Of a DNA stretch of 64,000 nucleotides, positions 1-64,000 are shown piece after piece. The notes beneath the pieces were generated by a model, which ran no database searches, was not told the origin of the DNA, and saw nothing but the letters and a program-made list of their open reading frames with translations. Every line of letters begins with the position of its first letter. Within the stretch, counting starts at the first letter, position 1. This DNA comes from Minisyncoccota bacterium (GTDB taxonomy: Bacteria; Patescibacteriota; Minisyncoccia; Phycocordibacterales; UBA2100): positions 40,719 to 104,718 of the forward strand of contig DASSSZ010000005.1 in NCBI GenBank assembly GCA_035708165.1, in the 5' to 3' direction. Both the position numbers and the translations under genes were made by a program.

Positions 1-1004
1 ACCTCGCAGAGACGACCGGCGGCCGCTATTTCAATATCAGCCTCTCCTCGGAGCACCATATCAATCCGTTCGACCTTGCCGTCCCGCGCGAGGACGAGAA
101 TCCGGCGGACGTGCTGCGGAGCAATATCATCTCGCTCGTGGGGCTGTTCCGCATCATGCTGGGCGGGCTCACGCCGGAGGAAGATGCCATCATCGACAAG
201 GCGATCACTGAGACGTACGCGCTCAAGGACATCACGGCGGATTCCAACTTCGCCGCGATCGAGCCGCCCTTGCTCTCCGATTTCGAGCTCGTGCTCTCCG
301 GCATGGAGGGGAGCGAATCGCTGGTGGCGCGGCTTTCGAAGTACACGAAGGGCACATGGTCCGGCTTCATGAACCGGCCGACGAACGTGGATATGAACAA
401 GCGCCTCGTCGTCTTCTCCGTGCGCGATATGGAAGACGACCTGAAGGCGGTCGCCATGTACATCATCACGCACCATATCTGGAACACTGTCCGCAAGGAG
501 CTCCGCAAGCGGCTGCTCGTGATCGATGAGGCCTGGTGGATGATGAAGTCCGAGGACACCGCATCCTTCCTCTTCGGGATCGCGAAGCGCGGCCGCAAGT
601 ACTATCTCGGCCTCTCCACGATCACGCAGGACGTCTCCGACTTCCTCTCATCGCCGTATGGCGTCCCGATGCTCACGAACTCCTCGATCCAGCTCCTCTT
701 GCGCCAGTCGCCGACCTCCGTCGACCTCGTGCAAGAGACTTTCAAGCTCTCCGACGAGGAGAAATATCTTCTCCTCGAGAGCGACGTGGGTGAGGGCATC
801 TTCTTCGCCGGCCTCAAGCACGTGGCTATCAAGATCATCGCGAGCTACACCGAAGACCAGATCATCACCTCCGATCCTTCGCAGATCCTTGCGATCAGGA
901 AGGCGAAGGAGGAGCTCGCGAACCAGGAGCCGGACGGCGCCGCCGCGGTGGAGGCGCCGGCCATGAGCGCGGCGGCGCAGCTCGCGGCGGGCGGCGAGAA
1001 CTAG
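1..1004 (+). CDS. VirB4/TraC/CagE-like type IV secretion ATPase, C-terminal part (5' end outside window)
   Basis: The open frame runs from position 3 with no stop and no ATG before 111. It contains Walker-B-like LLVIDEAWWMM. It also has C-terminal motifs typical of the VirB4 family (RGRKYYLGLSTITQDVSDF, VVFSVRDMEDD). Confidence 0.6.
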   Translation, partial: LAETTGGRYFNISLSSEHHINPFDLAVPREDENPADVLRSNIISLVGLFRIMLGGLTPEEDAIIDKAITETYALKDITADSNFAAIEPPLLSDFELVLSGMEGSESLVARLSKYTKGTWSGFMNRPTNVDMNKRLVVFSVRDMEDDLKAVAMYIITHHIWNTVRKELRKRLLVIDEAWWMMKSEDTASFLFGIAKRGRKYYLGLSTITQDVSDFLSSPYGVPMLTNSSIQLLLRQSPTSVDLVQETFKLSDEEKYLLLESDVGEGIFFAGLKHVAIKIIASYTEDQIITSDPSQILAIRKAKEELANQEPDGAAAVEAPAMSAAAQLAAGGEN

Positions 1005-1059
1005 CGCGCCGTGCGCCGGTGCGGCGCTTGATGCGACGTGCGCATCGCGCGGAATTCTC

Positions 1060-1377
1060 GTGCCGCGTATACTGCTTGGCATGGAACCGATCACCCAGGG
1101 TACCGGCTTCGCCATGATCGCTGCGGCGCTCGTGGTGGACGGCCTCGAGCTCATCCCGGGCGTCGACATGATCGTGGACCCGATCGCGATGTTCCTGTTC
1201 GCGCACTGGTTCGCGCACCACGGCTACTCGCTGACCAGCAGGCGGCCATTCGGCTACTTCGGCACGGCGGTGATCGAATTCATCCCGTTCATCTCCATGA
1301 TTCCCGCGTGGCTCTTCCTCGTCTGGCTCTCTATCCGCGCACAGCGGCGCGAAGCAGCGCGCGAAGGGGCGGTATAA
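1060..1377 (+). CDS. small integral membrane protein (3 predicted TM helices), unknown function
   Basis: 105-aa ORF of hydrophobic stretches. It sits directly downstream of the VirB4-like gene. Confidence 0.45.
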   Translation: MPRILLGMEPITQGTGFAMIAAALVVDGLELIPGVDMIVDPIAMFLFAHWFAHHGYSLTSRRPFGYFGTAVIEFIPFISMIPAWLFLVWLSIRAQRREAAREGAV

Positions 1378-1384
1378 TGGGCGC

Positions 1385-2458
1385 GTGACCCGCACGCCCG
1401 CAACGCGCACCTGGCTCATCGCGTTCGCGACGATCGCGATCTTCATGCTGCCCGGCGGCTCGCAGGCGATCAGCCTCCCGCTCGGCCTCTCGGGGACGCA
1501 GTACCTGCTCTCGCTTGCCGAGTCGCCGGCTGCTCCGGCGCCTGGCGAGACAGTCTTGTTCACGCTCTCGAGTACGGCGATCGACCTGCCGAGCGCGACG
1601 ATCTCCTGGTACCTCGATGGCACAGCCGAAGCGAGCGGCGTGGGCGTGACGACGTTCGCGACGCAAAGCGGCGCCGCCGGCTCGACGCACACCGTCTCCG
1701 TGGTCGCGGAGGGATCGGACGGGACGGCTGCGGAAACGAAGGCGACGCTGCGGCCTGCCGCGGTCTCGCTCCAGTGGGAAGCGGATTCCTATGTCCCGCC
1801 GTTCTACCGCGGCCGCGCGCTCCCGGCAGCAGGCACGAGCGTCACGGTGCATGCCGACGCGCAGCTCGTCGGGAGCGGTGGCGCGGCGCTGCCGGCATCC
1901 TCGATCCGGTATCAGTGGAGCGTCAACGGCACTCCGCGTGCCGACCTCTCAGGGAACGGGCGGGATACCATCACGATCGCCGGACCCATGCCGCACGGCG
2001 CGCTCGTCGTGGCCGTGACCGCCTCCGCTGATGACGGTACCTACCAGGCAGCTGCGCAAACGCGGATCGCCGCCGTGACGCCCGTCCTCGATCTCTATGC
2101 GGCAGACCCGCTCCTGGGGATCCGGTACGGCGATGCGCTCTCGAACGGCTCCACGCTCTCCGCCGGAAAGGCGACGATCGCGCTCGCGCCGTACTACATG
2201 GCTGCCGCATCGCCTGATTCGTCCGCCCTGTCGTACCGCTGGGAGGTGAACGGCGATCCTGTCCTTGCTGATCCAGGCACGCCTTCGAGGCTCACGCTCG
2301 CCCTTTCAGGGGGCGCCGCCGGTGCCGCTGCGGTCTCGCTCGCGCTTTCCGATTCCTTGGCGGCATTCCAGTCGGCGAGCGGCGCCTGGCAGCTCATGGT
2401 CTCTGCCAATGCCGCATCCACGCCGTTCGGCTCTGCGGCTAAGGCGAACCCGTTCTAA
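1385..2458 (+). CDS. secreted protein with three Ig/PKD-like repeats (GTG start)
   Basis: N-terminal signal peptide (IAFATIAIFMLPGGSQA). Three repeats each carry a W..NG motif: ISWYLDGT, IRYQWSVNGTP, LSYRWEVNGDP. GC-skewed codon usage is consistent with the coding frame. Confidence 0.5.
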   Translation: MTRTPATRTWLIAFATIAIFMLPGGSQAISLPLGLSGTQYLLSLAESPAAPAPGETVLFTLSSTAIDLPSATISWYLDGTAEASGVGVTTFATQSGAAGSTHTVSVVAEGSDGTAAETKATLRPAAVSLQWEADSYVPPFYRGRALPAAGTSVTVHADAQLVGSGGAALPASSIRYQWSVNGTPRADLSGNGRDTITIAGPMPHGALVVAVTASADDGTYQAAAQTRIAAVTPVLDLYAADPLLGIRYGDALSNGSTLSAGKATIALAPYYMAAASPDSSALSYRWEVNGDPVLADPGTPSRLTLALSGGAAGAAAVSLALSDSLAAFQSASGAWQLMVSANAASTPFGSAAKANPF

Positions 2459-2462
2459 TACC

Positions 2463-3779
2463 ATGCCTCGTCTCCCTCGCATCGATCTCGCTCGCTTCTA
2501 CCGCTACGCCATGCCCGTGACGGTCGCCGCGATCATCCTCATCCTGATCGCGCTCGGGATCTGGTTCCTGTACCTGCATGAGAAGCAGTCCGTCACGGAT
2601 GCCGTCTCCGCCGGGCGCGGCTTAGGGACGGACGTCTCGTCGGCGTTCCCGGGCGGCAGCGCGTATCAGAACGTCGTTTCCGCGGTCTCCAGCGTCTTCG
2701 GCGGCGGCACGAGCGCGACGAGCACGCCGGCCGGAGCGACGAAAGCGGCTCCGCAGCTCTGGGAAGTGGCGACCGCGCCCGCTGCCAGCATCACCTTCGC
2801 AAAGGACGGGACCAGCACCGTTGCTCGCTTCCTCGATGCGGCGAGCGGCAACATCTTCGATGCCGATCCGGCCACGAGCGTCATCGCGCGGCGCACGAAG
2901 ACGCTGATGCCGCGGATCGCGCAGGGTGCATGGTACGGCGAGGAAGGGGCCGTCCTGCGCTATGAGGACAATGCAGGCATCGAGACATTCTCCGGATCCA
3001 TCAATGCGGCGACCACCACCGGCTCGCTCTCCGCGACGGAAGCGCAGGCGCTCGCAGCGAACGGGCCGGGCGATCTCGAGGGCGCGATGCTCCCGCGCGG
3101 CATCCTCGATCTCGTCGCCGCCAGCAGCTCGATCTTCTATATCGCCCCGTATAACGGGGAGTACGCAGGCACGATCGCGAAACCGGACGGAAGCGACGCG
3201 AAGCGGATCTGGACCTCGCCCCTCGCAGAATGGCGCGCGCAGTTGGCGGGGAATCGTATTCTGCTCGTGCAGGCTGCATCCGAAGGAGTGACCGGATCGG
3301 CATACGAGCTCGGCACGGACGGCTCATCGAGCCTCGTGCTCGCCAACCTGCCAGGGCTCGCCGCGCGCGAGAATGCGACGACGCACGCGATCCTCTACAG
3401 CACCGTGGGCGGATCGGGTGCGATCACGCTTTCGGTGCGTGCATCGGATGGGAAGGTGCAGACGCTCCCGTTCGCGACGTTCGCTGATAAGTGCGCATGG
3501 GACCCGGCCGCGCCGTCTGTCGTCTACTGCGCCGTGCCGCACGCGATCCCGCAGGGGAGCGTGCTCCCAGACGCGTGGTATCGTGGCGAAGTCCACTTCG
3601 ACGATGCGATTTGGCGCTTCGATACCGCGACGGGCTCCGTCTCGCAGGCATACGACCCGCATGCCGCGAACCGCTCGCTTGATATACTGGATCCGATGGT
3701 GAGCCCGGATGGCACCTACTTGGCATTCCGCGATGCGGCAAGCGGCACCGGCTGGGTGCTCCGGCTCACGGCGAAGTGA
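2463..3779 (+). CDS. membrane-anchored protein with a possible PD40/TolB-like beta-propeller segment
   Basis: ATG at 2463 follows the stop of the upstream ORF. A single N-terminal TM helix (VTVAAIILILIALGIWFLYL) is present. The C-terminal motif SPDGTYLAFRDAASGTGW resembles a PD40 repeat. The track ORF 2265..3779 is an upstream in-frame extension. Confidence 0.45.
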   Translation: MPRLPRIDLARFYRYAMPVTVAAIILILIALGIWFLYLHEKQSVTDAVSAGRGLGTDVSSAFPGGSAYQNVVSAVSSVFGGGTSATSTPAGATKAAPQLWEVATAPAASITFAKDGTSTVARFLDAASGNIFDADPATSVIARRTKTLMPRIAQGAWYGEEGAVLRYEDNAGIETFSGSINAATTTGSLSATEAQALAANGPGDLEGAMLPRGILDLVAASSSIFYIAPYNGEYAGTIAKPDGSDAKRIWTSPLAEWRAQLAGNRILLVQAASEGVTGSAYELGTDGSSSLVLANLPGLAARENATTHAILYSTVGGSGAITLSVRASDGKVQTLPFATFADKCAWDPAAPSVVYCAVPHAIPQGSVLPDAWYRGEVHFDDAIWRFDTATGSVSQAYDPHAANRSLDILDPMVSPDGTYLAFRDAASGTGWVLRLTAK

Positions 3780-3780
3780 T

Positions 3781-5280
3781 ATGCGCGCACGACTCTTCCC
3801 ACCCCTGCTCATGTTCGCGCTCGCGGCGTGCATCGTAGCCGTCGCGTTGCCGCTTTCCGCCCATGCTGCCGTGCAGGCAGATTGCATCGATACGGCCGCT
3901 GGGTGCGCGACGGCAGGGAGTGCCGCCGGCGCATTCACGCCGCTTACTGATCTCTCGAACACCCCGTTCGCATCCCTGCTGACGGCGAACGAGACCCTCC
4001 CGAAGTTCCTCCGCTGGGCATTCAATTTCGCAATCAGTCTCGGCGCGCTCCTGGCTGTGATCGAGATCGCCTTCGGCGGCTGGCAGTACATGACCGCGGA
4101 AGCGTTCAATAAGAAATCGGATGCGCGCAAGCGCATCCAGAACGCACTCATCGGGCTCCTCATGCTGCTCTCGACCATACTCGTCCTCAATCAGATCAAT
4201 CCGCAGATCACCAGCCTCTCCCTCTTCGAGGACGCGGCACCCGCAGTCGCGCAGACTGGTACGACGGGTGCGACCGATACCGGGACGCTCACCCACGATC
4301 CTACGGGAAGCGGAAAGATCTGCGCGTACCAGGGCACCGACGCCAGCGGCGTCGCGTCATACCGCTGCTTCACGACGCTCGCTGCATGCGAATCCGTCAT
4401 CGGCGCCGCAGGGAATGCGTGCGTGCCATACAACTCCGAGGGTTCGGAAACGACCGCTCCGCTGCCAGGCGAGTACTGCGCGCCGGATGGCAAGACGCAG
4501 GCAGGCGGGAATGTGCTCACGACGCAGTATCGCTGCTTCAGCCAGCAGGCGGCCTGCGAGACAGCCATGCCGGACGCGACCTGTGTCTCCGGAGACTCGC
4601 TCAGCGATAGCTATACGAATGAAGCCTGGGTCACGCAGACCGAATGCAGCACGCGCGGCCCGGGCTGGCAGCCCGTCGCGCCGGCGCTCTGCGGCGCGAG
4701 TACTGCCGGCAGCGGGGTATGCTGCGGCATGGCGAGCACGGTGACGGTCCAAGGCAACGGCAGCCTCACTGGTCACGCGGCGCTTGTCACTGATTTCCCG
4801 GTAGGGTACTGGTGCGCTGACAATCAGGCCGGCGGCTTCGACTGCTTCGCGCAGCAAAGCGCATGCAGCGCGAAGTACTCGCAGGGCTGCGGGCAGTACG
4901 ATGTCGCGTTCCCGGCCGTAGATGCCTCCTCGCAGATTACCGCGCCGCTGTGGTGCGATATCGAGAACGATACGTATACGTGCTCCGCGAGCCAGGACAT
5001 CTGCACGAACACCTTCGGCAGCGCATGCAGCCAGGTTGAGCCGCAGCAGCAACAGCAGCAACAGACCGTGACGCAACAGGCTTACACCGATCCGCATTTC
5101 TATACTGATCTCCAGGTCGCCGAAGCAGGCGCAACCCCGTTGAATGAATGCGAGAGTCTCACTGGCAAGGCTGGCTACGAAGTGGCGCCCGCGAGCGTCT
5201 GCAGCAGCATCAATCTCCTGGGTTCGTCGGGCATCTGCTGCGGATTGGTCTCGTCGAGCGGACAGTCGGACGGGCAATAG
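3781..5280 (+). CDS. VirB2/TrbC-like pilin-type two-helix module fused to a Cys-rich internally repeated extracellular domain
   Basis: Signal peptide (LMFALAACIVAVALPLSAHA) is followed by an amphipathic/hydrophobic pair (WAFNFAISLGALLAVIEIAFGGWQYMTAE ... IQNALIGLLMLLSTILVL) resembling conjugative pilins. Repeated Cys motifs are YRCF...AAC E, VCCGMAS and ICCGLVS. A polyQ run (QQQQQQQ) comes from a CAG/CAA tract at ~5044-5064. Confidence 0.45.
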   Translation: MRARLFPPLLMFALAACIVAVALPLSAHAAVQADCIDTAAGCATAGSAAGAFTPLTDLSNTPFASLLTANETLPKFLRWAFNFAISLGALLAVIEIAFGGWQYMTAEAFNKKSDARKRIQNALIGLLMLLSTILVLNQINPQITSLSLFEDAAPAVAQTGTTGATDTGTLTHDPTGSGKICAYQGTDASGVASYRCFTTLAACESVIGAAGNACVPYNSEGSETTAPLPGEYCAPDGKTQAGGNVLTTQYRCFSQQAACETAMPDATCVSGDSLSDSYTNEAWVTQTECSTRGPGWQPVAPALCGASTAGSGVCCGMASTVTVQGNGSLTGHAALVTDFPVGYWCADNQAGGFDCFAQQSACSAKYSQGCGQYDVAFPAVDASSQITAPLWCDIENDTYTCSASQDICTNTFGSACSQVEPQQQQQQQTVTQQAYTDPHFYTDLQVAEAGATPLNECESLTGKAGYEVAPASVCSSINLLGSSGICCGLVSSSGQSDGQ

Positions 5281-5294
5281 GGAAGAGTCCGGGA

Positions 5295-5334
5295 GGAAAA
5301 AGTAATATCCATTAAAATGGATATTACTTTTTCC
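5295..5334. terminator. AT-rich perfect 18-bp inverted repeat (ggaaaaagtaatatccat taaa atggatattactttttcc), probable bidirectional terminator
   Basis: Perfect palindrome read directly from the sequence. It lies between the stop of 3781..5280 and the promoter-like TTGACC(17 bp)CATACT upstream of 5396. Confidence 0.5.
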
Positions 5335-5395
5335 TGCCATCGAATTTTCCCCACCGTGCGGTTGACCCTCAAGATGAGGAGTTCATACTGCCCCT

Positions 5396-8300
5396 ATGAG
5401 TGACACCGCGTTCCGCATGCACGCCATGCGCGATGAATACGCGTGTTTTCTGGCGGCCGTATGTGCCGCCCTCGTCTTTTCCCTTACGCCGCTGCTTGTG
5501 CACGCAGCCGATATCCATGCGATTGATCACCTGTTCACGGGCGGCGGGGCGGTCATCCATGATGGCGATACGGTTACGAGAGATTCATTCTCATCCCTGA
5601 GCCCTGTCTGGCAGGCGTATAGCGATTGGCCCTATGCCGTGCCGGATGGGCAGGGAGCGACGGCAGTCTTCCTCGGGACATTCGGGGATGTGGCTGGCGG
5701 GGCACTCTCTCCTGATGTGAACTACTACTATTACGACAATGGCGGGTACGGATGGCCGGCGGGAGACTCGGTCCAGGCATTCCATGCACCGTTTCCCGAG
5801 CTCGGTGCGCTCAATGCGCCGTCTGCGACCTATACCGTCATGCAAGCCAAGCTGGCGACCAGCTCGGCGCATGACTGGAAGTCTGCGATCGAGTGGTTCG
5901 CATCCGGCGGCGCGACTAGTACGCCGCCGGTCGATTACTCGTTCCTGACGTTCCATTACGTCGCGACAAGCTCGCCGGAATTGATCGCTGATGGCATTTC
6001 GAGCGTGAGGTATGAAGGATTGACGATTCATCCGAGCGATACGGTATACCTGGATGATCTTACGCCGCGTCCGGCGAGCGCCTATGCGACCGGGAATCCA
6101 TGGGACGTAGTGACTGATTGGCCGGGTGCTGTAAGCGGCGGGAATGATGCTGATATCTATCTGTTCCATGGTACGTTCGGGAACCTGGCAGGTGCGCCTG
6201 CGCTCGAGGAAAACTATTATGATCAGGAGATAAATATCCTCCCATCCGGGCAGCCTGATCGTGAAGCAACGCCATCCGGCAATACGTTCTTCGGGTCGTT
6301 CGGTTCCACGACGCCGGACGGGAATTATACGGTGATGGTCGATGAACGAGACCCGAAGGATGGCCCGCTTTCGGGTGCTGGCATTCCCGAATGGTTCGCA
6401 TCCGGCGGTGCGACGGGCACGCCGCCCCTCAAGTACGCCCTGCTGACGTTCACGTATAAGAAGTATCACGAGTGCTGCTCGAATGTGGCATTCCTGCCGG
6501 GCATCGAGGGAAGCGTTCTCAAGGAGGGGGATCAGACCGTCTGGCCGCCGCAGCTCCGTCACTCAGTCGACGATTTGGCCGCGCTCTCATTCAATCCGGA
6601 TGGTACGCCGACACGAGCTGATATCCAGGTCGCAGGAATCGTGAATCAGGCTGATATCGGCTTTTGGAATATACCGGGTATCGATACGGCACCTGATATC
6701 TACCAGGGCTTCACTGATCATATGAATAATCTCGTGACGAGCGGGACGATCAGGGAATGGAAGCCGCTGCCGTATGATTGGCGATTCTCTCCCGAGTACA
6801 TCGTATCGCATGACGTGATGGCAACGAGCGGGCCGGTGAGCCTGACATCTGAGGTCGAGCAACTTGCTGCTGATTCGCCGACTGGCAAAGTGACGCTGGT
6901 CGCGCACTCATACGGTGGTCTTGTCGGCAAGGCGCTCATTAAGGCGCTGATGGATAAGGATGAAGGTGGTCTTATTGATAATTACGTGATGATTGCATCG
7001 CCACAGGAGGGGACACCCCAAACAGTTGGTGAGATGTTGCACGGAGAGAGGGCCAATCTACCCATTCAGATTCCTGGTACTAGTATTAATATCGGAAGCC
7101 TCACAACAAAAACACAAGGACGAGCTCTCGGCATGTACTTGCCTATGGCCTATATTCTCCTTCCCTCCGCTAACTATCTTCAGGACGTGGCATATCAACC
7201 TGTCGAATTCGATGCCTCCGCGCCACAGACCCAGAGCTGGCGTGAGACATGGGGCTCCGCACTAAGTACGCTGCAGGAATTGGATGATTTCCTGACCGGG
7301 AACGGTCCGGATCGGGCAAGGCCTTCTGCGGACGATACGCAGGACCCGGCAGTGCTTGATGCCAGTCAGCTGCAAACTGCGCAGGCATACCATGCTGCGT
7401 TCGATGATTTTTCGTTCGCAAGTACGACGCATGTCATCCAGATTGCCGGGTGGGGGAATCCGACAATCCAAGGAATCCTGTATACGCAAGATCAAGGGAG
7501 GCTCGATTACCGTCCAATGCTGAGTCTGGAAGGGGATGATACGGTCATGGCTCCGAGCGCAGTATCGACCGAGACGAGCTCTACGAGCAGCTACTATTTC
7601 AATCTAAACGAATATCATGCCTTGACTGACCATTCGAGTGGGCATGCATTACTCCCGGCATCCGCACCGGTCCTTGTCGAGCTCGATACGATCATCCAGA
7701 AGCTGCCGATCGTCCTGAATCAGTATTTCACGGCTACGAAACCGGATCTCTCCAGCCTGCCGAAGGAGCTCCTGGCGAGCGTGCACTCTCCGCTCTCGCT
7801 CAGCGCAACCGATGCTTCGGGCAACTATACAGGCCTGACTCCTGGGCAGGATCCGGATACGGATATGCGCCTCATCACGAACGGGATACCAGGAAGCCGA
7901 TACCTCACGTATGGCGACGGCAAGTACCTCATTGTCCCCGAAGGGAACACCTACACCTTCTCGCTCGCCGGCATGGCGACCGGCCCTGCAACTATCGAAT
8001 TGCAGGAGATGGCGAACGGCACGACGACCACACTCGCGACCTATTCGGATGTTCCGGTCTCGACTACGACGAAGGCGACATTCACGATCACGGCGACAAC
8101 GACGACGCCAGATATCTCGCTCGATCAGAATGGGGACGGGGTGCCAGATGCGACTGTCGCACCTGATGGAAGCTCTCAGGCGCCAGACCAGATTGTCTCG
8201 GAACTCGAAGCGGCAATACAATCGCTCGATATCGCCAAGCGGTACGAGAAGGATCTATACAGGCAGGCAAAGAAGCTGGGAAAGCTCGTGACGAGGCTTG

Positions 8301-8596
8301 AGAAGGATGATGCGAAAGCCGCAAAGCAGCAAAGCCAACAGAAGCGACGCGCTAGCACGATTTCGCTCGGCAGTTTCTTCAACATCGCACCCATTCAATT
8401 CGATGTGCCGGATGGAGATTTCCTGGGAACATTATTCGATACGACAATGCACCGCACGGAGGTCAGTGCGATTCGCATCTCCACCGACGTGCTGAAGCAG
8501 GTGATTGAGCAGTATGCGCGCCGAAGCATCCTGACATCGTCTGATGAAAAGAAGCTGGATATATTGCTTGGCGATCTTATGGACGCGATACGATAA
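5396..8596 (+). CDS. large secreted alpha/beta-hydrolase-fold protein (lipase/LCAT/PGAP1-like GHSxG) with N-terminal duplicated domains and a C-terminal coiled-coil
   Basis: Signal peptide is present. The nucleophile-elbow motif is VTLVAHSYGGLVGKAL. An internal duplication pairs FLGTFGDVAGG with FHGTFGNLAGA. A second pair is EWFASGGATSTPPVDYSFLTFHYV and EWFASGGATGTPPLKYALLTFTYK. The C-terminal segment is K/E-rich and helical. The central ~1.7 kb has visibly lower GC than the ends. Confidence 0.6.
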   Translation: MSDTAFRMHAMRDEYACFLAAVCAALVFSLTPLLVHAADIHAIDHLFTGGGAVIHDGDTVTRDSFSSLSPVWQAYSDWPYAVPDGQGATAVFLGTFGDVAGGALSPDVNYYYYDNGGYGWPAGDSVQAFHAPFPELGALNAPSATYTVMQAKLATSSAHDWKSAIEWFASGGATSTPPVDYSFLTFHYVATSSPELIADGISSVRYEGLTIHPSDTVYLDDLTPRPASAYATGNPWDVVTDWPGAVSGGNDADIYLFHGTFGNLAGAPALEENYYDQEINILPSGQPDREATPSGNTFFGSFGSTTPDGNYTVMVDERDPKDGPLSGAGIPEWFASGGATGTPPLKYALLTFTYKKYHECCSNVAFLPGIEGSVLKEGDQTVWPPQLRHSVDDLAALSFNPDGTPTRADIQVAGIVNQADIGFWNIPGIDTAPDIYQGFTDHMNNLVTSGTIREWKPLPYDWRFSPEYIVSHDVMATSGPVSLTSEVEQLAADSPTGKVTLVAHSYGGLVGKALIKALMDKDEGGLIDNYVMIASPQEGTPQTVGEMLHGERANLPIQIPGTSINIGSLTTKTQGRALGMYLPMAYILLPSANYLQDVAYQPVEFDASAPQTQSWRETWGSALSTLQELDDFLTGNGPDRARPSADDTQDPAVLDASQLQTAQAYHAAFDDFSFASTTHVIQIAGWGNPTIQGILYTQDQGRLDYRPMLSLEGDDTVMAPSAVSTETSSTSSYYFNLNEYHALTDHSSGHALLPASAPVLVELDTIIQKLPIVLNQYFTATKPDLSSLPKELLASVHSPLSLSATDASGNYTGLTPGQDPDTDMRLITNGIPGSRYLTYGDGKYLIVPEGNTYTFSLAGMATGPATIELQEMANGTTTTLATYSDVPVSTTTKATFTITATTTTPDISLDQNGDGVPDATVAPDGSSQAPDQIVSELEAAIQSLDIAKRYEKDLYRQAKKLGKLVTRLEKDDAKAAKQQSQQKRRASTISLGSFFNIAPIQFDVPDGDFLGTLFDTTMHRTEVSAIRISTDVLKQVIEQYARRSILTSSDEKKLDILLGDLMDAIR

Positions 8597-8601
8597 CTTA
8601 T

Positions 8602-9078
8602 ATGAGCAAATCAAATCCATTTCTTCTTTTATCGCTCGGAATCTCGATAGCGATGATTGCTCTGGGGTATATTTTTGCTCACGCAAGTGCGTTTGGTTTA
8701 TGTCATGATGACCTAGCAAGAAATATCTTTGATATTTACTGTGACAACTTCTATTGGTACATCGGGAATGCTCTTATTTATGGCATGTCAGCTCTCGCAA
8801 TAGTCTTCTTCGCTCTCCTGCTCGTTCCCAAGGCATTCTCCTGGTGGTGGAAATTCGCAATCTGGTTCGTACCGCTTGATGGATTCATCCTCATTGGGGT
8901 TAGGCCGTCCGATGCGATTTTCAGTCTCGAGCCTTCGCCGGATGAGATGTACCTTCTATTCAGCGGGCTCTACGTCGTCATTTCGCTCATCATCATTATC
9001 GCAGCCTGGCTGTGGCGAAAACCCAGCATGGAGCTGAATAAGAACACACCCGGTCGTGAGAGTCGGATATTGGCTTGA
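8602..9078 (+). CDS. small membrane protein, paralog A1 (AFSWWWKFAIWFVPL motif)
   Basis: Hydrophobic 158-aa ORF in the low-GC island. Its 3' end reads into repeat element R1. Confidence 0.55.
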   Translation: MSKSNPFLLLSLGISIAMIALGYIFAHASAFGLCHDDLARNIFDIYCDNFYWYIGNALIYGMSALAIVFFALLLVPKAFSWWWKFAIWFVPLDGFILIGVRPSDAIFSLEPSPDEMYLLFSGLYVVISLIIIIAAWLWRKPSMELNKNTPGRESRILA

Positions 9079-9108
9079 AGAGCGGGCACTAGTGTTTTTC
9101 CTGCCAGG
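9031..9108. repeat. repeat element R1 (degenerate copy) of a ~70-78 bp intergenic element
   Basis: Shares gagctgaataagaa(a)cacccgg(c)tcgtgagag(t/c)cgg...ttggcttgaagagcgggcactagtgtttttcctgcc with copies at 9727-9797 and 10272-10350. Confidence 0.7.
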
Positions 9109-9185
9109 AGCGGTTCGCGCCTAGATGCGCAGAAGAAGCTGCATAACTTGCTTGAAGATCTTACGAACGCAGTACAATAAGGACC

Positions 9186-9668
9186 ATGAATGCTCCATTT
9201 AATGACCTCCTGTTTTATTTCGTTCTTTTTTGCGCGCAATTTATTCCTTGGATTGTATTCCTGGGGGTTCCTGGGAAAAAAAGAGGAATCTCTCCGTCAC
9301 TTAGATGGATTTGGGCAACCCCGATTGCGGTTCTGACAATATTGGAAGTATTGGCGTATTTGGGATATGAATGGAGCCTCGGGATATTGTGGTTTATTTT
9401 TCCACTCCTTTTTTCCATTCTATCTACTGTAGTCTCATTATCTTATGTCTCACGACCCATTAAAGGACTGCGCCTGGCATTTCCGCTGATACTATTTTTC
9501 CAGGCTCTAGTGGCAATTTTCGCCTTTATCTTTGGTTATCTTGCAGCTGCGTTCTTTACGGGGATTGCATCTGTAATCAGTGGCGGAGCTTTCATGCAAG
9601 GGTTCGGATGGATTGTTCTACTTCCATTTTTATTAACTGGCAATTTTCAGATTAACTTTTGGATGTAA
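9186..9668 (+). CDS. multi-pass membrane protein (4-5 TM), unknown function
   Basis: 160-aa hydrophobic ORF. It is preceded by the repeated promoter-like block gctgcataacttgcttgaagatc...agtacaat. Confidence 0.5.
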   Translation: MNAPFNDLLFYFVLFCAQFIPWIVFLGVPGKKRGISPSLRWIWATPIAVLTILEVLAYLGYEWSLGILWFIFPLLFSILSTVVSLSYVSRPIKGLRLAFPLILFFQALVAIFAFIFGYLAAAFFTGIASVISGGAFMQGFGWIVLLPFLLTGNFQINFWM

Positions 9669-9726
9669 ATAACTCCGGCTCATGGGTGCGGTTTTTGTTT
9701 GAAGATATTTCAGGTCATACAAAACA

Positions 9727-9797
9727 AATAAGAAACACCCGGCTCGTGAGAGCCGGGTGTTGGCTTGAAGAGCGGGCACTAGTGTTTTTCCTGCCAG
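9727..9797. repeat. repeat element R2 with perfect 10-bp stem / GTGA (GNRA) tetraloop hairpin (cacccggctc gtga gagccgggtg) and downstream T5
   Basis: Direct reading. Best-conserved copy of the element. Confidence 0.75.
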
Positions 9798-9882
9798 TAA
9801 CGGTTTCGAACTCATTCGAATTCAGATGCGCTGAAGCTGCATAATTTGCTTGAAGAGCTAAAAAGCACAGTACAATGAGAAC

Positions 9883-10278
9883 ATGTTGAAGAGGGACCCT
9901 AAAGTAATCTTTATATTGCTTGCAGTCATTTCCGCAGCCATTGCGTGCGTCGGGTTACTCGGAATGGACCTCATCGGACCCGCTCTCGTGTACGGGATGG
10001 GTGCCTTGGCGGTCGCATTCATTGCGCTTGCGCTGGTTCCGGGAGCGTTTTCTTGGTGGTGGAAATTCGCAATTTGGTATGTGCCTCTTGCTTGCTATCT
10101 TTTTGTCAGGATTATAGTGAGTGACATAAAACTGAAATCAATACCGATGTGGAATTTTTTTAATCCACCAGCATATATTCAATTTCTCTGGATTGCCGGC
10201 ACGTATTTATTTGTCAGCTGTATCTTAGTGGCCCTTTTCCAGCTATTACACCGGACTGAAGCATCGCACCGGAGCTGA
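9883..10278 (+). CDS. small membrane protein, paralog A2 (AFSWWWKFAIWYVPL motif)
   Basis: 131-aa ORF with clear protein-level similarity to 8602..9078. It is preceded by the same promoter-like block (ttgaag N15 tacaat). Confidence 0.55.
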   Translation: MLKRDPKVIFILLAVISAAIACVGLLGMDLIGPALVYGMGALAVAFIALALVPGAFSWWWKFAIWYVPLACYLFVRIIVSDIKLKSIPMWNFFNPPAYIQFLWIAGTYLFVSCILVALFQLLHRTEASHRS

Positions 10279-10350
10279 ATAAGAAACACCCGGCTCGTGA
10301 GAGTCGGGTGCTAGCTTGAAGAACTGTTCGCTAGGGTTTTTCCTGCCGGG
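10272..10350. repeat. repeat element R3 (hairpin with one G-U wobble)
   Basis: gagctgaataagaaacacccggctcgtgagagtcgggtg...ttttcctgccgggg. It overlaps the 3' ends of the convergent genes 9883..10278(+) and 10331..10768(-). Confidence 0.7.
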
Positions 10351-10768
10351 GAGCGGTTTCGGATGCATTGCGCGAAGAAAGCTTCGCGAGCTGCTCCGGC
10401 AGGCAGCCGATGCAGCCGAAACCCAGCAGGATGGCGATCATTCCAAGTTCGCTGAACTCCCGGCCGGAGAATTGCAGCATGATACCCACTCCGAACAGGT
10501 AATAGCCGAGCCCGACCAGGATCCATATCGTGAAAGCTGCAGTTCTTGCGGGTTCGCTGGCTGGGCTGAGGCGCCCATTGCTCAGCCGGATCCTGCTCGT
10601 GAAGATCATGATCGTGCCCACCAGAACGAAGGCGGAGAGCACGTGCGGGCCGGCTATGGCGACCAGGAGCGGCGAGAGCATCACGAGGACGCAGTTGCCG
10701 AAGAGGGCCGGGAGCTTATGGCGTGCGTACCAGCTGCGAACCGGGACGAACGCGCGGGGTCGGTACAT
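10331..10768 (-). CDS. integral membrane protein (4 TM), unknown function
   Basis: 145-aa ORF with native (high) GC and hydrophobic segments. It is convergent with the island genes. Confidence 0.5.
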   Translation of the reverse strand: MYRPRAFVPVRSWYARHKLPALFGNCVLVMLSPLLVAIAGPHVLSAFVLVGTIMIFTSRIRLSNGRLSPASEPARTAAFTIWILVGLGYYLFGVGIMLQFSGREFSELGMIAILLGFGCIGCLPEQLAKLSSRNASETAPRQEKP

Positions 10769-10883
10769 CAGATACCTCCATGTATGCTGCGGCCGTTATA
10801 GCATCGCTCGCGCAGGTGCACAATCGGCGGCGCGTGCGGCGCGTATCGTATAATGAGGGCAACGCGGCGCAGCGGCTTCATCT

Positions 10884-12617
10884 ATGTACATCAGCGACAC
10901 GCACCTCAAGGAATTCCTCCTCGATGCAGGCCTCGTCTCGAAGCAGGCGTTCGAGGATGCGGGCAGGAAGGCGAAGGAGAACGGCAACTCGATCGGCGAG
11001 GAGCTAGTCTCGGCCGGCGTCATCGGCGAGGACGAGCTGCGCCGCACGCAGGCGTACATCCTCGGCATCCCGTTCGTGAACCTCGCGGGCACGAAGATCG
11101 ATTACGACACGCTCTCTCTCATCCCCGAGCCGGTCGCGCGGCGCAACAACATCATCTCGTACAAGCAGGACGGCGACGACCTGCAGGTGGCGATGCTCAA
11201 TACGGACGACCTCGAGGCCATCGATTTCATCAAGAAGAAGACGCACCTCAAGATACAGCCGCGCCTCACGGATGTGGCCTCCATCAAGTACGCGCTCAAG
11301 CTCTACCAGCAATCGCTCAAGGACAATCTCGGCGAGGTCATCCGCAAGGAGACGGAGGCGATGGCGCAGATGCCGGACGGCGAGGAGGATCCGCGCAAGC
11401 TCGCAGAAGGCCTGCCGGCCGTGCGCGTGGTGGATACGCTGCTGCGCCATGCGATCGCGCAGAATGCATCGGATATCCATATCGAGCCGCAGGAGGAGAC
11501 ACTGATCATCCGCTACCGCATCGACGGGCTCCTGCATGATGCGATGATCCTGCCGAAGACGGCGCACGCCGGCATCGTGGCGCGCATCAAGGTCCTCACG
11601 AACCTGCGTCTCGACGAGAAGCGTCTCCCGCAGGATGGCCGCTTCGCGATCGAGGAGGCGGGGGAGCGTGTCTCATTCCGCGTTTCGATCCTGCCCACTT
11701 ACTACGGCGAGAAGATCGTGATCCGCATCCTGCGCGAGCGGCAGAGCGGCTTCACGCTCGAGAAGCTTGGCTTCCATGGCGACGCGCTCGAGCAGATCCA
11801 CGACGCGATGCGCCGCACGACGGGCCTCATCCTCACCACCGGCCCGACAGGCGCCGGAAAGTCCACCACGCTCTACACGCTGCTCGACCTCCTGAATACG
11901 CCGGATGTGAACATCTCCACGGTGGAAGACCCGATCGAGTACCAGATGCAGCGCATCAATCAGACGCAGGTCCAGCCGGATATCGGCTTCACATTCGCTT
12001 CCGGCCTGCGCAGCCTGGTGCGCCAGGACCCGGACATCATCATGGTGGGCGAGATCCGCGACGGCGAGACGGCCGCGCTCGCCATCAATGCCGCGCTCAC
12101 CGGCCACCTCGTGCTCTCCACGCTCCATACCAATAGCGCCGCTGGCGCCATCCCGCGCCTGATCGACATGGGCATCGAGCCGTTCCTCCTCGCCTCGACC
12201 TTGCGGGTGATCATCGGCCAGCGTCTCGTGCGCAAGCTCTGCGATGACAAGGCGGAGCGCCCGCTCACGCGCGATGAGACGAGCCGCCTCGAAGAGGCGT
12301 TCGATCTCGGCGTCGTCCTCAATGCCCTCAAGGAAGAGAAGGTCGTGGGCAAGGAAACGACCTGGAAGAACGTGCCCTTCTTCGGCCCGGCCGAGAACGG
12401 CAAGTGCCCGGACGGCTATTCCGGCCGCGAAGGCATCTACGAGGTGCTGAACGTGACGGAAGACATCAAGACGCAGATCACCGGCGGCGCGACGTCCGAT
12501 GACATCGCGGCGACGGCCAAGCAGCATGGCATGCTCACCATGGGCGAGGACGGCATCTTCAAGGCAGCACAGGGGATCACGACGATCGAGGAAGTGCTTC
12601 GTGTCATCAGCGAGTAG
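10884..12617 (+). CDS. pilB: type IV pilus / type II secretion assembly ATPase PilB/GspE family
   Basis: Walker A GPTGAGKSTTLY, Asp box and His box are present. A C-terminal tetracysteine motif is CDDK...C..C. An N-terminal GspE_N-like domain is present. Length is 577 aa. Confidence 0.95.
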   Translation: MYISDTHLKEFLLDAGLVSKQAFEDAGRKAKENGNSIGEELVSAGVIGEDELRRTQAYILGIPFVNLAGTKIDYDTLSLIPEPVARRNNIISYKQDGDDLQVAMLNTDDLEAIDFIKKKTHLKIQPRLTDVASIKYALKLYQQSLKDNLGEVIRKETEAMAQMPDGEEDPRKLAEGLPAVRVVDTLLRHAIAQNASDIHIEPQEETLIIRYRIDGLLHDAMILPKTAHAGIVARIKVLTNLRLDEKRLPQDGRFAIEEAGERVSFRVSILPTYYGEKIVIRILRERQSGFTLEKLGFHGDALEQIHDAMRRTTGLILTTGPTGAGKSTTLYTLLDLLNTPDVNISTVEDPIEYQMQRINQTQVQPDIGFTFASGLRSLVRQDPDIIMVGEIRDGETAALAINAALTGHLVLSTLHTNSAAGAIPRLIDMGIEPFLLASTLRVIIGQRLVRKLCDDKAERPLTRDETSRLEEAFDLGVVLNALKEEKVVGKETTWKNVPFFGPAENGKCPDGYSGREGIYEVLNVTEDIKTQITGGATSDDIAATAKQHGMLTMGEDGIFKAAQGITTIEEVLRVISE

Positions 12618-12718
12618 CAGTAGGCGCTTGCTGATCCTCTCTCGCCAATCATCCCATCCCATCCGCATCCACACGCCGTGCGTCTCGCTCGCACAGCGTA
12701 CGCGTATACTGGTAAGGA

Positions 12719-13936
12719 ATGACGCAGTACCGCTACACGGCGCAGAAGATGGGCGGGGAGACCTACACCGGCGCAGCGGAAGCGCCGGATCGCTTCGCGC
12801 TCTATGAGATGATCCGCCGCGAGGGCGGGAAGGTCGTCTCGGTGGAAGAGGACAGCACGAGCAAGAAGCTCTCCTTCGCGTACTGGAACGCGAAGATCGC
12901 CACCGTTCCCGAGCGGGAGAAGATCCTCTTCGCGCGCAATCTCGCGGCGATGCTGAAGGCAGGCCTCGCGCTCTCCCGCGCGCTCTCAGTGATCGAGCGG
13001 CAGACCAGGCAGGCGAAGTTCGCGAGCGTGCTCGCGCAGATCGGCAGCGAAGTGCGCCGCGGCACCTCGTTCCATGACGCGCTCGCGCAGTACCCGCACG
13101 TCTTCTCGCGCATCTTCATCGCGATGGTGAAGGCGGGCGAGGAGAGCGGCAACCTGCCCGGCTCGCTCGTCACCATCAGCGATCAGATGAACGAGTCGTA
13201 TACGCTCAAGAAGAAGGTGCGGAGCGCGATGATCTATCCCACCATCATCATCGTGGCGATCATCGGCATCGGTGCTGTGCTCCTCACGACCGTGGTGCCG
13301 ACATTGGCCGAGACCTTCAAGGAGCTCGGCGCTCAGCTGCCTGCGACGACGCAGTTCGTCATCAATCTCTCTGATTTCCTCGTGGAGAACACGCTGCTCG
13401 CGCTCGCCATCGCGATCATCGTCATCGTCGGGTTCATGGCGGGCCTGCGCACGACGATCGGCAAGCGGCTCTCGGCCCAGGTCGCCGTGCACATGCCGCT
13501 CATCGGTCCGGTCGTGAAGGAGGTGAACGCGGCGCGCACCGCCCGCACGCTCGGGAGCCTCCTGCACTCGAGCGTGGACATGCTGGCGGCCCTCGAGATC
13601 ACGACGGAGGTCGTGCAGAACCCGCTCTTCCAGGATGTCTTGCGCGAGGCGCATGAGGCTGTCGCCAAGGGCGATCAGCTGCCCGCTGTCTTCATGCGCC
13701 ATGAGAACCTCTATCCGCCGCTCGTCGGCGAGATGCTCTCGGTCGGCGTCGAGACGGGTCAGCTCTCGGAGATGCTGACGCGGCTCGCGGAGATCTACGA
13801 GGAGAGTGTCTCGACGACGACGAAAGACATGTCGACCATCATCGAGCCGTTCCTCATGCTCATCATCGGCAGCGCCGTCGGCTTCTTCGCGGTGGCCATG
13901 ATCAGCCCGATCTACTCGCTCTCGAGCGCGATCTAG
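12719..13936 (+). CDS. pilC: type IV pilus platform protein PilC/GspF family
   Basis: Two T2SS-F repeats flank three TM helices. It lies immediately downstream of pilB, preceded by RBS aagga and a TATACT -10. Confidence 0.9.
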   Translation: MTQYRYTAQKMGGETYTGAAEAPDRFALYEMIRREGGKVVSVEEDSTSKKLSFAYWNAKIATVPEREKILFARNLAAMLKAGLALSRALSVIERQTRQAKFASVLAQIGSEVRRGTSFHDALAQYPHVFSRIFIAMVKAGEESGNLPGSLVTISDQMNESYTLKKKVRSAMIYPTIIIVAIIGIGAVLLTTVVPTLAETFKELGAQLPATTQFVINLSDFLVENTLLALAIAIIVIVGFMAGLRTTIGKRLSAQVAVHMPLIGPVVKEVNAARTARTLGSLLHSSVDMLAALEITTEVVQNPLFQDVLREAHEAVAKGDQLPAVFMRHENLYPPLVGEMLSVGVETGQLSEMLTRLAEIYEESVSTTTKDMSTIIEPFLMLIIGSAVGFFAVAMISPIYSLSSAI

Positions 13937-13956
13937 CCTGTGCGGCGCAAAGAAAG

Positions 13957-13989
13957 GGCCCCTCGCGAATGCGAGGGGTCGTTTGTTTC
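13957..13989. terminator. rho-independent terminator (ggcccctcgc gaat gcgaggggtc + gtttgtttc)
   Basis: Perfect 8-9 bp GC stem followed by a T-rich tract. It sits between convergent pilC(+) and 13988..14251(-). Confidence 0.7.
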
Positions 13990-14251
13990 AGGCGAGCCGG
14001 AGCTCGTGGTGCCCGGCTGTGGTCGGGCCGATAAGGAGCGGATGCGCGAGGATCTCGCATCCGTCGCGCGAGGCCCGCACGAGTACGCGCGAGGCATCGC
14101 CCGGCATCGGCTCGATCTGCACGAGATCGCCCGGGCGCACGTCCGCGCCCGCCTTCGGCGGCACGCGGAAGCCGCCGCCATCTGCGAAGCACGCGAACGC
14201 GATCCCGCTCGGGCGCGTGTGCACCTCTGCGACCGTGGTCCGATAGCGCAT
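13988..14251 (-). CDS. small protein, possibly cupin-like (tentative)
   Basis: 87-aa ORF convergent with pilC, separated from it by a bidirectional terminator. The motif RPGDLVQIEPMPGD is weakly cupin-like. Confidence 0.3.
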   Translation of the reverse strand: MRYRTTVAEVHTRPSGIAFACFADGGGFRVPPKAGADVRPGDLVQIEPMPGDASRVLVRASRDGCEILAHPLLIGPTTAGHHELRLA

Positions 14252-14344
14252 GAAGCTTCTCCTGTGGTAGTGCTAACCGGCGCGAGCGTACCATAGCGGC
14301 CGCACGCGCCGCAAGCCTTCGCCGGAGTCCGGTACAATAGGCGC

Positions 14345-16063
14345 ATGCAACGCTCTGCCCGTGCGCGCGGCGTCACGCTCATCGACACGCTGATCGGGAT
14401 CGCGCTCATGCTCGTGGTCTTTGCCGGCATCTCGGAAGTGTTCGTCATCTCCATTGATGTCGTGACGAACGCGAAGGCGCGCATCGGAGCCCTCGCTCTC
14501 GCGAACGATCGCATGGAGTACCTGCGCAGCCTCGCGTATCTTTCTGTCGGCACGGAAGGCGGTATCCCTGCAGGGAACGTGCCGCAGGACGAGACGATCG
14601 AGCTCAATGGCGTCACCTACCTGCGCCATGCCTTCATCCGCTACGTGGACCTGCCGCAGGACGGGACCGGCGCTGCCGATGAGAACGGCATCACTGAGGA
14701 TGCGAAGCAGGCCGAGGTGACCGTCTCATGGGATGATCACGGGCGCGCCCGCTCGATGACGCTCACCTCGCTCTTCGCGCCGCCGGGCATGGAATCCACA
14801 GTGCCCGGCGGCACGCTCGAGATCGTCATCACCGATGCCTCCTCGACCCCGCTTCCCGGCGCCTCGGTGCATATCGTGAACGCAAGCACGACTCCCGCGA
14901 TCGACCTCGTTGCGGCGAGCGATGCGGATGGGGAGGTCGAGCTGCCCGGCGCGCCGGCATCGAGCGGGTACGATATCACGGTCGCGAAGGATGGTTACAG
15001 CTCGGCGCAGACCTATGCGGCATCCGCCGCATTGCCGAACCCGAGTCCGGGGGCGCTGACGGTCGCGCAAGGGAAGACCACGAGCGCGACGTTCGTCATC
15101 GACCGTACCGGCACGCTGACGATCCATACATACAAGCAGATAGCCGCGGAGAGCTGGGAGGATTCGTTCGCCGATGATTCCGGCGTCGCCACCTCGAGCG
15201 GTATGGCGATCGGGGATGGCGTCGTCACGCTCGCGTCCGGCACGGCGGCGGGATCGCTCACTGCCAAGGCCGTCGCGCCTGCGCACCTTGCCGGCTGGAC
15301 GAGCGCATCGTGGGAGGATACGCAGCCCGCCGGCACTGCGATCCGCTACCACCTGTACGCCGGCTCGACGCTCGTGCCGGACTCCGTGCTGCCCGGGAAT
15401 GTCTCCGGCTTCGCAGCCTCGCCGATCGACCTCTCCGGCATCGCGACGAGCACGTACCCCTCGCTCGCGCTCGCCGCGGATTTCACCGGCAGCACGACGA
15501 CATCGCCCTCGCTCACGCATTGGCAGATCGCGTACGAGGAAGGGCCGGACCCGCTGCCGGATATCGGCTATACGCTCACCGGCGAAAAGACGATCGGCCT
15601 CGATGCGGATGGCGCGGCCGTGGCCAAGTACAGCCGTTCGGCCGCGACCGATGCCGCCGGGACCGACGAGCTCGATCAGATGGAGTTCGATACGTACGAC
15701 CTCGCGGTTACGGCGACTGGCACGTACGACGTCGCGGAATCCTGCCCGCCGACGCCGTTCGCGCTTACGCCGGGAGCCGCGCTCGATGCTGCGGTCTACC
15801 TTGCGGACCATACGGCGGACTCGCTCCTCGTGGATGTGCGCGGGAGCAGCGGCGTGCTCCTGCCGGGCGTCGCGCTCACGCTCACGCAGGGCGCTTCGCA
15901 ATGGACGGCGACGACGGATAGCTGCGGCCAGGCGTTCTTCCCGGGGATTCCTGCGGGAAGCGCGTACGGGATCGTTGCGGCCGCGAGCGGGTACCAGCAG
16001 TATACGGAGAGCGGCATCACGGTCGGCAGCGGCTCGCGCCTCTCGATCGTACTCAGCCAATGA
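14345..16063 (+). CDS. large type IV pilin-like protein (prepilin-type N-terminus) with two carboxypeptidase-regulatory-like (prealbumin-fold) domains
   Basis: N-terminus RG|VTLIDTLIGIALMLVVFAG is a GFTLIE-variant. Two segments resemble CarbopepD_reg domains: PGASVHIVNASTTP...DADGEVELPG...GYDITVAKDGY and GVALTLTQGASQWTATTDSCGQAFFPGIPAGSAYGIVAAASGY. A TACAAT -10 lies upstream. Confidence 0.65.
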   Translation: MQRSARARGVTLIDTLIGIALMLVVFAGISEVFVISIDVVTNAKARIGALALANDRMEYLRSLAYLSVGTEGGIPAGNVPQDETIELNGVTYLRHAFIRYVDLPQDGTGAADENGITEDAKQAEVTVSWDDHGRARSMTLTSLFAPPGMESTVPGGTLEIVITDASSTPLPGASVHIVNASTTPAIDLVAASDADGEVELPGAPASSGYDITVAKDGYSSAQTYAASAALPNPSPGALTVAQGKTTSATFVIDRTGTLTIHTYKQIAAESWEDSFADDSGVATSSGMAIGDGVVTLASGTAAGSLTAKAVAPAHLAGWTSASWEDTQPAGTAIRYHLYAGSTLVPDSVLPGNVSGFAASPIDLSGIATSTYPSLALAADFTGSTTTSPSLTHWQIAYEEGPDPLPDIGYTLTGEKTIGLDADGAAVAKYSRSAATDAAGTDELDQMEFDTYDLAVTATGTYDVAESCPPTPFALTPGAALDAAVYLADHTADSLLVDVRGSSGVLLPGVALTLTQGASQWTATTDSCGQAFFPGIPAGSAYGIVAAASGYQQYTESGITVGSGSRLSIVLSQ

Positions 16064-16680
16064 CCACGCATGCTATGACGAGAAACGCAGGATGGAGAAG
16101 ACGGGGCATGACGTTCATCGAAGCGATCGTCTGGGTCGCGATCTTCACGATGGCGATGGTCGCCATCACGGAGACGCTCATCAGCTTCTACCGCGCCAAC
16201 GCCTATACGCTCGAACAGGGCGCGGCAGTCGAGAGCGCCCGTGCCGGTATCACCGCCACCGTCAAGGAGATCCGCGAAGCGCAGTACGGTAGCGACGGCG
16301 CATACCCGATCGTTTCGATCGCGCCGGATTCCTTCTCCTTCTACAGCGACGTGAATGACGATCCGTACGTCGAGGAGGTGACCTATACGCTCGACGGCAC
16401 GAACTTCGTGCGCGGCGTCCTCTCTCCTTCGGGCGATCCGCTCGCGTACGCGGGCACAGCTGCGACCAGCACGGTCTCCGATAACGTGCGCAATGCCGCG
16501 CAGGGCGTGAACGTCTTCACCTACTACGATAAGAATGGCAACGTGATCACCGATTACAGCAAGACGACGGATGTGCGCTACGTAGTGATCGACCTCGTGG
16601 TGAACGTGAACCCGTCGCGTGCGCCGCACGACCTCACGCTCGAGAGCAGCGCAGCGCTGCGCAACCTGGTCGCGCGATGA
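16060..16680 (+). CDS. type IV pilin / pseudopilin (minor-pilin-like)
   Basis: N-terminus RRG|MTFIEAIVWVAIFTMAMVA is a canonical prepilin peptidase site with Glu at +5. It overlaps the upstream gene by 4 nt (ATGA). Confidence 0.75.
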   Translation: MTTHAMTRNAGWRRRGMTFIEAIVWVAIFTMAMVAITETLISFYRANAYTLEQGAAVESARAGITATVKEIREAQYGSDGAYPIVSIAPDSFSFYSDVNDDPYVEEVTYTLDGTNFVRGVLSPSGDPLAYAGTAATSTVSDNVRNAAQGVNVFTYYDKNGNVITDYSKTTDVRYVVIDLVVNVNPSRAPHDLTLESSAALRNLVAR

Positions 16681-18116
16681 TGCGGTACGCTATGGCTATG
16701 CACGGACGGCGCACGCAGCGATCGGGCATCACGGTGATCCTCGTCCTCGTCTTCATGGGGATCTTCATGCTCCTCCTTTCCGGCATCGCGGGATACGTCT
16801 TCGTGGAATCGAAGGTCACGCGCGCGACGTACGTGCGCGAAGAGGCGTTCCAGATCGCCGAGAGCGGGCTCGAGTACTACCGCTGGTTCCTCGCGCACGA
16901 CCCGGGCGACCTCACGGACGGGACCGGCGGGGCTGGGCCGTACGTGCACGACGCGAAGGACGCGGACGGCGGCACTATCGGGAACTATGCGCTCACGATC
17001 AGCGGGAATCTCTCCTGCGGCGTGCTGCAATCCGTCGATATCGTCTCGAAGGGAACGTCCGCGGACGATCCCACGTTCACCCGCACGGTCGAGGCGCGCT
17101 ACGCGAAGCCGTCCGTAGCCGAGTACGCCTACATCATCAATGACAGCGTCTGGGCAGGCGACGACCGCCGGATCACCGGGCCGTACCACGCCAACGGCGG
17201 CATCCGCATGGATGGCACGAACAATTCGACGGTCGAGAGCTCCGTCGCCAGCTGGACCTGCACGAGCGCTTTCGGGTGCGATAGCAGCACCGAAGAGCCC
17301 GGCGTGTTCGGCACTGGCAGCGGATCGAAGTACTGGCAGTACCCGGTGCCGCAGATCGACTTCACCGGCATCGCGACGGATTTCCCCACGCTGAAGTCGC
17401 TCGCCCAGGCACAGGGGCTCTACTTCCCCTCGGTCGGCGGCGGGGATCAGGAGGGCTACCATCTCGTTTTCAATAGCGACAACACGGTCGATGTCTATAA
17501 GGTGACGCGCACGGCCTACATCTCGGCGACGGATATCACCGGGAATTCCAAGCGCGACTACGATACGATCAGGAACCAGACCTGGCTCGGTACGTACAGC
17601 ATCCCCGCGGGCTGCCCGGTCATCTTCGTCGAGGATAAGGCGTGGATCGAAGGAACGATCGCGAGCAAGGTCACGCTCATCGCCGACGACCCCGGCAGCT
17701 ACGCGCCGGAGATCCTGCTCTCGGACGATATCGACTATACGAAAGATGACGGTACGGTCGGCCTCACGGCGATCGCGGAAGGCGACATCCGCGTGCCGTA
17801 CGGGTCGCCGTACGACATGACCGTCCGCGGCATCTTCGTCGCGCAGACCGGCTACTTCGGCCGCGATAGCTACGGCACGGGCGACCACCAGGGGACGCTC
17901 ACGATGACCGGCTCGATCGTCAGCAACCAGCGCGTAGGGACCAAGTGGAGCTATGAATCCTGTAACTGGTGGGGGCAGTGCACCGAGACCGGCTGGTCAG
18001 GATACGATACGCGCGTCAACGCCTACGATCGCGCGCTCGCGAACGATCCGCCGCCGTTCACGCCGGCCGCAAGCCAGGATTCCGCGTTCGTCGTCTGGAA
18101 GGAGGACGTGCGGTAG
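16677..18116 (+). CDS. PilX-like large minor pilin
   Basis: N-terminal RSGITVILVLVFMGIFMLLLSG hydrophobic segment is followed by EEAFQIAESGLEY, resembling the PilX N-terminal domain. It overlaps the upstream gene by 4 nt. Confidence 0.55.
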   Translation: MMRYAMAMHGRRTQRSGITVILVLVFMGIFMLLLSGIAGYVFVESKVTRATYVREEAFQIAESGLEYYRWFLAHDPGDLTDGTGGAGPYVHDAKDADGGTIGNYALTISGNLSCGVLQSVDIVSKGTSADDPTFTRTVEARYAKPSVAEYAYIINDSVWAGDDRRITGPYHANGGIRMDGTNNSTVESSVASWTCTSAFGCDSSTEEPGVFGTGSGSKYWQYPVPQIDFTGIATDFPTLKSLAQAQGLYFPSVGGGDQEGYHLVFNSDNTVDVYKVTRTAYISATDITGNSKRDYDTIRNQTWLGTYSIPAGCPVIFVEDKAWIEGTIASKVTLIADDPGSYAPEILLSDDIDYTKDDGTVGLTAIAEGDIRVPYGSPYDMTVRGIFVAQTGYFGRDSYGTGDHQGTLTMTGSIVSNQRVGTKWSYESCNWWGQCTETGWSGYDTRVNAYDRALANDPPPFTPAASQDSAFVVWKEDVR

Positions 18117-18171
18117 GCGGGAATCGCCGCCTCCCGCAGCGGCGTTCCTGATGTGCTACAATCGCACTATC

Positions 18172-18918
18172 ATGGCAGTCACGATCGTCGCGAACTGGAA
18201 GATGCACCCGCAGACGAAGGCCGGCGCGAGGGTGCTGGTCTCGGCGACGAAGAAGGCAGCAAGGACCATCCGCGGGCTCTCGGTCATCATCGCGGCGCCC
18301 TCGATCTTCCTCGCCGAGGCGGCGAAGGGCCCTAAGAGCGCCAAGGTCGCTTTCGCGGCGCAGGATATCCACTTCGAGAAAGTCGGGGCATTCACCGGCG
18401 AGACGTCTGCGTGGCAGGCGAAGGATGTCGGCGCCGCCTATACGCTCATCGGCCACTCGGAGCGCCGCGCGATGGGGGAGACGGACGAAGACACGCGCAA
18501 GAAGGTCGCTGCTGCGCTCGCGGCAGGCCTCAAGCCCATCCTCTGCGTCGGCGAGAAGCACCGCGATAGCGAGGGCGAGTACCTCGCGGGCTTCAGCGCG
18601 CAGCTGATGACCGGGCTTGCCGATGTTCCCGCGAGCAAGCTGAAGGCAGTCTCGATCGCATACGAGCCGGTATGGGCTATCGGCGGCGAGAAGCCCATGT
18701 CGCCGAACCTCATGCATGAGACCTCGCTCTATATCCGCAAGGTGCTCTCCGAGCGCTTCGGCAAGGCGGCCCTGAGCGTGCCCATCCTCTACGGCGGCTC
18801 CATCACCGAGCAGACCGCGCGCGAGATGATGACGGAAGGCGAGGTGCAGGGCCTCCTCGTGGGCCACGTCTCCGTGGACCCGGTGCGCTTCGCGACCCTC
18901 CTTAAGAGCCTTGCCTGA
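18172..18918 (+). CDS. tpiA: triosephosphate isomerase
   Basis: VANWKMH and AYEPVWAIGGEKP motifs are present. An extended -10 TGcTACAAT lies 10 nt upstream, so the transcript is likely leaderless. The track ORF 17953.. is an in-frame extension. Confidence 0.9.
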   Translation: MAVTIVANWKMHPQTKAGARVLVSATKKAARTIRGLSVIIAAPSIFLAEAAKGPKSAKVAFAAQDIHFEKVGAFTGETSAWQAKDVGAAYTLIGHSERRAMGETDEDTRKKVAAALAAGLKPILCVGEKHRDSEGEYLAGFSAQLMTGLADVPASKLKAVSIAYEPVWAIGGEKPMSPNLMHETSLYIRKVLSERFGKAALSVPILYGGSITEQTAREMMTEGEVQGLLVGHVSVDPVRFATLLKSLA

Positions 18919-20044
18919 ACGTATGCGCGTACTGACTGATATCCCTGATGATGAGCTCAAAGGCAGGCGCGTGCTCGTGCGCGCCGGCCTCGATGTGCCG
19001 GTCGCTGACGGCAAGGTCGCCGGCGATTTCCGCGTCCAGTCGGCGGTGCCGACGCTGCGCTACCTCTCGGAGCGCGGCGCGAAGGTGATCGTTATCTCGC
19101 ACATCGGCCGCGACCCCAACGAATCCCTCGCGCCGGTCGCCGCGGCGCTCAATGGGCTCATTCCGCTCACGTTCGTGCCGAGTCTCCTCGACGAGACGGT
19201 GCGCCAGCAGCTCGACATCATGAACGACGGCGATATCGTCGTCCTCGAGAACCTGCGGCAGCACCAGGGCGAGACCGGGAACGACCCTGCCTTCGCGCAG
19301 AAGCTCGCCGCGTACGGAGACCTCTACGTGAACGACGCTTTTTCCGTATGTCATCGCGAGCACGCCTCGATCGTGCAGCTCCCGAAGCTCCTGCCGGCAG
19401 CGGCCGGGATCGAGGTTGCGGCAGAAGTCGCGCACCTTGCCGAGGCGCTCGCGCCGCAGGCGCCTTCGCTGTGCATCCTCGCAGGCGCCAAGTTCGAGAC
19501 GAAAGAGCCGCTGATCAGGAAGCTTCTCGGCTCGTACGACCATGTGTTCGTGGGCGGTGCCTTGGCCAACGATATCTTCAAGGCACGCGGTCTCGAGGTG
19601 GGCCGCTCGAAGATCTCCGACGGCGTTCCCTCGGCGGACGTGCTCGGGAATCCGAAGCTCATCGCGCCGGCAGACGTCTCGCTCACGCATGCCGACGGAT
19701 CGGCTGCGATTGCGGCTGCCGACGCGATCGGCGCCGATGATATGGTGATGGACATGGGCCCGCAGACGCTCGAGGAGCTGAAACCCCTGATCGGCGGGGC
19801 GAAGATGATCCTTTGGAACGGCCCGACAGGCATCTACGAGAAAGGGTACGAGCACTTCTCGATCGAACTCGCGAAGCTTATAGCCGATTCGAGCGGCCAC
19901 TCGGTGGTTGGCGGCGGCGACACGGTGACGGCGATCGCGCACGCCGGCCTCATGGACAGGTTCACGTTCGTCTCGACGGGCGGCGGCGCGATGCTGGAAT
20001 ATCTCCTCAACGGGACGCTCCCCGGAATCGACGCGCTGCGATAA
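18911..20044 (+). CDS. pgk: phosphoglycerate kinase
   Basis: VRAGLDVP...ISHIGRDP N-terminal domain and PGK C-terminal motifs are present. It overlaps tpiA by 8 nt. Confidence 0.95.
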   Translation: MPERMRVLTDIPDDELKGRRVLVRAGLDVPVADGKVAGDFRVQSAVPTLRYLSERGAKVIVISHIGRDPNESLAPVAAALNGLIPLTFVPSLLDETVRQQLDIMNDGDIVVLENLRQHQGETGNDPAFAQKLAAYGDLYVNDAFSVCHREHASIVQLPKLLPAAAGIEVAAEVAHLAEALAPQAPSLCILAGAKFETKEPLIRKLLGSYDHVFVGGALANDIFKARGLEVGRSKISDGVPSADVLGNPKLIAPADVSLTHADGSAAIAAADAIGADDMVMDMGPQTLEELKPLIGGAKMILWNGPTGIYEKGYEHFSIELAKLIADSSGHSVVGGGDTVTAIAHAGLMDRFTFVSTGGGAMLEYLLNGTLPGIDALR

Positions 20045-20052
20045 GCACGAGG

Positions 20053-20472
20053 CTACGCCGTTTTCTGCACCTCGTGCAGGATGTTCGCTTGCACGGACGC
20101 CGCTTCGCCGTCCGCGTACTGATGCTGCGGCCAGAGATGGAGACCGTCGCCTTTCTGCCGGGGGATGATGTGCACGTGCGGATGATCGATCACCTGGCCG
20201 GCCGTCTCGCGGTTATTCATCATGAGGTTGACGCCGGACGCGCCGAGCGCGCGCTCGATCGGGCCTGCGATCGCGCGCACCGTCTCGCAGACAGCAGCCC
20301 AGTCATCGGCGCTGATATCGAAGATGTTCGTCGCGTGCGCTTTCGGGATCACGAGGGTATGGCCCGGGTTCACCGGGTTGATATCGAGGAAGGCGAGCGT
20401 CCGCTCGTCCTCGTAGATCGTGAACGAAGGAAGCTCGCCCTTCGCGATCTTGCAGAACAGGCACTCAGGCAT
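20053..20472 (-). CDS. HIT-family hydrolase (histidine triad)
   Basis: HPHVHIIPR (HxHxHxx) motif in a 139-aa protein. Confidence 0.85.
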   Translation of the reverse strand: MPECLFCKIAKGELPSFTIYEDERTLAFLDINPVNPGHTLVIPKAHATNIFDISADDWAAVCETVRAIAGPIERALGASGVNLMMNNRETAGQVIDHPHVHIIPRQKGDGLHLWPQHQYADGEAASVQANILHEVQKTA

Positions 20473-20516
20473 GCGTCCAGTATAGCCTGCCTGCCGCGAG
20501 TGCTACAATCCGCCGT

Positions 20517-22226
20517 ATGAGTACGGCAGCTCCTGCGCGCGACCCCCTGATCAGGGAACTCCTCAAGGCGCGAGGGCTCGAGTCGGAGGAAGCGATCGAG
20601 CGATTCCTCAATCCGTCCTACGATGACGAGCTGCACGACCCGTTCCTCATGCGCGGCATGGAGGCGGCAGTCGAGCGTGTGCTCGCCGCGATGGAGAAGG
20701 GCGAGCGCATCGCCGTCTACGCCGATTTCGATTGCGACGGCGTGCCGGGCGCGGCAGTGCTGCTGCAGCTGTTCCAGCGGCTCGAGTACGATGCAGTCGA
20801 ATCGTACATCCCGCACCGCCATCACGAAGGCTACGGCCTGCATATCCCGGCACTCGACACGCTGAAGGAGCGCGGCGTCTCACTGGTGATCACGGTCGAC
20901 CTCGGCACGACCGCGATCGAGCCCGTCGCGCACGCCCGCGCGCTCGGCATCGACGTCATCGTCACCGACCACCACGAGCCGCCTGCGGAGCTCCCTGCGG
21001 CGCTCGCGATCCTTAATCCGAAGTTCGCGCCCTACCCCGACCCGAACCTCTGCGGCGCCGCGACCGCTTGGAAGCTCGCGTGCGCCATCCTTGCGAAAGG
21101 GAAGGAGCGCGGCCTCTCTGCATTCGCATCCGTGAACGAGGGCTGGGAGAAATGGCTGCTGGACCTCGTCGGCATCGCGACGATCGCCGACATGGTGCCG
21201 CTCGTGGGCGAGAACCGCGTGCTCGCGCGCTACGGCCTCATGGTGCTTCGGAAGACCCCGCGGCCCGGCATCGGCGCCTTGATGCGAGAGCTCTCTGCCG
21301 ACCAGCGCGAGCTCACCGAAGACGACATCGGCTTCCTCATCGGGCCGCGCATCAATGCCGCCTCGCGCATGGATGAGCCCGAGCTTGCGCTGCGGCTCCT
21401 CGCGACGCGGCATCCGGGCGAGGCGGCCGGTCTCGCGAAGCAGCTCGAGGGGCTCAATAAGAAGCGCAAAGGCGTCGTCGCGGCGATGACGCGCGAGATC
21501 AATAAGCGCCTGCGCGAACGCGAGATGCACGGCGCGGTGACGGTCCTCGGCGACCCGGAGTGGAAGCCGGCGCTCCTCGGGCTTGCCGCCAACGGCGCCT
21601 TGGAGACCGCGGGCGGCGTCGTGTGTGTCTGGGGGCGTGACGGCGCAGGGAACATCAAGGGGTCGTGCCGGTCGGATGGCAGCATCTCGGTGGTCGAGCT
21701 CTTCCGCGCGGCGGACGACATCCTCACGGAGTACGGCGGCCACCACGCAGCCGGCGGCTTCTCGGTGCCGCACGATGCGATCCATACGCTCGAGGAGGAG
21801 TTCGCACGGCGCGTTGCCGCGTTGCCGCGCGAGGAGCTCTCCCGGGCGATGACGGCGTACGCGGTGCCGCTTGCGCGCGTAGGGCAGGCGTTCTATGACG
21901 CGCTCGCGCAATTCGCGCCGTTCGGCATCGGCAATGAGAAGCCGCTGCTCGCGTTCTCGAATGTCACGATCGCTGCCATACGGCAATTCGGGAAGGCGCA
22001 TGAGCACCTCGAGCTCACGCTCGAGCAGGACGGCGCGCGCAGGAAGGCGGTGAAGTTCTTCGCGAAGCCTGCGGAGTTCTCGCTCGCCCCATCCGCAGGG
22101 GGAGTCGCCACCATCCTCGGAGAACTCGAGCGATCCGTCTTTCGCGGCTCTGTTGAGCTCCGATTGCGGCTCGTGGATATCGTCTCGCCCGGGGCACCCT
22201 GCCGTGCTACCATCGTTTCCATATGA
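20517..22226 (+). CDS. recJ: single-stranded-DNA-specific exonuclease RecJ (DHH/DHHA1)
   Basis: DHH motifs VYADFDCDGV, ITVDLG and VIVTDHHEPP are present. Length is 569 aa. Confidence 0.9.
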   Translation: MSTAAPARDPLIRELLKARGLESEEAIERFLNPSYDDELHDPFLMRGMEAAVERVLAAMEKGERIAVYADFDCDGVPGAAVLLQLFQRLEYDAVESYIPHRHHEGYGLHIPALDTLKERGVSLVITVDLGTTAIEPVAHARALGIDVIVTDHHEPPAELPAALAILNPKFAPYPDPNLCGAATAWKLACAILAKGKERGLSAFASVNEGWEKWLLDLVGIATIADMVPLVGENRVLARYGLMVLRKTPRPGIGALMRELSADQRELTEDDIGFLIGPRINAASRMDEPELALRLLATRHPGEAAGLAKQLEGLNKKRKGVVAAMTREINKRLREREMHGAVTVLGDPEWKPALLGLAANGALETAGGVVCVWGRDGAGNIKGSCRSDGSISVVELFRAADDILTEYGGHHAAGGFSVPHDAIHTLEEEFARRVAALPREELSRAMTAYAVPLARVGQAFYDALAQFAPFGIGNEKPLLAFSNVTIAAIRQFGKAHEHLELTLEQDGARRKAVKFFAKPAEFSLAPSAGGVATILGELERSVFRGSVELRLRLVDIVSPGAPCRATIVSI

Positions 22227-22903
22227 GCAATACATTCTCGGTAAAGGAGTGCATCGCGTTCGGCTGGAACCGGTTCAAGGAACGGCCCGGGCTCTTCGTC
22301 GCGGTGACGTTCGTCCTGGTGTGGCTGCCTGCCATTATCAATAATCTCGTGCGTGCGCCGCAGGACGCCTCGTCAGTCGTGGCGGCGCTCGCGGGGATCA
22401 TCGGGATCGTCATGACGATCGTCGGCATCTATATCAGCATGGGGCTGATCACGTTCGCGCTCGCAGTGCACGAGAATGCGCACGAAGCCGGCTGGAAGGA
22501 TGCATGGGCGCCGCATCCGTTCTGGAAATTCCTCCTGACGGAGATCATGCTCGCGATCGTCGTCATCATCGGCTTCATCCTGCTCATCGTGCCGGGCATC
22601 ATCCTCTCGCTCGGGCTTTCCTTCGTGCAATACCTGGTCATGGATCGCGGGATCGGCTACCTCGATGCGATGAAGGAGAGCTGGCGGATCACGAAGGGGC
22701 ATAAGTGGCAGCTGCTCGGCCTTTTCATCCTGCTGTGCCTCATCAATATCCTCGGATTCGTCTGCCTCATCGTGGGCACGCTCGTGACGATCCCGCTCAC
22801 GTGGTTCGCGATGGCGCACGCCTACCGCGTGCTCGAGCACCAGGCGCACGAGATCGAGACGGTCCCGGCTGCAGCCGAGCCGCAGGCAGGAGCGGCGGCC
22901 TAG
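22223..22903 (+). CDS. integral membrane protein (DUF975-like topology), unknown function
   Basis: 226-aa protein with 4-5 TM helices. It overlaps recJ by 4 nt. Confidence 0.5.
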   Translation: MSNTFSVKECIAFGWNRFKERPGLFVAVTFVLVWLPAIINNLVRAPQDASSVVAALAGIIGIVMTIVGIYISMGLITFALAVHENAHEAGWKDAWAPHPFWKFLLTEIMLAIVVIIGFILLIVPGIILSLGLSFVQYLVMDRGIGYLDAMKESWRITKGHKWQLLGLFILLCLINILGFVCLIVGTLVTIPLTWFAMAHAYRVLEHQAHEIETVPAAAEPQAGAAA

Positions 22904-22905
22904 GC

Positions 22906-23325
22906 ATGGCTGCGATCACGATCAATACCGATGGCGGCGCCCGGGGGAACCCCGGGCCTGCGGCCGCCGGTGCCGTGATCCGCGATGGCGACATCACGAT
23001 CGCGCAGGTATCGTCCTATCTCGGCGAGCGCACGAACAACTGGGCGGAGTACGAGGCGCTCATCCGCGGGATCGAGGCCGCGAAAGAAGCGCTCGGGGAG
23101 CGCCTCGGCGAGGAGCCGGTGGAGATCCGGATGGATAGCGAGCTCATCGTGAAGCAGATGCGCGGCGAGTACAAGGTGAAGGATGCGGCGCTGCGCGATC
23201 AGCACATGCGCGTGCGTACGCTTCTCGAGTCCATCCCGAACGCGACGTTCGTGCACGTGCCGCGCGCGCAGAACGCGGAGGCGGATGCCTTGGTCAACGA
23301 GGCGCTCGACGCCGCGCTCCTGTAA
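22906..23325 (+). CDS. rnhA: ribonuclease HI
   Basis: TDGGARGNPGPAAAGAV ... NWAEYEALIRGIE ... ADALVNEA catalytic-residue pattern. The ATG lies 3 nt after the upstream stop. The track ORF 22705.. is an extension. Confidence 0.8.
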   Translation: MAAITINTDGGARGNPGPAAAGAVIRDGDITIAQVSSYLGERTNNWAEYEALIRGIEAAKEALGERLGEEPVEIRMDSELIVKQMRGEYKVKDAALRDQHMRVRTLLESIPNATFVHVPRAQNAEADALVNEALDAALL

Positions 23326-23416
23326 GTTCATGCAGGGCTCAGGCGTCCGCAGTAGCCTATCCCCGGCATGACCCGATTCTCCATTCCATCAATCAACGTA
23401 ACGCAGCTGAAATCGT

Positions 23417-23743
23417 ATGACTGAAACAACTGAACGCAAGGTCTACCCCGGCATCGGCGGGTTCGTCGAGTTCATCCGCGAGCAAGGCGTCGTCGGGCTC
23501 GCGATCGGCTTCATCCTCGGCGGCGCGGTCAATACTGTCGTGCAGTCGCTCGTGAACAGCATCATCAATCCGCTCATCACTCTCGGCTTCGGCAGCATCA
23601 AGACGCTTTCGGCGTGGTCGGTCGGGCCGGTGGGCGTGGGTGCGTTCCTCTCCGCCCTCATCAATCTCATCATCATGGCCGCGGTGGTGTACTTCATCTT
23701 CAAAGGCTTGGGGCTCGACCACCTCGATAAGCCGAAGAAGTGA
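23417..23743 (+). CDS. mscL: large-conductance mechanosensitive channel
   Basis: FIREQGVVGLAIGFILGGAVNTVVQSLVNSIINPLI matches the MscL TM1 signature. Length is 108 aa. Confidence 0.85.
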   Translation: MTETTERKVYPGIGGFVEFIREQGVVGLAIGFILGGAVNTVVQSLVNSIINPLITLGFGSIKTLSAWSVGPVGVGAFLSALINLIIMAAVVYFIFKGLGLDHLDKPKK

Positions 23744-25368
23744 TGGACGAGGGCTTCGCGCGCGCCCCGGAGCGCGCGGGCAGGGAAGCAGCAGCGGTGT
23801 ACGGCGTGAGCGCGGCCATCCTGGCGGGGGTCGCGCTCCGTTCATTCGTGCCGTTCGGCGGGCCGGTCATGGCATGCGTGCTGCTTGCGGCTGGCTGCCT
23901 CGTGCTCGCATCCCTTGCCGCGCGCCGTAGAGCGTGGATGACGCTTGCGGCGGTTTTCCTCATCGCGCTCTCGCTGGGCATGTGGCGGATGGATGCGGCG
24001 TCGCATCTCTCCGATCCCGCCCTCGACCGCGCCCTCGGGCAGCAGGTGGCGCTCGAAGGGGTGATCAGCGCCGATGCCGACCGGCGCGAATCCTCGACCC
24101 TGCTCTCCGTGAGGGCGGACGCGCTCGTCATGGGAGGCGCGACAACGAGCATCTCAGCGACCGTACTCGCTGTCGCCGATCCCTACGCGCAGGGGGCGTA
24201 CGGGGACCGGGTCCGGATCGAAGGGCAGCTCGCCTTGCCGGAAGCGTTCGATACGGACACCGGCCGCCAGTTCGACTACCCCGGCTACCTCGCGGCGCAG
24301 GGGATCGCGTACGAGGTGATGGGCCCGGCGATAACGGTCATCTCGCATGGGCATGGCAATGGCATCATGGCCTGGCTGCTCGCGCTCAAGCATGGGTATC
24401 TCAGCGGGCTCACGCGCGCGCTGCCGTTGCCAGAGTCGGCGCTTGCGGGCGGCATCACGGCAGGGGACAAGCGCGCGCTCGGGAAGGAGCTGTTAGCTGA
24501 TTTCCGCACTGCCGGCATCGTGCACATCGTCGTCCTCTCGGGGTACAACGTGACGATCATCGCCGAGAGCGTGATGGCGATTCTCGGCTTCCTGCCGCGC
24601 GCGTTCGGCATCACGGCGGGCGCGCTCGGGATCGCGGCATTCGCCGCGATGACAGGCGGCAGCGCCTCGATCGTGCGCGCGAGCATCATGGCCGTGCTCG
24701 CGCTTGTCGCGCAGGCCATCCGCCGGCCGTATGCGATCCTGCGTGCGCTCGTGCTCACCGTAGTCGGCATGGTGCTCTGGAATCCGTTCATCCTCATCCA
24801 TGACCCGGGATTCCAGCTTTCGGTCATCGCGACGCTCGGCCTCATCTTCGTGACGCCGCTCCTCGTCGAACGCATGGGATGGCTCACGGAGCGCTTCGGC
24901 ATCCGCGAGATCGTCGGCGCGACGCTCGGGACGCAGCTCTCGGTGCTGCCGCTCCTCCTCTGGCAGATGGGGACCTTGAGCCTCGTCGCGCTGCCGGTCA
25001 ACGTCCTGGTCCTCGCGGTCGTGCCGGCGGCGATGCTGCTCTCGGCGCTCGCCGCGCTCGCAGGGATCCTGCTGCCGTGGCTCGCGCCGATGCTCGGGCT
25101 GCCGGCGTATGTGCTCCTTGCGTACATGCTCGCGATCGTGCACGCGAGCGTATCCGTGCCGTTCGCCGCGCTCGCGGTACCGCCATTCCCGGCTCCCGTC
25201 ATGCTGCTCTCCTACGCAGGGCTGATCGCGCTTCTCGTAGCGGTGCATCGTAAAAGGATCGCGGCCGCTTCCGTGAAAGAAGCGGCCGCGGCGCTATCCG
25301 GCGATCTTCTGACCGGGCTGTCGCCCGTGACTACCGGTGCGGAGACGGGCGGCGAGGCACAAGCGTGA
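23740..25368 (+). CDS. comEC: ComEC/Rec2 DNA-internalisation channel, membrane (DUF4131 + competence) domains only
   Basis: A multi-TM protein with VHIVVLSGYNVTIIAES...GGSASIVRASIMAVLALVA, the competence-domain signature. No MBL domain is present in this ORF. Confidence 0.85.
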   Translation: MMDEGFARAPERAGREAAAVYGVSAAILAGVALRSFVPFGGPVMACVLLAAGCLVLASLAARRRAWMTLAAVFLIALSLGMWRMDAASHLSDPALDRALGQQVALEGVISADADRRESSTLLSVRADALVMGGATTSISATVLAVADPYAQGAYGDRVRIEGQLALPEAFDTDTGRQFDYPGYLAAQGIAYEVMGPAITVISHGHGNGIMAWLLALKHGYLSGLTRALPLPESALAGGITAGDKRALGKELLADFRTAGIVHIVVLSGYNVTIIAESVMAILGFLPRAFGITAGALGIAAFAAMTGGSASIVRASIMAVLALVAQAIRRPYAILRALVLTVVGMVLWNPFILIHDPGFQLSVIATLGLIFVTPLLVERMGWLTERFGIREIVGATLGTQLSVLPLLLWQMGTLSLVALPVNVLVLAVVPAAMLLSALAALAGILLPWLAPMLGLPAYVLLAYMLAIVHASVSVPFAALAVPPFPAPVMLLSYAGLIALLVAVHRKRIAAASVKEAAAALSGDLLTGLSPVTTGAETGGEAQA

Positions 25369-25618
25369 GTTCCGCGAAGCGCTTCGAGAGCGCCGAGAAC
25401 AAGCGGCCCCACGGCGAGGCGGCCTCGTCATCGAGCGCTGGTCCTTGCACGATGCAGAACGTCGCGTGAATCTCGCGCAGCAAGGCGACATCCGTGATCT
25501 CGGGGACGATAACGACGAAGCACTCGGCGAGGAAGCGCCCCACGGCTGCCTGGCTGTGCGCATCGAGCGCCCGCGCGCGCTTGCAGATCAAGGCGAGGTG
25601 CGCTGAATCAGGATTCAT
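25331..25618 (-). CDS. hypothetical protein (95 aa)
   Basis: Strong RBS AAGGAGGT lies 7 nt upstream of ATG (MNPDSAHL...). Its 3' end overlaps the comEC 3' end convergently. Confidence 0.4.
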   Translation of the reverse strand: MNPDSAHLALICKRARALDAHSQAAVGRFLAECFVVIVPEITDVALLREIHATFCIVQGPALDDEAASPWGRLFSALSKRFAELTLVPRRPSPHR

Positions 25619-25690
25619 TCCTACCTCCTTCGAAAGGACTTGCGACACTATATGCATTCGGGAGGGAAAAGGGAAGCGGGGCTCCGGACG

Positions 25691-26296
25691 CTAAGCCTCG
25701 GCAGTGGCTGCGGCGAACCGATCTTCGATGACGCGCCAATTGAGATTCCGGAGGAATGCCTCGATATGCGTTCCTTTCTCGGCCGGCAGGTAGTCGACCA
25801 TGTAGGAATGCTCCCACATGTCCATCGCGAGCAGGATCTCCACGTCGGCGAGCATGCCGAGCTCGTGATCGGTCGTCCACCACACGTGCGGCGTGCCGCC
25901 CTTCTGGTCCCATGCGAGCGTGCACCAGCCGCTGCCGCGGCTCATGCCGACCTTCGTGAAGTGCGCGATGAACCCATCCCACGAGCCGTACTTCTCCGAA
26001 AGCGCATTCCCGAGGGCGCTCTCGCGGGGCGCCTCGGTGGCGCCGCCTTCCCACTGCGGGAAGTAGAACTCATGCATGCGCATGCCGTTGAACTCGAAGC
26101 CGAGCCTGCGGCGGACCGATTCGATCGCGAACGCATACTTCTCCGGATCTTCTGCGGTAAGGTCGGCGATCTGCGAGCGCAGGAGGTTGATCTGCTTCAC
26201 GTAGCCTTGGTAGAGGCCGAGGTGCACCTCGATCTGCTTGTCGGAGATACCCTCGAGGGAGGGGATATCGAACGTACGCGCTTCGTATGTATGCAT
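25691..26296 (-). CDS. sodA: Fe/Mn superoxide dismutase
   Basis: DMWEHSYMVDY and metal-ligand His/Asp pattern are present. Length is 201 aa. Confidence 0.95.
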   Translation of the reverse strand: MHTYEARTFDIPSLEGISDKQIEVHLGLYQGYVKQINLLRSQIADLTAEDPEKYAFAIESVRRRLGFEFNGMRMHEFYFPQWEGGATEAPRESALGNALSEKYGSWDGFIAHFTKVGMSRGSGWCTLAWDQKGGTPHVWWTTDHELGMLADVEILLAMDMWEHSYMVDYLPAEKGTHIEAFLRNLNWRVIEDRFAAATAEA

Positions 26297-26377
26297 AAGT
26301 GTACGGGCTAGGGATGCTATGCGTGCAGTATACCTCGCAAAGAAATGACCCGGAGGTGAACTCCGGGCCGTCTCGTT

Positions 26378-26653
26378 TCAGAATCGGATCTGGTGCGGCG
26401 CGAGCTTGCGCTTGCGGAACCGTGCGTCCCACCAGCCGGTCTTCCTGTGCGGATCGTCTTCGGGATGCTGCTGCATCCTCGCGTCGTATCCGGCACGGTA
26501 GGCCGGGTCGTCCGATTGCGGCGGCATGCGCTCGCGGGCATCGTAGTAGCCGAGATCCCGCTTGGTCGTATCGTCTACCGGCTCGGCGAGATGCGCGAAC
26601 CGGCGATCGGGTTCTATGCGGGGCGTGAACGGGTCCTGTACGTTGTTGTACAT
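26378..26653 (-). CDS. small low-complexity D/R/P-rich protein
   Basis: ATG (MYNNVQDPF...) is preceded by GGGAGA RBS. It is divergent from the downstream ComEC-MBL gene. Confidence 0.4.
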   Translation of the reverse strand: MYNNVQDPFTPRIEPDRRFAHLAEPVDDTTKRDLGYYDARERMPPQSDDPAYRAGYDARMQQHPEDDPHRKTGWWDARFRKRKLAPHQIRF

Positions 26654-26697
26654 CAGACATCTCCCATGACTCTGTCCCGATACTAGCGGGCGCGGCA

Positions 26698-27612
26698 ATG
26701 AAGCGCAAGCCAAGGGCTATACTCAGGGCAATGGTCCAGAATGGCGCGCGGAGCATGCGGCTGCTCCTTCTTACGCTTTTCCTGCTCGCGCTCGCTGCCG
26801 GCCTCATCTGGTACCTGGCATGGCCGTCGTTTCAGCCGCGGCGCCTCACTGTCGCGTTCCTCGACGTGGGGCAGGGCGACGCGATCCTCATCGAATCGCC
26901 TACAGGCACGACGGTGCTCGTGGATGGCGGCCCCGGCAACGCGGTGCTCGGACGCCTGCCGGAGGTCATGCCATGGTGGGATCGCTCGATCGACATGATC
27001 GTGCCGACGCACCCGGATGCCGATCACATCGCGGGCCTCATCGGCGTGCTCGGGCGCTACCGGGTCGGCCGCGTGCTGCAATCGAGCGTCGAGGGGAGCA
27101 CTGCTACCTGGCGCGCGCTCGAGTCTGCGATCGCTGCCGATCACGTGCCGACGATGATCGCGACGCGCGGGCAGGTCTTCGATCTCGGCGGGGGCGCGTC
27201 CCTCGAGGTGCTCTTCCCGGATCGCCTGCTCCCGCATACCGAGACGAACACCGCGAGCATCGTTGCGCGGCTCGTCTACGGCAGCACGTCGTTCCTCCTG
27301 ACGGGCGATTCGCCGCAGCCGATCGAGGACTACCTTGTCTCGCTCGACGCGGACGATGGGATGCTCGCGAGCACGATCCTGAAGGCCGGCCACCACGGGT
27401 CCGCGCACTCATCCTCCCCGCTCTATGTGGGAACGGTTGATCCGCAGGCGGTCGTCTACTCGCGCGGCTGCAAGAATACGTACGGCTTCCCGGCCAGCGC
27501 GACGGTCGCGACATTCGAGCGCTTCGGCATCCCTGCGCATGACACGTGCGAGGAGGGGACGCTCGTCTTCTCCTCGGATGGAACGACGGTCTCGCTCCGC
27601 ACGCTGCGCTAG
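26698..27612 (+). CDS. ComEC-type metallo-beta-lactamase domain protein (stand-alone, N-terminal TM anchor)
   Basis: Motifs LDVGQGDAILIESP...VDGGP, PTHPDADHIAGL and GHHGS match the ComEC C-terminal MBL domain. It is encoded separately, 1.3 kb from comEC. Confidence 0.75.
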   Translation: MKRKPRAILRAMVQNGARSMRLLLLTLFLLALAAGLIWYLAWPSFQPRRLTVAFLDVGQGDAILIESPTGTTVLVDGGPGNAVLGRLPEVMPWWDRSIDMIVPTHPDADHIAGLIGVLGRYRVGRVLQSSVEGSTATWRALESAIAADHVPTMIATRGQVFDLGGGASLEVLFPDRLLPHTETNTASIVARLVYGSTSFLLTGDSPQPIEDYLVSLDADDGMLASTILKAGHHGSAHSSSPLYVGTVDPQAVVYSRGCKNTYGFPASATVATFERFGIPAHDTCEEGTLVFSSDGTTVSLRTLR

Positions 27613-27618
27613 CTTCAC

Positions 27619-27647
27619 TTGATTTTCAAAAATACATATTGTATAAT
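27619..27647 (+). promoter_or_regulatory. sigma70-like promoter TTGATT-17bp-TATAAT, followed by AGGAGG RBS at ~27673
   Basis: Direct reading. Perfect -10, good -35 and 17-bp spacer, upstream of 27686 ORF. Confidence 0.6.
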
Positions 27648-27685
27648 GCAGACCGGTTCAAGCACGCGCACTCAGGAGGGAATCC

Positions 27686-28123
27686 ATGCGCCGCATCCTC
27701 GCTCTTTTCGCATCTGCTGCAGTCGCAGCCGTCGCCTTCGCAGGTACGGCCGCACCCGCCTCTGCCAATGATCTCGCAGGACGCGTGATCACCGGCATCG
27801 CCGGCGCCTTCATCGGCGTCGTGGCGGATCAGGCATTCTTCCAGCCGGCGCGGCATGCGACCGGGCTGATCCTGCCACAGCAGGCGTGCCACTATACCGG
27901 CTATTACGACCGGTGGGGGCATCTCCACCAGACAGGGCGGATCTGCACGCAGGTCTATCAGCAGCCGCAGCCGTGGCGCGGCAATGGCGGCTGGCACCGG
28001 AACGGGCATCCTTGGCCGCATGACGGCCATATGATCCTCGTGCCGGTCGTGCCGGGCCCGCAGCCGATCCCGCTGCAGCAGCACCGCTGCTGGCGGATGA
28101 ACGGGCACATGGTCTGTTCCTGA
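27686..28123 (+). CDS. small secreted His/Cys/Trp-rich protein
   Basis: Signal peptide with AxA site. Mature part is rich in H, W, P, Q with 4 Cys. Confidence 0.55.
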   Translation: MRRILALFASAAVAAVAFAGTAAPASANDLAGRVITGIAGAFIGVVADQAFFQPARHATGLILPQQACHYTGYYDRWGHLHQTGRICTQVYQQPQPWRGNGGWHRNGHPWPHDGHMILVPVVPGPQPIPLQQHRCWRMNGHMVCS

Positions 28124-28138
28124 TCGAAGCGAGCGCGA

Positions 28139-28169
28139 GCCGGGGCGTAATGTCCCGGCTTTCTTTTTT
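28139..28169 (+). terminator. rho-independent terminator (gccggg...cccggc + ttcttttttc)
   Basis: Stem plus U-tract directly after stop of 27686..28123. Confidence 0.6.
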
Positions 28170-28219
28170 CCGCGTGGGCGCTATAACTGCCCTAGGCGAA
28201 CGGCTACAAGGAGGTTCTC

Positions 28220-28534
28220 ATGCGTCTCGTCGGCCTTCTCGCGGTGCTCGGCTGCCTCATGTTCGCGACGGCCGCACCGGCATCCCAGATGATCGCGACC
28301 CGCAACGGCGTGCCGGATCCGCACGCGCGCGGGCACAATTGCGTGGCGTGCCACTGGCATGCGCCGCCCGTCATCATCAAGGGGGACGAGCACTGCGCGA
28401 GCTGCCATCTGCCGGCGACGCAGGGAGATGTCGCCGCCTCGCGCATGTGCCGGCGGTTCCCGTGCCCCTGGCTCTTCTGGGATACGGACGGCAAGCCATA
28501 CCCGTTCGGCAATCTCAATGTCGTGCGGCGCTGA
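28220..28534 (+). CDS. small secreted protein with two CXXCH motifs (candidate dihaem c-type cytochrome or metal-binding protein)
   Basis: AGGAGG RBS and signal peptide are present. Motifs CVACH and CASCH occur in the 104-aa protein. Confidence 0.5.
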   Translation: MRLVGLLAVLGCLMFATAAPASQMIATRNGVPDPHARGHNCVACHWHAPPVIIKGDEHCASCHLPATQGDVAASRMCRRFPCPWLFWDTDGKPYPFGNLNVVRR

Positions 28535-28547
28535 GCGCAACGAAAAC

Positions 28548-28580
28548 GGCCCGAGAGCATGCTCTCGGGCCGTTCCTTCT
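28548..28580. terminator. bidirectional terminator, perfect palindrome ggcccgagagc at gctctcgggcc
   Basis: Between convergent 28220..28534(+) and rpmB(-). Confidence 0.65.
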
Positions 28581-28596
28581 GCCGGGCGGCTAGGTA

Positions 28597-28839
28597 TTAG
28601 ATGAGTCCTGCCTTCTTCAGCGTCCGGAAGGCGCCATTCTTCTTGATGGTCTTGAGGCCCTTCGTCGAGACGGTGACGGAGACGCTCTTGCCGAGCTCCG
28701 GCACGAAGACCGCCTTCTTCTGGAGGTTGACCTGGCGGCGGCGCTTGCCTGTGAGGTTGAACTTGGTCGCGCGGGTCTCGTTGCTGTACCCGCCGCCCAC
28801 GCGCGAGCGCTTGCCGGTGATTGCGCAGACTTTTGCCAT
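28597..28839 (-). CDS. rpmB: 50S ribosomal protein L28
   Basis: MAKVCAITGKRSRVGGGYSNETRATKFNLTGKRRRQVNLQKK... is conserved in bL28. The track ORF 28597..29067 is a spurious 5' extension. Confidence 0.9.
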   Translation of the reverse strand: MAKVCAITGKRSRVGGGYSNETRATKFNLTGKRRRQVNLQKKAVFVPELGKSVSVTVSTKGLKTIKKNGAFRTLKKAGLI

Positions 28840-28866
28840 AACGCTCGCGATGGTACCATCGGAATC

Positions 28867-29508
28867 ATGGCAGCGCAACTCGCTCTTCTCATCAGCCTTC
28901 TCATCCTGATCTTCTCGATCATCCTGCATGAGATCGCGCACGGCGCCATGGCGAACTGGCTCGGGGACCCGACGGCGCGATTGCAAGGCCGGCTCACGCT
29001 CAACCCCATCCCGCATATCGATCCGTTCGGCAGCGTGATCCTGCCGGCGCTCCTCGTGTTCTCGCATTCGGGGTTCCTCTTCGGGTGGGCGAAGCCGGTC
29101 CCGTACAATCCCTACAACCTGCGCCGCGGCGGGCGCTTCGCCGAAGGATTAGTGGCGCTCGCGGGGCCGGCGACGAACCTCCTGCTGGCGCTCATCGCGG
29201 CCGCGACGGTACGCGTCCTTGCCGCGTTCGGGGCTGCCCCCGACACGCTCTCGCTCGCGTTCTACGCTCTCGTCATCAATGTGATGCTCGCGATCTTCAA
29301 CTGCATCCCGATCCCGCCCCTCGATGGCTCGAAGATCCTCGACATCTTCCTGCCCGCGCCGCTGCGGCTCTCATATGACCGGTTCCGGGCCATGCTCGAG
29401 CGCAACCCGTTCGCCGGCCTTGCCCTCGTCATCCTCTTCGCCGTCATTTTCGGCGACGCGATCAGCTCGGTGATCTTCGCTGTTGCGAATCTGCTCGCCG
29501 GCTCGTAG
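28867..29508 (+). CDS. site-2 protease family (peptidase M50) intramembrane zinc metalloprotease
   Basis: HEIAHG (HExxH) within TM1, a multi-TM protein, and LDGS motif in a later helix. Confidence 0.75.
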   Translation: MAAQLALLISLLILIFSIILHEIAHGAMANWLGDPTARLQGRLTLNPIPHIDPFGSVILPALLVFSHSGFLFGWAKPVPYNPYNLRRGGRFAEGLVALAGPATNLLLALIAAATVRVLAAFGAAPDTLSLAFYALVINVMLAIFNCIPIPPLDGSKILDIFLPAPLRLSYDRFRAMLERNPFAGLALVILFAVIFGDAISSVIFAVANLLAGS

Positions 29509-29574
29509 CGTGTCGCCTTGCAGGCGCCGCGATGGTGTAGTACAGTACCCGCACCCCGAATACGGGCTATTTTC

Positions 29575-29988
29575 ATGGCAACCATCAATCAGCTCACTCG
29601 CAAGAATCGCCGCAACCCGGTACGCAAGGCGCGCACGGTGGCGCTTTCGCGCGGGTTCAATGCCGTGAAGAACCGCCCGAATTACTACAACTCGCCGTTC
29701 AAGCGCGGCGTCTGCACGAAGGTCACCACCAAGACCCCGCGCAAGCCGAACTCCGCGATCCGCAAGATCGCTCGCGTCCGTCTCACGAACGGGATGGAGA
29801 TCACGGCGTACATCCCGGGCGAGGGCCACAACCTCCAGGAGCACTCGGTGGTCCTGGTCCGCGGCGGCCGCGTGAAGGACATCGGCGTCCGCTATACCAT
29901 CGTGCGCGGCAAGCTCGATGCCACTGGCGTGGAGAAGCGCAAGAATGGCCGCTCGCGCTACGGCGGCAAGAAGCCGAAGGGCGAGTAA
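29575..29988 (+). CDS. rpsL: 30S ribosomal protein S12
   Basis: [10 protein letters not shown]... PNSAIRK... [31 protein letters not shown]. Confidence 0.95.
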
Positions 29989-30003
29989 TCATCACGTAAT
30001 CCC

Positions 30004-30465
30004 ATGCGTCGCCCTGTCCACAACCGCAATATCCCCGTAGCCGACCCGCAGTACGGCTCGGTCCGCGTCTCGAAGCTCATCAACAGCATCATGCTGGATG
30101 GGAAGAAGGATGCCGCGACCAAGATCGTCTATGACGCTTTCGCGATGCTGAAGGACGAGGGCGATCCGGTGGCCGTCTTCGAGACCGCGCTCGAGAACGT
30201 CGGTCCGCAGGTGGAGGTGCGCAGCCGCCGCGTCGGCGGTGCCAACTACCAGGTGCCGGTGGAGGTCCGCCCGGAGCGCCGTCTTGCGCTCGCGCTGCGC
30301 TGGATCATCAACGCGGCTCGCGCGAAGGAGGGCACGCCCATGTCGGCGCGCCTCGCGAACGAGATCCGTTCCGCGGCCCACAACGAGGGCGAGGCCGTCC
30401 TCAAGCGCGAGAACGTCCATAAGATGGCGGAGGCGAATAAGGCGTTTGCGCACTTCGCCTGGTAG
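30004..30465 (+). CDS. rpsG: 30S ribosomal protein S7
   Basis: Conserved uS7 sequence across 153 aa. Confidence 0.95.
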
Positions 30466-30801
30466 CCGGAATCTCATTCTCGGCACGTTGCTTTGCCGAA
30501 AGCCCCTGATCCTTGCCCGCCGTACCATCAGTACGGGCCGCAATGCTCAGGGGCTTTCTTCGCGCACCGCACTCGAGAATGGCTCCCTTGCGCAGCTCGC
30601 TCCCTCAGTCCAGCGCCTCGCAATGCATCCGAACCCCGGACGCTCCTGATATCCGCCGCATACGGCGAAGCCGTGCATCGGCGCTCCCTTTGCTATACTT
30701 GCTCGCGTAAGCCCATCGATGCATGCCCTCAGCGCTGCCTCGCGCACGAATAACAGGGCGATGGCGGCTCTGCAGGCGTTATCCGGTAACGAACCGTTCA
30801 T

Positions 30802-31002
30802 ATGGCAGACATGACGAACATGCGTCATAAGGATTGGAGCGGGATGTCCGAGGATCAGAAGGACGTGGTGCGAGAGAGCATGCGCAACTGGCGCAGCTGG
30901 GGCTCCTGGTTCTCGTGGGGCTCGCCCGTGGGATTGGGTCTCTGGTTCATCGCGCTCGGGATCACTGCGGTCCTGGCGCGCATCGCGTTCATCGGGTTCT
31001 GA
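30802..31002 (+). CDS. small membrane protein (66 aa, W-rich)
   Basis: Hydrophobic C-terminal helix. It is followed directly by a strong terminator. Confidence 0.45.
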   Translation: MADMTNMRHKDWSGMSEDQKDVVRESMRNWRSWGSWFSWGSPVGLGLWFIALGITAVLARIAFIGF

Positions 31003-31012
31003 GGACTCTCGC

Positions 31013-31045
31013 AGAAGCCGCCCCCCTTGGGGGCGGCTTCTGTAT
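31013..31045 (+). terminator. rho-independent terminator (agaagccgcccccc tt gggggcggcttct)
   Basis: 13-bp perfect stem read directly. Confidence 0.65.
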
Positions 31046-31146
31046 ATGCGCCGGAATTCAGGCGCCATTCATGCCGGAAGGTTCATACATGGTTCAGCGT
31101 GGCGGGCGCACTGTGCGGAAAGACTTCTGTTCTGTACTATCAGGCT

Positions 31147-32199
31147 ATGGAGACTGACATGCACCCTCAGCATCCAATCCCGCGACCCAAGGTCGTGACG
31201 CTTAGCGGCGGCACCGGAGGGTTTACCGTCTTGCGCGGCTTGCGGGACCAGCTGCTCGACATCACGGCGATCTGCACCGTCTTCGATAGCGGCGGATCGA
31301 CGGGCGTATTGCGCGACCAGTACGGCGCGCTCCCGATGGGCGACGAGCGTCGCTGCCTCTTGGCGCTCATTCCCGAGGAAGACGCCGGCTGGCGCGACCT
31401 CATGATGGCTCGTTACGAGGCGAACGGCTCGCCGCTCTCGAATCACTCGCTCGGCAACCTGCTCCTGCTCTCCGCAGAGAAGCAGTGGGGCCGCTTGGGC
31501 GGCATCGCCCGCCTCGGCGAGCTGCTGCACATCCGCGGACGCGTGCTGCCGGTCTCGACCGACGACGCGCATCTCACGGCGGAGCTTTCCGATGGCTCTA
31601 TCTTGCGCACCGAGGCGGCGATCGACACGCGCGATCCGCTCACGGATGAGCGGGGCATCTCGCGGGTATGGCTCGAACCGTCGGCGCATGCCTGCCGCGA
31701 TGCCATCCAGGCGATCGAGGAGGCGGACGTCATCGTGATCGGTCCGGGCGATCTCTTCACCTCGGCCATCCCGAACCTTCTGCCGCGCGGCGCCACTGAA
31801 GCGATCAATGCCTCGACGGCGCAGCTGGTCTATATCGCGAACATCATGACCAAGGGCGCGGAGACGCGCGGCTACTGCGCCGCCGACTTCGTCGATCAGC
31901 TCTGCAGGCACGGCATCGCCCGCGCCTTCGATCACGTGCTCATCAATACGACGCCGATCCCGGATGACCTCCGGGCGCTCTACTGGGAAGAGGATCGCGC
32001 CGAGCCAGTCACCTTCGACGCTGCGTGCCGCGCCCGGCTGCTCGTTCGTGCGCGGAATATCGTGGAGGCGCCGCTCCTCTCAGGCACGGGCCTCCGGGAG
32101 CGTTTGCTGCGGCACAGCTCGAAGGCGATCGCGAAAGAGATCATGACGATCGCCGAGCACGTCCTTGAGCCGGCTATGCCGGTGCAGGCTGTCGCTTGA
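31147..32199 (+). CDS. YvcK/CofD-family (UPF0052, gluconeogenesis factor / 2-phospho-L-lactate transferase-like) protein
   Basis: VVTLSGGTGGFTVLRGL ... ICTVFDSGGSTGVLRDQYG signature of the CofD/YvcK family. Confidence 0.7.
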   Translation: METDMHPQHPIPRPKVVTLSGGTGGFTVLRGLRDQLLDITAICTVFDSGGSTGVLRDQYGALPMGDERRCLLALIPEEDAGWRDLMMARYEANGSPLSNHSLGNLLLLSAEKQWGRLGGIARLGELLHIRGRVLPVSTDDAHLTAELSDGSILRTEAAIDTRDPLTDERGISRVWLEPSAHACRDAIQAIEEADVIVIGPGDLFTSAIPNLLPRGATEAINASTAQLVYIANIMTKGAETRGYCAADFVDQLCRHGIARAFDHVLINTTPIPDDLRALYWEEDRAEPVTFDAACRARLLVRARNIVEAPLLSGTGLRERLLRHSSKAIAKEIMTIAEHVLEPAMPVQAVA

Positions 32200-32364
32200 T
32201 CCTGATCCTGTTCGAACCTGCGGCGCGCCTCATCGGCGCGCCGTTTCTTTGCGGGAGAAGAAGGGAGAGTTGACACAATATTGATTCCGTATTATTCTCC
32301 TTTCCGGAAAAGCTGCCGAAAGGCAGCGTTTTTGTGTCTTTGACCTGCAACATTGAGGAATCAG

Positions 32365-32733
32365 ATGAGAATGGAAGGGTATGCGGGAGCGCTGCTCCTG
32401 ACGCTTGCGGCCTGTGCGGCTGCGCCTGCGTATGCGGACAGCGCCTCTGCCGACTGGAACTCGACCGCGGGATTCTCCTCGCCGAGCCAGGACGCGAACG
32501 CGTTCAATGCCGCGCAGGTGATCCAGCTGCTGAATCATGGCAGCGCGGGTCCGTCCGTGGTCACGAATACGATGAACTGCGCGGTCCCAGGCTCATGCCC
32601 GACGGCCGGCACGCAGGAGAACCTCTCCGGCGTCACCATGACGACGGTGAACGGCGGCTCCGGCATCTCGATCGACACGTCGACGTCTTCGCGCGCGACG
32701 CAGAGCAACGGCATCACCATCGATACCAAATAG
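32365..32733 (+). CDS. small secreted protein / putative lipoprotein (LTLAAC lipobox), S/T/N-rich
   Basis: GAGGAA RBS lies 4-5 nt upstream. Signal peptide and S/T/N-rich low complexity are present. The track start 32353 is a TTG. Confidence 0.45.
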   Translation: MRMEGYAGALLLTLAACAAAPAYADSASADWNSTAGFSSPSQDANAFNAAQVIQLLNHGSAGPSVVTNTMNCAVPGSCPTAGTQENLSGVTMTTVNGGSGISIDTSTSSRATQSNGITIDTK

Positions 32734-32743
32734 GGAGGGCGCG

Positions 32744-33628
32744 ATGCGCTTCATCAAGATACTCGCCGGTATCGGAGCCCTCACGCTGCTCGCCCTGCCG
32801 CTGGCCGGGTGTGCGACCGTGAGCGGCTCGACAGGGCTGCGCGATGAGGTCCCGATCAAGGATCCGCCCATCGTGAAGGAAGTCTCGACGCCGTATGCCG
32901 ATGCGATGGCATGCGTCGCCAGGATCCCGGTCGTCAGGCATCTGAAGATCGGGGTGGGCGACATCCGCGACCTCACCGGCAAGGTGAACACCTCGTCGGA
33001 TGACGCCACGGGCGACTTCGTCACCCAGGGCGCATCGCAGATGATGTATTCCGCGCTGGGGCGGCTCGGCGTCGAGCTCATCGATATCGGCGCTGATTAC
33101 AAGAACACCGTTGACTGGTTCGGCAGCAAGGGCTCGAAAGGGCGCGTCGCGATGCCGCAGTTCATGGTGGGCGGTGCCGTCGATGCGCTCGACTTCGGGC
33201 AGACGAGCTCCGTCTTCCAGGCGCAGCTCTTCGGCTTCGGGCCGAATGTCCGCGCCTACGCGGCGACCGGCCGGATGGATCTCCATCTGACCACGCTGCC
33301 GGAAGGAAGCACGGTCGGCGGCGAGGTCGCAGCGACGAGCTCGTTCGCGAAGGTGTTCCTTGCGCGGCAGTCCGGAGCAGGCGGCGGCACGTTCGTCGGC
33401 GCCGCTCCGGGCCTCACGTTCGCCTCCTTCCAGATCGGCAGCGAAGCCCGCGAGCCGATGCAGGAGACGATCGGCTTCATGACCGATTTCGGCGCGACCG
33501 ATCTCGTCCTGAAGCTCCTCAGTTCCTTGCATGCCGCGCCTCCTCGGGAGGTCGCGATGTGCCGGAAGCTGCTCGTCGACCCGCACGGGCCGGCGGCAAG
33601 GCCGATCACGCTCGCTTCGGCGAAGTGA
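32744..33628 (+). CDS. CsgG-family lipoprotein (curli-type outer/secretion channel family)
   Basis: Lipobox LAGC is present. IGVGDIRDLTGK...ATGDFVTQGASQMMYSALGRLGVELID and FMVGGAVDALDF...FGFG resemble the CsgG fold motifs. Length is ~294 aa, as in CsgG. Confidence 0.6.
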   Translation: MRFIKILAGIGALTLLALPLAGCATVSGSTGLRDEVPIKDPPIVKEVSTPYADAMACVARIPVVRHLKIGVGDIRDLTGKVNTSSDDATGDFVTQGASQMMYSALGRLGVELIDIGADYKNTVDWFGSKGSKGRVAMPQFMVGGAVDALDFGQTSSVFQAQLFGFGPNVRAYAATGRMDLHLTTLPEGSTVGGEVAATSSFAKVFLARQSGAGGGTFVGAAPGLTFASFQIGSEAREPMQETIGFMTDFGATDLVLKLLSSLHAAPPREVAMCRKLLVDPHGPAARPITLASAK

Positions 33629-33732
33629 GCCGGCGCCCATGGCACTTGCCTGCATGAAAGGCACATGCTATGGTTCTGGCTCGCTGGCATCCGCCGGCGA
33701 GTGCAACACCCAACGAAAGGGATACATTGCAA

Positions 33733-34227
33733 ATGCGTTTTCGTTCTTTGGCATCCGCCGCTATCCTGATTGCTTCCGCTGCCTTCGCCATGCCGGCCCT
33801 GGCCGCGTCCCCGTCGACCAATATCGTGATCGACACGGGCGCGAGCAAGGTGCTGCAGGCGAACCTGAGCGGCGACGTCGGCGATACGGTGAAGATCGAC
33901 CAGACCAATGCGCTCAATGTCGTCGACCTCACGGGCGACAACATGTCGAACGCCACGGTCAGCGCGTCGGCCGCCAAGGTCATCCAGGCGAACGTGGGCG
34001 TGGGGATCGACCTCAGCTCCGGCATCGTCAAGGATACTCAGACCAATGCGGCCAACGTGGTGGACGCGGTGCTGACGAACGTCGGCAACTCGAGCGTGGA
34101 CAAGGTCAGCGCGACCATGCACAAGGTCGCTCAGGTCAATGTCGGCGTGAATCTCCCGCTCATGGGCGGCACCGCCGTCTCCGACCAGGTCAATGCCGGC
34201 AACATCGTTTCCGTCAAGATCAAATAA
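33733..34227 (+). CDS. secreted Q/N/V-rich protein with three imperfect curlin-like ~40-aa repeats
   Basis: Signal peptide (AAFAMPALAAS) is present. The repeats are KVLQANLSGDVGDTVKIDQTNALNVVD, KVIQANVGVGIDLSSGIVKDTQTNAANVVD and KVAQVNVGVNLPLMGGTAVSDQVNAGNIV. The track ORF 33670.. is an extension. Confidence 0.5.
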   Translation: MRFRSLASAAILIASAAFAMPALAASPSTNIVIDTGASKVLQANLSGDVGDTVKIDQTNALNVVDLTGDNMSNATVSASAAKVIQANVGVGIDLSSGIVKDTQTNAANVVDAVLTNVGNSSVDKVSATMHKVAQVNVGVNLPLMGGTAVSDQVNAGNIVSVKIK

Positions 34228-34239
34228 GGTCGCATCTCC

Positions 34240-34273
34240 GAGCCTCGGCATCTGCCGAGGCTCTCCTTTTTAT
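34240..34273 (+). terminator. rho-independent terminator (gagcctcggca tc tgccgaggctc + tcctttttat)
   Basis: 11-bp perfect stem plus T5. Confidence 0.7.
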
Positions 34274-34449
34274 GCGCCGCAGGATCGCGCAGGAGGCATC
34301 CGCGCGCTGCATCTTGCGGCGAGGAGCCGCACAGGAGCGCCGTTTTGCAATCGCCTCCGTTTCCTGGTACTCTTCGGGCACGCTTCGCGCGGCTTTTTAT
34401 TTGCATTCGCGCGGCCGCGCACTACTTATTTACTTCATCGATACGAGCT

Positions 34450-36624
34450 ATGGCACGAGATTATCCGCTTGAGAAAGTCCGCAATTTCGGCATCGTCGCG
34501 CACGTGGATGCCGGCAAGACCACCACGTCCGAGCGCATCCTCTTCTATACGGGCATGAGCCACAAGATCGGCGAGGTGCACGAGGGCGGCACCATCACCG
34601 ACTGGATGGAGCAGGAGCGCGAGCGCGGGATCACCATCACCGCCGCTGCCATCACCTGCTTCTGGACGCCTACGTATGCGCGCCTCGGCGCGGACAACGT
34701 CGCGCAGGCGACCGACGGGCAGAACCCGAAGCGCCACCGCTTCAATATCATCGACACCCCGGGGCACATCGACTTCACCTCCGAGGTGCAGCGCTCGATG
34801 CGCGTCCTCGACGGCGCGATCGTGGTGTTCGACGGCGTGGCCGGCGTGGAGCCGCAGTCCGAGACTAACTGGCGCTACGCCGAAGAGGCGAGCGTGCCGC
34901 GGCTGTGCTTCATCAACAAGCTCGACCGAACCGGTGCATCCTTCGAGCGCTCCTTCAAGAGCATCCGCGAGCGCCTCTCGAAGAATGCGTACCGCATGCA
35001 GCTGCCGGTCGGCGAGGAAGCCAACTTCGACGGCGAGGTGGACCTGCTCACGCGCAAGATGTTCGTCAACTCAGGCGCGATGGGCGAGATCGTCACGATG
35101 GCCGACGCGCCGGAGTCCATGAAGGACGATATCGAGACGTACCGCGCCGAGCTGATCGAGAAGATCGTGGAGCAGGACGAGGCCGCGATGAACGCGTACC
35201 TCGAGGGCAATGAGCCTGATCTCGACACGCTGAAGGCGCTCCTGCGCAAGGCCGTGATCGCCAATGAGATCTTTCCGGTCTACTGCGGCGCGTCGCTGAA
35301 GAACCGCGGCGTGCAGCCGATCCTCGATGCGGTCATCGACTACCTGCCGTCCCCTCTGGACGTGCCGGCAGCGAAGGGCGTCAATCCGGACACCGGCGAG
35401 GAGGAGTTCCGCGAGGCATCTGACGAAGCGCCGTTCTCCGCGCTCGCGTTCAAGCTCCAGACGGACCCGTTCGTGGGGCAGCTCACGTTCATCCGCGTGT
35501 ACTCGGGCAAGCTCGAGAGCGGCGGCTATGTCTACGATGCCAATAACGGCAAGAAGGAGCGCGTCGGCCGCATCGTGCGCCTGCAGGCGGACAAGCGCGA
35601 GGAGATCAAGGAGATCTACGCAGGCGAGATCGCCGGCCTCGTGGGCATGAAGGAGGTGAAGATCGGCCATACGCTCTGCGACGAGACGCACCCGATCCAC
35701 CTCGAAGAGATCAATTTCAAGCAGCCGGTCATCTCGATGCGCATCGAGCCGAAGACCAAGGCGGACCAGGAGAAGATGGGCATCGCGCTCAACAAGCTCA
35801 CCGACGAGGACCCGACGCTGCGCGTGACGACTGACCCGGAGACGATGGAGACTATCCTCTCGGGCATGGGCGAGCTGCACCTCGAGATCATCGTGGATCG
35901 CATGAAGCGCGAGTTCGGCGTCGAAGCGACGACCGGCAAGCCGCAGGTGGCGTACCGCGAGACCATCCAGGGTACTGCCGATAAGGAGGTGAAGTACATC
36001 AAGCAGACGGGCGGTCGCGGCCAGTACGGCCACGTGAAGCTCCGCGTGAAGCCGCTCGAGCCGCTTGCCGAGGGCGCGAAGATCCCGAACAACGTCCATC
36101 GCGAGGACCACTTCGAGTTCATCAACAGCATCAAGGGCGGCGTCATCCCGGCTGAGTACATCCCGGCAGTAGAGAAGGGGGTGCGCGAGTCCCTGACCCG
36201 CGGCGTTCTCGCCGGCTTCCCGATCGTGGACGTCTCGGTCGAGCTCTACGACGGCTCGTATCACGAGGTGGACTCTTCGGAGATCGCCTTCAAGATCGCA
36301 GGCTCGCAGGCATTCCAGGAAGCGGCAGCGGCAGCGCGGCCGGTCCTCCTCGAGCCGATCATGAAGCTCGAGGTCGTGACGCCGGAGAAGTTCCTCGGCG
36401 ACGTGAACGGATCGATCAGCAGCAAGCGCGGCGTCGTGGAGCGCATGGACGCGCGCGGCAATGATACGGTGATCGACGCGAAGGTCCCGCTCTCCGAGCT
36501 CTTCGGCTACACCACGCAGCTGCGCTCGATGACGGAAGGCCGCGCGACGCCGGTCATGGAATTCGACCACTATGCGGTCGTCCCGAAGAACGTCGCGGAC
36601 GAAGTGATCGCTACGAAGCGATAA
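34450..36624 (+). CDS. fusA: elongation factor G
   Basis: NFGIVAHVDAGKTTTSERIL, DTPGHIDF and the full five-domain EF-G length. It is preceded by TTGCAA-17-TACTCT and a T5-containing leader. Confidence 0.95.
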   Translation: MARDYPLEKVRNFGIVAHVDAGKTTTSERILFYTGMSHKIGEVHEGGTITDWMEQERERGITITAAAITCFWTPTYARLGADNVAQATDGQNPKRHRFNIIDTPGHIDFTSEVQRSMRVLDGAIVVFDGVAGVEPQSETNWRYAEEASVPRLCFINKLDRTGASFERSFKSIRERLSKNAYRMQLPVGEEANFDGEVDLLTRKMFVNSGAMGEIVTMADAPESMKDDIETYRAELIEKIVEQDEAAMNAYLEGNEPDLDTLKALLRKAVIANEIFPVYCGASLKNRGVQPILDAVIDYLPSPLDVPAAKGVNPDTGEEEFREASDEAPFSALAFKLQTDPFVGQLTFIRVYSGKLESGGYVYDANNGKKERVGRIVRLQADKREEIKEIYAGEIAGLVGMKEVKIGHTLCDETHPIHLEEINFKQPVISMRIEPKTKADQEKMGIALNKLTDEDPTLRVTTDPETMETILSGMGELHLEIIVDRMKREFGVEATTGKPQVAYRETIQGTADKEVKYIKQTGGRGQYGHVKLRVKPLEPLAEGAKIPNNVHREDHFEFINSIKGGVIPAEYIPAVEKGVRESLTRGVLAGFPIVDVSVELYDGSYHEVDSSEIAFKIAGSQAFQEAAAAARPVLLEPIMKLEVVTPEKFLGDVNGSISSKRGVVERMDARGNDTVIDAKVPLSELFGYTTQLRSMTEGRATPVMEFDHYAVVPKNVADEVIATKR

Positions 36625-36644
36625 CCGATCGCACATGCATACCG

Positions 36645-36677
36645 AACGGCCGCGCAGATGCGCGGCCGTTCGTTATG
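36645..36677 (+). terminator. rho-independent terminator (aacggccgcgc agat gcgcggccgtt)
   Basis: 11-bp perfect stem after fusA stop. Confidence 0.65.
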
Positions 36678-36733
36678 CACAGCAAGCGGACGATGAGGAA
36701 AACGATAGGGTGTGCGTTTGCTATGATAGTGGC

Positions 36734-37174
36734 ATGCCGCCCGTCACTGAGATGCATGAGGAGAAGCCGCTCATGCGGCATGTGATCCAGCTCCTGATCG
36801 TACTTGTCGCGCTCATCTGCGCTGGCGTGCTCGCGTACCTCACGCAGCGCTATCTGTACAGCCGTACCGTCTCGGGCACTCCAGGCGCGACAGCCGACTA
36901 CTCGACGACCACTCCGGAGGAGCTGACGCTCCAGCAGAAGATGGAGGTGCTGCAATCGCTCGAGTCAGGCAAGGCATCGGGTACGGGCACGCAGGTCACG
37001 GGAGTAGCTTCCGGGACAGTGTCATCCGAGGGGAATGAGGCTCCCGCAAATGATGCGCGCACGCAGACGCTCGATCAGCTCGATGCGCAGCAGCAACAGC
37101 AGCAGGGCGACGATGGCGATGACTCCGGCATGAGCGCGCAAGAGAAGCTTAACCTCCTGAACTCGCTCCACTAA
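36734..37174 (+). CDS. membrane-anchored low-complexity protein with polyQ
   Basis: TM helix LLIVLVALICAGVLAYL. An S/T/G-rich region and QQQQQQ from a CAG/CAA tract at ~37088-37105 follow. Confidence 0.45.
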   Translation: MPPVTEMHEEKPLMRHVIQLLIVLVALICAGVLAYLTQRYLYSRTVSGTPGATADYSTTTPEELTLQQKMEVLQSLESGKASGTGTQVTGVASGTVSSEGNEAPANDARTQTLDQLDAQQQQQQGDDGDDSGMSAQEKLNLLNSLH

Positions 37175-37179
37175 TACGT

Positions 37180-38124
37180 ATGACGGCCCGTCGCACCAAG
37201 AAGAAATCGAACGAGCAATACGCGGTGCTGCTCAAGCAGCTGGGCGGTCTCATCGCGGTGACGATCCTGATCGCCGCTGCAACCGCGTTCATCTCCGCGA
37301 CGCCGCGCCACGCCTCCGCGACCGGCGACCCAGCCCTTTCCGGCTATCTATGGAGCGATACGATCGGCTGGATCAGCCTCAGCTGTACCAATACCGGCAC
37401 CTGCGGCACGCACAATTACGGCATGTCGATGGCCAGTTCCGGCGCACTTTCCGGCTATGGCTGGAGCGATAGCATCGGCTGGGTATCCGCCAATCCTTCC
37501 GATACCTCTGTCTGCGGCAGCCAGGCGACAGTGAGCACGAGCGGATCGGTCACCGGCTGGTTACGCGCGATTTCCGGCGGCACCTCGCAATCCGGCGGCT
37601 GGAACGGCTGCATCTCCCTCTCCGGGAGCGGCTATGGCGTGACATTCAATACGGCGAACGGCGCATTCGGCGGCTATGGCTGGGGTGACACGAATGTCGG
37701 CTGGGTGGATTTCTCCAAGGCGAGCGCTGTAGCATCGTGTACGCCGCAGAATATCTGCATCGGCAATAGCACGTACAATCAGAACGCCTATTGCCAGCAG
37801 ACGCTCATAAAGACGTGTGCTGGCACGTGCAGCAATGGCATCTGCTCGGAAGACCTGCCGCCGCCCACAGGAACGCTCATCGTCGCGCCGACCTTGGTGC
37901 GCGAAGGCATGAGCACGCAGGTCTCCTGGGATTCTGATGAGGCGTACGCCTGCCAGGTGACCGGCAGCAACGGCGATTCCTGGAGCGGTACGAGCGGGAC
38001 GAAGACGAGCAGTCCGATTACCGATACGGTCACGTATACGCTCTCATGCAAGAACGATGGCGGCAGCATGTCGGTCATCAAGAAGGTGAGTGTCTACCTC
38101 GTCCCGGTTTACCACGAGATCTGA
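37180..38124 (+). CDS. membrane-anchored surface protein with three LSGY-W-D-IGW repeats and a Cys-rich C-terminal domain
   Basis: The three repeats are LSGYLWSDTIGWISLS, LSGYGWSDSIGWVSAN and FGGYGWGDTNVGWVDFS. An N-terminal TM anchor and 14 Cys are present. Confidence 0.5.
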   Translation: MTARRTKKKSNEQYAVLLKQLGGLIAVTILIAAATAFISATPRHASATGDPALSGYLWSDTIGWISLSCTNTGTCGTHNYGMSMASSGALSGYGWSDSIGWVSANPSDTSVCGSQATVSTSGSVTGWLRAISGGTSQSGGWNGCISLSGSGYGVTFNTANGAFGGYGWGDTNVGWVDFSKASAVASCTPQNICIGNSTYNQNAYCQQTLIKTCAGTCSNGICSEDLPPPTGTLIVAPTLVREGMSTQVSWDSDEAYACQVTGSNGDSWSGTSGTKTSSPITDTVTYTLSCKNDGGSMSVIKKVSVYLVPVYHEI

Positions 38125-38292
38125 TCGCGGGATCTCCCGAAACGGCTGCACTATCGCTGAGCGATGGTACGCGTTACTGTGCTGGCGCGCATGCTGGTGG
38201 CATGCATACGGCCCGGAAGCGTATAGTGCAGTTATCCCCAACGCGAGATGCATGCGCCGGCAAAGGAAACTCATGCGCGGTACACTAAACGC

Positions 38293-40089
38293 ATGTTGAA
38301 ATCTCACATGCCGACACGTCGTGAGTTCTTCCTCCTCGCATTCCTCTTCGCCTACACCATCGCCTTCAGCGGCGTCGTCCTCGCCTGGACTGGCCCGACT
38401 GCGAGCGCGCCATCGAACAACGTCTCTGCCCCGATCAATGTCGGCTCAACCGCTCAGATCAAGACGGGCGGGTTCTGGGCCTCTTCCATCGGTTCGGATT
38501 CCGGCTACTGCATCGGCAGCTCGTGCATCACGAGCTGGCCGTCCGCGAGCACTGATCTCTGGACTAAGAGCGGATCGAGCATCTATTACAACACTGGCAA
38601 CGTCGGCATCGGCGTCACGAGCCCGTACTTCGCGCTGCAAGTCGATCAACCGTCCGCGACAGGCGGCGGCATCGCAGTCTCCACGAGCGGCCAGGATGGT
38701 AGTGCGCTCAATGGTATCAGTAACAGATATTCATATACACAGACCTCAAGCGCCACCCGGTACCCGATCGGGAATGCCAATTCCATTTACGCTAAGATCG
38801 CTTCCGGCGTGACGAACTCCGGCTACGTGATGGGTATTGACGACACGATCCTGCGCAACTACGCCGCGAATAGTGCCGATGACGGCACCCTCGCGAGTCT
38901 CATCGGCGAGCGCATCCAGTATGGCCACTACAATGTCGATCCGGGTTCGACACCGGTGACGACCGCTGCGATCGGCATCGAGATCAATCCGCTCGCATAC
39001 ACCGGCTCGATCGGCACCATGTATGACCTTCTCCTCTCCGGATCGAGCGGGAGCGATTTCGGGACGCACTACGGCATCTACCAGTCAGGCTCAGCGTTGA
39101 ACTATTTCGGAGGGAAGGTCGGCATCGGTACCTCGAATCCCAGCGCCACCCTCGACGTCAACGGCACTGCAGTCATTGGCCGCCCTTCGGATTATTGGGC
39201 TACCAGCGGCTTTTATGGTGTCAGTGGCTTAGGTCAGCTCAGCACGGACGGCTCTTATGAGACCTCCCTCACTTCAAACGGCTATCGTAACTCGAGCGGC
39301 ACCTGGACCTCTTACGGTGCGAATGGCTACACTGGTGCCTCTCAGATCGCCCTCAGTCCGCAGGGCTACATCGACTTTCGTGCCGACACATCGAAAGCTT
39401 CAGGTAGTGCGACTCACCCTGACACGGTCATGCGGATTACGCCTGCGGGGAGTGTGGGAATTGGCACCGCTTCGCCTGGCACCAAGCTCACCGTCGCTGG
39501 TGAGATCACGTCCACGAACGCCAACGCATTCCGCATGGCCTACGGCAACTACGGCGCATTCTGGCGCAACGACGGCAGCAATACCTACTTCCTCCTCACG
39601 AACTCGGGCGATCAGTACGGCACGTGGAACTCCCTGCGGCCGCTTACCATCAACGATTCGAGCGGGGCAGTGACGGTCGGGACAGGCCTTACGGTGAGCG
39701 GGAATGTCTCCGCAAGCGCCTTCCTCTATACCTCCGACCAGTCCCTCAAGCACAATGTGCAGACGATTCCCGACGCGCTCTCGCTGGTCGAGAAGCTGCG
39801 TGGCGTGATGTTCAACTGGAACAGCGATGATCGTCCCGATATGGGTGTGATTGCGCAGGAGGTGCAGAAGGTCCTCCCGCAGCTCGTGCACACCGATGCG
39901 GCGACCGGACTCGAATCAGTCGAATACGGCAACTTCATCGGCATTTTCATCGAGGCGATCAAGCAGGTGCAAGGAGAGGTGACGAATCTTCAGCAAGAGA
40001 ATGCGCAATTGACGCAGCAGAATGCGCAGCTCACGCAGGAAGTGCAATCGCTCGATGCACGTGTTTCAGCGCTTGAAGCGGCACGGTAG
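38293..40089 (+). CDS. tail-fibre-like surface protein with C-terminal peptidase-S74-type intramolecular chaperone domain and terminal coiled-coil
   Basis: C-terminal SDQSLKHNVQTIPDALSLVEKLRGVMFNWNSDDRPDMGVIAQEVQKVLPQLVHTDAATGLESVEYGNFIGIFIEAIKQVQ matches the endosialidase/tail-spike chaperone domain pattern (SD..K.NI..l...L..l...Y.w......GviAQEv..v.PelV). An N-terminal TM anchor is present. Confidence 0.65.
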   Translation: MLKSHMPTRREFFLLAFLFAYTIAFSGVVLAWTGPTASAPSNNVSAPINVGSTAQIKTGGFWASSIGSDSGYCIGSSCITSWPSASTDLWTKSGSSIYYNTGNVGIGVTSPYFALQVDQPSATGGGIAVSTSGQDGSALNGISNRYSYTQTSSATRYPIGNANSIYAKIASGVTNSGYVMGIDDTILRNYAANSADDGTLASLIGERIQYGHYNVDPGSTPVTTAAIGIEINPLAYTGSIGTMYDLLLSGSSGSDFGTHYGIYQSGSALNYFGGKVGIGTSNPSATLDVNGTAVIGRPSDYWATSGFYGVSGLGQLSTDGSYETSLTSNGYRNSSGTWTSYGANGYTGASQIALSPQGYIDFRADTSKASGSATHPDTVMRITPAGSVGIGTASPGTKLTVAGEITSTNANAFRMAYGNYGAFWRNDGSNTYFLLTNSGDQYGTWNSLRPLTINDSSGAVTVGTGLTVSGNVSASAFLYTSDQSLKHNVQTIPDALSLVEKLRGVMFNWNSDDRPDMGVIAQEVQKVLPQLVHTDAATGLESVEYGNFIGIFIEAIKQVQGEVTNLQQENAQLTQQNAQLTQEVQSLDARVSALEAAR

Positions 40090-40099
40090 TTTAGGGGGC

Positions 40100-41317
40100 A
40101 TGATCGGTTTCGATTCTCAGCAACATGCCATATCACGACGATTCCTACGTCTGAGAGCGTGCAGGCTCTTTATCGGCAAGATTCTCTCCCTAGCCCTCAG
40201 TATCATCGTGGCGGTCGGCATACTGCCGATTCCTGCATCAGCGGCGAGCGGCTCGCAGTCCTACACGACTCCGGGGACGTATACGTTCACCATACCGGCG
40301 AACTACACGTCGCTCACCGTGCAGGTGTGGGGAGGTGGAGGCGGCGGAGGTGCATTGGGCGGCGGAGGCGGCGGCGCATACAATACGAAGACATTCGCTG
40401 CAGGCGCGTTGTCGGGATCGGTGACAGTGACGGTGGGTGCCGGCGGCGCCGGCATGCCGTTCGACTCGTACACGTCTGGCGGTGTGACTGGCGGCACGAG
40501 TAGCTTCGGATCGTATGTTGCTGCCTATGGCGGCGGAGGAGGAGGAGCCGGTTCGAATTCGGCGTATGCCGGTGCCGGCGGCGGCGGACAAAGCGCTGCG
40601 GGCCAGATCGGAGGGTACACGTCCGGCGGCGCGGGCGGCAGTCCGTCCGGCGGCGCGGGCGGCGCATCATCGATAGGTGGTAGCAAGCAGGCTCAGACGA
40701 CCGCTCAGCCTGGAGGTAATTCCGTATATGGCGGCGGAGGCGGTGGCGGCATAGCTATCAATTCTATCTCGAATGGCGCAGCGGGTGGCTCCTCGACGTA
40801 CGGCGGCGGAGGCGGCGGAGGCTTCGGGGGCGCCAATAGTTCGGGCGCAGGCGGCTCCTCGACCTACGGCGGAGGCGGTGGCGGGGCAGGGGAGGATAAC
40901 AACGGCGCGCACGCGGGTGCGGGTGGCTACTCGACGAGCGGCGGCGCTGGAGGTGCGGGCTGCAACCTGACCAGTTCTCTCGCTGTCATTTCTCCTGCGC
41001 AGTCCGGTTACTTCCCGGCGGGCGGAGGCGGAGGCGGATACAGGCAGAGCTGTGTCGGCGGCAATGGCGCAGGCGGCGAAGTCGTCATCACCTGGACCGC
41101 TTCGAACTGCCCGACGGCCATCACATCCGCAGCGGGCGGTAAGGGATTCCAGCTCCTCGCGAACATCGCGAATCGGCTGATCAGCGCCGTCGGCATCAAT
41201 ACATGCGTCACGAACACCACCGGCAACAGCTACTTCATCCCTTCGAATACCGCAGCTGAACTGCAGAGCTTCCTGAACGCGGCCTCCCGCCTCGGCGTGA
41301 CGGTGTTCACACCGTAG
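40100..41317 (+). CDS. secreted glycine-rich-domain protein (TFTIPANYTSLTVQVWGGGGGGG motif)
   Basis: RBS AGGGGG is present. A signal/anchor is followed by long G-rich repeats (GGGGGG.. SSTYGGGGGG). The C-terminal module NTTGNSYFIPSNTAAELQSFLN is shared with the N-terminus of 42280..43029. Confidence 0.55.
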   Translation: MIGFDSQQHAISRRFLRLRACRLFIGKILSLALSIIVAVGILPIPASAASGSQSYTTPGTYTFTIPANYTSLTVQVWGGGGGGGALGGGGGGAYNTKTFAAGALSGSVTVTVGAGGAGMPFDSYTSGGVTGGTSSFGSYVAAYGGGGGGAGSNSAYAGAGGGGQSAAGQIGGYTSGGAGGSPSGGAGGASSIGGSKQAQTTAQPGGNSVYGGGGGGGIAINSISNGAAGGSSTYGGGGGGGFGGANSSGAGGSSTYGGGGGGAGEDNNGAHAGAGGYSTSGGAGGAGCNLTSSLAVISPAQSGYFPAGGGGGGYRQSCVGGNGAGGEVVITWTASNCPTAITSAAGGKGFQLLANIANRLISAVGINTCVTNTTGNSYFIPSNTAAELQSFLNAASRLGVTVFTP

Positions 41318-41459
41318 CGAGTTACCCACAGGCACTCCCTGTCATCCCCTCAATGCGGTGTCGCGGTCGGCTCTCGATGAGCATCTAGTGCTGCACGTCT
41401 GCTCATTCCTGTGCACATTCCGCATCAATCGACCGGAAATAGGCGGGTATACTAGAGAC

Positions 41460-42299
41460 ATGATGCTCGTGGTTCCTGAGGTGGGCGATGTATCGCGATG
41501 TGCCGGCGCACGCGCATCGCGCGGCGAAATTCGCACGGAGCTGCTGGCGTTTGTCGGGCTGTGCATCGCGCTCTGCCTCGTCGGTCTAGCATACTATGCC
41601 TCCCAGTATCGGCAGGGGGCATCGGCGGCCGCATCTTCTGCGGCTTCCCATGATACGACCGCGCTGGCGCTCTCGTCGACTGAAGTGAGCACCTCCTCAT
41701 TGCCGGCGACCTTCGCGCCTGCGAGCGACACGGTGACCCTCTACGAATTCGATTCATTCGATCCATCCTGCACCTCGTGCGCAGGCGTGCATGCAGCGGT
41801 CATGGCGGCGGTCGCGTCCCTGCCGAGCAGCGCGGTGTATCATTTCCGCGCGTACCCGATCGCACGTCCGCTCTCGGACGATGCGTCCTCGACGCCAGTG
41901 TTCGATCCGCGCGACATCCTGGGGCTGTGCATCGCCTCGGCCACACAGGCGCAAGGTGATGGTGCGATCCTCGCGTATGCCGCAGCTGCATACGCGAGCG
42001 CGAGCGCGACGCCTGATGCGCTTCTGAGCGCGATCCCTGCTGCGGATCGCGATGCGGCGGAGAACTGCGTCGCCGCGATGCCCGAGAACGACATGCCGAT
42101 CACCGATGTGCTCTCACGGTACCAGTACGACCAGGTGCCGAGCGCGCCCGCCGTATTCATCCAGATTCCGGGCGTACCTGATCCGATTTCGATCGGCGCT
42201 GACCCGAAGAACATCGCGGCCGTGCTGCAGTCGCTGGTCGCCGACCCGGCCGGTTTCGCCGCATCGCTGAGGGAGCAATATGAGAAACGTGCGCAGTAG
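41460..42299 (+). CDS. membrane-anchored thioredoxin-fold protein, DsbA-like (CxxC = CTSC), tentative
   Basis: VTLYEFDSFDPSCTSCAGVHAAV resembles the DsbA active-site context (..vEFfsy.CphC). A TM anchor is present. A TATACT -10 lies upstream. Confidence 0.4.
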   Translation: MMLVVPEVGDVSRCAGARASRGEIRTELLAFVGLCIALCLVGLAYYASQYRQGASAAASSAASHDTTALALSSTEVSTSSLPATFAPASDTVTLYEFDSFDPSCTSCAGVHAAVMAAVASLPSSAVYHFRAYPIARPLSDDASSTPVFDPRDILGLCIASATQAQGDGAILAYAAAAYASASATPDALLSAIPAADRDAAENCVAAMPENDMPITDVLSRYQYDQVPSAPAVFIQIPGVPDPISIGADPKNIAAVLQSLVADPAGFAASLREQYEKRAQ

Positions 42300-43029
42300 G
42301 AAATGGCAGCTGTTCTGCCTGTGCGCGGCAGGCGCCGTGCTCGTGCTTGGCGCGCGCGAGGCGTTCGCCATCAATGCGATCTCGGAAGGATTCAAGGTGA
42401 ACGGCACAAGCCAGCAGATCAGCGCCTATAGCAGCTGCTACGAAGCGAATTCGACGAACGGCGCCGCGTATTTCTTTCCGTCGAAGACCTCGACCGAGTT
42501 CAGTTCGTTCGTGAACCACAAGCCCGCAGCCGTGAACCTGAACGCATGTCAGATGCTGACCGGCGGGAAACATACGGCTGTCGACTGCTCCGGAGCCGGG
42601 GGATCGACATTCGACGGCCTCTGCAAATTCGCCGGATCGGTCTGTCCGTCAAGCTGGACAGCTTCCGGCTACGTCGACTGGCCGAGCTTCTCGTGTTCTG
42701 CGGTCTCTTCGTATGTGTGCGATGCGGGCACGCAGTACACCGGACCGACGAGCTGCAGCGGCGGGAGCAGCTTCTCTTCTTCTGGCATCACGCCTTCCTG
42801 CTCGTATGGTTATACCTCGAGCTCGTACGGAGCGTACACCACGTACGGATGGACCAACCCTCCATGCGGGTATCAAGACGTCTGCGGCGGGTTCCCGTAT
42901 AGCTGCACGCTTCAATATGTGTGCCCGGCCCCTGTATACGGGCCCATCACGGCGTATGGAGAGATTTGCTCGCCAGTGTCGGAGACCTGCAGAGAGCCAT
43001 ATGCTCCAAGCGCGATTTATTGCGAATAG
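42280..43029 (+). CDS. secreted Cys-rich protein (about 25 Cys)
   Basis: Signal peptide is present. The N-terminal module AAYFFPSKTSTEFSSFVN is similar to the C-terminus of 40100..41317. The C-terminal half is Cys/Tyr/Ser/Gly-rich. Confidence 0.5.
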   Translation: MRNVRSRKWQLFCLCAAGAVLVLGAREAFAINAISEGFKVNGTSQQISAYSSCYEANSTNGAAYFFPSKTSTEFSSFVNHKPAAVNLNACQMLTGGKHTAVDCSGAGGSTFDGLCKFAGSVCPSSWTASGYVDWPSFSCSAVSSYVCDAGTQYTGPTSCSGGSSFSSSGITPSCSYGYTSSSYGAYTTYGWTNPPCGYQDVCGGFPYSCTLQYVCPAPVYGPITAYGEICSPVSETCREPYAPSAIYCE

Positions 43030-43096
43030 ATCTCACCGAGATACGTTATCAACAAGCGGGCGCCGGCGAATGGCCGCCGTGGTGTAATCTAATGGC

Positions 43097-44902
43097 ATGA
43101 ATAGTAACGGTAATGATGGCATGCACTCATTGCGCCGCTCCCTCGCCGGGCTTTCAGGCCGCAGCAACCTCTTCCTCCTCGCATTCCTCTTCGCCTACAC
43201 CATCGCCTTCAGCGGCGTCGTCCTCGCCTGGACCGGCCCCACGGCAAGCGCGCCATCGAACAACGTCTCTGCGCCGGTCAATGTCGGTGCGACGAGCCAA
43301 ATCAAAACCGGCGGCTTCTGGGCTTCTTCTATCGGCTCCGACAATGGCTACTGCATCGGTAGCTCGTGCATCACCTCGTGGCCCTCTGGCCTTGGCGGCT
43401 CGGGATCGACGAACTATGTCCCGAAGTTCACTGCCGGCACGACCTTGGGCAATTCGCTTATCTCCGACAATGGTTCGACGGTCGTCGTGCACGGTACTGG
43501 CAACACCACGACCTGGGCATTCGAAGGCTTGGGTGGCTATGAAGGCGTCTACGGCTCTGGGACCAACATCGGCCTCTATGGCGCCACGTCGGGCAGTACC
43601 GGCGGCTGGGCGATCGAAGGCGTCGGCAGCAACACCTCGAGCAATGGCATCTACGGGCAGGGAACCAATGTCGCGACGGAAGCATACAACCCGACGAGCG
43701 GCAGCCGTGTCTATCTTGGCTACGGGAACTATGGCATCTACTCCAGTGCGCCGACTAACTACTTCAGCGGCAACGTCGGGATCGGCGATTCCTCGCCCTC
43801 GACCGATCTCGACGTGGCGGGCGATATCTGGACGTCAGCGGCAGGCAGCGGCCGCAGCTCGTTCTATGACCTGGCTGGTGGCAAGATCGCCGCAGGCTCG
43901 AGCCTCTATTCGTACGGCGACATCTGCACCGGCAACAACAGCGGCGCGTGCACTGGTACGGGCGGCGTCGTGATCGGCAATACGAATGCATCCGCTGCGG
44001 TGAACGTCACGAATGCCGGTACTATCCGCACGAACGGAGAAGTGCAATCCGCTTCAGCGAACGCCTTCCGCATGGTCTACGGCAACTACGGCGCCTTCTG
44101 GCGCAATGACGGTTCGAATACTTACTTCCTTCTCACCAATTCCGGTGATCAATATGGCACCTACAATTCGTTGCGTCCGCTCTGGATTAATGATGCGAAT
44201 GGGAGTGTCGGGATCGGTACGTCGTTGAGTGTGCCGAGCATCAAATTCTCTGATGGTACGACGCAGACGACGGCAGCGACCGGAGGGAATTCGCATGCGC
44301 AGATATTCACCTCAAGCGGTACCTGGACGAAGCCTTCCGGAGTCAATGTGGTTATCGCGCAATGCTGGGGCGGTGGAGGTGGTGGACTGTCCGATCCGAG
44401 TTATCACCAGGTTGATGCTGGCGGTGGTGGCGGAGGATATCTTGAAATGACGTTTGCTGCGTCTCAAATCGCCTCATCAGTAGCGGTTACGGTGGGCGGC
44501 GGCGGTGCGGGGACAACCTCGAGTGGACAGACTGCCTATGCCGGCAATGGTGGTACGTCAAGTTTCGGACCCTATCTCTCCGTGCAGGGCGGGAGCGGTG
44601 CTTACCACATCACTAATAATAGCGCATGGACTCCTGGGGCTGGTGGTGGCGGCGGGCTCTATGGTCCGGGGAATGGCGGATCCGGTGCATCTGGCCAGTC
44701 GGGCTCGACGATGGCAGTTGGGGCAGGGGCTTCGGCATTCGGTGGTGGTGGCGGTGGTGGTGGGACCACGGTTTCTAGCGGAGGAACATCTCAGAATGGA
44801 GGAGCCGGCGGAGCGGACGGTTATGCTGGTGCTGCACCAGGCGGCGGCGGAGGTGGCGGTGCATCGGGTGCCCGCGGGGAGTGCATCATTTACTCCTACT
44901 AG
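43097..44902 (+). CDS. tail-fibre-like surface protein, mosaic paralog of 38293..40089 with C-terminal glycine-rich domain (TWTKPSGVNVVIAQCWGGGGGG motif)
   Basis: The N-terminal ~85 aa are near-identical to 38293 gene, and a shared central block is ANAFRM.YGNYGAFWRNDGSNTYFLLTNSGDQYGT. The C-terminus is G-rich like 40100 gene. Confidence 0.6.
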   Translation: MNSNGNDGMHSLRRSLAGLSGRSNLFLLAFLFAYTIAFSGVVLAWTGPTASAPSNNVSAPVNVGATSQIKTGGFWASSIGSDNGYCIGSSCITSWPSGLGGSGSTNYVPKFTAGTTLGNSLISDNGSTVVVHGTGNTTTWAFEGLGGYEGVYGSGTNIGLYGATSGSTGGWAIEGVGSNTSSNGIYGQGTNVATEAYNPTSGSRVYLGYGNYGIYSSAPTNYFSGNVGIGDSSPSTDLDVAGDIWTSAAGSGRSSFYDLAGGKIAAGSSLYSYGDICTGNNSGACTGTGGVVIGNTNASAAVNVTNAGTIRTNGEVQSASANAFRMVYGNYGAFWRNDGSNTYFLLTNSGDQYGTYNSLRPLWINDANGSVGIGTSLSVPSIKFSDGTTQTTAATGGNSHAQIFTSSGTWTKPSGVNVVIAQCWGGGGGGLSDPSYHQVDAGGGGGGYLEMTFAASQIASSVAVTVGGGGAGTTSSGQTAYAGNGGTSSFGPYLSVQGGSGAYHITNNSAWTPGAGGGGGLYGPGNGGSGASGQSGSTMAVGAGASAFGGGGGGGGTTVSSGGTSQNGGAGGADGYAGAAPGGGGGGGASGARGECIIYSY

Positions 44903-45185
44903 CGCCTCGCAAGCCTCTGAAAGACGCGCGGAGCCTGCGGCCCGCGCGTCTTTCGCGCGTATGCACCGGTTGCGCATATGGCTTGACGTAGCGCATATGC
45001 TTGGATAGTATTGCGGCACGCAGAGGCGTTTTTTGTTTGCTCATTGCCAGGCCGGAATCAGCCACACTGGGCGGCAGGATCGCATACTGCACCTTATTAT
45101 CCAGCGGAGTTGCTAGAGAAGAGGGAAGGTTCTCGTGCCCCCATCTCTGGTAGCTCGGTTCGTATGGCTAACTACTGATAATCGT

Positions 45186-46382
45186 ATGGCAGCAGATTTC
45201 GACCGTTCGAAGCCGCACGTCAACGTCGGCACCATCGGCCACGTCGACCACGGCAAGACCACGCTGACCGCCGCGATCCTCCACGTCATCAGCATGATGG
45301 GCGAGGGCTACGGCGCGAACGTGAAGGGTGTCGACCAGATCGACAACGCCCCGGAGGAGCGCGAGCGCGGCATCACCATCGCGCTTTCGCACAACGAGTA
45401 CTGGACGCCGACCCGCCACTACGCGCACATCGATGCGCCGGGTCACGCGGACTATATCAAGAACATGATCACGGGTGCCGCCCAGATGGACGGCGCGATC
45501 CTCGTGGTCGCCGCGACTGACGGCGCCATGCCGCAGACGCGCGAGCACATCCTCTTGGCTCGCCAGGTCGGCGTGCCGAAGATCATCGTCTTCCTCAACA
45601 AGGTGGACATGGTCGACGACGCCGACATGATCGACCTCGTGGAAGAGGAGATCCGCGATCTCCTCGGGAAGCAGGAGTTCGACAAGGACTGCCCTGTCAT
45701 CCGCGGCTCGGGCCTCAAGGCGCTCGAGGCATCGAGCATCGATGACGAGTGGGCGCAGAAGGTCGCCGAGCTCGTGAAGACGATGGATGAGTACATCCCG
45801 ACTCCGGAGCGCGACACGGCCAAGCCGTTCCTCATGCCGATCGAGGACATCTTCTCGATCGAGGGCCGCGGCACCGTCGTGACCGGCCGCATCGAGCGCG
45901 GCGTCGTGAAGACGGGCGAGGAAGTCGAGATCGTGGGCATCAAGCCGACGACCAAGACGACCGTGACCGGCATCGAGATGTTCAACAAGCAGCTCTCGGA
46001 GGGGCAGGCTGGCGACAACGCCGGCATCCTCCTGCGCGGCACCAAGAAGGAGGACGTGCATCGCGGCCAGGTCCTGGCAGCGACCGGCTCCGTCAAGCCG
46101 CACACCGAGTTCGAGGCCGAGGTCTACGTCCTCTCGAAGGATGAGGGCGGCCGCCACACCCCGTTCTTCAGCGGGTACAAGCCGCAGTTCTACCTGCGCA
46201 CCACGGACGTGACCGGCGAGGTGACCCTGGCCGATGGCGTCGAGATGGTCATGCCGGGCGACACCGCGACCTTCAAGGTCAAGCTCGTGGGCCCGGTGGC
46301 GCTTGAGGAGCAGCAGCGCTTCGCGATCCGCGAAGGCGGCCGCACCGTCGGCGCCGGCGTCATCACCAAGATCGTCGCCTAA
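45186..46382 (+). CDS. tuf: elongation factor Tu
   Basis: [20 protein letters not shown]... Full-length EF-Tu. Promoter TTGACG-17-TAGTAT lies at 44983-45011. The track ORF 45135.. is an extension. Confidence 0.95.
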
Positions 46383-46414
46383 CCCTTCTCTCTAGCAGCT
46401 CACTCGCATCACCC

Positions 46415-46765
46415 ATGGCAACCGCACCCAAGACCGCACGCAAAGCAGCCGCTTCGAGCGGGCCGCGCCTGCGCATCACTGTCCGCGCGTACGAGCACCG
46501 GGTGCTGGATGCATCCGTGAAGCAGATCATCGACACGGCGGCGCGCTATTCCGCGACCGTCGTCGGGCCGGTGCCGCTGCCGACGGACATCAGGAAGTAC
46601 ACCGTGAACCGCTCGACTTTCGTCCACAAGGACGCACGAGAACAGTTCGAGATGCGCGTGCACAAGCGCCTGATCGACATCCTCAACCCCGAGGCAAAGG
46701 TGATCGAAGCGCTCTCTAACATCGATCTCCCGTCCGGTGTCTCCATCGACGTGAAGATGATGTAA
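46415..46765 (+). CDS. rpsJ: 30S ribosomal protein S10
   Basis: LRITVRAYEHRVLD...VVGPVPLPT...HKDAREQFEMRVHKRLIDI conserved uS10. Confidence 0.95.
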   Translation: MATAPKTARKAAASSGPRLRITVRAYEHRVLDASVKQIIDTAARYSATVVGPVPLPTDIRKYTVNRSTFVHKDAREQFEMRVHKRLIDILNPEAKVIEALSNIDLPSGVSIDVKMM

Positions 46766-46921
46766 TCGGAGCTTCGCTCCATGAAACGCCACCGCTCAAT
46801 GCGGTGGCGTTTCGTTCACGGCAGCTGCATGGTGCATCGGGCAGGATGGGGCAAGAGCAGCATTTCACGAAGCGAGCGCATGGCGAGCACGGATCGCATC
46901 GCGCACGAGAGGGAGGCATGC

Positions 46922-47386
46922 ATGGTTCATTACCCGGTCATCGACTGTTCGGCGGTACCGTCCGTACCGGACGGCTTGCGTATCCTGCCCCGCGACTGGC
47001 AGCTTCCCGGACGGATACGGGACACCATACGGTGGCACCCACTGCGCGCGGACCTGTTCCAGACCGCACTGCAGCGGGAGGGGATACCGGTTTCCGGGCA
47101 GTACTTGCTCGGCGAGCTGCAGGATGAGCCGGTGCTCCCGGCATCCGTCCTGGATGCGTTCCTCGCGACAGGGTTCGAGGGCGTGCCTGCGACCTGGAAA
47201 CCGATGCGGGAGCCGCGCCCGATCATCTGCTTCTACGGGACCATCTATGCGAGCAGGGAAACGCAGGAGGGCATGGACGCGGGCGTGCGCTGCATCACCT
47301 GGCGGCGTGCCCGATGGGAGGAGGAGTATCGTCCGCTCAGCGAGCCGTTCGGGCAGGATATGTTCGCAGCGACGTGGTTCGGCTGA
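46922..47386 (+). CDS. hypothetical protein inserted between rpsJ and rplC (low confidence)
   Basis: 154-aa ORF (MVHYPVIDC...) with coding-like composition. It fills part of a 780-bp gap that is normally absent between S10 and L3. A terminator-like hairpin follows at ~47391-47422. Confidence 0.3.
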   Translation: MVHYPVIDCSAVPSVPDGLRILPRDWQLPGRIRDTIRWHPLRADLFQTALQREGIPVSGQYLLGELQDEPVLPASVLDAFLATGFEGVPATWKPMREPRPIICFYGTIYASRETQEGMDAGVRCITWRRARWEEEYRPLSEPFGQDMFAATWFG

Positions 47387-47419
47387 TACGGCGGCCCTGG
47401 GAAACCGGGGCCGCTTCGT

Positions 47420-47533
47420 TTGCATCCCTGAGGAAAGCGTGTATACTGCCCCCACGCCAAGTCCTCGGACGGAGGACCAATGGAGTTCCGGCACCCTGAA
47501 TCAGGGGCTGGCGCGCCAGAAGGGCGCTTTTTT
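47420..47533 (+). promoter_or_regulatory. rplC leader: promoter-like TTGCAT-16-TATACT, then hairpin gcgcc agaag ggcgc + T6 (47513-47533) 12 nt before the rplC ATG
   Basis: Direct reading of the sequence. Confidence 0.45.
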
Positions 47534-47544
47534 CATTCCATACC

Positions 47545-48153
47545 ATGAAATTCATGCTCGGCACCAAGGGGCGGATGACGCAGGTCTTCGACGAGACCGG
47601 GCGCGTGTCCGCTGCGACCATCATCTCGGCGGGTCCGCTCACGGTCACGCAGGTGAAGAATGCGGAGACTGACGGCTACGAGGCCGTGCAGGTCGGCTTC
47701 GGAGAGAAGGCGGCGAAGAACATCGCGAAGGCGCAGCAGGGCCATTTCAAGGACCTGGGGCTCTTCCGCTTCGTGCGCGAGTTCCGGGTCGCAGGCATGC
47801 ATCAGCGCGGCGACACGATCGACATCACATCGTTCGCCCCGGGCGATATCGTCACCGTCTCGGCCACGACCAAGGGCAAGGGCTTCCAGGGCGTGGTGAA
47901 GCGCCATGACTTCCGCGGCATGCCGCGCACGCACGGCACGAAGCACACCGAGCGCTCCTCGGGCTCGATCGGCGCGGGCGGCTTCCAGCGCGTGTTCAAG
48001 GGCAAGCGCATGGCCGGCCGCATGGGCGGTGAGCGCGTGACCGTGAAGAACCTCAAGGTCCTCCAGGTGATCCCGGAGACGAACACGCTCCTCATCAGCG
48101 GCGCGATCCCGGGGCATCCGGGCGCACTGGTGGAAATCGTCTCGAACGCATAA
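47545..48153 (+). CDS. rplC: 50S ribosomal protein L3
   Basis: Conserved uL3 (…GKGFQGVVKRH…GGERVTVKNLKV…). Confidence 0.95.
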   Translation: MKFMLGTKGRMTQVFDETGRVSAATIISAGPLTVTQVKNAETDGYEAVQVGFGEKAAKNIAKAQQGHFKDLGLFRFVREFRVAGMHQRGDTIDITSFAPGDIVTVSATTKGKGFQGVVKRHDFRGMPRTHGTKHTERSSGSIGAGGFQRVFKGKRMAGRMGGERVTVKNLKVLQVIPETNTLLISGAIPGHPGALVEIVSNA

Positions 48154-48158
48154 GGCAT

Positions 48159-48845
48159 ATGACTACTGATATCTACAACGCGAAGGGTACGAAAGCGGGC
48201 AGCATCGATCTGCCGGCAGCGCTCTTCGGAGAGCCGTGGAACGAGACCTTGATGCACCAGGTGATCGTGGGCATGCAGGCCAATGCCCGCACGCCGGTCG
48301 CGCACACCAAGGATCGCGGCGATGTCTCAGGCGGCGGCAAGAAGCCGTGGCGCCAGAAGGGGACCGGCCGCGCGCGCCATGGCTCCACCCGCTCGCCGAT
48401 CTGGCGGCACGGCGGCGTCGCGCATGGCCCGCGCAACGATAAGGACTACTCGAAGAAGATCAACCGGAAGGTGCGCGCCAAGGCGCTTGCGATGGCGCTC
48501 ACGAAGAAGCTCGCGGATGGCGAAGTGCTCTTCGTGGACAGCCTCGGCCTCTCGGCCCCGAAGACGTCCGATGCGAAGCAGCTCCTCGGCACGCTCGCCG
48601 CGGTGAAGGGCTTCGAGGCGCTCGGCACCCGCCGCAAGAATGCCGCGTTCGTGGCGCTCTCCGGCAAGGACCTGAACGCTGAGAAGAGCTTCAGCAACTT
48701 CGGCAATATCGAGGTGGACGAGGTCCGCAACCTCAACCCGCTCGACGTGCTCTCGCACAAGTTCCTCATCATCACGAACCCGGCTGAGGCGCTGAAGTCG
48801 CTCGAGGGCCGCATGACCAGCACTAAGACGGCCGCGGCCGAGTAA
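48159..48845 (+). CDS. rplD: 50S ribosomal protein L4
   Basis: Conserved uL4 (KPWRQKGTGRARHGS…). Confidence 0.95.
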   Translation: MTTDIYNAKGTKAGSIDLPAALFGEPWNETLMHQVIVGMQANARTPVAHTKDRGDVSGGGKKPWRQKGTGRARHGSTRSPIWRHGGVAHGPRNDKDYSKKINRKVRAKALAMALTKKLADGEVLFVDSLGLSAPKTSDAKQLLGTLAAVKGFEALGTRRKNAAFVALSGKDLNAEKSFSNFGNIEVDEVRNLNPLDVLSHKFLIITNPAEALKSLEGRMTSTKTAAAE

Positions 48846-48856
48846 CGAATACCGAT

Positions 48857-49207
48857 ATGGCACTCTTCAGCAAGGACGAGGAAACGAAGGGCGAGGCGAT
48901 CGCCGAGCAGGCGCCGCAGGTCGCGCCGAAGGCTGCGCACGCGCTCACGCGCGCCCGCATCACTGAGAAGGCGACCGAGCTCGCCATGAAGAACACGTTC
49001 GTATTCGACGTGTCGCTCAGCGCGAACAAGCGCCAGGTGATCGAGGCGATGCAGGCGCTCTACAAGGTCACGCCGGTCGCGGTCCGCATGGTGCGCGTCC
49101 CGCGCAAGACGGTGCGGCACGCGCGCCGCGGCACGTACGGGACGACCAACCTCGGCAAGAAGGCGTACGTCACCCTTAAGGATGGTGACACTATTTCCCT
49201 GATGTAA
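48857..49207 (+). CDS. rplW: 50S ribosomal protein L23 (with N-terminal extension)
   Basis: ITEKATELAMKNTFVFDVSLSANKRQVIEAMQALYKV… uL23. Confidence 0.9.
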   Translation: MALFSKDEETKGEAIAEQAPQVAPKAAHALTRARITEKATELAMKNTFVFDVSLSANKRQVIEAMQALYKVTPVAVRMVRVPRKTVRHARRGTYGTTNLGKKAYVTLKDGDTISLM

Positions 49208-49211
49208 GCGT

Positions 49212-50054
49212 ATGAAGATCTACAAACCGACAACTCCCGGCCAGCGCGTGAAGGTGCGCGTCGAGTACAAGAAGGTGCTCTCCGGCCACGCACCCGCGAA
49301 GCGGCTCACGAAGGGCGGCAAGCGCGCTGTCGGCCGCAACAACGCCGGCCGCATCACGAGCCGCCACAAGGGCGCGGGCGTGAAGCGCGTGTTCCGCGAC
49401 GTTGATTTCCGCTACGACAAGCGCGATATCCCCGCCACCATCACGTCCGTCGAGTACGACCCGAACCGCACCGCGTTCATCGGGCTCGCGGTCTATGCCG
49501 ATGGCGAGAAGCGTTACGTCGTGCTCCCGCAGAAAGTCGTGCCGGGCACCTCGTTCGTCGTCTCCGAGAAGGCGCCGGTCGAGATCGCCAACCGCCTGCC
49601 GCTCTCGAAGATCCCGATCGGCACGTTCGTCTACAACGTCGAGCTGAAGCCGGGCGCAGGCGCCAAGATCGCGCGCTCCGCCGGCAACTACGCCGAGGTG
49701 ATCGCGCACGATGCGGGCTATGTCCATCTCAAGATGCCGTCGTCCGAGGTGCGCAAGGTGCAGGGAAGCGCCTGGGCGACCGTGGGCGAGGTCAGCAATG
49801 CCGAGAGCCGGCTCGTGAAGGGCGGCAAGGCCGGCCGCAATCGCTGGCTCGGCAAGCGTCCGACCGTGCGCGGCAGCGCCATGAACCCGGTCGACCACCC
49901 GTACGGTGGCGGCGAGGGCCGTCAGGGCCGCGGGCTCCGCTACGCGAAGACGCGCTGGGGCCAGCACGTGGGCAAGGGCCAGAAGACCCGTCGCCCGAAG
50001 AAGTACTCGAACACGCTCATCGTGCGCCGCCGCCAGGTGGGCAAGCGCAAGTAA
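49212..50054 (+). CDS. rplB: 50S ribosomal protein L2
   Basis: Conserved uL2 (…GGGEGRQGRG…). Confidence 0.95.
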   Translation: MKIYKPTTPGQRVKVRVEYKKVLSGHAPAKRLTKGGKRAVGRNNAGRITSRHKGAGVKRVFRDVDFRYDKRDIPATITSVEYDPNRTAFIGLAVYADGEKRYVVLPQKVVPGTSFVVSEKAPVEIANRLPLSKIPIGTFVYNVELKPGAGAKIARSAGNYAEVIAHDAGYVHLKMPSSEVRKVQGSAWATVGEVSNAESRLVKGGKAGRNRWLGKRPTVRGSAMNPVDHPYGGGEGRQGRGLRYAKTRWGQHVGKGQKTRRPKKYSNTLIVRRRQVGKRK

Positions 50055-50057
50055 TCA

Positions 50058-50127
50058 GGTGCTACTGAGCATGCTCAGTAGCACCGAGAGGAATGCAGGA
50101 CCCCGGCCATGGCCGGGGTCCTGCATT
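50058..50127. repeat. two consecutive long perfect palindromes immediately after rplB
   Basis: The first is 50058-50085, ggtgctactgagca|tgctcagtagcacc (14-bp arms). The second is 50092-50127, aatgcaggaccccggcc at ggccggggtcctgcatt (17-bp arms). Read directly. Confidence 0.7.
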
Positions 50128-50435
50128 GAGGCTGCGTGCACCCGCTACTCCTGGGGCGCAGGACGGTGCGGCCGCTCATGGCGAGGGGCGCGCATCCCCT
50201 CCATGGCTCCCGGCCGGGCGGCGCGATGCGCCCGAGAGCGGCAACGGCGGCGGTCTGCGCCGCATGCCCGCTCGGGAAGGCCTGATCACGAGGTTCTCCT
50301 GGCCGATGGGGCGCGCGCGATCCCGGTGCAGCCGGTCCGGGCCGGTGAGCGCGGCACGGCCGTGCGCCTGCGATGGGGTGAGCCCCTGTGCAGGGGAGGC
50401 GCGTATGCTCGTTTCCGGAACTGCCGAGCGTCCGT

Positions 50436-50492
50436 TTGACTCACGGCATCATATCCTGTACTATGCCCGCACTCCCGCCAGATGCGGGTTTT
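50436..50492 (+). promoter_or_regulatory. rpsS leader: promoter-like TTGACT-17-TACTAT followed by hairpin cccgc cagat gcggg + TTTT, 12 nt before the rpsS ATG
   Basis: Direct reading. Same architecture as the rplC leader. Confidence 0.45.
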
Positions 50493-50503
50493 CAATTGAA
50501 TCC

Positions 50504-50851
50504 ATGACGCGTTCGATCAAGAAGGGTCCCTATGTGGACGAGAAGCTGATGAAGAAGGTCGGCGCCCGCAAGCCGGGCGACGGCGTCATCAAGACGTGGG
50601 CTCGCCGCAGCCAGATCGCGCCTGAGTTCGTGGGCTACACGTTCGGCGTGCACAACGGCAAGCAGCATGTCGAGGTCCTCGTGACCGACGAGATGGTCGG
50701 CCATTTCCTGGGCGAGTTCTCGCCGACGACCCGCTTCGGCCGTCACGGCGGCAAGATGCAGAAGGAGCTCGATCAGAAGAAGAAGGACGCGGAGATCGCG
50801 GCCGCAAAGGCTGCCAAGTCTGCGGGCGATGCCGCAACCGCCAAGAAATAA
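50504..50851 (+). CDS. rpsS: 30S ribosomal protein S19 with K/A-rich C-terminal tail
   Basis: [19 protein letters not shown]...[23 protein letters not shown] is conserved uS19. The track ORF 50093.. is a long spurious in-frame extension. Confidence 0.9.
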
Positions 50852-50855
50852 TCGT

Positions 50856-51269
50856 ATGAAGGCCTCTCTCTCCCAGTATCGCCAGTCGCCGCGCAAGGTG
50901 CGCCTCGTCGCGGATCAGATCCGCGGGCAGCGCGTCGAGCGCGCACGCGAGCTTCTCGCCTTCGGCGAGAAGAAGTCCGCGCCGGCCCTCCTCAAGCTCC
51001 TCGACTCGGCGCTCGCCAATGCGCGCGACCAGGGGCAGGCGACCGACGGCCTCATCGTGAAGACGATCACGGTCGACTCCGGCGTCGTGATGCGCCGCAT
51101 GCGCGCTCGCGCGCGCGGCCGCGGCGCCATCATCCGCCATCGCACCAGCCGCGTCACGCTTGAGCTCGCGCCGGCTGCAGCGCCGAAGAAGACCGCTGCC
51201 AAGAAGCCTGCTGCGAAGAAGGCGGCCGCGAAGAAGGCAGAGGCTCCGGCCGACGCCGCTACCGAATAA
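50856..51269 (+). CDS. rplV: 50S ribosomal protein L22 with K/A/P-rich C-terminal tail
   Basis: Conserved uL22 core. The tail is AAPKKTAAKKPAAKKAAAKKAEAP. Confidence 0.9.
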   Translation: MKASLSQYRQSPRKVRLVADQIRGQRVERARELLAFGEKKSAPALLKLLDSALANARDQGQATDGLIVKTITVDSGVVMRRMRARARGRGAIIRHRTSRVTLELAPAAAPKKTAAKKPAAKKAAAKKAEAPADAATE

Positions 51270-51273
51270 TCCT

Positions 51274-51948
51274 ATGACTCATACCGTACATCCGTTCGCA
51301 CATCGCCTCGGCGTCATCCGTGACTGGCAGTCCCGCTGGTTCGCCAAGACGCCGGCCGACTACCGCCAGAACGTCCGCATCGACACGGCGATCCGCCAGT
51401 TCCTGGCGAAGCGCCTGCGCGGCTACTATGTGACCGGCGTCGAGCTCGAGCGCGGCGAGAAGGCGATCCGCGTGCGCATCAAGACCTCGCGCCCGGGCAT
51501 GGTCATCGGCCGCGGCGGCGAGGGTTCGACCAAGCTCACCAAGGAGCTCGCCCGCGTCGTCCGAACGGCCGGCGTCAAGGACGTCCCGTCCATCCGCATC
51601 GATATCGAGGAGGTCCGCTCGCCTGAGTCGCAGGCCGCGATCGTCGCCTACATGGTCGCTGAGGGTCTCGAGAAGCGCATGCAGTTCCGCCGCGTGCTGA
51701 AGCAGACGGTGGAGAAGGTGATGGCGAACCGCGACGTCGAAGGCGTGCGCATCGCGATCGCCGGCCGCCTCGGCGGCGCGGAGATGTCCCGCTACGAGGA
51801 GATCAAGCGCGGCCGCGTGCCGCTGCAGACGATCCGCGCGGATATCGACTTCGCCCGCGAGCATGCGTACCTCCCGTACGGCGTGATCGGCATCAAGGTC
51901 TGGATCTACCGCGGCGATATCTTCGATGACGGAGAGAATCGCGCATAA
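51274..51948 (+). CDS. rpsC: 30S ribosomal protein S3
   Basis: KH domain and uS3 C-terminal domain are present. The track ORF 51160.. is an extension. Confidence 0.9.
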   Translation: MTHTVHPFAHRLGVIRDWQSRWFAKTPADYRQNVRIDTAIRQFLAKRLRGYYVTGVELERGEKAIRVRIKTSRPGMVIGRGGEGSTKLTKELARVVRTAGVKDVPSIRIDIEEVRSPESQAAIVAYMVAEGLEKRMQFRRVLKQTVEKVMANRDVEGVRIAIAGRLGGAEMSRYEEIKRGRVPLQTIRADIDFAREHAYLPYGVIGIKVWIYRGDIFDDGENRA

Positions 51949-51953
51949 CGCTT

Positions 51954-52376
51954 ATGTTGTTCCCCAAGAAGACAAAATTCCGCAAGTGGCAGACCCGCCG
52001 CCAGCACGCTGAGAAGATCGCGCAGCCGGCGCAGCGCGGCACGACCGTGGCGTTCGGCAGCTTCGGCCTCAAGGCGACGAGCTCCGCGCGCGTCACGAGC
52101 AACCAGATCGAGGCAGCCCGCCGCGCGGCGAGCCGCGAGGCCGGGAAGGCCGCCAAGATGTGGATCCGCATCTTCCCTGACCGCCCGTTCACGGCCAAGG
52201 CTGCTGAGGTGGGCATGGGTAAAGGCAAGGGCGAGCCGCAGGGCTACGTTGCCGAGGTGCGCCCGGGCCGCGTGCTCTTCGAGCTCGACGGTATCCCGGA
52301 GGCGCAGGCTCGCGCCGCCCTGCGCAAGGCAGGCATGAAGCTCCCGGTCACGGTAAAGATCGTCGCGCGCGACTAG
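51954..52376 (+). CDS. rplP: 50S ribosomal protein L16
   Basis: Conserved uL16. Confidence 0.95.
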   Translation: MLFPKKTKFRKWQTRRQHAEKIAQPAQRGTTVAFGSFGLKATSSARVTSNQIEAARRAASREAGKAAKMWIRIFPDRPFTAKAAEVGMGKGKGEPQGYVAEVRPGRVLFELDGIPEAQARAALRKAGMKLPVTVKIVARD

Positions 52377-52390
52377 CGCATCTCACGCAT

Positions 52391-52585
52391 ATGAAGGCAA
52401 AGGACATCAAGACCAAGAACGACAGCGACCTCGTGAAGCTCATCACCGATGAGCGCGAGTCGCTGCGCACGTTCCGCTTCAGCGAGGCGGGAAGCCGCAC
52501 GAAGAACGTGAAGGCCGCTCGCGAGATGAAGAAGACCGTCGCGCGCGCGATGACTGAACTTGCATCGCGCCGCAAGAACGCGTAG
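52391..52585 (+). CDS. rpmC: 50S ribosomal protein L29
   Basis: Conserved uL29 (64 aa). Confidence 0.9.
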   Translation: MKAKDIKTKNDSDLVKLITDERESLRTFRFSEAGSRTKNVKAAREMKKTVARAMTELASRRKNA

Positions 52586-52617
52586 GATACGCGAGCTGAA
52601 ACGCACTATCTACTACT

Positions 52618-52872
52618 ATGGCAACTGAGACGCAGGAGAAGAAGGGAGGCAAGACGCTTCGCGGCGTGGTCGTGAAGGCTGCCATGAAGGACACCGTGAC
52701 GGTGGCCGTCACCCGCTACGTCAAGGCGCCGAAGTACGGCAAGTACGTGAAGCTGGTCAAGAAGTATCTCGCGCACGATCCGGGCAACACCGCCTCGGTC
52801 GGCCAGCAGGTCACCATCCGCGAGACGCGCCCGATCTCGAAGAACAAGACGTTCGCGCTCGTCTCCGCCTAA
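52618..52872 (+). CDS. rpsQ: 30S ribosomal protein S17
   Basis: Conserved uS17. Confidence 0.9.
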   Translation: MATETQEKKGGKTLRGVVVKAAMKDTVTVAVTRYVKAPKYGKYVKLVKKYLAHDPGNTASVGQQVTIRETRPISKNKTFALVSA

Positions 52873-52877
52873 CGCCT

Positions 52878-53249
52878 ATGTTGCAGCCCCAGTCACTCGT
52901 CAAGATCACGGACAACTCCGGCGGCAAGATCGGCCGCATCTTCAAGGTGCCCGGCGGCAGCAAGCGCCGGTACGCGCAGATCGGGGATGTCGTCATCCTC
53001 TCGGTGCAGAGCGCCGAGCCACGCAAGCAGGTCAAGAAGAAGGATATCCTCCATGCGGTCGTCGTCCGCCAAGCGAAGCCGTTCCGCCGCAAGGACGGCA
53101 GCTACATCCGCTTCGACGACAATGCCGTCGTCATCATCGAGAAGGGCAAGCAGGAGCCGCGCGCGAACCGCGTCTTCGGTCCGATCCCGCGCGAGATCAC
53201 GGAGCGAGGGTATACGAAGATCGGCTCGCTCGCGCCCGAGGTCGTCTAG
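52878..53249 (+). CDS. rplN: 50S ribosomal protein L14
   Basis: Conserved uL14. Confidence 0.95.
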   Translation: MLQPQSLVKITDNSGGKIGRIFKVPGGSKRRYAQIGDVVILSVQSAEPRKQVKKKDILHAVVVRQAKPFRRKDGSYIRFDDNAVVIIEKGKQEPRANRVFGPIPREITERGYTKIGSLAPEVV

Positions 53250-53257
53250 CACGCATT

Positions 53258-53521
53258 TTGCATATGAAGATCAAGAAAGGAGATAAGGTGCTCGTGATCG
53301 CGGGCAAGGAGCGCGGCAAGACCGGGACGGTCAGCCAGGCGCTGCCGTCGCGCGAGATGGTCGTCATTGACGGCCTCAACATCGCGAAGAAGCACCGCCG
53401 CGCGACGCGCCAGGGCGGCAAGGGCCAGATCATCGATATCGCCATGCCGATCCACGTCTCGAACGTGCAGCGCGTGGACGCGTCCGGCAAGCGCATCCGC
53501 TCGGCGAAGAAGGCCGCATAA
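53258..53521 (+). CDS. rplX: 50S ribosomal protein L24
   Basis: KIKKGDKVLVIAGKERGKTGTV… uL24 KOW domain. Confidence 0.9.
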   Translation: MHMKIKKGDKVLVIAGKERGKTGTVSQALPSREMVVIDGLNIAKKHRRATRQGGKGQIIDIAMPIHVSNVQRVDASGKRIRSAKKAA

Positions 53522-53526
53522 CGCAT

Positions 53527-54063
53527 ATGATCACGCACGACAAGCAGCAGGGAATGATGGCAGCTCTGAAGGAGCGCTTCGGGTATACGAACCCGATGCA
53601 GACGCCGAAGGTGACGAAGATCGTCCTCTCGACGGGCGTGGGCTCCATTGCCGATAAGAATAAGCGCGAGCTCATCTTCAAGCGCCTGACCGCGATCGCG
53701 GGCCAGAAGCCGAAGGAGACGCAGACGCGCAAGTCCATCGCCACCTTCAAGACCCGCGAGGGCGACCTCTCGGGCTACCAGGTGACGCTGCGCGGCGCAC
53801 GCATGTACTCCTTCCTCGACAAGCTCATCCATGTCGTCCTTCCGCGCACGCGCGACTTCCGCGGGCTTTCCGCGACTGGCATCGACGAGATGGGGAACTA
53901 CACGTTCGGCATCCGCGAGCACACGGTCTTCCCGGAGACCGCCGATGAGGATATCCGCGACATCTTCGGCCTCGCGATCACGATCGTGACGACCGCGAAG
54001 AGCAAGGACGAGGCGGAAGCGCTCCTGCGCGAACTGGGCTTGCCGCTGCAACAGCAGGCGTAG
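53527..54063 (+). CDS. rplE: 50S ribosomal protein L5
   Basis: Conserved uL5. Confidence 0.95.
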   Translation: MITHDKQQGMMAALKERFGYTNPMQTPKVTKIVLSTGVGSIADKNKRELIFKRLTAIAGQKPKETQTRKSIATFKTREGDLSGYQVTLRGARMYSFLDKLIHVVLPRTRDFRGLSATGIDEMGNYTFGIREHTVFPETADEDIRDIFGLAITIVTTAKSKDEAEALLRELGLPLQQQA

Positions 54064-54132
54064 CCTGCTGGGAGGAGTACGCTCCTTCTCATCATCCGGC
54101 ATGGAAACGGCCGCCTCTCGGGCGGCCGTCTG

Positions 54133-54411
54133 TCATTTCCGGCGAGAGGCTCTCGCTGCTTCTTCCTGCAGCCGCATGCGCTCATGCCGCCGCCCGATCT
54201 CGAAGGCGACCTGCAGGACCTCATTCAGCTCGGCGGCCGTTCCCTCATAGCGCAGCAGCGCCGCGGCGATCGTGGGTACGCCCTCGGCCACGGGATAGTA
54301 GCCGCCATTCAGGTAGACCTCTTTGCTCTTGCGCAGCCGCGGCCGGTAGGCGGCGGTGATCATGGGGTCTGCGCCGGGAGGGGTCGCGACCCGGAATTCG
54401 ATGGCTGCCAT
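54133..54411 (-). CDS. hypothetical protein (92 aa) encoded antisense inside the L5-S14 gap
   Basis: GGAG lies 9 nt upstream of ATG. The gap has no counterpart in canonical spc operons. Confidence 0.35.
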   Translation of the reverse strand: MAAIEFRVATPPGADPMITAAYRPRLRKSKEVYLNGGYYPVAEGVPTIAAALLRYEGTAAELNEVLQVAFEIGRRHERMRLQEEAARASRRK

Positions 54412-54477
54412 GGAAGACTCCTTACGAAAGATGGCTCCCTACACCTAAGCACGCCGCTCATTCTGGCGCAACGCGGT

Positions 54478-54686
54478 TTGACTTCGGGAGTACGGTCATA
54501 TATAGTGCCTTGGCCTCGCAGGGGGCCTCGTTTCTTGGCCGTCGGGCACCATTTGGCAGCAAATGGCGCACGATACCCCACAGAACGCGGTCACGCAGGG
54601 AGTGCTCTAACCAGGGCTGAAAAGCCAGGTGCACGCGCTCCCAGTCTCCTCTGTTTCCGGGCGCTAACCCATTTTCGTAACGCTAT
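54478..54686 (+). promoter_or_regulatory. promoter-like TTGACT-17-TATAGT followed by ~175-nt 5' leader with hairpins upstream of rpsN
   Basis: Direct reading. The leader contains the stem ccatttg gcag caaatgg and GC-rich inverted repeats. Confidence 0.4.
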
Positions 54687-54872
54687 ATGGCAAAGAAGTC
54701 GATGATCGTGAAGGCGAAGCGTGCTCCGAAATTCCAGAGCCGCACTATCCGCCGCTGCTTCAAGTGCGGCCGCCCGCGCGGCTACATGCGCGATTTCGAC
54801 CTGTGCCGCATCTGCTTCCGCGAGCAGGCGCTCGAGGGCAATATCCCGGGTATCAAGAAGTCGTCCTGGTAA
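54687..54872 (+). CDS. rpsN: 30S ribosomal protein S14 type Z (zinc-binding, 61 aa)
   Basis: [21 protein letters not shown]4 motif. Confidence 0.9.
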
Positions 54873-54885
54873 TCCGCAATCGCTT

Positions 54886-55278
54886 ATGGTCACCGATCCT
54901 ATCGCAGATCTCATCATCCAGCTGAAGAACGCGGGCGCCGTGGGCAAGCCCACCGTCTCGCTCCCGTTCTCCAAGTTCAAGTTCGCCGTCGCGGAGAAGC
55001 TCAAGGAGGCAGGGTATGTCGCCGCAGCCGAGCGCAAGGGCCGCAAGGTGAAGAAGACGCTCGAGATCACGCTCCGGTACGCCGAGGGGGCGCACGCCAT
55101 CACTGACGTGAAGCGCATCTCCAAGCCGGGCCGCCGCGTCTACAAGCCGGTGTCCGAGATCCACGCGGTCCGCTACGGCAAAGGCTCCCTCATCCTCTCG
55201 ACGCCCCGGGGCGTCATGACGGATGCCGAGGCGCGCAAGGAGAAGGTCGGCGGCGAGGCTTTGTTCGAGATCTGGTAA
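54886..55278 (+). CDS. rpsH: 30S ribosomal protein S8
   Basis: MVTDPIADLIIQLKNA… conserved uS8. Confidence 0.95.
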   Translation: MVTDPIADLIIQLKNAGAVGKPTVSLPFSKFKFAVAEKLKEAGYVAAAERKGRKVKKTLEITLRYAEGAHAITDVKRISKPGRRVYKPVSEIHAVRYGKGSLILSTPRGVMTDAEARKEKVGGEALFEIW

Positions 55279-55285
55279 TACGCAT

Positions 55286-55822
55286 ATGAGTCGCATCGGA
55301 AAGAATCCCATCGCTATCCCGGAGAAGACCACTGTCACGGTGTCTGACGGCGTGATCGCTATCGCAGGCCCCAAGGGCGAGCTTCGCCGCAGGAGCGCCC
55401 CTTCGATCGAGATCACCGTCGAGGGCGGCGAGGTCACGGTCGCGCCGAAGAACGAGACGCCGGAGGCGCTCGCGCTCTGGGGCACCTTCGCCGCGCACAT
55501 CCGCAACATGATCGCGGGCGTGAACGAGCCGTTCGTGAAGAAGCTCGAGGTGGAGGGCGTGGGCTACCGCGCGGAAGTGAAGGGCTCGGACCTCGTCCTT
55601 AATGTCGGCTACTCGCATCCGGTGGCGCTCTCCATCCCCGACGGGCTCGCGGTCACGGCCGAGAAGAACGTCGTCACCGTGAGCGGCATCGACAAGGAGG
55701 CCGTGGGGCAGTTCTCCGCGAATGTCCGCGCCGTCCGCAAGCCGGAGCCGTACAAGGGCAAGGGCATCCATTACGAGGGCGAGCAGATCCGCCGCAAGCA
55801 GGGCAAGAAGGCAGGTGCCTAA
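55286..55822 (+). CDS. rplF: 50S ribosomal protein L6
   Basis: MSRIGKNPIAIPEKTTV… conserved uL6. Confidence 0.95.
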   Translation: MSRIGKNPIAIPEKTTVTVSDGVIAIAGPKGELRRRSAPSIEITVEGGEVTVAPKNETPEALALWGTFAAHIRNMIAGVNEPFVKKLEVEGVGYRAEVKGSDLVLNVGYSHPVALSIPDGLAVTAEKNVVTVSGIDKEAVGQFSANVRAVRKPEPYKGKGIHYEGEQIRRKQGKKAGA

Positions 55823-55831
55823 TATACACAT

Positions 55832-56185
55832 ATGACAGTCGTAGCACACACCAAGCGAGACCGCCGCATCCAGCGCCACAAGCGCGTGCGGGCGACCGTA
55901 TCGGGCACGGGAGCGCGCCCGCGCCTCTCGGTCTACAAGTCGAACACGGCGCTCTCCGCCCAGCTCATCGACGACACGGCAGGGAAGACGCTCGCGGCCG
56001 TCTCGACCGCGAAGATGACCGGCGCGACGTCCGCGGAGCGCATCGAGGCGGCAGCGGCGTCGATCGCCGAGGCGGCGAAGAAGCAGGGCATCGAGCGGGC
56101 GGTCTTCGACCGCGGAGGCTTCCAGTTCACTGGCGTTATCAAGGCGTTCGCTGATGCGGTGCGCGCAGCAGGGTTGAATATCTAA
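55832..56185 (+). CDS. rplR: 50S ribosomal protein L18
   Basis: Conserved uL18. Confidence 0.9.
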   Translation: MTVVAHTKRDRRIQRHKRVRATVSGTGARPRLSVYKSNTALSAQLIDDTAGKTLAAVSTAKMTGATSAERIEAAAASIAEAAKKQGIERAVFDRGGFQFTGVIKAFADAVRAAGLNI

Positions 56186-56186
56186 T

Positions 56187-56768
56187 ATGTCTACAGCAGC
56201 AACAAACTCTCAGGTCGAGCGCGGCGCGGATGCGCGCCGCTCGGCAGGCGCACGCGATTCCCGCGGTCCTCGCTCGGGCGGTCCGCGCGGCGATCGCCGC
56301 GGCGGCCCGCGCCGCAATGACGAGCGCCGCAGCGAGTTCGACCAGAAGATCATCGGTATCCGCCGCGTGACCCGCGTCATGGCTGGCGGCCGACGCTTCA
56401 CGTTCAGCGTGGCGATGGTCATCGGCGACAAGAAGGGTCGCGTCGGCGTCGGTCTCGGCAAGGCCGCGGACACGGCGCTCGCGATCGAGAAGGCGACCCG
56501 TGCCGCGCGCAAGGAGATGATCGCGCTCGACCTCACCGACACGAAGAGCATCCCGATGTCGGTCGAAGCGAAGTACTGCGCGTCGGCGGTCTCCATCCGC
56601 CCGTCGAAGGGTCGCGGCCTCGTGGCCGGCTCCTCGGTGCGCACGGTGCTCGAACTCGCCGGCGTCACGGATGTGACGGCGAAGCTCCTCTCGCGCTCGA
56701 AGAGCCCGATCAACAACGCGCGCGCAGCCCTCAAGGCGCTCTCAGGCGTCGCGAAGAAGACCCAGTAA
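56187..56768 (+). CDS. rpsE: 30S ribosomal protein S5 with R/G-rich N-terminal extension
   Basis: uS5 core (IGIRRVTRVMAGGRRFTFSVAMVIGDKKGRVGVGLGKA). The N-terminal ~60 aa are RG-rich. Confidence 0.9.
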   Translation: MSTAATNSQVERGADARRSAGARDSRGPRSGGPRGDRRGGPRRNDERRSEFDQKIIGIRRVTRVMAGGRRFTFSVAMVIGDKKGRVGVGLGKAADTALAIEKATRAARKEMIALDLTDTKSIPMSVEAKYCASAVSIRPSKGRGLVAGSSVRTVLELAGVTDVTAKLLSRSKSPINNARAALKALSGVAKKTQ

Positions 56769-56781
56769 TCCCATTTCCCGT

Positions 56782-57234
56782 ATGGCAAGCCTCAACGAAC
56801 TCACTCGCACCGATGCATGCAAAGCGACCCGTGTCGGCCGCGGCGGCCGCCGCGGCAAGACCAGCGGTCGCGGCACCAAGGGCCAGAAGGCCCGCGCCGG
56901 CCACTCGATCCGCCCCGCGCTGCGCGATGTCATCAAGAAGCTCCCGAAGCTGCGCGGCCACGGCATGAACCGCGCCCGCACGGTCAACAGCGGCCGCCCG
57001 GTCCACCAGCCGGTCACGCTCGAGACGCTCAATGCCGCATTCGCGGCAGGGGAGACGGTCTCGCCGGCGACCCTTGTCGAGAAGGGCGTGCTTCGCGCGC
57101 GCGGCGGGAAGCTCCCGGCCGTCGTCATCGTCGCTGGCGGCGAGCTTTCCGCGAAGCTCGCGGTCGAGCGCTGCCGCGTCACCAAGACCGCGAAGGCTGC
57201 CATCGAAGCCGCGGGCGGCTCGATCGCCAAGTAG
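56782..57234 (+). CDS. rplO: 50S ribosomal protein L15 (directly after S5, with no L30 gene between)
   Basis: Conserved uL15. Confidence 0.9.
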   Translation: MASLNELTRTDACKATRVGRGGRRGKTSGRGTKGQKARAGHSIRPALRDVIKKLPKLRGHGMNRARTVNSGRPVHQPVTLETLNAAFAAGETVSPATLVEKGVLRARGGKLPAVVIVAGGELSAKLAVERCRVTKTAKAAIEAAGGSIAK

Positions 57235-57237
57235 CCT

Positions 57238-58512
57238 ATGTGGGACGCGTTCGTTCGGAAGTGGAAGCTGGTCTGGGGGGATCGCGAGCTCATGCGCCGC
57301 ATTCTCTTCGTGCTGGGCGCCCTGGCGCTCTTCCGCCTTCTGGCGGCGATCCCGATCCCGGGCGTGAACGTCGCGGCTCTCGAATCGTTTTTCAATAACA
57401 ACCAGTTCCTGGGCCTCCTCAACGTCTTCTCCGGCGGCGGCCTCTCGAACCTCTCGGTCGTGATGCTGGGCGTCGGCCCGTACATCACCGCGAGCATCAT
57501 CATGCAGCTCATGACGGTGCTCTCGCCGCGCCTCAAGGAGATGTACCAGGAGGAGGGCGAGGCAGGGCGCGCGCGCTTCACGCAGTACTCGCGCTACCTC
57601 ACCATCCCGCTGGCCTTGATCCAGGGCTTCGCGTTCCTGCTCATCCTCAATCAGAACGGGATCCTCACGGACGTGACGCCGATCACGCTCCTCACGAACA
57701 CCCTCGTGGTGGCGGGCGGGTCGGTGCTCCTCATGTGGCTCGGCGAGATCATGACCGAATTCGGCGTCGGCAATGGCGTCTCGCTCATCATCTTCGCCGG
57801 CATCGTCGCCCGCATCCCGCAGAATTTCTCGCAGCTCGCGTACAGCTACGACGCCTCGCAGATCCCCACGTATCTCGCATTCCTCGCGGTGGCGCTCATC
57901 GTCGTCGCAGGCACGGTCTATATCTCGGAGGCTGAGCGGCCCATCCCCGTCACGTACGCGCGCCGCGTCCGCGGCAACAAGGTCTTCGGCGGCGTCTCCA
58001 CGTATCTGCCGCTTCGTGTCGCACAGGCAGGCGTGATCCCGATCATCTTCGCCCTCTCGCTCCTCCTGTTCCCGCAGGTCCTGGCGAAGTTCGCGGCTCA
58101 GGTGGGCAGCGGCTGGGTCGCGAGCGTGGGGAACGCGGTCGCGAACGGGCTCGCGGACCAGTGGCTTTACGGCGCGCTCTATTTCATCCTTGTCGTGCTC
58201 TTCACGTACGTCTATACGGCCATCACCTTCGAGCCGCATCAGATCGCGAAGAACCTCCAGAAGACGGGCGCGTTCATCTCAGGCATCCGCCCGGGGCCCG
58301 CGACGACCGAGTACCTGGAGAACATCGTCACGCGCATCACGCTCGTCGGCGCGATCTTCCTCGGCATCCTCGCGGTCTTGCCGATCGTCGTGCAGGGCGT
58401 GACCGGCATCGCGAACCTCACGATCGGCGGCACCGCGCTTTTGATCGTGGTCTCCGTCGTCCTCGACGTGGTCAAGAAGATCGACGCGCAGACTTCGATC
58501 CGCGAGTACTAG
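57238..58512 (+). CDS. secY: preprotein translocase subunit SecY
   Basis: 10-TM SecY with conserved plug/hinge regions. Length is 424 aa. Confidence 0.95.
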   Translation: MWDAFVRKWKLVWGDRELMRRILFVLGALALFRLLAAIPIPGVNVAALESFFNNNQFLGLLNVFSGGGLSNLSVVMLGVGPYITASIIMQLMTVLSPRLKEMYQEEGEAGRARFTQYSRYLTIPLALIQGFAFLLILNQNGILTDVTPITLLTNTLVVAGGSVLLMWLGEIMTEFGVGNGVSLIIFAGIVARIPQNFSQLAYSYDASQIPTYLAFLAVALIVVAGTVYISEAERPIPVTYARRVRGNKVFGGVSTYLPLRVAQAGVIPIIFALSLLLFPQVLAKFAAQVGSGWVASVGNAVANGLADQWLYGALYFILVVLFTYVYTAITFEPHQIAKNLQKTGAFISGIRPGPATTEYLENIVTRITLVGAIFLGILAVLPIVVQGVTGIANLTIGGTALLIVVSVVLDVVKKIDAQTSIREY

Positions 58513-58555
58513 CGTCTCTGCGCGCAGGAGGAGCCGGCCACCGGGCCGGCTTTTC

Positions 58556-59116
58556 TCATGCAGCGAGCCATGCCTCGTACCCTGCGAGGATCGCAGCAGT
58601 CACCTCCTCGATGCCGCTGCTGCCGGTATCCACCGAACGGTCGTAGCAGGACGCATCGGTGTAATCCACGCCATAGAGCGACGCGTAGCGCGCCTTCTCG
58701 CTCTCGATGCGCGAAAGCAGATTCCGGTACGTCTCGTCGAACGTGCCGGCTTCCTGCCCGGTACGCAGGCCGCCCTGCGCGTCCGCGAACGTGCGCTGGG
58801 CGGCGGTGCGCGGGTCGAGCGCGAGGAATACGTTGTATCCCTCCGGGATCCAGTGGAACGCCATGCGCGAGTCGATGATGATCCTATCGAGGGCGCCCTT
58901 CTGCCGGACCCACTCATCGATCGCGGCGTCGATCCCCGTGTCGCGCTCGGCCTCGCGGTTCATCTCCTCAAGGCTGATGCCGCGCGCGGCCGCCATCTCC
59001 CGGAAGAAATCGCCGGAGGAGTAGCGCGCATACCCGAGCTGCGAAGCGAGCGATCTGCCGGTCGTGGACTTGCCGCTGCCGGGCATCCCGCCGAGGGTGA
59101 TGATGCGTTTCTTCAT
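58556..59116 (-). CDS. cytidylate kinase-like P-loop nucleotide kinase
   Basis: ITLGGMPGSGKSTTGRSLA Walker A. Length is 186 aa, like the archaeal-type (d)CMP kinase family. Confidence 0.55.
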   Translation of the reverse strand: MKKRIITLGGMPGSGKSTTGRSLASQLGYARYSSGDFFREMAAARGISLEEMNREAERDTGIDAAIDEWVRQKGALDRIIIDSRMAFHWIPEGYNVFLALDPRTAAQRTFADAQGGLRTGQEAGTFDETYRNLLSRIESEKARYASLYGVDYTDASCYDRSVDTGSSGIEEVTAAILAGYEAWLAA

Positions 59117-59190
59117 TACGGCAGTATAGCTCGCCGCGCTGCTTGTCCACCTACCCCGATCCTGGCGGCCAGGGTATACTCCAGACGAGT

Positions 59191-59781
59191 ATGAATCCGG
59201 TCACCGTCCTCTTCTTCGGCTCGCAGGGAGCCGGGAAGGGCACCCAGGTCGCCAAGCTGGTCGAGTACCTCGCCGCGCACTCCGATCGCGGGATCATCCA
59301 CATCGATATGGGGCAGGAGCTCCGGAACCTGCGGGACACGGGCACGGAAACCGGCCGCCTGGTGGGCGAGGTCATCGACCAAGGCAAGCGCATCTACGAT
59401 TTCGTCCCGATCTATCTCCAGACCAAGCGGCTCGCCGAGGAGTTCACGGGCGCCGAGCACATCATCGCCGATGGCGTCGCCCGCGGTCCGGACCAGACGC
59501 GCGGCTTCGATGACATGATGACCTTCTACGGCCGCAGCGATTTCCACGTCATCGACCTGGTCATCTCGGACGAGACGGCGGTCCGCCGCCTGCTCGCTCG
59601 CGGGCGCAGGGACGACACCGAGGAGGGCATCCGCCGCCGGCTCGCCTGGACGAAAACCGACGTGCTGCCGCAGCTTGAATTCCTGCGCGAACGCGGGCAT
59701 ACTCTGCATGCCATTGACGGCGAGCCGGATGTGGAGACGATCCACCAAGCCATTCTCGCCGCGCTCGGCCTTACTGCATGA
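59191..59781 (+). CDS. adk: adenylate kinase
   Basis: FFGSQGAGKGTQ P-loop and LID/NMP regions are present. A TATACT -10 lies at 59175. It is divergent from the cmk-like gene. Confidence 0.85.
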   Translation: MNPVTVLFFGSQGAGKGTQVAKLVEYLAAHSDRGIIHIDMGQELRNLRDTGTETGRLVGEVIDQGKRIYDFVPIYLQTKRLAEEFTGAEHIIADGVARGPDQTRGFDDMMTFYGRSDFHVIDLVISDETAVRRLLARGRRDDTEEGIRRRLAWTKTDVLPQLEFLRERGHTLHAIDGEPDVETIHQAILAALGLTA

Positions 59782-60548
59782 TCCTCCGCACTGAAGAAGA
59801 GAAGCAGCGCGCACGCGCGAGCGGGCGGGCGCTCGGACGCGTCATCGAAGGCGTGTGCAGGGCCGTGCGCCCCGGCGTGAGCAGCCAGGCGCTCGAGGAC
59901 CTCGCGCGCGAGCTGATCCAGGAGGCTGGCGCCGTGCCCGCCTTCCTGGGCTACCAGCCGGCGGGCGAGCAGCGCCCGTACCCCGCAGCGCTCTGCCTTT
60001 CCGTGAACGACATGGTCGTGCACGGCATTCCCAACGAGCGCCCCTTCGAGATCGAGAATGGCGACGTGGTCTCGGTCGACTGCGGGCTCGTGCTCGACGG
60101 CATCGTGACGGATGCGACGAAGACCGTCATCGCCGGTACGCCCCGTCCTGAGGACCAGATGCTCGTGCAGGCCGCCGAAGAGGCGCTTACCGCAGCCGTG
60201 GCAGCTGCGAGGGCGGGCAATCATGTGGGAGATATCGGCGCGGCGATCGAAGCGGTCGCGAAGCGGTACGGCCTCGGGGTCCCGCGCGAAGTGGGCGGGC
60301 ACGGCGTGGGCATCCGCGTGCATGAGGATCCGTTCATCGCGAACTGGGGGACGCCGGGCGCCGGCGCCCTGCTCGAGGACGGCATGATGGTCGCGATCGA
60401 GCCGATCTTCACGGCTGGCAGCGCGCGTCTCGATTGGGACGACGTGAATGGCTACGAATGCCATACGCACGACGGCAGCCGCGCCACCGAGGTGGAGCAT
60501 ACGGTCATCATCGGCAGCGAAGGCGGCGAGATCGTGACGCTCCCGTAG
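59778..60548 (+). CDS. map: methionine aminopeptidase type I
   Basis: Pita-bread fold metal ligands are present (D…D…H…E…E). It overlaps adk by 4 nt. Confidence 0.9.
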   Translation: MILRTEEEKQRARASGRALGRVIEGVCRAVRPGVSSQALEDLARELIQEAGAVPAFLGYQPAGEQRPYPAALCLSVNDMVVHGIPNERPFEIENGDVVSVDCGLVLDGIVTDATKTVIAGTPRPEDQMLVQAAEEALTAAVAAARAGNHVGDIGAAIEAVAKRYGLGVPREVGGHGVGIRVHEDPFIANWGTPGAGALLEDGMMVAIEPIFTAGSARLDWDDVNGYECHTHDGSRATEVEHTVIIGSEGGEIVTLP

Positions 60549-60625
60549 CGCGTTGAGGTCCGGCCTGCCCGGTGCTACCATGCGGGCACGCACCTATTAT
60601 TTAGCGGGTGGTTTCCTTTTCTCGT

Positions 60626-61219
60626 ATGAAGAATGAACGGACGTTCGTGATGCTGAAGCCGGATGCGGTGCAGCGCTCCCTTATCGGTGAAGTCATCCGC
60701 CGTTTCGAGCGTGCGGGCCTCAAGCTCGTGGGCATCAAGATCGTGAAGGCTGACGAGGATACGCTCTGGATGCACTACAACAAGGACGATGAGTGGTACG
60801 AATCGAAAGGCGCGCGCATCGTGGAGAACCGGAAGGCTGCTGGCATGCCGGTCGAGAAGGAGGCCAAGGAGTATGGCCGCGATATCATCGGCGCCCTGGT
60901 GAAGTACATGAAAGCCGGCCCGGTGGTGCAGATGGTCTGGGAGGGGAATCAGGCAGTGGCCGTGGTGATGAAGCTGACCGGCAGCACTGAGCCGGCAACC
61001 TCGGATGTGGGCACGATCCGCGGCGATTTCACCCTCGATTCCTATGCGCTCTCGAACCTCGACGAACGCGCCGTGCGCAACCTGGTGCACTGCTCGGATG
61101 AGCCGGCGACCGCAGAGCGCGAGATCGGACTCTGGTTCAAGGAAAGCGAACTGCTCTCGTACCGCCTCATCCAGGAGCAGATCCTTTACGATGTGAACCT
61201 GGACGGCATCCTCGAATAA
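60626..61219 (+). CDS. ndk: nucleoside diphosphate kinase with ~50-aa internal insertion and C-terminal extension
   Basis: ERTFVMLKPDAVQRSLIGEVIRRFE ... catalytic-His region NLVHCSD. Length is 197 aa vs a typical ~140. Confidence 0.7.
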   Translation: MKNERTFVMLKPDAVQRSLIGEVIRRFERAGLKLVGIKIVKADEDTLWMHYNKDDEWYESKGARIVENRKAAGMPVEKEAKEYGRDIIGALVKYMKAGPVVQMVWEGNQAVAVVMKLTGSTEPATSDVGTIRGDFTLDSYALSNLDERAVRNLVHCSDEPATAEREIGLWFKESELLSYRLIQEQILYDVNLDGILE

Positions 61220-61251
61220 CCGTCTTCATAAACGCTCCCTGTGAGCGGATG

Positions 61252-61275
61252 AAAACGCGCCAGCGGCGCGTTTTC
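61252..61275 (+). terminator. rho-independent terminator (aaaacgcgcc agc ggcgcgtttt)
   Basis: 10-bp perfect stem that includes the U-tract. Confidence 0.65.
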
Positions 61276-61565
61276 GCATATTGACGACGCATGAATTCTT
61301 TCCTGCATCCGCACCGCGCACTTCACGCGCGGGCCAACGCGCATATACTGATGGACAGGGTCGCGTATGAACCTGCTTGGCGTGATCTCGGGATTCCTAC
61401 ATCGCTGCGCCTCAATGCGTCCATCCGACACAGCGAGGCGCATGCTGCGGAAACCCACCTGGGCTTTGTCCAGGCTCCGCCGCGACCTCTGAGAAATGCC
61501 GCTTCATGCGGCATTTCTTCTGCATGGGGATAGCCGGCCGGGAGGGGGTGCTACACTGCCACCAT

Positions 61566-61943
61566 ATGCGTACACGGCTCTTCTGGGCGCAGTTCGCGGC
61601 ACTCGTCGCCTGCGCCGGGGGCGATTTCTACGCCCTCTCGCAGGATCTCTACTGGCGGTATCCGCTGGTGGATATGCCGGTGCACTTCCTCGGCGGCATG
61701 TGGGCCGCGCTTGCGTTCGCGTACGTCCTCACGGCGATCCTCAAGCGCCCGTGCCCGAGCCTGCTCCCCATCGTCCTGGCTTCGGTCATCATCGGTATCT
61801 GCTGGGAGCTCTACGAGTATGCGTTCCATGTCGCTATGGTGACTTCTGATTTCTATGTCTACGACACCGCCAAGGATCTCCTGATGGATACTCTGGGCGG
61901 GTTCGCTGCCTACGGGCTCATCCGCTGGCTGCGGCTCGCATAG
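61566..61943 (+). CDS. integral membrane protein (possibly VanZ-like), unknown function
   Basis: Hydrophobic 125-aa ORF. The ATG follows hairpin aatgccgc ttc atgcggcatt at ~61497-61520. The alternative track start is 61506. Confidence 0.4.
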   Translation: MRTRLFWAQFAALVACAGGDFYALSQDLYWRYPLVDMPVHFLGGMWAALAFAYVLTAILKRPCPSLLPIVLASVIIGICWELYEYAFHVAMVTSDFYVYDTAKDLLMDTLGGFAAYGLIRWLRLA

Positions 61944-61948
61944 CACCT

Positions 61949-63331
61949 ATGGCAGACGGGAACGCAGGAGGGAATACGGCGACGCTCACATGCTACGGCG
62001 GCACGGGCTCGGTCACCGGCGCGAATTTCATGCTCGATGCCGGATCGATCAGGATCCTCATCGACTGCGGGATGGAGCAGGGCGTCCACCATGGCGATGA
62101 TCCGAATGCGGCGCCGTTCCGCTACGATCCGGCGTCGGCAGACGTGCTCTTCATCACGCATGGCCATATCGATCATATCGGCCGCGTGCCGAAGCTCGTG
62201 CACGACGGCTACAGGGGGCCGATCTACTCCACGCCCGCGACGAAGGAGATCGCGGCGCTCATGTTCGATGATGCGCTCCATGTGATGCGGGAGGAAGAGC
62301 AGAAGTATCACCGGCCCATGCTCTACCAGCGCGCGGATGCGGATGCCGCGCTCGCGCAGTGGCAGACGCTCGAGTATCACGAGCCGCTCGCGCTGGAGCA
62401 CGGCATCACGGCTACGCTCTATGACGCCGGGCACGTGCTCGGGTCGGCTATGGTGTGCCTCGAGCGCGATGGCCGCCGGGCAGTCTTCACTGGCGACCTC
62501 GGGAACACGGATGCGCCGCTCCTGCGTGCGACCGATCCGTTACCGGCGCCGCACTACCTCCTCATGGAGAGCGTCTACGGCGACCGCCTGCACGAAGGCA
62601 AGGACGACCGCCGGCAGGTCCTTAAGGCGGCGATCGAGGAGGCGCGGCAGAAGCATGGCGTCCTCATGATTCCGGCATTCTCGCTGCAGCGGACGCAGGT
62701 CATCCTCTATGAGATCCATCGGATGATCGAGGCGGGGGAGCTTGCCCCGATCGACACGTACCTCGATTCGCCGCTCGCGATCAGGCTCATGGAGGTCTAT
62801 AGCCGATATGGCCGGTATTTCAATGATGCCGCGCAGGCGGATGCCAAGAAGGGGGATATCTTCTCGTTCCCCGGGCTGTCGGTCGTCGAGCGGCGGGAAG
62901 AATCGGCGAAGATCGAGCACCAGCCGGACCCGAAGATCATCATCGCGGCATCCGGCATGAGCCACGGCGGCCGCATCCTCGGGCATGAGCGCGAGCTCTT
63001 GGGGCGCGCCGACGCCATCCTGCTGCTTGTCGGCTACCAGGCTGCGGGCACGCTCGGGCGCGCGCTCGAGGAGGGCGTGAAGCACGTGCATATCGAAGGG
63101 CACAAGGTGCACGTGCGCGCGTCCATCGAATCGCTGACCGGCTATTCGGGGCACGGCGATCGCGATGAGCTCATGCATGTCGTCGAGACAGGCGCCTCGA
63201 CGCTCGAGCGCGTGTTCGTCGCGATGGGGGAGCCGAAGAGCGCGATGTTCCTCGCGCAGCGCATCCACGACTTCCTCGGGCTCGATGCCGTCGCACCATC
63301 TGAAGGCGATTCGTTCACGCTCGCGTGGTAG
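61949..63331 (+). CDS. metallo-beta-lactamase-fold beta-CASP ribonuclease (RNase J / CPSF-like)
   Basis: MBL motifs LIDCG…, HGHIDHIG, DAGHVLGS and beta-CASP C-terminal motifs are present. Length is 460 aa. Confidence 0.65.
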   Translation: MADGNAGGNTATLTCYGGTGSVTGANFMLDAGSIRILIDCGMEQGVHHGDDPNAAPFRYDPASADVLFITHGHIDHIGRVPKLVHDGYRGPIYSTPATKEIAALMFDDALHVMREEEQKYHRPMLYQRADADAALAQWQTLEYHEPLALEHGITATLYDAGHVLGSAMVCLERDGRRAVFTGDLGNTDAPLLRATDPLPAPHYLLMESVYGDRLHEGKDDRRQVLKAAIEEARQKHGVLMIPAFSLQRTQVILYEIHRMIEAGELAPIDTYLDSPLAIRLMEVYSRYGRYFNDAAQADAKKGDIFSFPGLSVVERREESAKIEHQPDPKIIIAASGMSHGGRILGHERELLGRADAILLLVGYQAAGTLGRALEEGVKHVHIEGHKVHVRASIESLTGYSGHGDRDELMHVVETGASTLERVFVAMGEPKSAMFLAQRIHDFLGLDAVAPSEGDSFTLAW

Positions 63332-63384
63332 CGAGGGCCTTGCGCATCCGCACGCATGCTATACTGCACGCATCTGTTCATTGT

Positions 63385-64000
63385 ATGAATCCTAGCGATC
63401 GCGAACATCGGAAGATCTACTCATCCCCGCCGGATACGCTCGGGAAGCTCTCCGGCGCGACGCGCCATGGGCATGAGTACATCAAGATCTGCGCCTCCGG
63501 CGCAGCCGAGACAGGGCACTGCGGGCTCGATGTCGTCGAGCTCGGCAAGGAGGTCGGCCGTGCGGTCGCAGATAACGATGCGGTCCTGACGAGCGGCGCT
63601 ACGACCGGCTTCCCGCTCTATGCGGCGATGGGCGTGAAGGAGAATTGCGGCTTCTCGATCGGCTTCTCGCCGGCCTCGACCGAGCGCGAGCACGTAGAAA
63701 CTTATCAGCTCCCGCTCGATTACATGGATGTGATCGTTTACACCGGGTTCGGCTATCCGGGCCGCGATCTCATGCTCACGCGCTCCTCCGATGCCGTCGT
63801 TATCGGCTGCGGCCGCATCGGCACGTTCCACGAATTCACGATCGCGTTCGAGGATCGGAAGCCGATCGGCGTCCTCGAAGGGTCGTGGGAGACCGACGAG
63901 CTCATCAGGCAGATCCTCGCGGCGAGCCACAGGCCAAATGATAAGATCATCTTCGATTCGGATCCGAAAGCGCTCGTGGAGCGGCTGATCGAGATGGTGA
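63385..64000 (+). CDS. LOG/TIGR00725-family Rossmann-fold protein (3' end outside window)
   Basis: The open frame runs from the ATG at 63385 to the window end with no stop, so it is absent from the ORF track. ICASGAAETGHCG … DAVVIGCGRIGTFHEF pattern. A TATACT -10 lies upstream. Confidence 0.5.
   Translation, partial: MNPSDREHRKIYSSPPDTLGKLSGATRHGHEYIKICASGAAETGHCGLDVVELGKEVGRAVADNDAVLTSGATTGFPLYAAMGVKENCGFSIGFSPASTEREHVETYQLPLDYMDVIVYTGFGYPGRDLMLTRSSDAVVIGCGRIGTFHEFTIAFEDRKPIGVLEGSWETDELIRQILAASHRPNDKIIFDSDPKALVERLIEMV

What the first reader, a model, noticed from the sequence alone, without database searches (positions are those of the whole stretch)
36734..44902. ~8-kb surface-protein cluster between fusA and tuf: tail-fibre-like proteins, glycine-rich domains, DsbA-like oxidoreductase and Cys-rich protein
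The cluster holds six consecutive same-strand genes, all with signal/anchor sequences:
- a polyQ membrane protein;
- a GW-repeat Cys-rich protein;
- a tail-fibre-like protein ending in a peptidase-S74-type intramolecular chaperone domain plus coiled-coil;
- a Gly-rich-domain protein;
- a membrane-anchored CxxC thioredoxin-fold protein;
- a 25-Cys secreted protein;
- a second tail-fibre-like paralog with a Gly-rich C-terminus.
The co-located DsbA-like gene would supply disulfide formation for the Cys-rich partners. The ensemble looks like a phage-tail-fibre-derived or pilus-tip adhesin toolkit for attachment to another cell. If the adhesins are functional, it is potentially a new host-recognition system.
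Basis: partly seen in the sequence, partly recalled or inferred. Interest (0 to 1): 0.8.

Follow-up and report, generated by a model that had tools for sequence, protein, structure and literature searches.

The report
Exported phage-fibre-like adhesin locus in CPR
An ultra-small, probably host-attached bacterium carries, wedged between two core translation genes, secreted proteins built like phage tail fibres next to a conserved partner gene pair, most likely its kit for gripping other cells.

Summary
Seven (not six) same-strand genes lie between fusA and tuf in a Candidatus Paceibacterota (CPR) genome, and each has one N-terminal hydrophobic segment. P3 and P7 are true phage-tail-fibre homologues. 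Both carry a Gp34/Mu-type knob; P3 adds a Peptidase_S74 chaperone with an SDxxxK motif and a coiled coil, and P7 a Gly_rich_2 tip. P4 is a Gly_rich_2 protein. P5 misses every sequence profile but folds as DsbA, with its CxxC at the start of the helix that follows strand 1. P6 has 18 Cys, not 25.

It is not a prophage. The flanks are housekeeping genes, and the layout recurs across Paceibacteria. There, a small membrane protein (P1) and a Pfam-less GW-repeat/Ig-like protein (P2) form a conserved pair. In 58 of 80 species this pair directly adjoins genes that share P3/P7's leader: a signal peptide followed by WTGPTxxPPxGNVxAPINVGxxxQxK. Their tips vary (S74, Gly-rich, collagen, Ig-like, GP38, C1q). 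The pair often sits between fusA and tuf.

Best reading: a CPR counterpart of the Bdellovibrio MAT surface fibres, with P1-P2 as candidate anchor. Surface location, trimer formation and binding are inferred, not shown.

The parts
36734..37174 (+). P1: a 146-aa bitopic membrane protein with an N-terminal TM segment, a Q6 run and two C-terminal repeats of the x-[EQ]-[EQ]-K-[LM]-x-[VIL]-L-x-S-L type. It is the conserved upstream partner of P2.
   Evidence: A small TM ORF with 2-3 EEKLxILxSL repeats ends next to the start of the P2 homologue in most of the 51 (of 83) related loci that have a small N-terminal-TM ORF there. A TAnnnT-N6-ATG motif lies at its start.
37180..38124 (+). P2: a 314-aa protein with an N-terminal TM or signal segment (about residues 12-39), a beta-rich domain with three GYAWSDxIGW(I/V)S repeats and conserved Cys (about 37339-37716), and a C-terminal Ig-like domain (about 37867-38100). 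It ends in a conserved P-x-F-x-E-x tail. It is the core conserved gene of the locus and a candidate anchor or platform.
38293..40089 (+). P3: a 598-aa exported tail-fibre-like protein of the S74 type. It has a signal peptide with predicted cleavage at A31|W32, the N-module (38386-38544), a shaft with GxVGIG repeats, a Gp34/Mu-type knob (39466-39651), a Peptidase_S74 chaperone (39733-39891, SDQSLK at 39733-39750) and a coiled coil (39943-40080).
   Evidence: Identical to an NCBI 'tail fiber domain-containing protein' (P0001).
40100..41317 (+). P4: a protein of about 405 aa with an N-terminal hydrophobic segment, a Gly_rich_2 domain (40265-41095) and a C-terminal CxxN..YFIPxxTxxELxxF motif domain (about 41054-41293). 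It starts 10 nt after the P3 stop and is likely co-translated with P3.
   Evidence: Gly_rich_2, 3.4e-11. (phrog_863, 1.3e-19). for the C-terminal motif. for an SD-like GGGGG before the ATG at 40100.
41463..42299 (+). P5: a 278-aa membrane-anchored protein with a DsbA-like predicted fold. The CxxC (CTSC) lies at 41769-41780, preceded by an invariant D-P. A candidate cis-Pro loop lies further on, in 'SAPAVFIQ'.
   Evidence: No Pfam or NCBIfam hit. Only two remote relatives among 1.8 billion representatives. Those relatives share DPxCxxC..H and the later Pro. AF2 model pLDDT 75.7 overall and about 85-92 over most of the folded domain, with beta-alpha-beta, a helical insert and beta-beta-alpha. 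Nearly all of the top 50 Foldseek PDB hits are DsbA-type or related thiol-disulfide oxidoreductases, E down to 9e-5.
42280..43029 (+). P6: a 249-aa secreted Cys-rich protein (18 Cys). Its N-terminal region shares the YF[FI]PSxTxxE motif with the P4 C-terminus. The gene overlaps the end of P5 by 20 nt.
   Evidence: N-terminal similarity to ORFs lying between P2 and tuf in L015 and L024. No Pfam or PDB hit.
43097..44902 (+). P7: a 601-aa exported tail-fibre-like protein of the non-S74 type. Its signal peptide plus N-module (43229-43387) is 91% identical to that of P3. It has a Gp34/Mu-type knob (43985-44188) and a Gly_rich_2 tip (44318-44890).
   Evidence: DNA direct repeats with P3 at 38327-38543 / 43170-43386 (86%) and 39520-39683 / 44057-44220 (75%).
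34450..36624 (+). fusA (EF-G), the upstream boundary of the locus.
   Evidence: translation. Used as a synteny marker.
45186..46382 (+). tuf (EF-Tu), the downstream boundary. S10 follows at 46415-46765.
   Evidence: Synteny.

Best explanation
The locus encodes exported cell-surface fibres of a Candidatus Paceibacterota (CPR) bacterium, built from phage tail-fibre parts, together with a conserved partner gene pair.

Proposed mechanism:
1. P3 and P7 are made with a Sec-type signal peptide. Signal peptidase cleavage after a nearly invariant Ala is predicted to expose the conserved mature N-terminus WTGPTxxPPxGNVxAPINVGxxxQxK, here called the N-module.
2. The chains trimerise through the Gp34/Mu-type knob. 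In P3 the C-terminal S74 intramolecular chaperone also assists, and it then cuts itself off at Ser481 of SDQSLK.
3. The N-module holds the fibre at the cell surface. The swappable distal parts (the post-S74 tip of P3, the Gly_rich_2 tip of P7) bind ligands on another cell.
4. The adjacent conserved pair P1 (bitopic membrane protein) and P2 (membrane-tethered GW-repeat plus Ig-like protein) is the best candidate for the surface element that receives the N-module.
5. P3-P4 and P5-P6 are lineage-specific cargo. P4 is a Gly-rich accessory or second tip protein. P5 is a DsbA-like oxidoreductase that may oxidise the Cys-rich exported proteins of the locus (P2, P4, P6 and the CIGSSC loop of the fibres).

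Shown here: domain identities, export signals, family-wide gene neighbourhood, mosaic tips and the non-prophage context.
Inferred: signal-peptide cleavage, trimer formation, surface display, the P2/N-module interaction, the P5 substrates and the adhesive role.
For: Fibre identity
- Pfam: Gp34_trimer at 98 bits in both P3 and P7, Peptidase_S74 at 57 bits in P3, Gly_rich_2 in P4 and P7.
- PHROGs: many tail-fibre families, with E-values down to 4e-39.
- PDB: phage Mu fibre 5yvq (2e-24) and T4 gp34.
- The SDxxxK motif is present in P3.

Export
- All seven proteins have one N-terminal hydrophobic segment.
- In 169 N-module proteins, position -1 is Ala in 97% and position -3 is V/A/L/I/S in 93%. These are followed by the conserved WTGP...Q.K sequence.

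Not a prophage
- Annotated flank genes are housekeeping or uncharacterised: S12, S7, CofD, fusA | tuf, S10, L3, SecY, type IV pilus genes, ComEC and others.
- Neither P2 nor the N-module has a relative in IMG/VR viral contigs.

Conserved system
- The P2 family occurs in 553 GTDB loci.
- 66 of 80 P2 loci hold N-module genes, and 58 of these are directly adjacent.
- In the reverse test, 33 of 80 metagenome loci chosen only by the N-module DNA pattern hold a P2-family ORF.
- A small TM ORF with P1-type EEKLxILxSL repeats lies just upstream of P2 in most of the 51 of 83 loci that have a candidate ORF there.
- The order fusA < P2 < tuf is seen in 15 loci, with 11 more partial and consistent.

Mosaic tips
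- Among 142 N-module proteins: S74 in 21, Gly_rich_2 in 14, collagen in 8, Ig-like matches 11 (Big_7 4, Big_13 4, Big_3_3 3), GP38 in 2, C1q in 1, dockerin in 1. Judging from these low counts, most have no Pfam match.

Precedent
- The Bdellovibrio MAT fibres have S74 and non-S74 subfamilies, a conserved N-terminal domain after the signal peptide, variable tips and a still unknown surface anchor (PMC10769870).

P5
- DsbA-like predicted fold with the CxxC at the N-terminus of the helix that follows strand 1.
Against: - There is no direct evidence for surface location, trimerisation or binding. No multimer prediction could be run.
- The P2/N-module interaction rests only on gene neighbourhood.
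- About 40% of longer N-module loci show a P2 gene in the held sequence, so fibres are also encoded away from P2.
- The P2 GW-repeat domain has no informative structural match. Its role could be something else, such as cell-wall binding or an envelope structural role.
- Cluster GC3 (0.66-0.79) is well below that of the neighbouring translation genes (0.82-0.93). The genes therefore need not share the neighbours' high expression, and the fibre genes may be recent imports.
- P5 has only two remote relatives, and no DsbB/VKOR partner was sought.
- The episymbiotic lifestyle of this particular organism is assumed from relatives.
Confidence: 0.6

Rival explanations
1. The cluster is a prophage, tailocin or contractile-injection-system tail-fibre module, intact or decayed, that inserted between fusA and tuf. 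The fibres would be virion or particle components, not cell-surface proteins.
For: - The domains are typical of phage fibres.
- GC3 is lower than in the flanks.
- Close knob homologues occur in E. coli prophage fibres.
Against: - No capsid, terminase, portal, sheath, tube, baseplate or integrase gene was found among the ORFs annotated across the 64-kb window.
- Both fibres and all their neighbours carry N-terminal export signals.
- The same layout of fusA, P1-P2, N-module genes and tuf recurs in many species, with variable cargo.
- P2 and the N-module are absent from IMG/VR viral contigs.
Confidence: 0.04
2. P1-P2 and the N-module proteins are structural parts of the organism's own envelope, such as an S-layer-like coat, wall-bound fibrils or a cell-wall maintenance complex. 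They would not be host-recognition adhesins. P2's aromatic GW hairpin repeats would bind the cell's own wall polymers.
For: - P2 is strongly conserved at 40-50% identity, full length, across many Paceibacteria lineages. That fits a housekeeping envelope role.
- It is embedded in the str/S10 operon region.
- In the complete Kaiserbacteria genome the same locus carries two PG_binding_1 proteins.
- The GW repeats loosely recall cell-wall-binding repeats (my own recollection, not tested).
Against: - The tips are the kind used for ligand recognition and are highly mosaic between species (S74, GP38, C1q, collagen, dockerin, Ig-like). That is unusual for a purely structural coat.
- No Pfam cell-wall-binding family matches P2.
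- The two readings are not exclusive: P2 could bind the wall and also hold the fibres.
Confidence: 0.2
3. The N-module proteins are subunits or tip adhesins of a pilus, either the type IV pilus encoded about 25 kb upstream or a new pilus type. The conserved N-terminus would serve in polymerisation.
For: - Type IV pilus ATPase, platform and minor-pilin-like genes lie at 10.9-18 kb in the window.
- Two N-module proteins in related loci carry Shufflon_N (PilV-type) domains.
- Conserved N-terminus with variable C-terminus is the pilin pattern.
Against: - There is no prepilin peptidase motif (G|FxxxE).
- The hydrophobic segment is variable, and conservation starts after it. This is the opposite of pilins.
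- The -3/-1 residues fit signal peptidase I.
- The bodies are trimeric phage-fibre domains.
- N-module genes cluster with P1-P2, and no pilus genes were noted there.
Confidence: 0.06

Closest known systems
Bdellovibrio bacteriovorus MAT (mosaic adhesive trimer) fibre superfamily (Caulton et al. 2024, Nat Microbiol, PMC10769870)
   Same: - Both are cellular rather than virion proteins built from phage tail-fibre modules.
- Both have a signal peptide followed by a family-wide conserved N-terminal region.
- Both split into S74-terminated and non-S74 subfamilies, with the SDxxxK motif in the S74 members.
- Both have mosaic, swappable tips that include TNF/C1q-like domains.
- Both occur in organisms that must grip other cells.
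- The surface element that holds the N-terminus is unidentified in Bdellovibrio. Here a conserved neighbouring gene pair offers a candidate.
   Different: - The N-terminal module here is short, with about 30-55 conserved residues (WTGPTxxPPxGNVxAPINVGxxxQxK). The MAT domain is a beta-rich region of about 130 aa. Homology between the two was not testable, because no full-length Bd MAT sequence was available.
- The proteins here are shorter, about 200-800 aa against about 1000 aa.
- The host is a CPR cell, taken here as single-membraned (my own knowledge), rather than a Gram-negative predator.
- The genes here cluster with P1-P2 and often sit inside the str/S10 operon region. No such feature appears in the passages of the MAT paper that I read.
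Phage long tail fibres with the Gp34/Mu-S 'knob' (T4 gp34, PDB 4uxe/5nxf; Mu tail fibre S, PDB 5yvq; R-pyocin-type fibres)
   Same: The knob domain is about 60% identical over about 84 aa to Mu S, and there are strong Pfam Gp34_trimer hits in both P3 and P7. The shaft carries GxVGIG-type repeats.
   Different: Phage fibres lack signal peptides and attach to baseplates. Here there is an export signal, no baseplate or other virion gene, and a different conserved N-terminus.
Peptidase_S74 intramolecular chaperone domains (endosialidase K1F, T5 L-shaped fibre pb1, MyRF)
   Same: The Pfam hit is above the gathering score. The SDxxxK Ser-Lys motif is present, and the domain sits at the C-terminal end of a fibre.
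   Different: The domain is followed by a coiled coil of about 45 aa. Self-cleavage was not tested.
DsbA-family thiol-disulfide oxidoreductases (e.g. Neisseria DsbA3 3dvx, S. aureus DsbA 3bci, M. tuberculosis DsbA 4jr6)
   Same: The predicted fold is a thioredoxin fold with a helical insertion. The CxxC lies at the N-terminus of the first helix, and there is a candidate cis-Pro loop. The protein is membrane-anchored and extracytoplasmic.
   Different: There is no detectable sequence-profile membership. The active site is CTSC, TM-scores are only about 0.4-0.6, and only two remote relatives exist in 1.8 billion representatives.

Membership tests
Peptidase_S74 (intramolecular chaperone auto-processing domain), P3 | Sequence-profile match above the curated threshold | tested here: met
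   PF13884, 57 bits against a cutoff of 22, E = 2.3e-15, residues 481-533 of the 598-aa form.
Peptidase_S74 (intramolecular chaperone auto-processing domain), P3 | Catalytic Ser-Lys motif SDxxxK at the cleavage site | tested here: met
   SDQSLK at residues 481-486. The motif definition is taken from PMC10769870.
Peptidase_S74 (intramolecular chaperone auto-processing domain), P3 | Autoproteolytic release of the C-terminal domain after trimerisation | not testable with these tools
   This needs recombinant expression, comparing wild type with an S481A mutant.
Phage tail-fibre Gp34_trimer / Mu-S knob, P3 and P7 | Profile match and homology to solved fibre structures | tested here: met
   PF21446 at 98 bits in both proteins. 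PDB 5yvq at 2e-24 and 4uxe at 1.6e-21.
Phage tail-fibre Gp34_trimer / Mu-S knob, P3 and P7 | Homotrimeric fibre architecture | not tested
Prophage / tailocin tail module | Neighbouring capsid, terminase, portal, tape-measure, sheath, baseplate or integrase genes | tested here: not met
   Pfam on 29 flanking and other window ORFs gave only housekeeping, type IV pilus and transport genes or no hit. The layout is conserved across species.
Prophage / tailocin tail module | Fibres lack export signals because they assemble in the cytoplasm | tested here: not met
   P3 and P7 have an N-terminal hydrophobic segment followed by a signal-peptidase-I-type site. This is conserved in 169 family members.
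Bdellovibrio MAT fibre superfamily | Signal peptide followed by an N-terminal region conserved across paralogues | tested here: met
   P3 and P7 are 91% identical over 76 aa. This is met as an architectural feature only.
Bdellovibrio MAT fibre superfamily | Homology of the N-terminal domain to the MAT beta-rich domain of about 130 aa | not testable with these tools
   No full-length Bd MAT sequence or N-domain structure was available. The BALO hits P0061 and P0120 lack an N-terminal leader.
Bdellovibrio MAT fibre superfamily | S74 and non-S74 subfamilies with mosaic adhesive tips | tested here: met
   P3 is the S74 type and P7 the Gly_rich_2 type. Of 142 family members, 21 carry S74, and others carry Gly-rich, collagen, Ig-like, GP38 or C1q domains.
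Bdellovibrio MAT fibre superfamily | Surface display and binding of target-cell glycans | not testable with these tools
   This is experimental only.
DsbA / thioredoxin superfamily, P5 | Sequence-profile membership (Pfam DSBA or Thioredoxin families, NCBIfam) | tested here: not met
   No hit at E <= 1 for P5 or its two relatives.
DsbA / thioredoxin superfamily, P5 | Thioredoxin fold with a helical insertion and the CxxC at the N-terminus of helix 1 | tested here: met
   AF2 model with strand 91-97, CTSC at 103-106 at the start of helix 104-117, strand 124-130, helices 149-219, strands 230-234 and 242-245, then a helix. Nearly all of the top 50 Foldseek PDB hits are DsbA-type or related thiol-disulfide oxidoreductases. 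The model rests on only 3 sequences, and TM-scores are moderate.
DsbA / thioredoxin superfamily, P5 | cis-Pro loop opposite the active site; redox activity; a reoxidising partner (DsbB/VKOR) | tested here: inconclusive
   An invariant Pro (P229) precedes strand 230-234 in all three relatives. Its cis conformation, the redox activity and a partner were not testable, and only 64 kb of the genome was held.
Type IV pilins / pseudopilins, P3 and P7 N-termini | Class III signal peptide (G|F/M-xxxE) with a conserved hydrophobic helix retained in the mature protein | tested here: not met
   There is no such motif. The hydrophobic segment is variable, and conservation begins after it.

The most novel reading that the evidence does not exclude
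P1-P2 together with the N-module proteins would form a previously undescribed surface-fibre display system found across Paceibacteria. A conserved membrane platform (P1 plus the GW-repeat/Ig-like P2, whose GW domain has no counterpart among solved or predicted viral structures) would dock interchangeable, phage-derived trimeric fibres through the cleaved N-terminal peptide WTGPTxxPPxGNVxAPINVGxxxQxK. This would be the main host-recognition apparatus of these episymbionts. In the Kaiserbacteria-like lineages it would be hard-wired into the str/S10 translation operons.
Probability: 0.35. Interest if true: 0.8.

Novelty: new variant of a known kind. Interest (0 to 1): 0.6.

Why it matters
How CPR/Patescibacteria other than Saccharibacteria recognise and hold on to their hosts is essentially unknown. 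Work in cultivated Saccharibacteria points to type IV pili (titles and abstracts listed).

This locus gives concrete, testable candidates:
- a family of exported, phage-fibre-derived proteins with exchangeable tips, which would set host range the way phage fibres do;
- a conserved neighbouring gene pair that may be the missing surface anchor, a component still unidentified even for the Bdellovibrio MAT fibres.

The tip repertoire could be used to predict host associations from metagenomes. The conserved leader is a simple sequence handle for finding such proteins. The placement of adhesin genes inside the fusA-tuf and S10-L3 gaps of the translation operons is an unusual piece of genome organisation.

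Tried and rejected
- The look-up of encoding contigs with window proteins (P3, tuf, P0001) found nothing on record. Two of my tuf coordinates were off by one or more codons.
- The Rfam and tRNA scans of the window were empty.
- P5 found only itself in the word-indexed search and only two remote relatives in the full HMMER search. PDB sequence searches for P2, P4, P5 and P6 gave nothing meaningful.
- The AFDB50 fold library was not available. I used BFVD instead, which gave only weak Ig/FN3-type matches for P2.
I replaced it with a degenerate DNA pattern.
- The promoter/terminator consensus scan over the cluster was not above the shuffled expectation. TAnnnT-N6-ATG is not significantly enriched window-wide, with 13 matches against 7.9 +/- 3.1 expected, although 4 of the 13 sit exactly at the cluster's unit starts.
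- BLASTP between P4 and the P7 Gly-rich tip found nothing, probably because of the composition correction.
- Literature searches for CPR or Patescibacteria combined with tail fibre, intramolecular chaperone or adhesin found no paper describing this family.
- Rejected readings: prophage module, pilin, and 'pilus-tip toolkit'.

Full report
**Source and context**

The window comes from a metagenome-assembled Candidatus Paceibacterota (CPR/Patescibacteria) genome. P3 is 100% identical to NCBI's 'MAG TPA: tail fiber domain-containing protein [Candidatus Paceibacterota bacterium]' on a 178,732-bp contig. P2 and P7 carry the tags VFL98_02955 and VFL98_02980. A Logan contig from run SRR25158513 is 100% identical to window 38361-43199 and breaks inside the sequence that P3 and P7 share. 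GC content is about 64%.

The surroundings are housekeeping genes:
- a TraG-like P-loop protein;
- type IV pilus ATPase and platform genes, with a PilX_N-like ORF (10.9-18 kb);
- TIM, PGK, RecJ, ComEC, SOD, a metallo-beta-lactamase-fold protein and an M50 peptidase;
- S12, S7, CofD, two unknown secreted proteins and fusA;
- after the cluster, tuf, S10, an unknown 201-aa ORF, L3 and onward, then SecY, adenylate kinase and NDK.

No Rfam family or tRNA was found. No phage capsid, terminase, portal, sheath, baseplate or integrase gene was found among the ORFs annotated.

**Checking the observation**

Seven + strand ORFs occupy 36734-44902. Each has exactly one N-terminal hydrophobic segment.

| Gene | Size | Main features |
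|---|---|---|
| P1 | 146 aa | TM segment, Q6 run |
| P2 | 314 aa | three GYxWSDxIGW repeats, 12 Cys, 10 Trp |
| P3 | 598 aa | Gp34_trimer 5e-28; Peptidase_S74 2.3e-15 (57 bits, cutoff 22); coiled-coil tail; SDQSLK at S481 |
| P4 | about 405 aa | Gly_rich_2 3.4e-11 |
| P5 | 278 aa | one CxxC (CTSC); no Pfam or NCBIfam hit |
| P6 | 249 aa | 18 Cys, not 25 |
| P7 | 601 aa | Gp34_trimer 7e-28; Gly_rich_2 4e-10 |

PHROGs places P3, P4 and P7 in tail-fibre families, with E-values down to 4e-39. The knob in P3 and P7 matches solved structures of the phage Mu tail fibre S (5yvq, 2e-24, about 60% identity over 84 aa) and T4 gp34.

**P5**

The word-indexed search found only P5 itself. A full HMMER pass over 1.84 billion representatives found two remote relatives at 22-26% identity. 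Neither has an informative Pfam hit. The three proteins share an invariant D-P-x-C-x-x-C...H motif, two further Cys and a later Pro.

An AF2 model built from this three-sequence alignment has pLDDT 75.7 overall and about 85-92 over most of the folded domain. It shows strand, CxxC-helix and strand, then a helical insertion, then strand, strand and helix. Nearly all of the top 50 Foldseek PDB hits are DsbA-type or related thiol-disulfide oxidoreductases, with E-values down to 9e-5 and TM-scores of about 0.4-0.6 normalised by target. I accept 'DsbA-like fold' with moderate confidence. P5 is not a member by sequence profile, and its substrates are inferred only.

**P2 is the conserved core, not an accessory**

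- P2 has 284 relatives at E <= 1e-3. Those listed are typically 40-50% identical over the full length of about 300-320 aa, and apart from one with an FN3 hit none carries a Pfam domain. The named ones come mostly from Kaiserbacteria and other Patescibacteria.
- A scan of one genome per GTDB species found 553 loci. They include Kaiser-, Adler-, Yonath-, Nomura-, Nealson- and Taylorbacteria.
- Alignments A1 and A3 show invariant Gly and Trp residues in the three repeats, conserved Cys, and a C-terminal tail P-x-F-x-E-x.
- The AF2 model is confident, with pLDDT 89.6. It has a TM helix, a beta-rich GW domain and an Ig-like domain.
- No P2 relative occurs in IMG/VR viral contigs.

**Gene neighbourhood**

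I translated the related loci in six frames and searched them with the window's proteins and with HMMs of P2 and of the fibre leader.

- A small TM ORF with 2-3 EEKLxILxSL repeats, the P1 family, lies directly upstream of the P2 homologue in most of the 51 of 83 loci that have a candidate small TM ORF there.
- 66 of 80 GTDB P2 loci contain at least one ORF with the leader shared by P3 and P7. In 35 loci it lies directly downstream of P2, and in 23 directly upstream of P1-P2.
- That leader is a variable hydrophobic segment, then Ala at -1 (97%) and V/A/L/I/S at -3 (93%), then WTGP[TS]xxPPxGNVxAPINVGxxxQxKxGxL (169 sequences). This is the pattern of a signal-peptidase-I substrate with a conserved mature N-terminus. 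It is not a prepilin.
- As a reverse test, I picked 80 metagenome loci by a degenerate DNA pattern for this leader alone. Of these, 33 contained a P2-family ORF, including 16 of the 38 loci of at least 8 kb. That is far more than chance proximity in genomes of about 1 Mb. It also shows that fibres are encoded at other sites too.
- No N-module relative was found in IMG/VR. Within the window only P3 and P7 carry it.

**Mosaic tips**

Among 142 N-module proteins, Pfam finds the following:
- Peptidase_S74 in 21;
- Gly_rich_2 in 14;
- Collagen in 8;
- bacterial Ig-like families, 11 matches (Big_7 4, Big_13 4, Big_3_3 3);
- GP38 adhesin in 2, Shufflon_N in 2 and Hint in 2;
- C1q in 1 and dockerin in 1.

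Judging from these low counts, most members have no Pfam match. The Gp34 knob occurs only in the window's two proteins.

P3 and P7 are 91% identical over the first 76 aligned residues and similar again in the knob, but otherwise divergent. At the DNA level these regions form two direct repeats, of 217 nt at 86% and 164 nt at 75%. Such repeats could mediate exchange of the segments between them.

**Position in the genome**

- In 15 GTDB loci the order is fusA, P2, tuf, and 11 further partial loci are consistent with it.
- In 4 loci the cluster sits between S10 and L3.
- In 46 loci, mostly more distant lineages, it lies elsewhere.
- An example is the complete Kaiserbacteria genome CP066682. There the order is S12, S7..., fusA, a P1-like gene, P2, two PG_binding_1 proteins, two N-module proteins and tuf.
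- From the ORF coordinates, the fusA-tuf gap ranges from 1.8 kb, apparently with room only for P1-P2 (L030), to 14.4 kb (L024). In the window it is 8.6 kb.

P1-P2 is therefore the constant part and the rest is variable cargo. P5 is a near-orphan, and P6 has weak N-terminal relatives in only two related loci.

**Expression units (inference)**

A -10-like TAnnnT lies exactly 6 nt upstream of the ATG of P1, P3, P5 and P7. These are the four genes preceded by an intergenic gap. P2, P4 and P6 start 5 nt after, 10 nt after or 20 nt before the preceding stop codon. This suggests four short units that may be leaderless: P1-P2, P3-P4, P5-P6 and P7.

The motif is not significantly enriched window-wide, and the generic promoter/terminator scan was uninformative. 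GC3 of the cluster genes is 0.66-0.79, against 0.82-0.93 in the flanking genes. This is compatible with weaker codon selection or more recent acquisition of the fibre genes.

**Interpretation**

Virion fibres are assembled in the cytoplasm and have no export signals (my own knowledge). Here the fibres and all their neighbours have them, no virion genes are present, and the arrangement is conserved across species.

The closest known system is the Bdellovibrio MAT family (PMC10769870). It comprises 21 phage-fibre-like surface proteins with a signal peptide and a conserved N-terminal domain. It has S74 (SDxxxK) and non-S74 subfamilies and mosaic adhesive tips. The surface element that binds its N-terminal domain is still unknown.

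The CPR family described here has the same logic. It differs in having a shorter leader and a conserved neighbouring gene pair, which is the obvious candidate for that missing anchor. I found no paper describing this in CPR.

Surface display, trimerisation, the P2/N-module contact, the P5 substrates and host binding all remain inferred.

**Verdict**

This is a real, non-prophage and evolutionarily conserved locus. The pilus-tip idea is unsupported, and the DsbA link is tentative. I rate it a new variant of a known kind, with interest 0.6.

Noticed in passing
window 10884-18116: Type IV pilus or T2SS genes lie about 20-25 kb upstream of the cluster: an ATPase (T2SSE, 1.5e-120), a platform protein (T2SSF) and a PilX_N-like ORF.
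   Followed up: partly
window 3709-10300: A 523-aa secreted Cys-rich protein with a Q7 run has no Pfam hit. Next to it is a 1066-aa secreted protein with an LCAT/alpha-beta-hydrolase domain. A low-GC stretch (45-50%, at 8.6-10.3 kb) then encodes three small polytopic membrane ORFs, two of which share the motif 'PxAFSWWWKFAIW'.
   Followed up: no
window 32744-34263: Two unknown exported proteins lie between CofD and fusA. One is a 294-aa lipoprotein-like ORF (LAGC signal). The other is a 185-aa ORF with imperfect Q/N-x-N-x-x-N-V-V repeats that look curlin-like. Neither has a Pfam hit. A strong terminator-like hairpin follows at 34240-34263.
   Followed up: no
window 46781-47386: A 201-aa ORF with no Pfam hit sits between S10 and L3. 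In other Paceibacteria, the P2/N-module cluster occupies exactly this S10-L3 gap (L022, L023, L038, L058, L117, L154).
   Followed up: partly
window ~41200-41290 and ~42440-42520; L005, L006, L015, L027, L031, L056, L099, L144: The P4 C-terminus and the P6 N-terminus share a small unannotated motif domain, C-x-[ST]-N-x-x-G-x-x-YF[IV]P-x-x-T-x-x-E[LW]-x-x-F. It recurs, mostly near the C-terminus, in ORFs of related loci.
   Followed up: partly
window 36722-36736, 38281-38295, 41448-41462, 43085-43099 (also 9871, 14333, 31135 and others): A TAnnnT-N6-ATG motif sits exactly at likely start codons, which suggests leaderless transcripts in this organism. It is not significantly enriched overall, with 13 matches against 7.9 +/- 3.1 expected.
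   Followed up: partly
P0080 and P0020 (hits; sequences): Fibre homologues are attributed to DPANN archaeal MAGs. A Pacearchaeota protein starts with the same leader (AWDPPHQTPPGDNAKAPINVGDAPQGK), and an Aenigmarchaeota protein has the knob plus S74. This points to either cross-domain sharing among episymbionts or mis-binning.
   Followed up: no
window 3-1004: A TraG/VirD4-like P-loop domain ORF runs off the 5' end of the window. It may be part of a conjugative or type IV secretion element.
   Followed up: no
L003 (JGI Ga0599168_0000195): In one metagenome contig the P1-P2-S74 fibre trio lies outside the str operon. It sits beside a 2298-aa Ig-like surface protein and a 1254-aa protein, with two phage-type integrases and a Replic_Relax gene nearby. 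This hints that the module can be mobile.
   Followed up: no

Follow-up and report, generated by a model that had tools for sequence, protein, structure and literature searches.

Two mosaic fibre-like paralogues between fusA and tuf in a Candidatus Paceibacterota genome: candidate surface fibres of Patescibacteria

Introduction

The closest known analogue of the genes described here is the mosaic adhesive trimer (MAT) fibre superfamily of Bdellovibrio bacteriovorus (Caulton et al. 2024, PMC10769870). MAT fibres have been shown on the cell surface, and 'tip swapping' was proposed as a route of their diversification (PMC10769870). Their genes are chromosomal rather than phage-borne, in a bacterium living on other bacteria; a signal peptide leads straight into a conserved N-terminal domain, for which binding to the cell surface was proposed, the trimeric β-helical shaft carries V-G-x-x-x-x-P-x-x-x-L capping loops, and the many paralogues bear differing tips that fall into S74 (SDxxxK) and non-S74 groups.

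The Neisseria pilE/pilS genes form a multigene surface family whose conserved 5' ends are kept alike by gene conversion. Long tail fibres of phages likewise pair a constant attachment end with a variable distal end, and phage Mu varies gpS via Gin-mediated inversion. In K1F endosialidase and T5 pb1 the fibre end carries Peptidase_S74 (PF13884), which helps the trimer fold and then self-cleaves (summarised in PMC10769870). Here we analyze two paralogous genes, A and B, in a 64-kb window (the whole stretch of DNA analyzed, 64,000 nucleotides), for which a first-pass annotation had proposed tail-fibre-like mosaics with two shared DNA blocks acting as recombination handles for swapped receptor-binding ends.

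Results

The window comes from a Candidatus Paceibacterota MAG, an ultra-small CPR bacterium (gene A is 100% identical to P0001, a record named 'tail fiber domain-containing protein'). Genes A and B belong to a group of seven genes for secreted or membrane proteins, an island bounded by fusA on the left and tuf-rpsJ on the right, with rplC, rplD and rplB coming next after rpsJ (Table 1). ORF translations give all seven genes N-terminal hydrophobic or signal segments, that of orf4 being signal-like; no Pfam match was obtained for orf1 or orf6, and neither a Pfam nor a PDB match for orf5. The island genes have a lower GC3 (0.52-0.86) than the housekeeping genes on either side (0.83-0.93). The window also contains comEC and recJ, which imply a capacity for DNA uptake and recombination.

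The tail-fibre-like character of A and B was borne out by matches to PHROG tail-fibre families, by Gp34_trimer domains in both and by S74 in A. As described in the first-pass annotation, a common N-terminal block is joined to different C-terminal ends, S74 plus coiled coil in A and Gly_rich_2 in B, the latter domain recurring in orf4. The Ser of the gene A SDQSLK motif is S481 of the 598-aa protein (S496 of the ORF), and VGIGxxxPxxxL loops occur three times in A and once in B. That these are the genes of a phage or prophage was, however, rejected, since they lie in the bacterial chromosome between fusA and tuf and no capsid, terminase, sheath, tube, baseplate, tail or integrase gene was found in the seven-gene island by ORF translation, Pfam or PHROG.

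Table 1. Features of the island and its flanks, in window coordinates.
Feature	Position	Strand	Evidence
fusA (EF-G), left island flank	34450..36624	+	ORF translation
orf1, small protein, one TM helix and Q/D-rich tail	36635..37174	+	sequence, synteny
orf2 (VFL98_02955), conserved partner protein	37180..38124	+	
Gene A, S74-type fibre, 598 aa (NCBI start; ORF opens 38248)	38293..40089	+	Pfam, PHROG
Gene A signal peptide, 31 aa, ending GVVLA before W (predicted cleavage)	38293..38385	+	basic n-region, hydrophobic h-region, conserved A/W
Block 1 copy A, N-module: signal-peptide h-region, WTGPTASAPSNNVSAPINVG...QIKTGG, GYCIGSSCITSWP disulfide-loop motif	38323..38547	+	
64-nt run identical to 43170-43233	38327..38390	+	recently homogenised tract reaches ~38427
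Block 2 copy A, Gp34_trimer knob domain	39466..39687	+	PF21446 E 5e-28; PDB Mu gpS 5yvq, T4 gp34 4uxe/5nxf
Gene A Peptidase_S74 intramolecular chaperone/autoprotease	39733..39891	+	PF13884 E 2e-15
Gene A S74 catalytic motif SDQSLK	39733-39750	+	SDxxxK regex match
Gene A C-terminal coiled coil (QQENAQLTQQNAQLTQEVQSL...)	39943..40083	+	sequence; weak coiled-coil family matches, e.g. DivIC, ZapB
orf4, secreted Gly_rich_2 protein (ORF opens 40022)	40100..41317	+	PF21722 E 3e-11; phrog_863
orf5, TM protein with CTSC (CxxC) motif	41358..42299	+	sequence
orf6, secreted Cys-rich protein	42280..43029	+	sequence
Gene B (VFL98_02980; P0003), non-S74 fibre, Gly-rich tip, 593 aa (ORF opens 43097)	43121..44902	+	Pfam
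Gene B signal peptide	43121-43228	+	
Block 1 copy B, N-module	43166..43390	+	
Block 2 copy B, Gp34_trimer knob domain	43985..44224	+	PF21446 E 7e-28; PDB 5yvq E 3e-24
Gene B Gly_rich_2 C-terminal domain, putative binding tip	44318..44890	+	PF21722 E 4e-10
tuf (EF-Tu) and rpsJ, right island flank	45186..46765	+	ORF translations

Similarity in both shared blocks is genuine and exceeds chance by far. A dot plot of gene A against gene B (k=12) gave exactly two collinear diagonals, at offsets +4843 and +4537, and the spacing of the blocks differs by 306 nt between the genes. A repeat search returned 217 nt at 86% identity (38327-38543 vs 43170-43386) and 164 nt at 75% (39520-39683 vs 44057-44220), and sliding windows placed sharp edges on both blocks, with a background of ~25-35% identity outside them. 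In codon register, block 1 (38323-38547 vs 43166-43390) has 83.6% DNA identity, with 47 identical codons, 21 synonymous differences and 7 non-synonymous ones; the corresponding values for block 2 (39514-39687 vs 44051-44224) are 71.3%, 22, 25 and 11. The blocks were first reported at positions 10-20 nt off and with ~85-90% DNA identity, a value that is about right for block 1 (84-86%) and overstated for block 2 (71-75%), while the peptides quoted for them are correct (70/88 identities by BLASTP between the two proteins, E 3e-42). Between the blocks, where the genes had been said to differ completely, the DNA does so, but the proteins have a third, short motif in common, the loop NYFxGxVGIGxSxPSxxLDVxG (residues 274-306 of A and 211-243 of B). 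Of the additional partial copies for which a search of the genome had been proposed, none lies in the 64-kb window: tblastn detected no further copy of block 1 or 2 there, and the N-module motif pattern has two matches in it against 0 expected.

Divergence along the shared blocks is non-uniform, as dS rises from 0.17 to 1.8 and 2.3, so the pair does not fit the uniform divergence of a simple old duplication, the outcome that the first-pass annotation had set against its own reading. For the first ~100 nt of block 1 (38329-38427) dN and dS were 0 and 0.17, for its 3' half (38428-38544) 0.10 and 1.83, and for block 2 0.18 and 2.26. Saturation of synonymous sites affects block 2 as well as the 3' half of block 1; signs of recent exchange are confined to the first ~100 nt at the 5' end of block 1, which code for the signal peptide plus the earliest mature codons. 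There, 28 of 32 codons are identical where 14.7 are expected from codon usage, compared with 16 of 33 (16.2 expected) in the 3' half and 20 of 45 (21.8 expected) in block 2; the contrast within block 1 has a Fisher p=0.0015, and the 20 identical codons at the 5' tract have a chance probability of 5e-7 from codon usage. The longest identical run in block 2 is 18 nt, and its aa identity to E. coli prophage tail fibres is 71-74%, against 78.5% between A and B; block 2 is a universally slow-evolving protein domain rather than a private recombination handle. For signal-peptide DNA, identity amounts to 0.75 inside a genome and 0.38 from one genome to another, and paralogue 5' ends in other Patescibacteria genomes are homogenised in a genome-specific manner.

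The A and B block copies are direct repeats. None of the seven island genes is a recombinase gene or carries a recombinase or reverse transcriptase domain (Pfam, NCBIfam, PHROG), and no inverted repeats or template/variable pairs flanking the variable segment were found. A single inverted pair (43251-43280 and 46210-46239, 77% complementary) is weak, at chance level and unrelated to the blocks. The window holds no silent cassettes, and nothing found at the A/B locus pointed to programmed switching.

No Pfam or NCBIfam model covers the N-module. Its mature N-terminus follows the pattern A/WTGPTxxPPxxNVxAPINVGxxxQxKxG (slash, predicted cleavage), then a GYCIGxxCIxxWP disulfide loop, and both A and B match the family pattern of a signal peptide ending x-A followed by W-[TV]-G-P-[TS]-x-x-[AP]-P-x-x-N-x-x-x-P-[IV]-N. 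The A, W, P, P, N, P, K and G positions are invariant or at least 90% conserved in alignments; Ala -1 and Trp +1 do not vary in A1, an alignment of 14 sequences, and reach ≥90% conservation in A3 and A4, which are larger. A profile search, with A and B among the top matches, retrieved 7,871 clusters (counted at 50% identity) at E≤1e-3 and 1,714 at E≤1e-10, always with the module at residues ~1-90. The C-termini of 116 members include S74 (28), Shufflon_N (7), Big_7 (4), Gly_rich_2 (4), Hint, dockerin, fn3 and others. Patescibacteria lineages account for the labels of 25 of 37 genome loci, the remainder being generic or unlabelled MAGs and one MAG labelled Roseiarcus. A few members come from MAGs labelled Proteobacteria (L017, P0048), and an integrative islet of proteobacterial appearance (L039) carries one orf2 homologue, indicating that the taxonomic restriction is not absolute or that some bins are contaminated. 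From these searches the family is apparently very large, uncurated and almost entirely Patescibacteria (CPR). In IMG/VR, 2.9 million viral contigs yielded 0 confirmed relatives and 0 matches to the motif, which as a positive control matched 31 times in 25 of the 37 genome loci and twice in the window.

At least 14 of the 37 loci adjoin fusA and/or tuf-rpsJ, and the fusA homologues of related loci (67-75% aa identity) adjoin the same kind of island, which recurs at the same chromosomal site in Kaiserbacteria, Yonathbacteria and several generically labelled MAGs. An orf2 homologue is adjacent in 25 of the 37; starting in reverse from orf2 homologues, N-module genes were adjacent in three of four loci, and one orf2-derived locus is an rpsL-rpsG-fusA-orf2-3×N-module-tuf island. 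The gene B architecture is also found just ahead of tuf in two loci (L011 and L019), and a small TM protein directly follows fusA, as orf1 does, in L012 and L019 and precedes a second orf2-like gene in L011. The orf2 sequence has an N-terminal TM helix, a β-rich domain in which the repeat GYxWSDxIGW occurs three times, as well as a Cys-rich stretch and, at its C-terminus, an Ig/PKD-like domain; AF2 modelled the TM helix, β-domain and Ig-like domain at a pLDDT of 90. The AF2 monomer of the N-module was poor (pLDDT 58) and gave a 21-residue helix.

Discussion

Genes A and B are probably anciently diverged members of one fibre family, built from phage-tail-fibre parts. Like MAT genes they are chromosomal, and they combine S74 and non-S74 tips in one genome (SDQSLK in A, Gly_rich_2 in B). 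The A/B loop VGIGxxxPxxxL is closely related to the published MAT consensus V-G-G/N-π-x-x-P-x-x-x-L (PMC10769870) and one residue longer. The order of a predicted signal peptide and then a conserved N-terminal domain matches that in MAT; the N-module itself has no detectable BLAST similarity to the Bdellovibrionota matches with which it was compared. The present genes further differ from MAT in their N-module (WTGPTxxPPxxNVxAPINVG…), found almost only in Patescibacteria, their monoderm-like CPR host, the recurring fusA–tuf island with its orf2 partner, the Gp34_trimer knob and the homogenisation of 5' ends at the DNA level. With respect to phage fibres, block 2 can be aligned with residues 267-350 of Mu gpS (PDB 5YVQ), a stretch of 84 residues, and matches the C-terminal trimerisation domain of T4 gp34 (PDB 4UXE, 5NXF), and gene A resembles K1F endosialidase and T5 pb1 in carrying S74 with SDxxxK at the fibre end. 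However, A has an extra 45-residue coiled coil after S74, B lacks S74, there are no virion genes, a Sec signal peptide plus the CPR module stand where phage fibres have their N-terminal virion-attachment region, and, unlike in Mu, there is no invertase, only the 77% inverted pair. The locus shares with pilE/pilS a constant 5' coding region of very low synonymous divergence beside divergent 3' parts in clustered paralogues, but both copies are complete genes with their own starts, and no silent cassettes were seen.

We suggest that block 2, like the 3' half of block 1, stays similar through purifying selection on the protein, and that only the first ~100 nt were recently homogenised or exchanged between the paralogues by homologous recombination or gene conversion, as also seems to occur in tandem gene arrays of other Patescibacteria; the 5' identity could alternatively stem from recent partial duplication. 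The first-pass proposal, taken to mean that both blocks are DNA handles of an active cassette system swapping receptor-binding ends, in the style of shufflons or tail-fibre cassettes, seems quite unlikely. It gains from the 5' end of block 1, where the 64-nt perfect repeat and low dS suit such a handle and the repeat is long enough for homologous recombination, from the combination of one N-module with many C-termini family-wide, from the homogenised arrays of other genomes and from the capacity implied by comEC and recJ. The handle reading fails for the saturated 3' half of block 1 and for block 2, with its codon identity at expectation, short identical runs and near-equal closeness to E. coli prophage fibres. 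Moreover, a single crossover between copies in direct orientation would remove or double 4.8 kb instead of exchanging ends, and the island offers neither a recombinase nor a pertinent inverted pair, nor the window a silent cassette. Plain duplication of one ancestor long ago, with no recombination and only constrained domains still recognisable, would explain the saturated synonymous sites and the weak leftover similarity in the third motif, but is very unlikely given the tenfold jump in dS inside block 1 (0.17 to 1.83). In secreted proteins the h-region of the signal peptide usually experiences the weakest constraint, and between genomes it is unconserved (0.38), but no part of A and B is more identical (98%). 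The unrelated Pfam domains at the C-termini and the 306-nt difference in block spacing also argue against plain duplication.

That A and B are genuine tail-fibre genes left behind by a prophage or tailocin, devoid of a cellular role, is highly improbable: strong PHROG and Pfam matches, the lower island GC3 and one related orf2 and S74 gene pair between integrases (L038) point that way, and are opposed by the lack of capsid, terminase, sheath, tube, baseplate and integrase genes in the island, by a Sec signal peptide, by an N-module that is absent from the viral contigs and almost confined to Patescibacteria, and by the same island at the same site across differently named lineages. Anchoring might instead differ, with the N-terminal hydrophobic segment left uncleaved as a type II membrane anchor and WTGPT forming a membrane-proximal stalk rather than a dock for orf2. 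Consistent with this are an h-region of ~20 residues, which is TM-length, the helix in the AF2 model and the single TM helices of the co-encoded orf1 and orf2 proteins. We nevertheless regard it as somewhat unlikely, because Ala -1, Trp +1 and a small or aliphatic residue at -3 are highly conserved among the members aligned or listed, as for a signal-peptidase I site, and signal peptides of the monoderm type often reach such a length.

The explanation that we favor as likely is a secreted surface fibre, taken as a whole with its N-module, variable tips and 5' exchange. Such a fibre would begin with a Sec-type signal peptide ending in Ala, the conserved Ala-Trp junction suggesting cleavage before the invariant Trp (predicted mature starts Trp32 in A and Trp37 in B), followed by the conserved mature N-terminus with its disulfide loop, a shaft with VGIGxxxPxxxL loops and the Gp34_trimer knob, and a variable tip. 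The tip of A precedes the S74 chaperone, which is expected to trimerise the fibre and then self-cleave at SDQSLK, and that of B would be the glycine-rich domain. The constant N-module would hold the fibre on the cell surface, perhaps via the co-encoded, membrane-anchored orf2 protein, while the variable C-termini would bind different ligands on the organisms to which this presumably episymbiotic bacterium attaches. A and B may be host-attachment fibres.

Two shared blocks with different histories

A dot plot (k = 12) of genes A and B, the two tail-fibre-like genes of the seven-gene island between fusA and tuf, showed two diagonals and no others (offsets +4843 and +4537), in agreement with the two collinear shared blocks described in the first-pass annotation. 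A repeat search recovered block 1 as 217 nt at 86% identity and block 2 as 164 nt at 75%, so the 85-90% DNA identity given earlier for both blocks holds for block 1 and is too high for block 2, also in codon register (see table). The block edges are sharp, with DNA identity in 30-nt sliding windows at a background of 25-35% before, between and after the blocks. BLASTP aligned block 1 with 70 of 88 residues identical (E 3e-42), together with a second high-scoring pair centred on ANAFRM.YGNYGAFWRNDGSNTYFLLTNSGDQYGT, and the peptides previously quoted for both blocks were correct. The ends of the genes also differ as reported, Pfam assigning Peptidase_S74 followed by a coiled coil to A and Gly_rich_2 to B. 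No further copy of either block was found elsewhere in the 64-kb window.

Features of the fusA–tuf island and segments shared by genes A and B (window positions)
Feature	Positions	Strand	Description
fusA	34450..36624		left flank of island
orf1		+	small TM protein
orf2 (VFL98_02955)	37180..38124	+	conserved ~300-aa Patescibacteria protein family
gene A	ORF 38248..40089; NCBI start 38293	+	long ORF
orf4		+	Gly_rich_2 protein
orf5	41358..42299	+	TM protein; 'YEFDSFDPSCTSCAGVH' holds CxxC motif (CTSC), DsbA/thioredoxin-like context
orf6		+	Cys-rich protein
gene B	ORF 43097..44902; NCBI start 43121	+	long ORF
tuf-rpsJ	45186..46765		right flank of island, followed by rplC, rplD, rplB
block 1	38323-38547 (A), 43166-43390 (B)		codon register; DNA identity 83.6%; codon positions 0.91 / 0.95 / 0.65
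block 1, 5' part	38329-38427
block 1, 3' part	38428-38544
block 2	39514-39687 (A), 44051-44224 (B)		codon register; DNA identity 71.3%; codon positions 0.83 / 0.84 / 0.47

Nei-Gojobori estimates of dN and dS between A and B were made for each segment, and identical codons were counted among degenerate codons with the same amino acid in both genes, with the expectation set by codon usage alone. The 5' part of block 1 had a dN of 0, a dS of 0.17 and 28 identical codons out of 32 eligible (14.7 expected), compared with a dN of 0.10, a dS of 1.83 and 16 of 33 identical codons (16.2 expected) in the 3' part of the block and a dN of 0.18, a dS of 2.26 and 20 of 45 (21.8 expected) in block 2. Uniform divergence of the two genes is thus refuted and the mosaic reading stands. 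The pattern at synonymous sites indicates an old origin for block 2 and for the 3' half of block 1, whose likeness has been maintained by selection on the protein, and by this comparison recent common ancestry of A and B is limited to the first ~100 nt of block 1. This region contains a 64-nt run of perfect identity (38327-38390 = 43170-43233) that encodes the hydrophobic h-region of the signal peptide; codon usage alone would give 20 identical codons with a probability of 5e-7. Consequently, of the two recombination handles proposed earlier, the 5' end of block 1 is retained, whereas block 2, with saturated dS, is a constrained domain. Block 2 corresponds to Pfam Gp34_trimer (E 5e-28 in A and 7e-28 in B), which has solved relatives in the phage Mu tail fibre gpS (5YVQ, residues 267-350) and T4 gp34 (4UXE, 5NXF). 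The amino acid identity of this domain is 78.5% between A and B and 71-74% between A and E. coli prophage tail-fibre proteins, as fits a domain that, judged by these alignments, is universally slow-evolving.

Paralogues from other Patescibacteria show a similar decay. In the 60 nt before the conserved Trp codon, mean DNA identity was 0.75 within genomes (30 paralogue pairs) compared with 0.38 between genomes, the difference narrowing to 0.73 versus 0.62 over the mature motif, and identity fell to background by +180 to +300 nt. The signal peptides are thus specific to each genome yet common to its paralogues, which points to either concerted evolution or a resident 5' end that was reused repeatedly. 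The h-region of A and B (FLLAFLFAYTIAFSGVVLAW) had no matches, for any encoding gene, in a metagenome scan. The A and B copies are direct repeats, so a crossover between them would lead to loss or duplication of 4.8 kb and not to an exchange of gene ends. Shufflon, diversity-generating retroelement (DGR) and invertase explanations were rejected, since no recombinase was recognised in any of the seven island genes and the sole inverted-repeat pair, at 77% complementarity, is weak and has no relation to either block. GC3 is 0.83-0.93 in housekeeping genes and 0.52-0.86 in island genes, with the Gly-rich end of B at 0.52; this heterogeneity fits different histories for different parts, though it is not diagnostic. 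A source for the tip of B within the island itself was also considered, but BLASTP did not align orf4 with the Gly-rich end of B, though both match Pfam Gly_rich_2, and such an origin is therefore without support.

One N-terminal module joined to many C-termini

Block 1 encodes what we call the N-module, a signal peptide followed by a WTGPT-type mature N-terminus, for which Pfam and NCBIfam hold no covering model. It always occupies residues ~1-90 of its carriers, in the order basic n-region, hydrophobic region of ~20 residues, near-invariant Ala-Trp and the mature motif W-T-G-P-[TS]-x-x-[AP]-P-x-x-N-[VI]-x-A-P-[IV]-N-V-G-x-x-x-Q-x-K-x-G. Alignments show that the A/B subfamily adds GSDSGYCIGxSCIxxWP after the mature motif, and in a 3,523-aa relative this sequence also occurs inside the shaft, as a repeat. 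In a full HMMER scan, the N-module profile matched at least 7,871 clusters (50% identity) when the cut-off was E≤1e-3, and 1,714 with E≤1e-10, in proteins of 95 to 3,523 aa. Among 116 scanned members, the C-termini included S74 (28), Shufflon_N (7), Big_7 (4), Gly_rich_2 (4) and Gp34_trimer (2), as well as T4 gp36, Hint, dockerin, fn3 and other domains. On these domain assignments the family combines a single constant N-terminus with a wide variety of C-termini. Modelled as a monomer with AF2 on an alignment of 23 sequences (pLDDT 58), the N-module was predicted confidently only in its signal helix, and the fold was uninformative.

The Shufflon_N matches (PilV constant region, profile positions 209-288; P0013, P0023 and 7 of the 116 members) fall near the S74 domain of some N-module proteins, in part directly upstream of it, and link the shafts of these fibres to the R64 thin-pilus adhesin. 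In addition, two N-module proteins at L040 (7065..9288) have precomputed Pfam matches to GP38, the T-even phage adhesin, which suggests a likeness between some Gly-rich tips and the receptor-binding domain of gp38.

With one genome taken for each species, a pattern scan yielded 37 loci, 25 of which carry Patescibacteria lineage labels (Kaiserbacteria, Paceibacteria, Yonathbacteria, Taylorbacteria, Portnoybacteria, Minisyncoccia and MAGs labelled 'Saccharibacteria'); the others are generic or unlabelled MAGs and one MAG labelled Roseiarcus. The labels Roseiarcus, Xanthobacteraceae and Hyphomicrobium may reflect mis-binning or real spread outside the CPR. A search of 2.9 million viral contigs gave 0 confirmed relatives of the N-module and 0 matches to its motif pattern; the same pattern hits both window genes and, across 25 of the 37 genome loci, 31 sites. 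A prophage origin was rejected because A and B lie in the fusA–tuf-rpsJ island and their N-module is unmatched in these viral contigs.

A fusA–tuf island with a conserved partner

All seven genes between fusA and tuf-rpsJ begin with a hydrophobic or signal segment. In protein databases, the top matches of A and B were these very proteins, recorded for a Candidatus Paceibacterota MAG. Intergenic gaps are short, from which we infer co-transcription with fusA and tuf; no convincing terminator was found inside the island by a promoter and terminator scan that did not rise above background. Rfam and tRNA scans of the 64-kb window were empty. A strong terminator-like hairpin (34240..34263; 10 bp, 8 GC pairs, T-run) lies just upstream of fusA. 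A short motif is common to the orf4 C-terminus (41230..41300, 'NSYFIPSNTAAELQSFLNAAS') and the N-terminal part of orf6 (42440..42510, 'AAYFFPSKTSTEFSSFVNHKP'). The orf5 gene sits within this island of Cys-rich secreted proteins; its assignment as a DsbA-like oxidoreductase was not retained, as neither Pfam nor the PDB gave a sequence match.

The orf2 family has no Pfam model. Its architecture comprises a TM helix, a β-rich domain containing three GYxWSDxIGW repeats, numerous conserved Cys residues and, at the C-terminus, an Ig/PKD-like domain (AF2 pLDDT 90). The family almost always occurs next to N-module fibre genes. In the 37 loci, which were found through the N-module itself, N-module genes adjoin fusA and/or tuf-rpsJ in at least 14, as in the window, and an orf2 homologue is adjacent in 25; four further loci were found through orf2. 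The smallest such island (L012) comprises fusA, a small TM protein, orf2, one N-module gene, tuf and rpsJ, and other genomes hold from two to at least six N-module genes. The N-module gene directly before tuf often ends in Gly_rich_2, like B (L011, L019), and in one case carries Hint. The fusA–tuf island spans differently named Patescibacteria lineages. Secreted or membrane islands of variable content lie between these genes in the window (34450..46765) and in L007, L011, L012, L014, L016, L019, L025, L028 and L041; at L005, tuf-rpsJ is instead followed by an array with six or more N-module genes.

Four loci (L038-L041) came from a search started independently from orf2 homologues. L041 reads rpsL-rpsG-fusA-orf2-three N-module genes-tuf; in the window, by contrast, fusA is not directly preceded by rpsL and rpsG. 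At L040, three N-module genes lie beside orf2 near rplJ-rplL. L038 (10001..12058) has orf2 and an N-module/S74 gene as a pair between two integrase genes and a Replic_Relax gene, and L039 (10001..10975) has a lone orf2 in an integrase/AlpA/HicAB islet on a contig whose other genes look proteobacterial. From such gene contexts, the orf2 and N-module pair may be mobile in some lineages.

Elsewhere in the window, 10884..13936, 20517..22226 and 23740..25368 encode a PilB-like ATPase (T2SSE), a PilC-like platform protein (T2SSF), RecJ and ComEC, which makes pili and DNA uptake probable in this organism. About 1.2 kb upstream of pilB and after a 1,066-aa protein with an LCAT-like α/β-hydrolase match, a stretch at 8000..10000 has a GC content of 0.45-0.50, compared with ~0.65 elsewhere, and holds two small multi-TM ORFs (8602..9078 and 9186..9668) lacking Pfam matches.

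Likely function of the fibres

The VGIGxxxPxxxL loops (three in A, one in B), the Gp34_trimer knob and the S74 domain of A, which has a catalytic SDxxxK motif (SDQSLK, nt 39733-39750) ahead of the coiled coil, lead us to infer that A and B would be built as trimeric fibres. Among described systems, the nearest is the Bdellovibrio MAT superfamily of 21 chromosomal paralogues, each with a signal peptide and then a conserved N-terminal domain thought to bind the predator surface (PMC10769870). MAT shafts are trimeric β-helices with V-G-x-x-x-x-P-x-x-x-L capping loops and variable tips, fall into S74 and non-S74 groups, and have been shown on the cell surface and binding prey glycans (PMC10769870). 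By this comparison, A is of the S74 type and B of the non-S74 type with a Gly-rich tip. Both proteins are probably cleaved at A|W and presumably secreted and held at the surface by the constant N-module, the co-encoded orf2 being the obvious candidate dock, and the ligands bound by their tips on partner cells would differ.

A broader reading, which we offer tentatively and consider unlikely as a whole, is that the fusA–tuf island is a locus for host recognition, widespread in Patescibacteria, with an orf2 dock, interchangeable fibres and a repertoire renewed by recombination. Fibres would plug into the membrane-anchored orf2 dock through the constant WTGPT N-module, the homogenised 5' modules would act as homology arms for renewing the repertoire and the ultra-conserved flanks fusA and tuf as larger-scale arms, and natural competence (comEC in the window) would aid recombination.

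The NCBI name 'tail fiber domain-containing' and, in Bdellovibrio, cellular fibres of such build are already known. Our literature search for tail-fibre-like proteins in Patescibacteria/Parcubacteria found nothing specific; in the literature searched we found no account of the Patescibacteria-specific N-module family or of how large it is, of an island that recurs between fusA and tuf or beside them, of orf2 as its conserved partner, or of the homogenised 5' ends. To our knowledge, host recognition and attachment in CPR/Patescibacteria are largely unknown, except for the type IV pili of Saccharibacteria. Although the two-handle claim was only partly right, the results are of moderate to high interest for CPR biology, and A and B are a clean example of how synonymous sites split "conserved because recombining" from "conserved because constrained". 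The N-module fibres and orf2 beside fusA/tuf in many Paceibacteria-type genomes are concrete candidate determinants of host specificity, and fusA/tuf provides an easily located landmark for comparing fibre genes across MAGs. This Patescibacteria family also parallels the MAT fibres; if the reading holds, phage fibre modules would have been taken up for recognition between cells on at least two occasions by bacteria living on bacteria. Under the broader reading, the island would be to cells what receptor-binding-protein swapping is to phages, setting which hosts the episymbiont can attach to.
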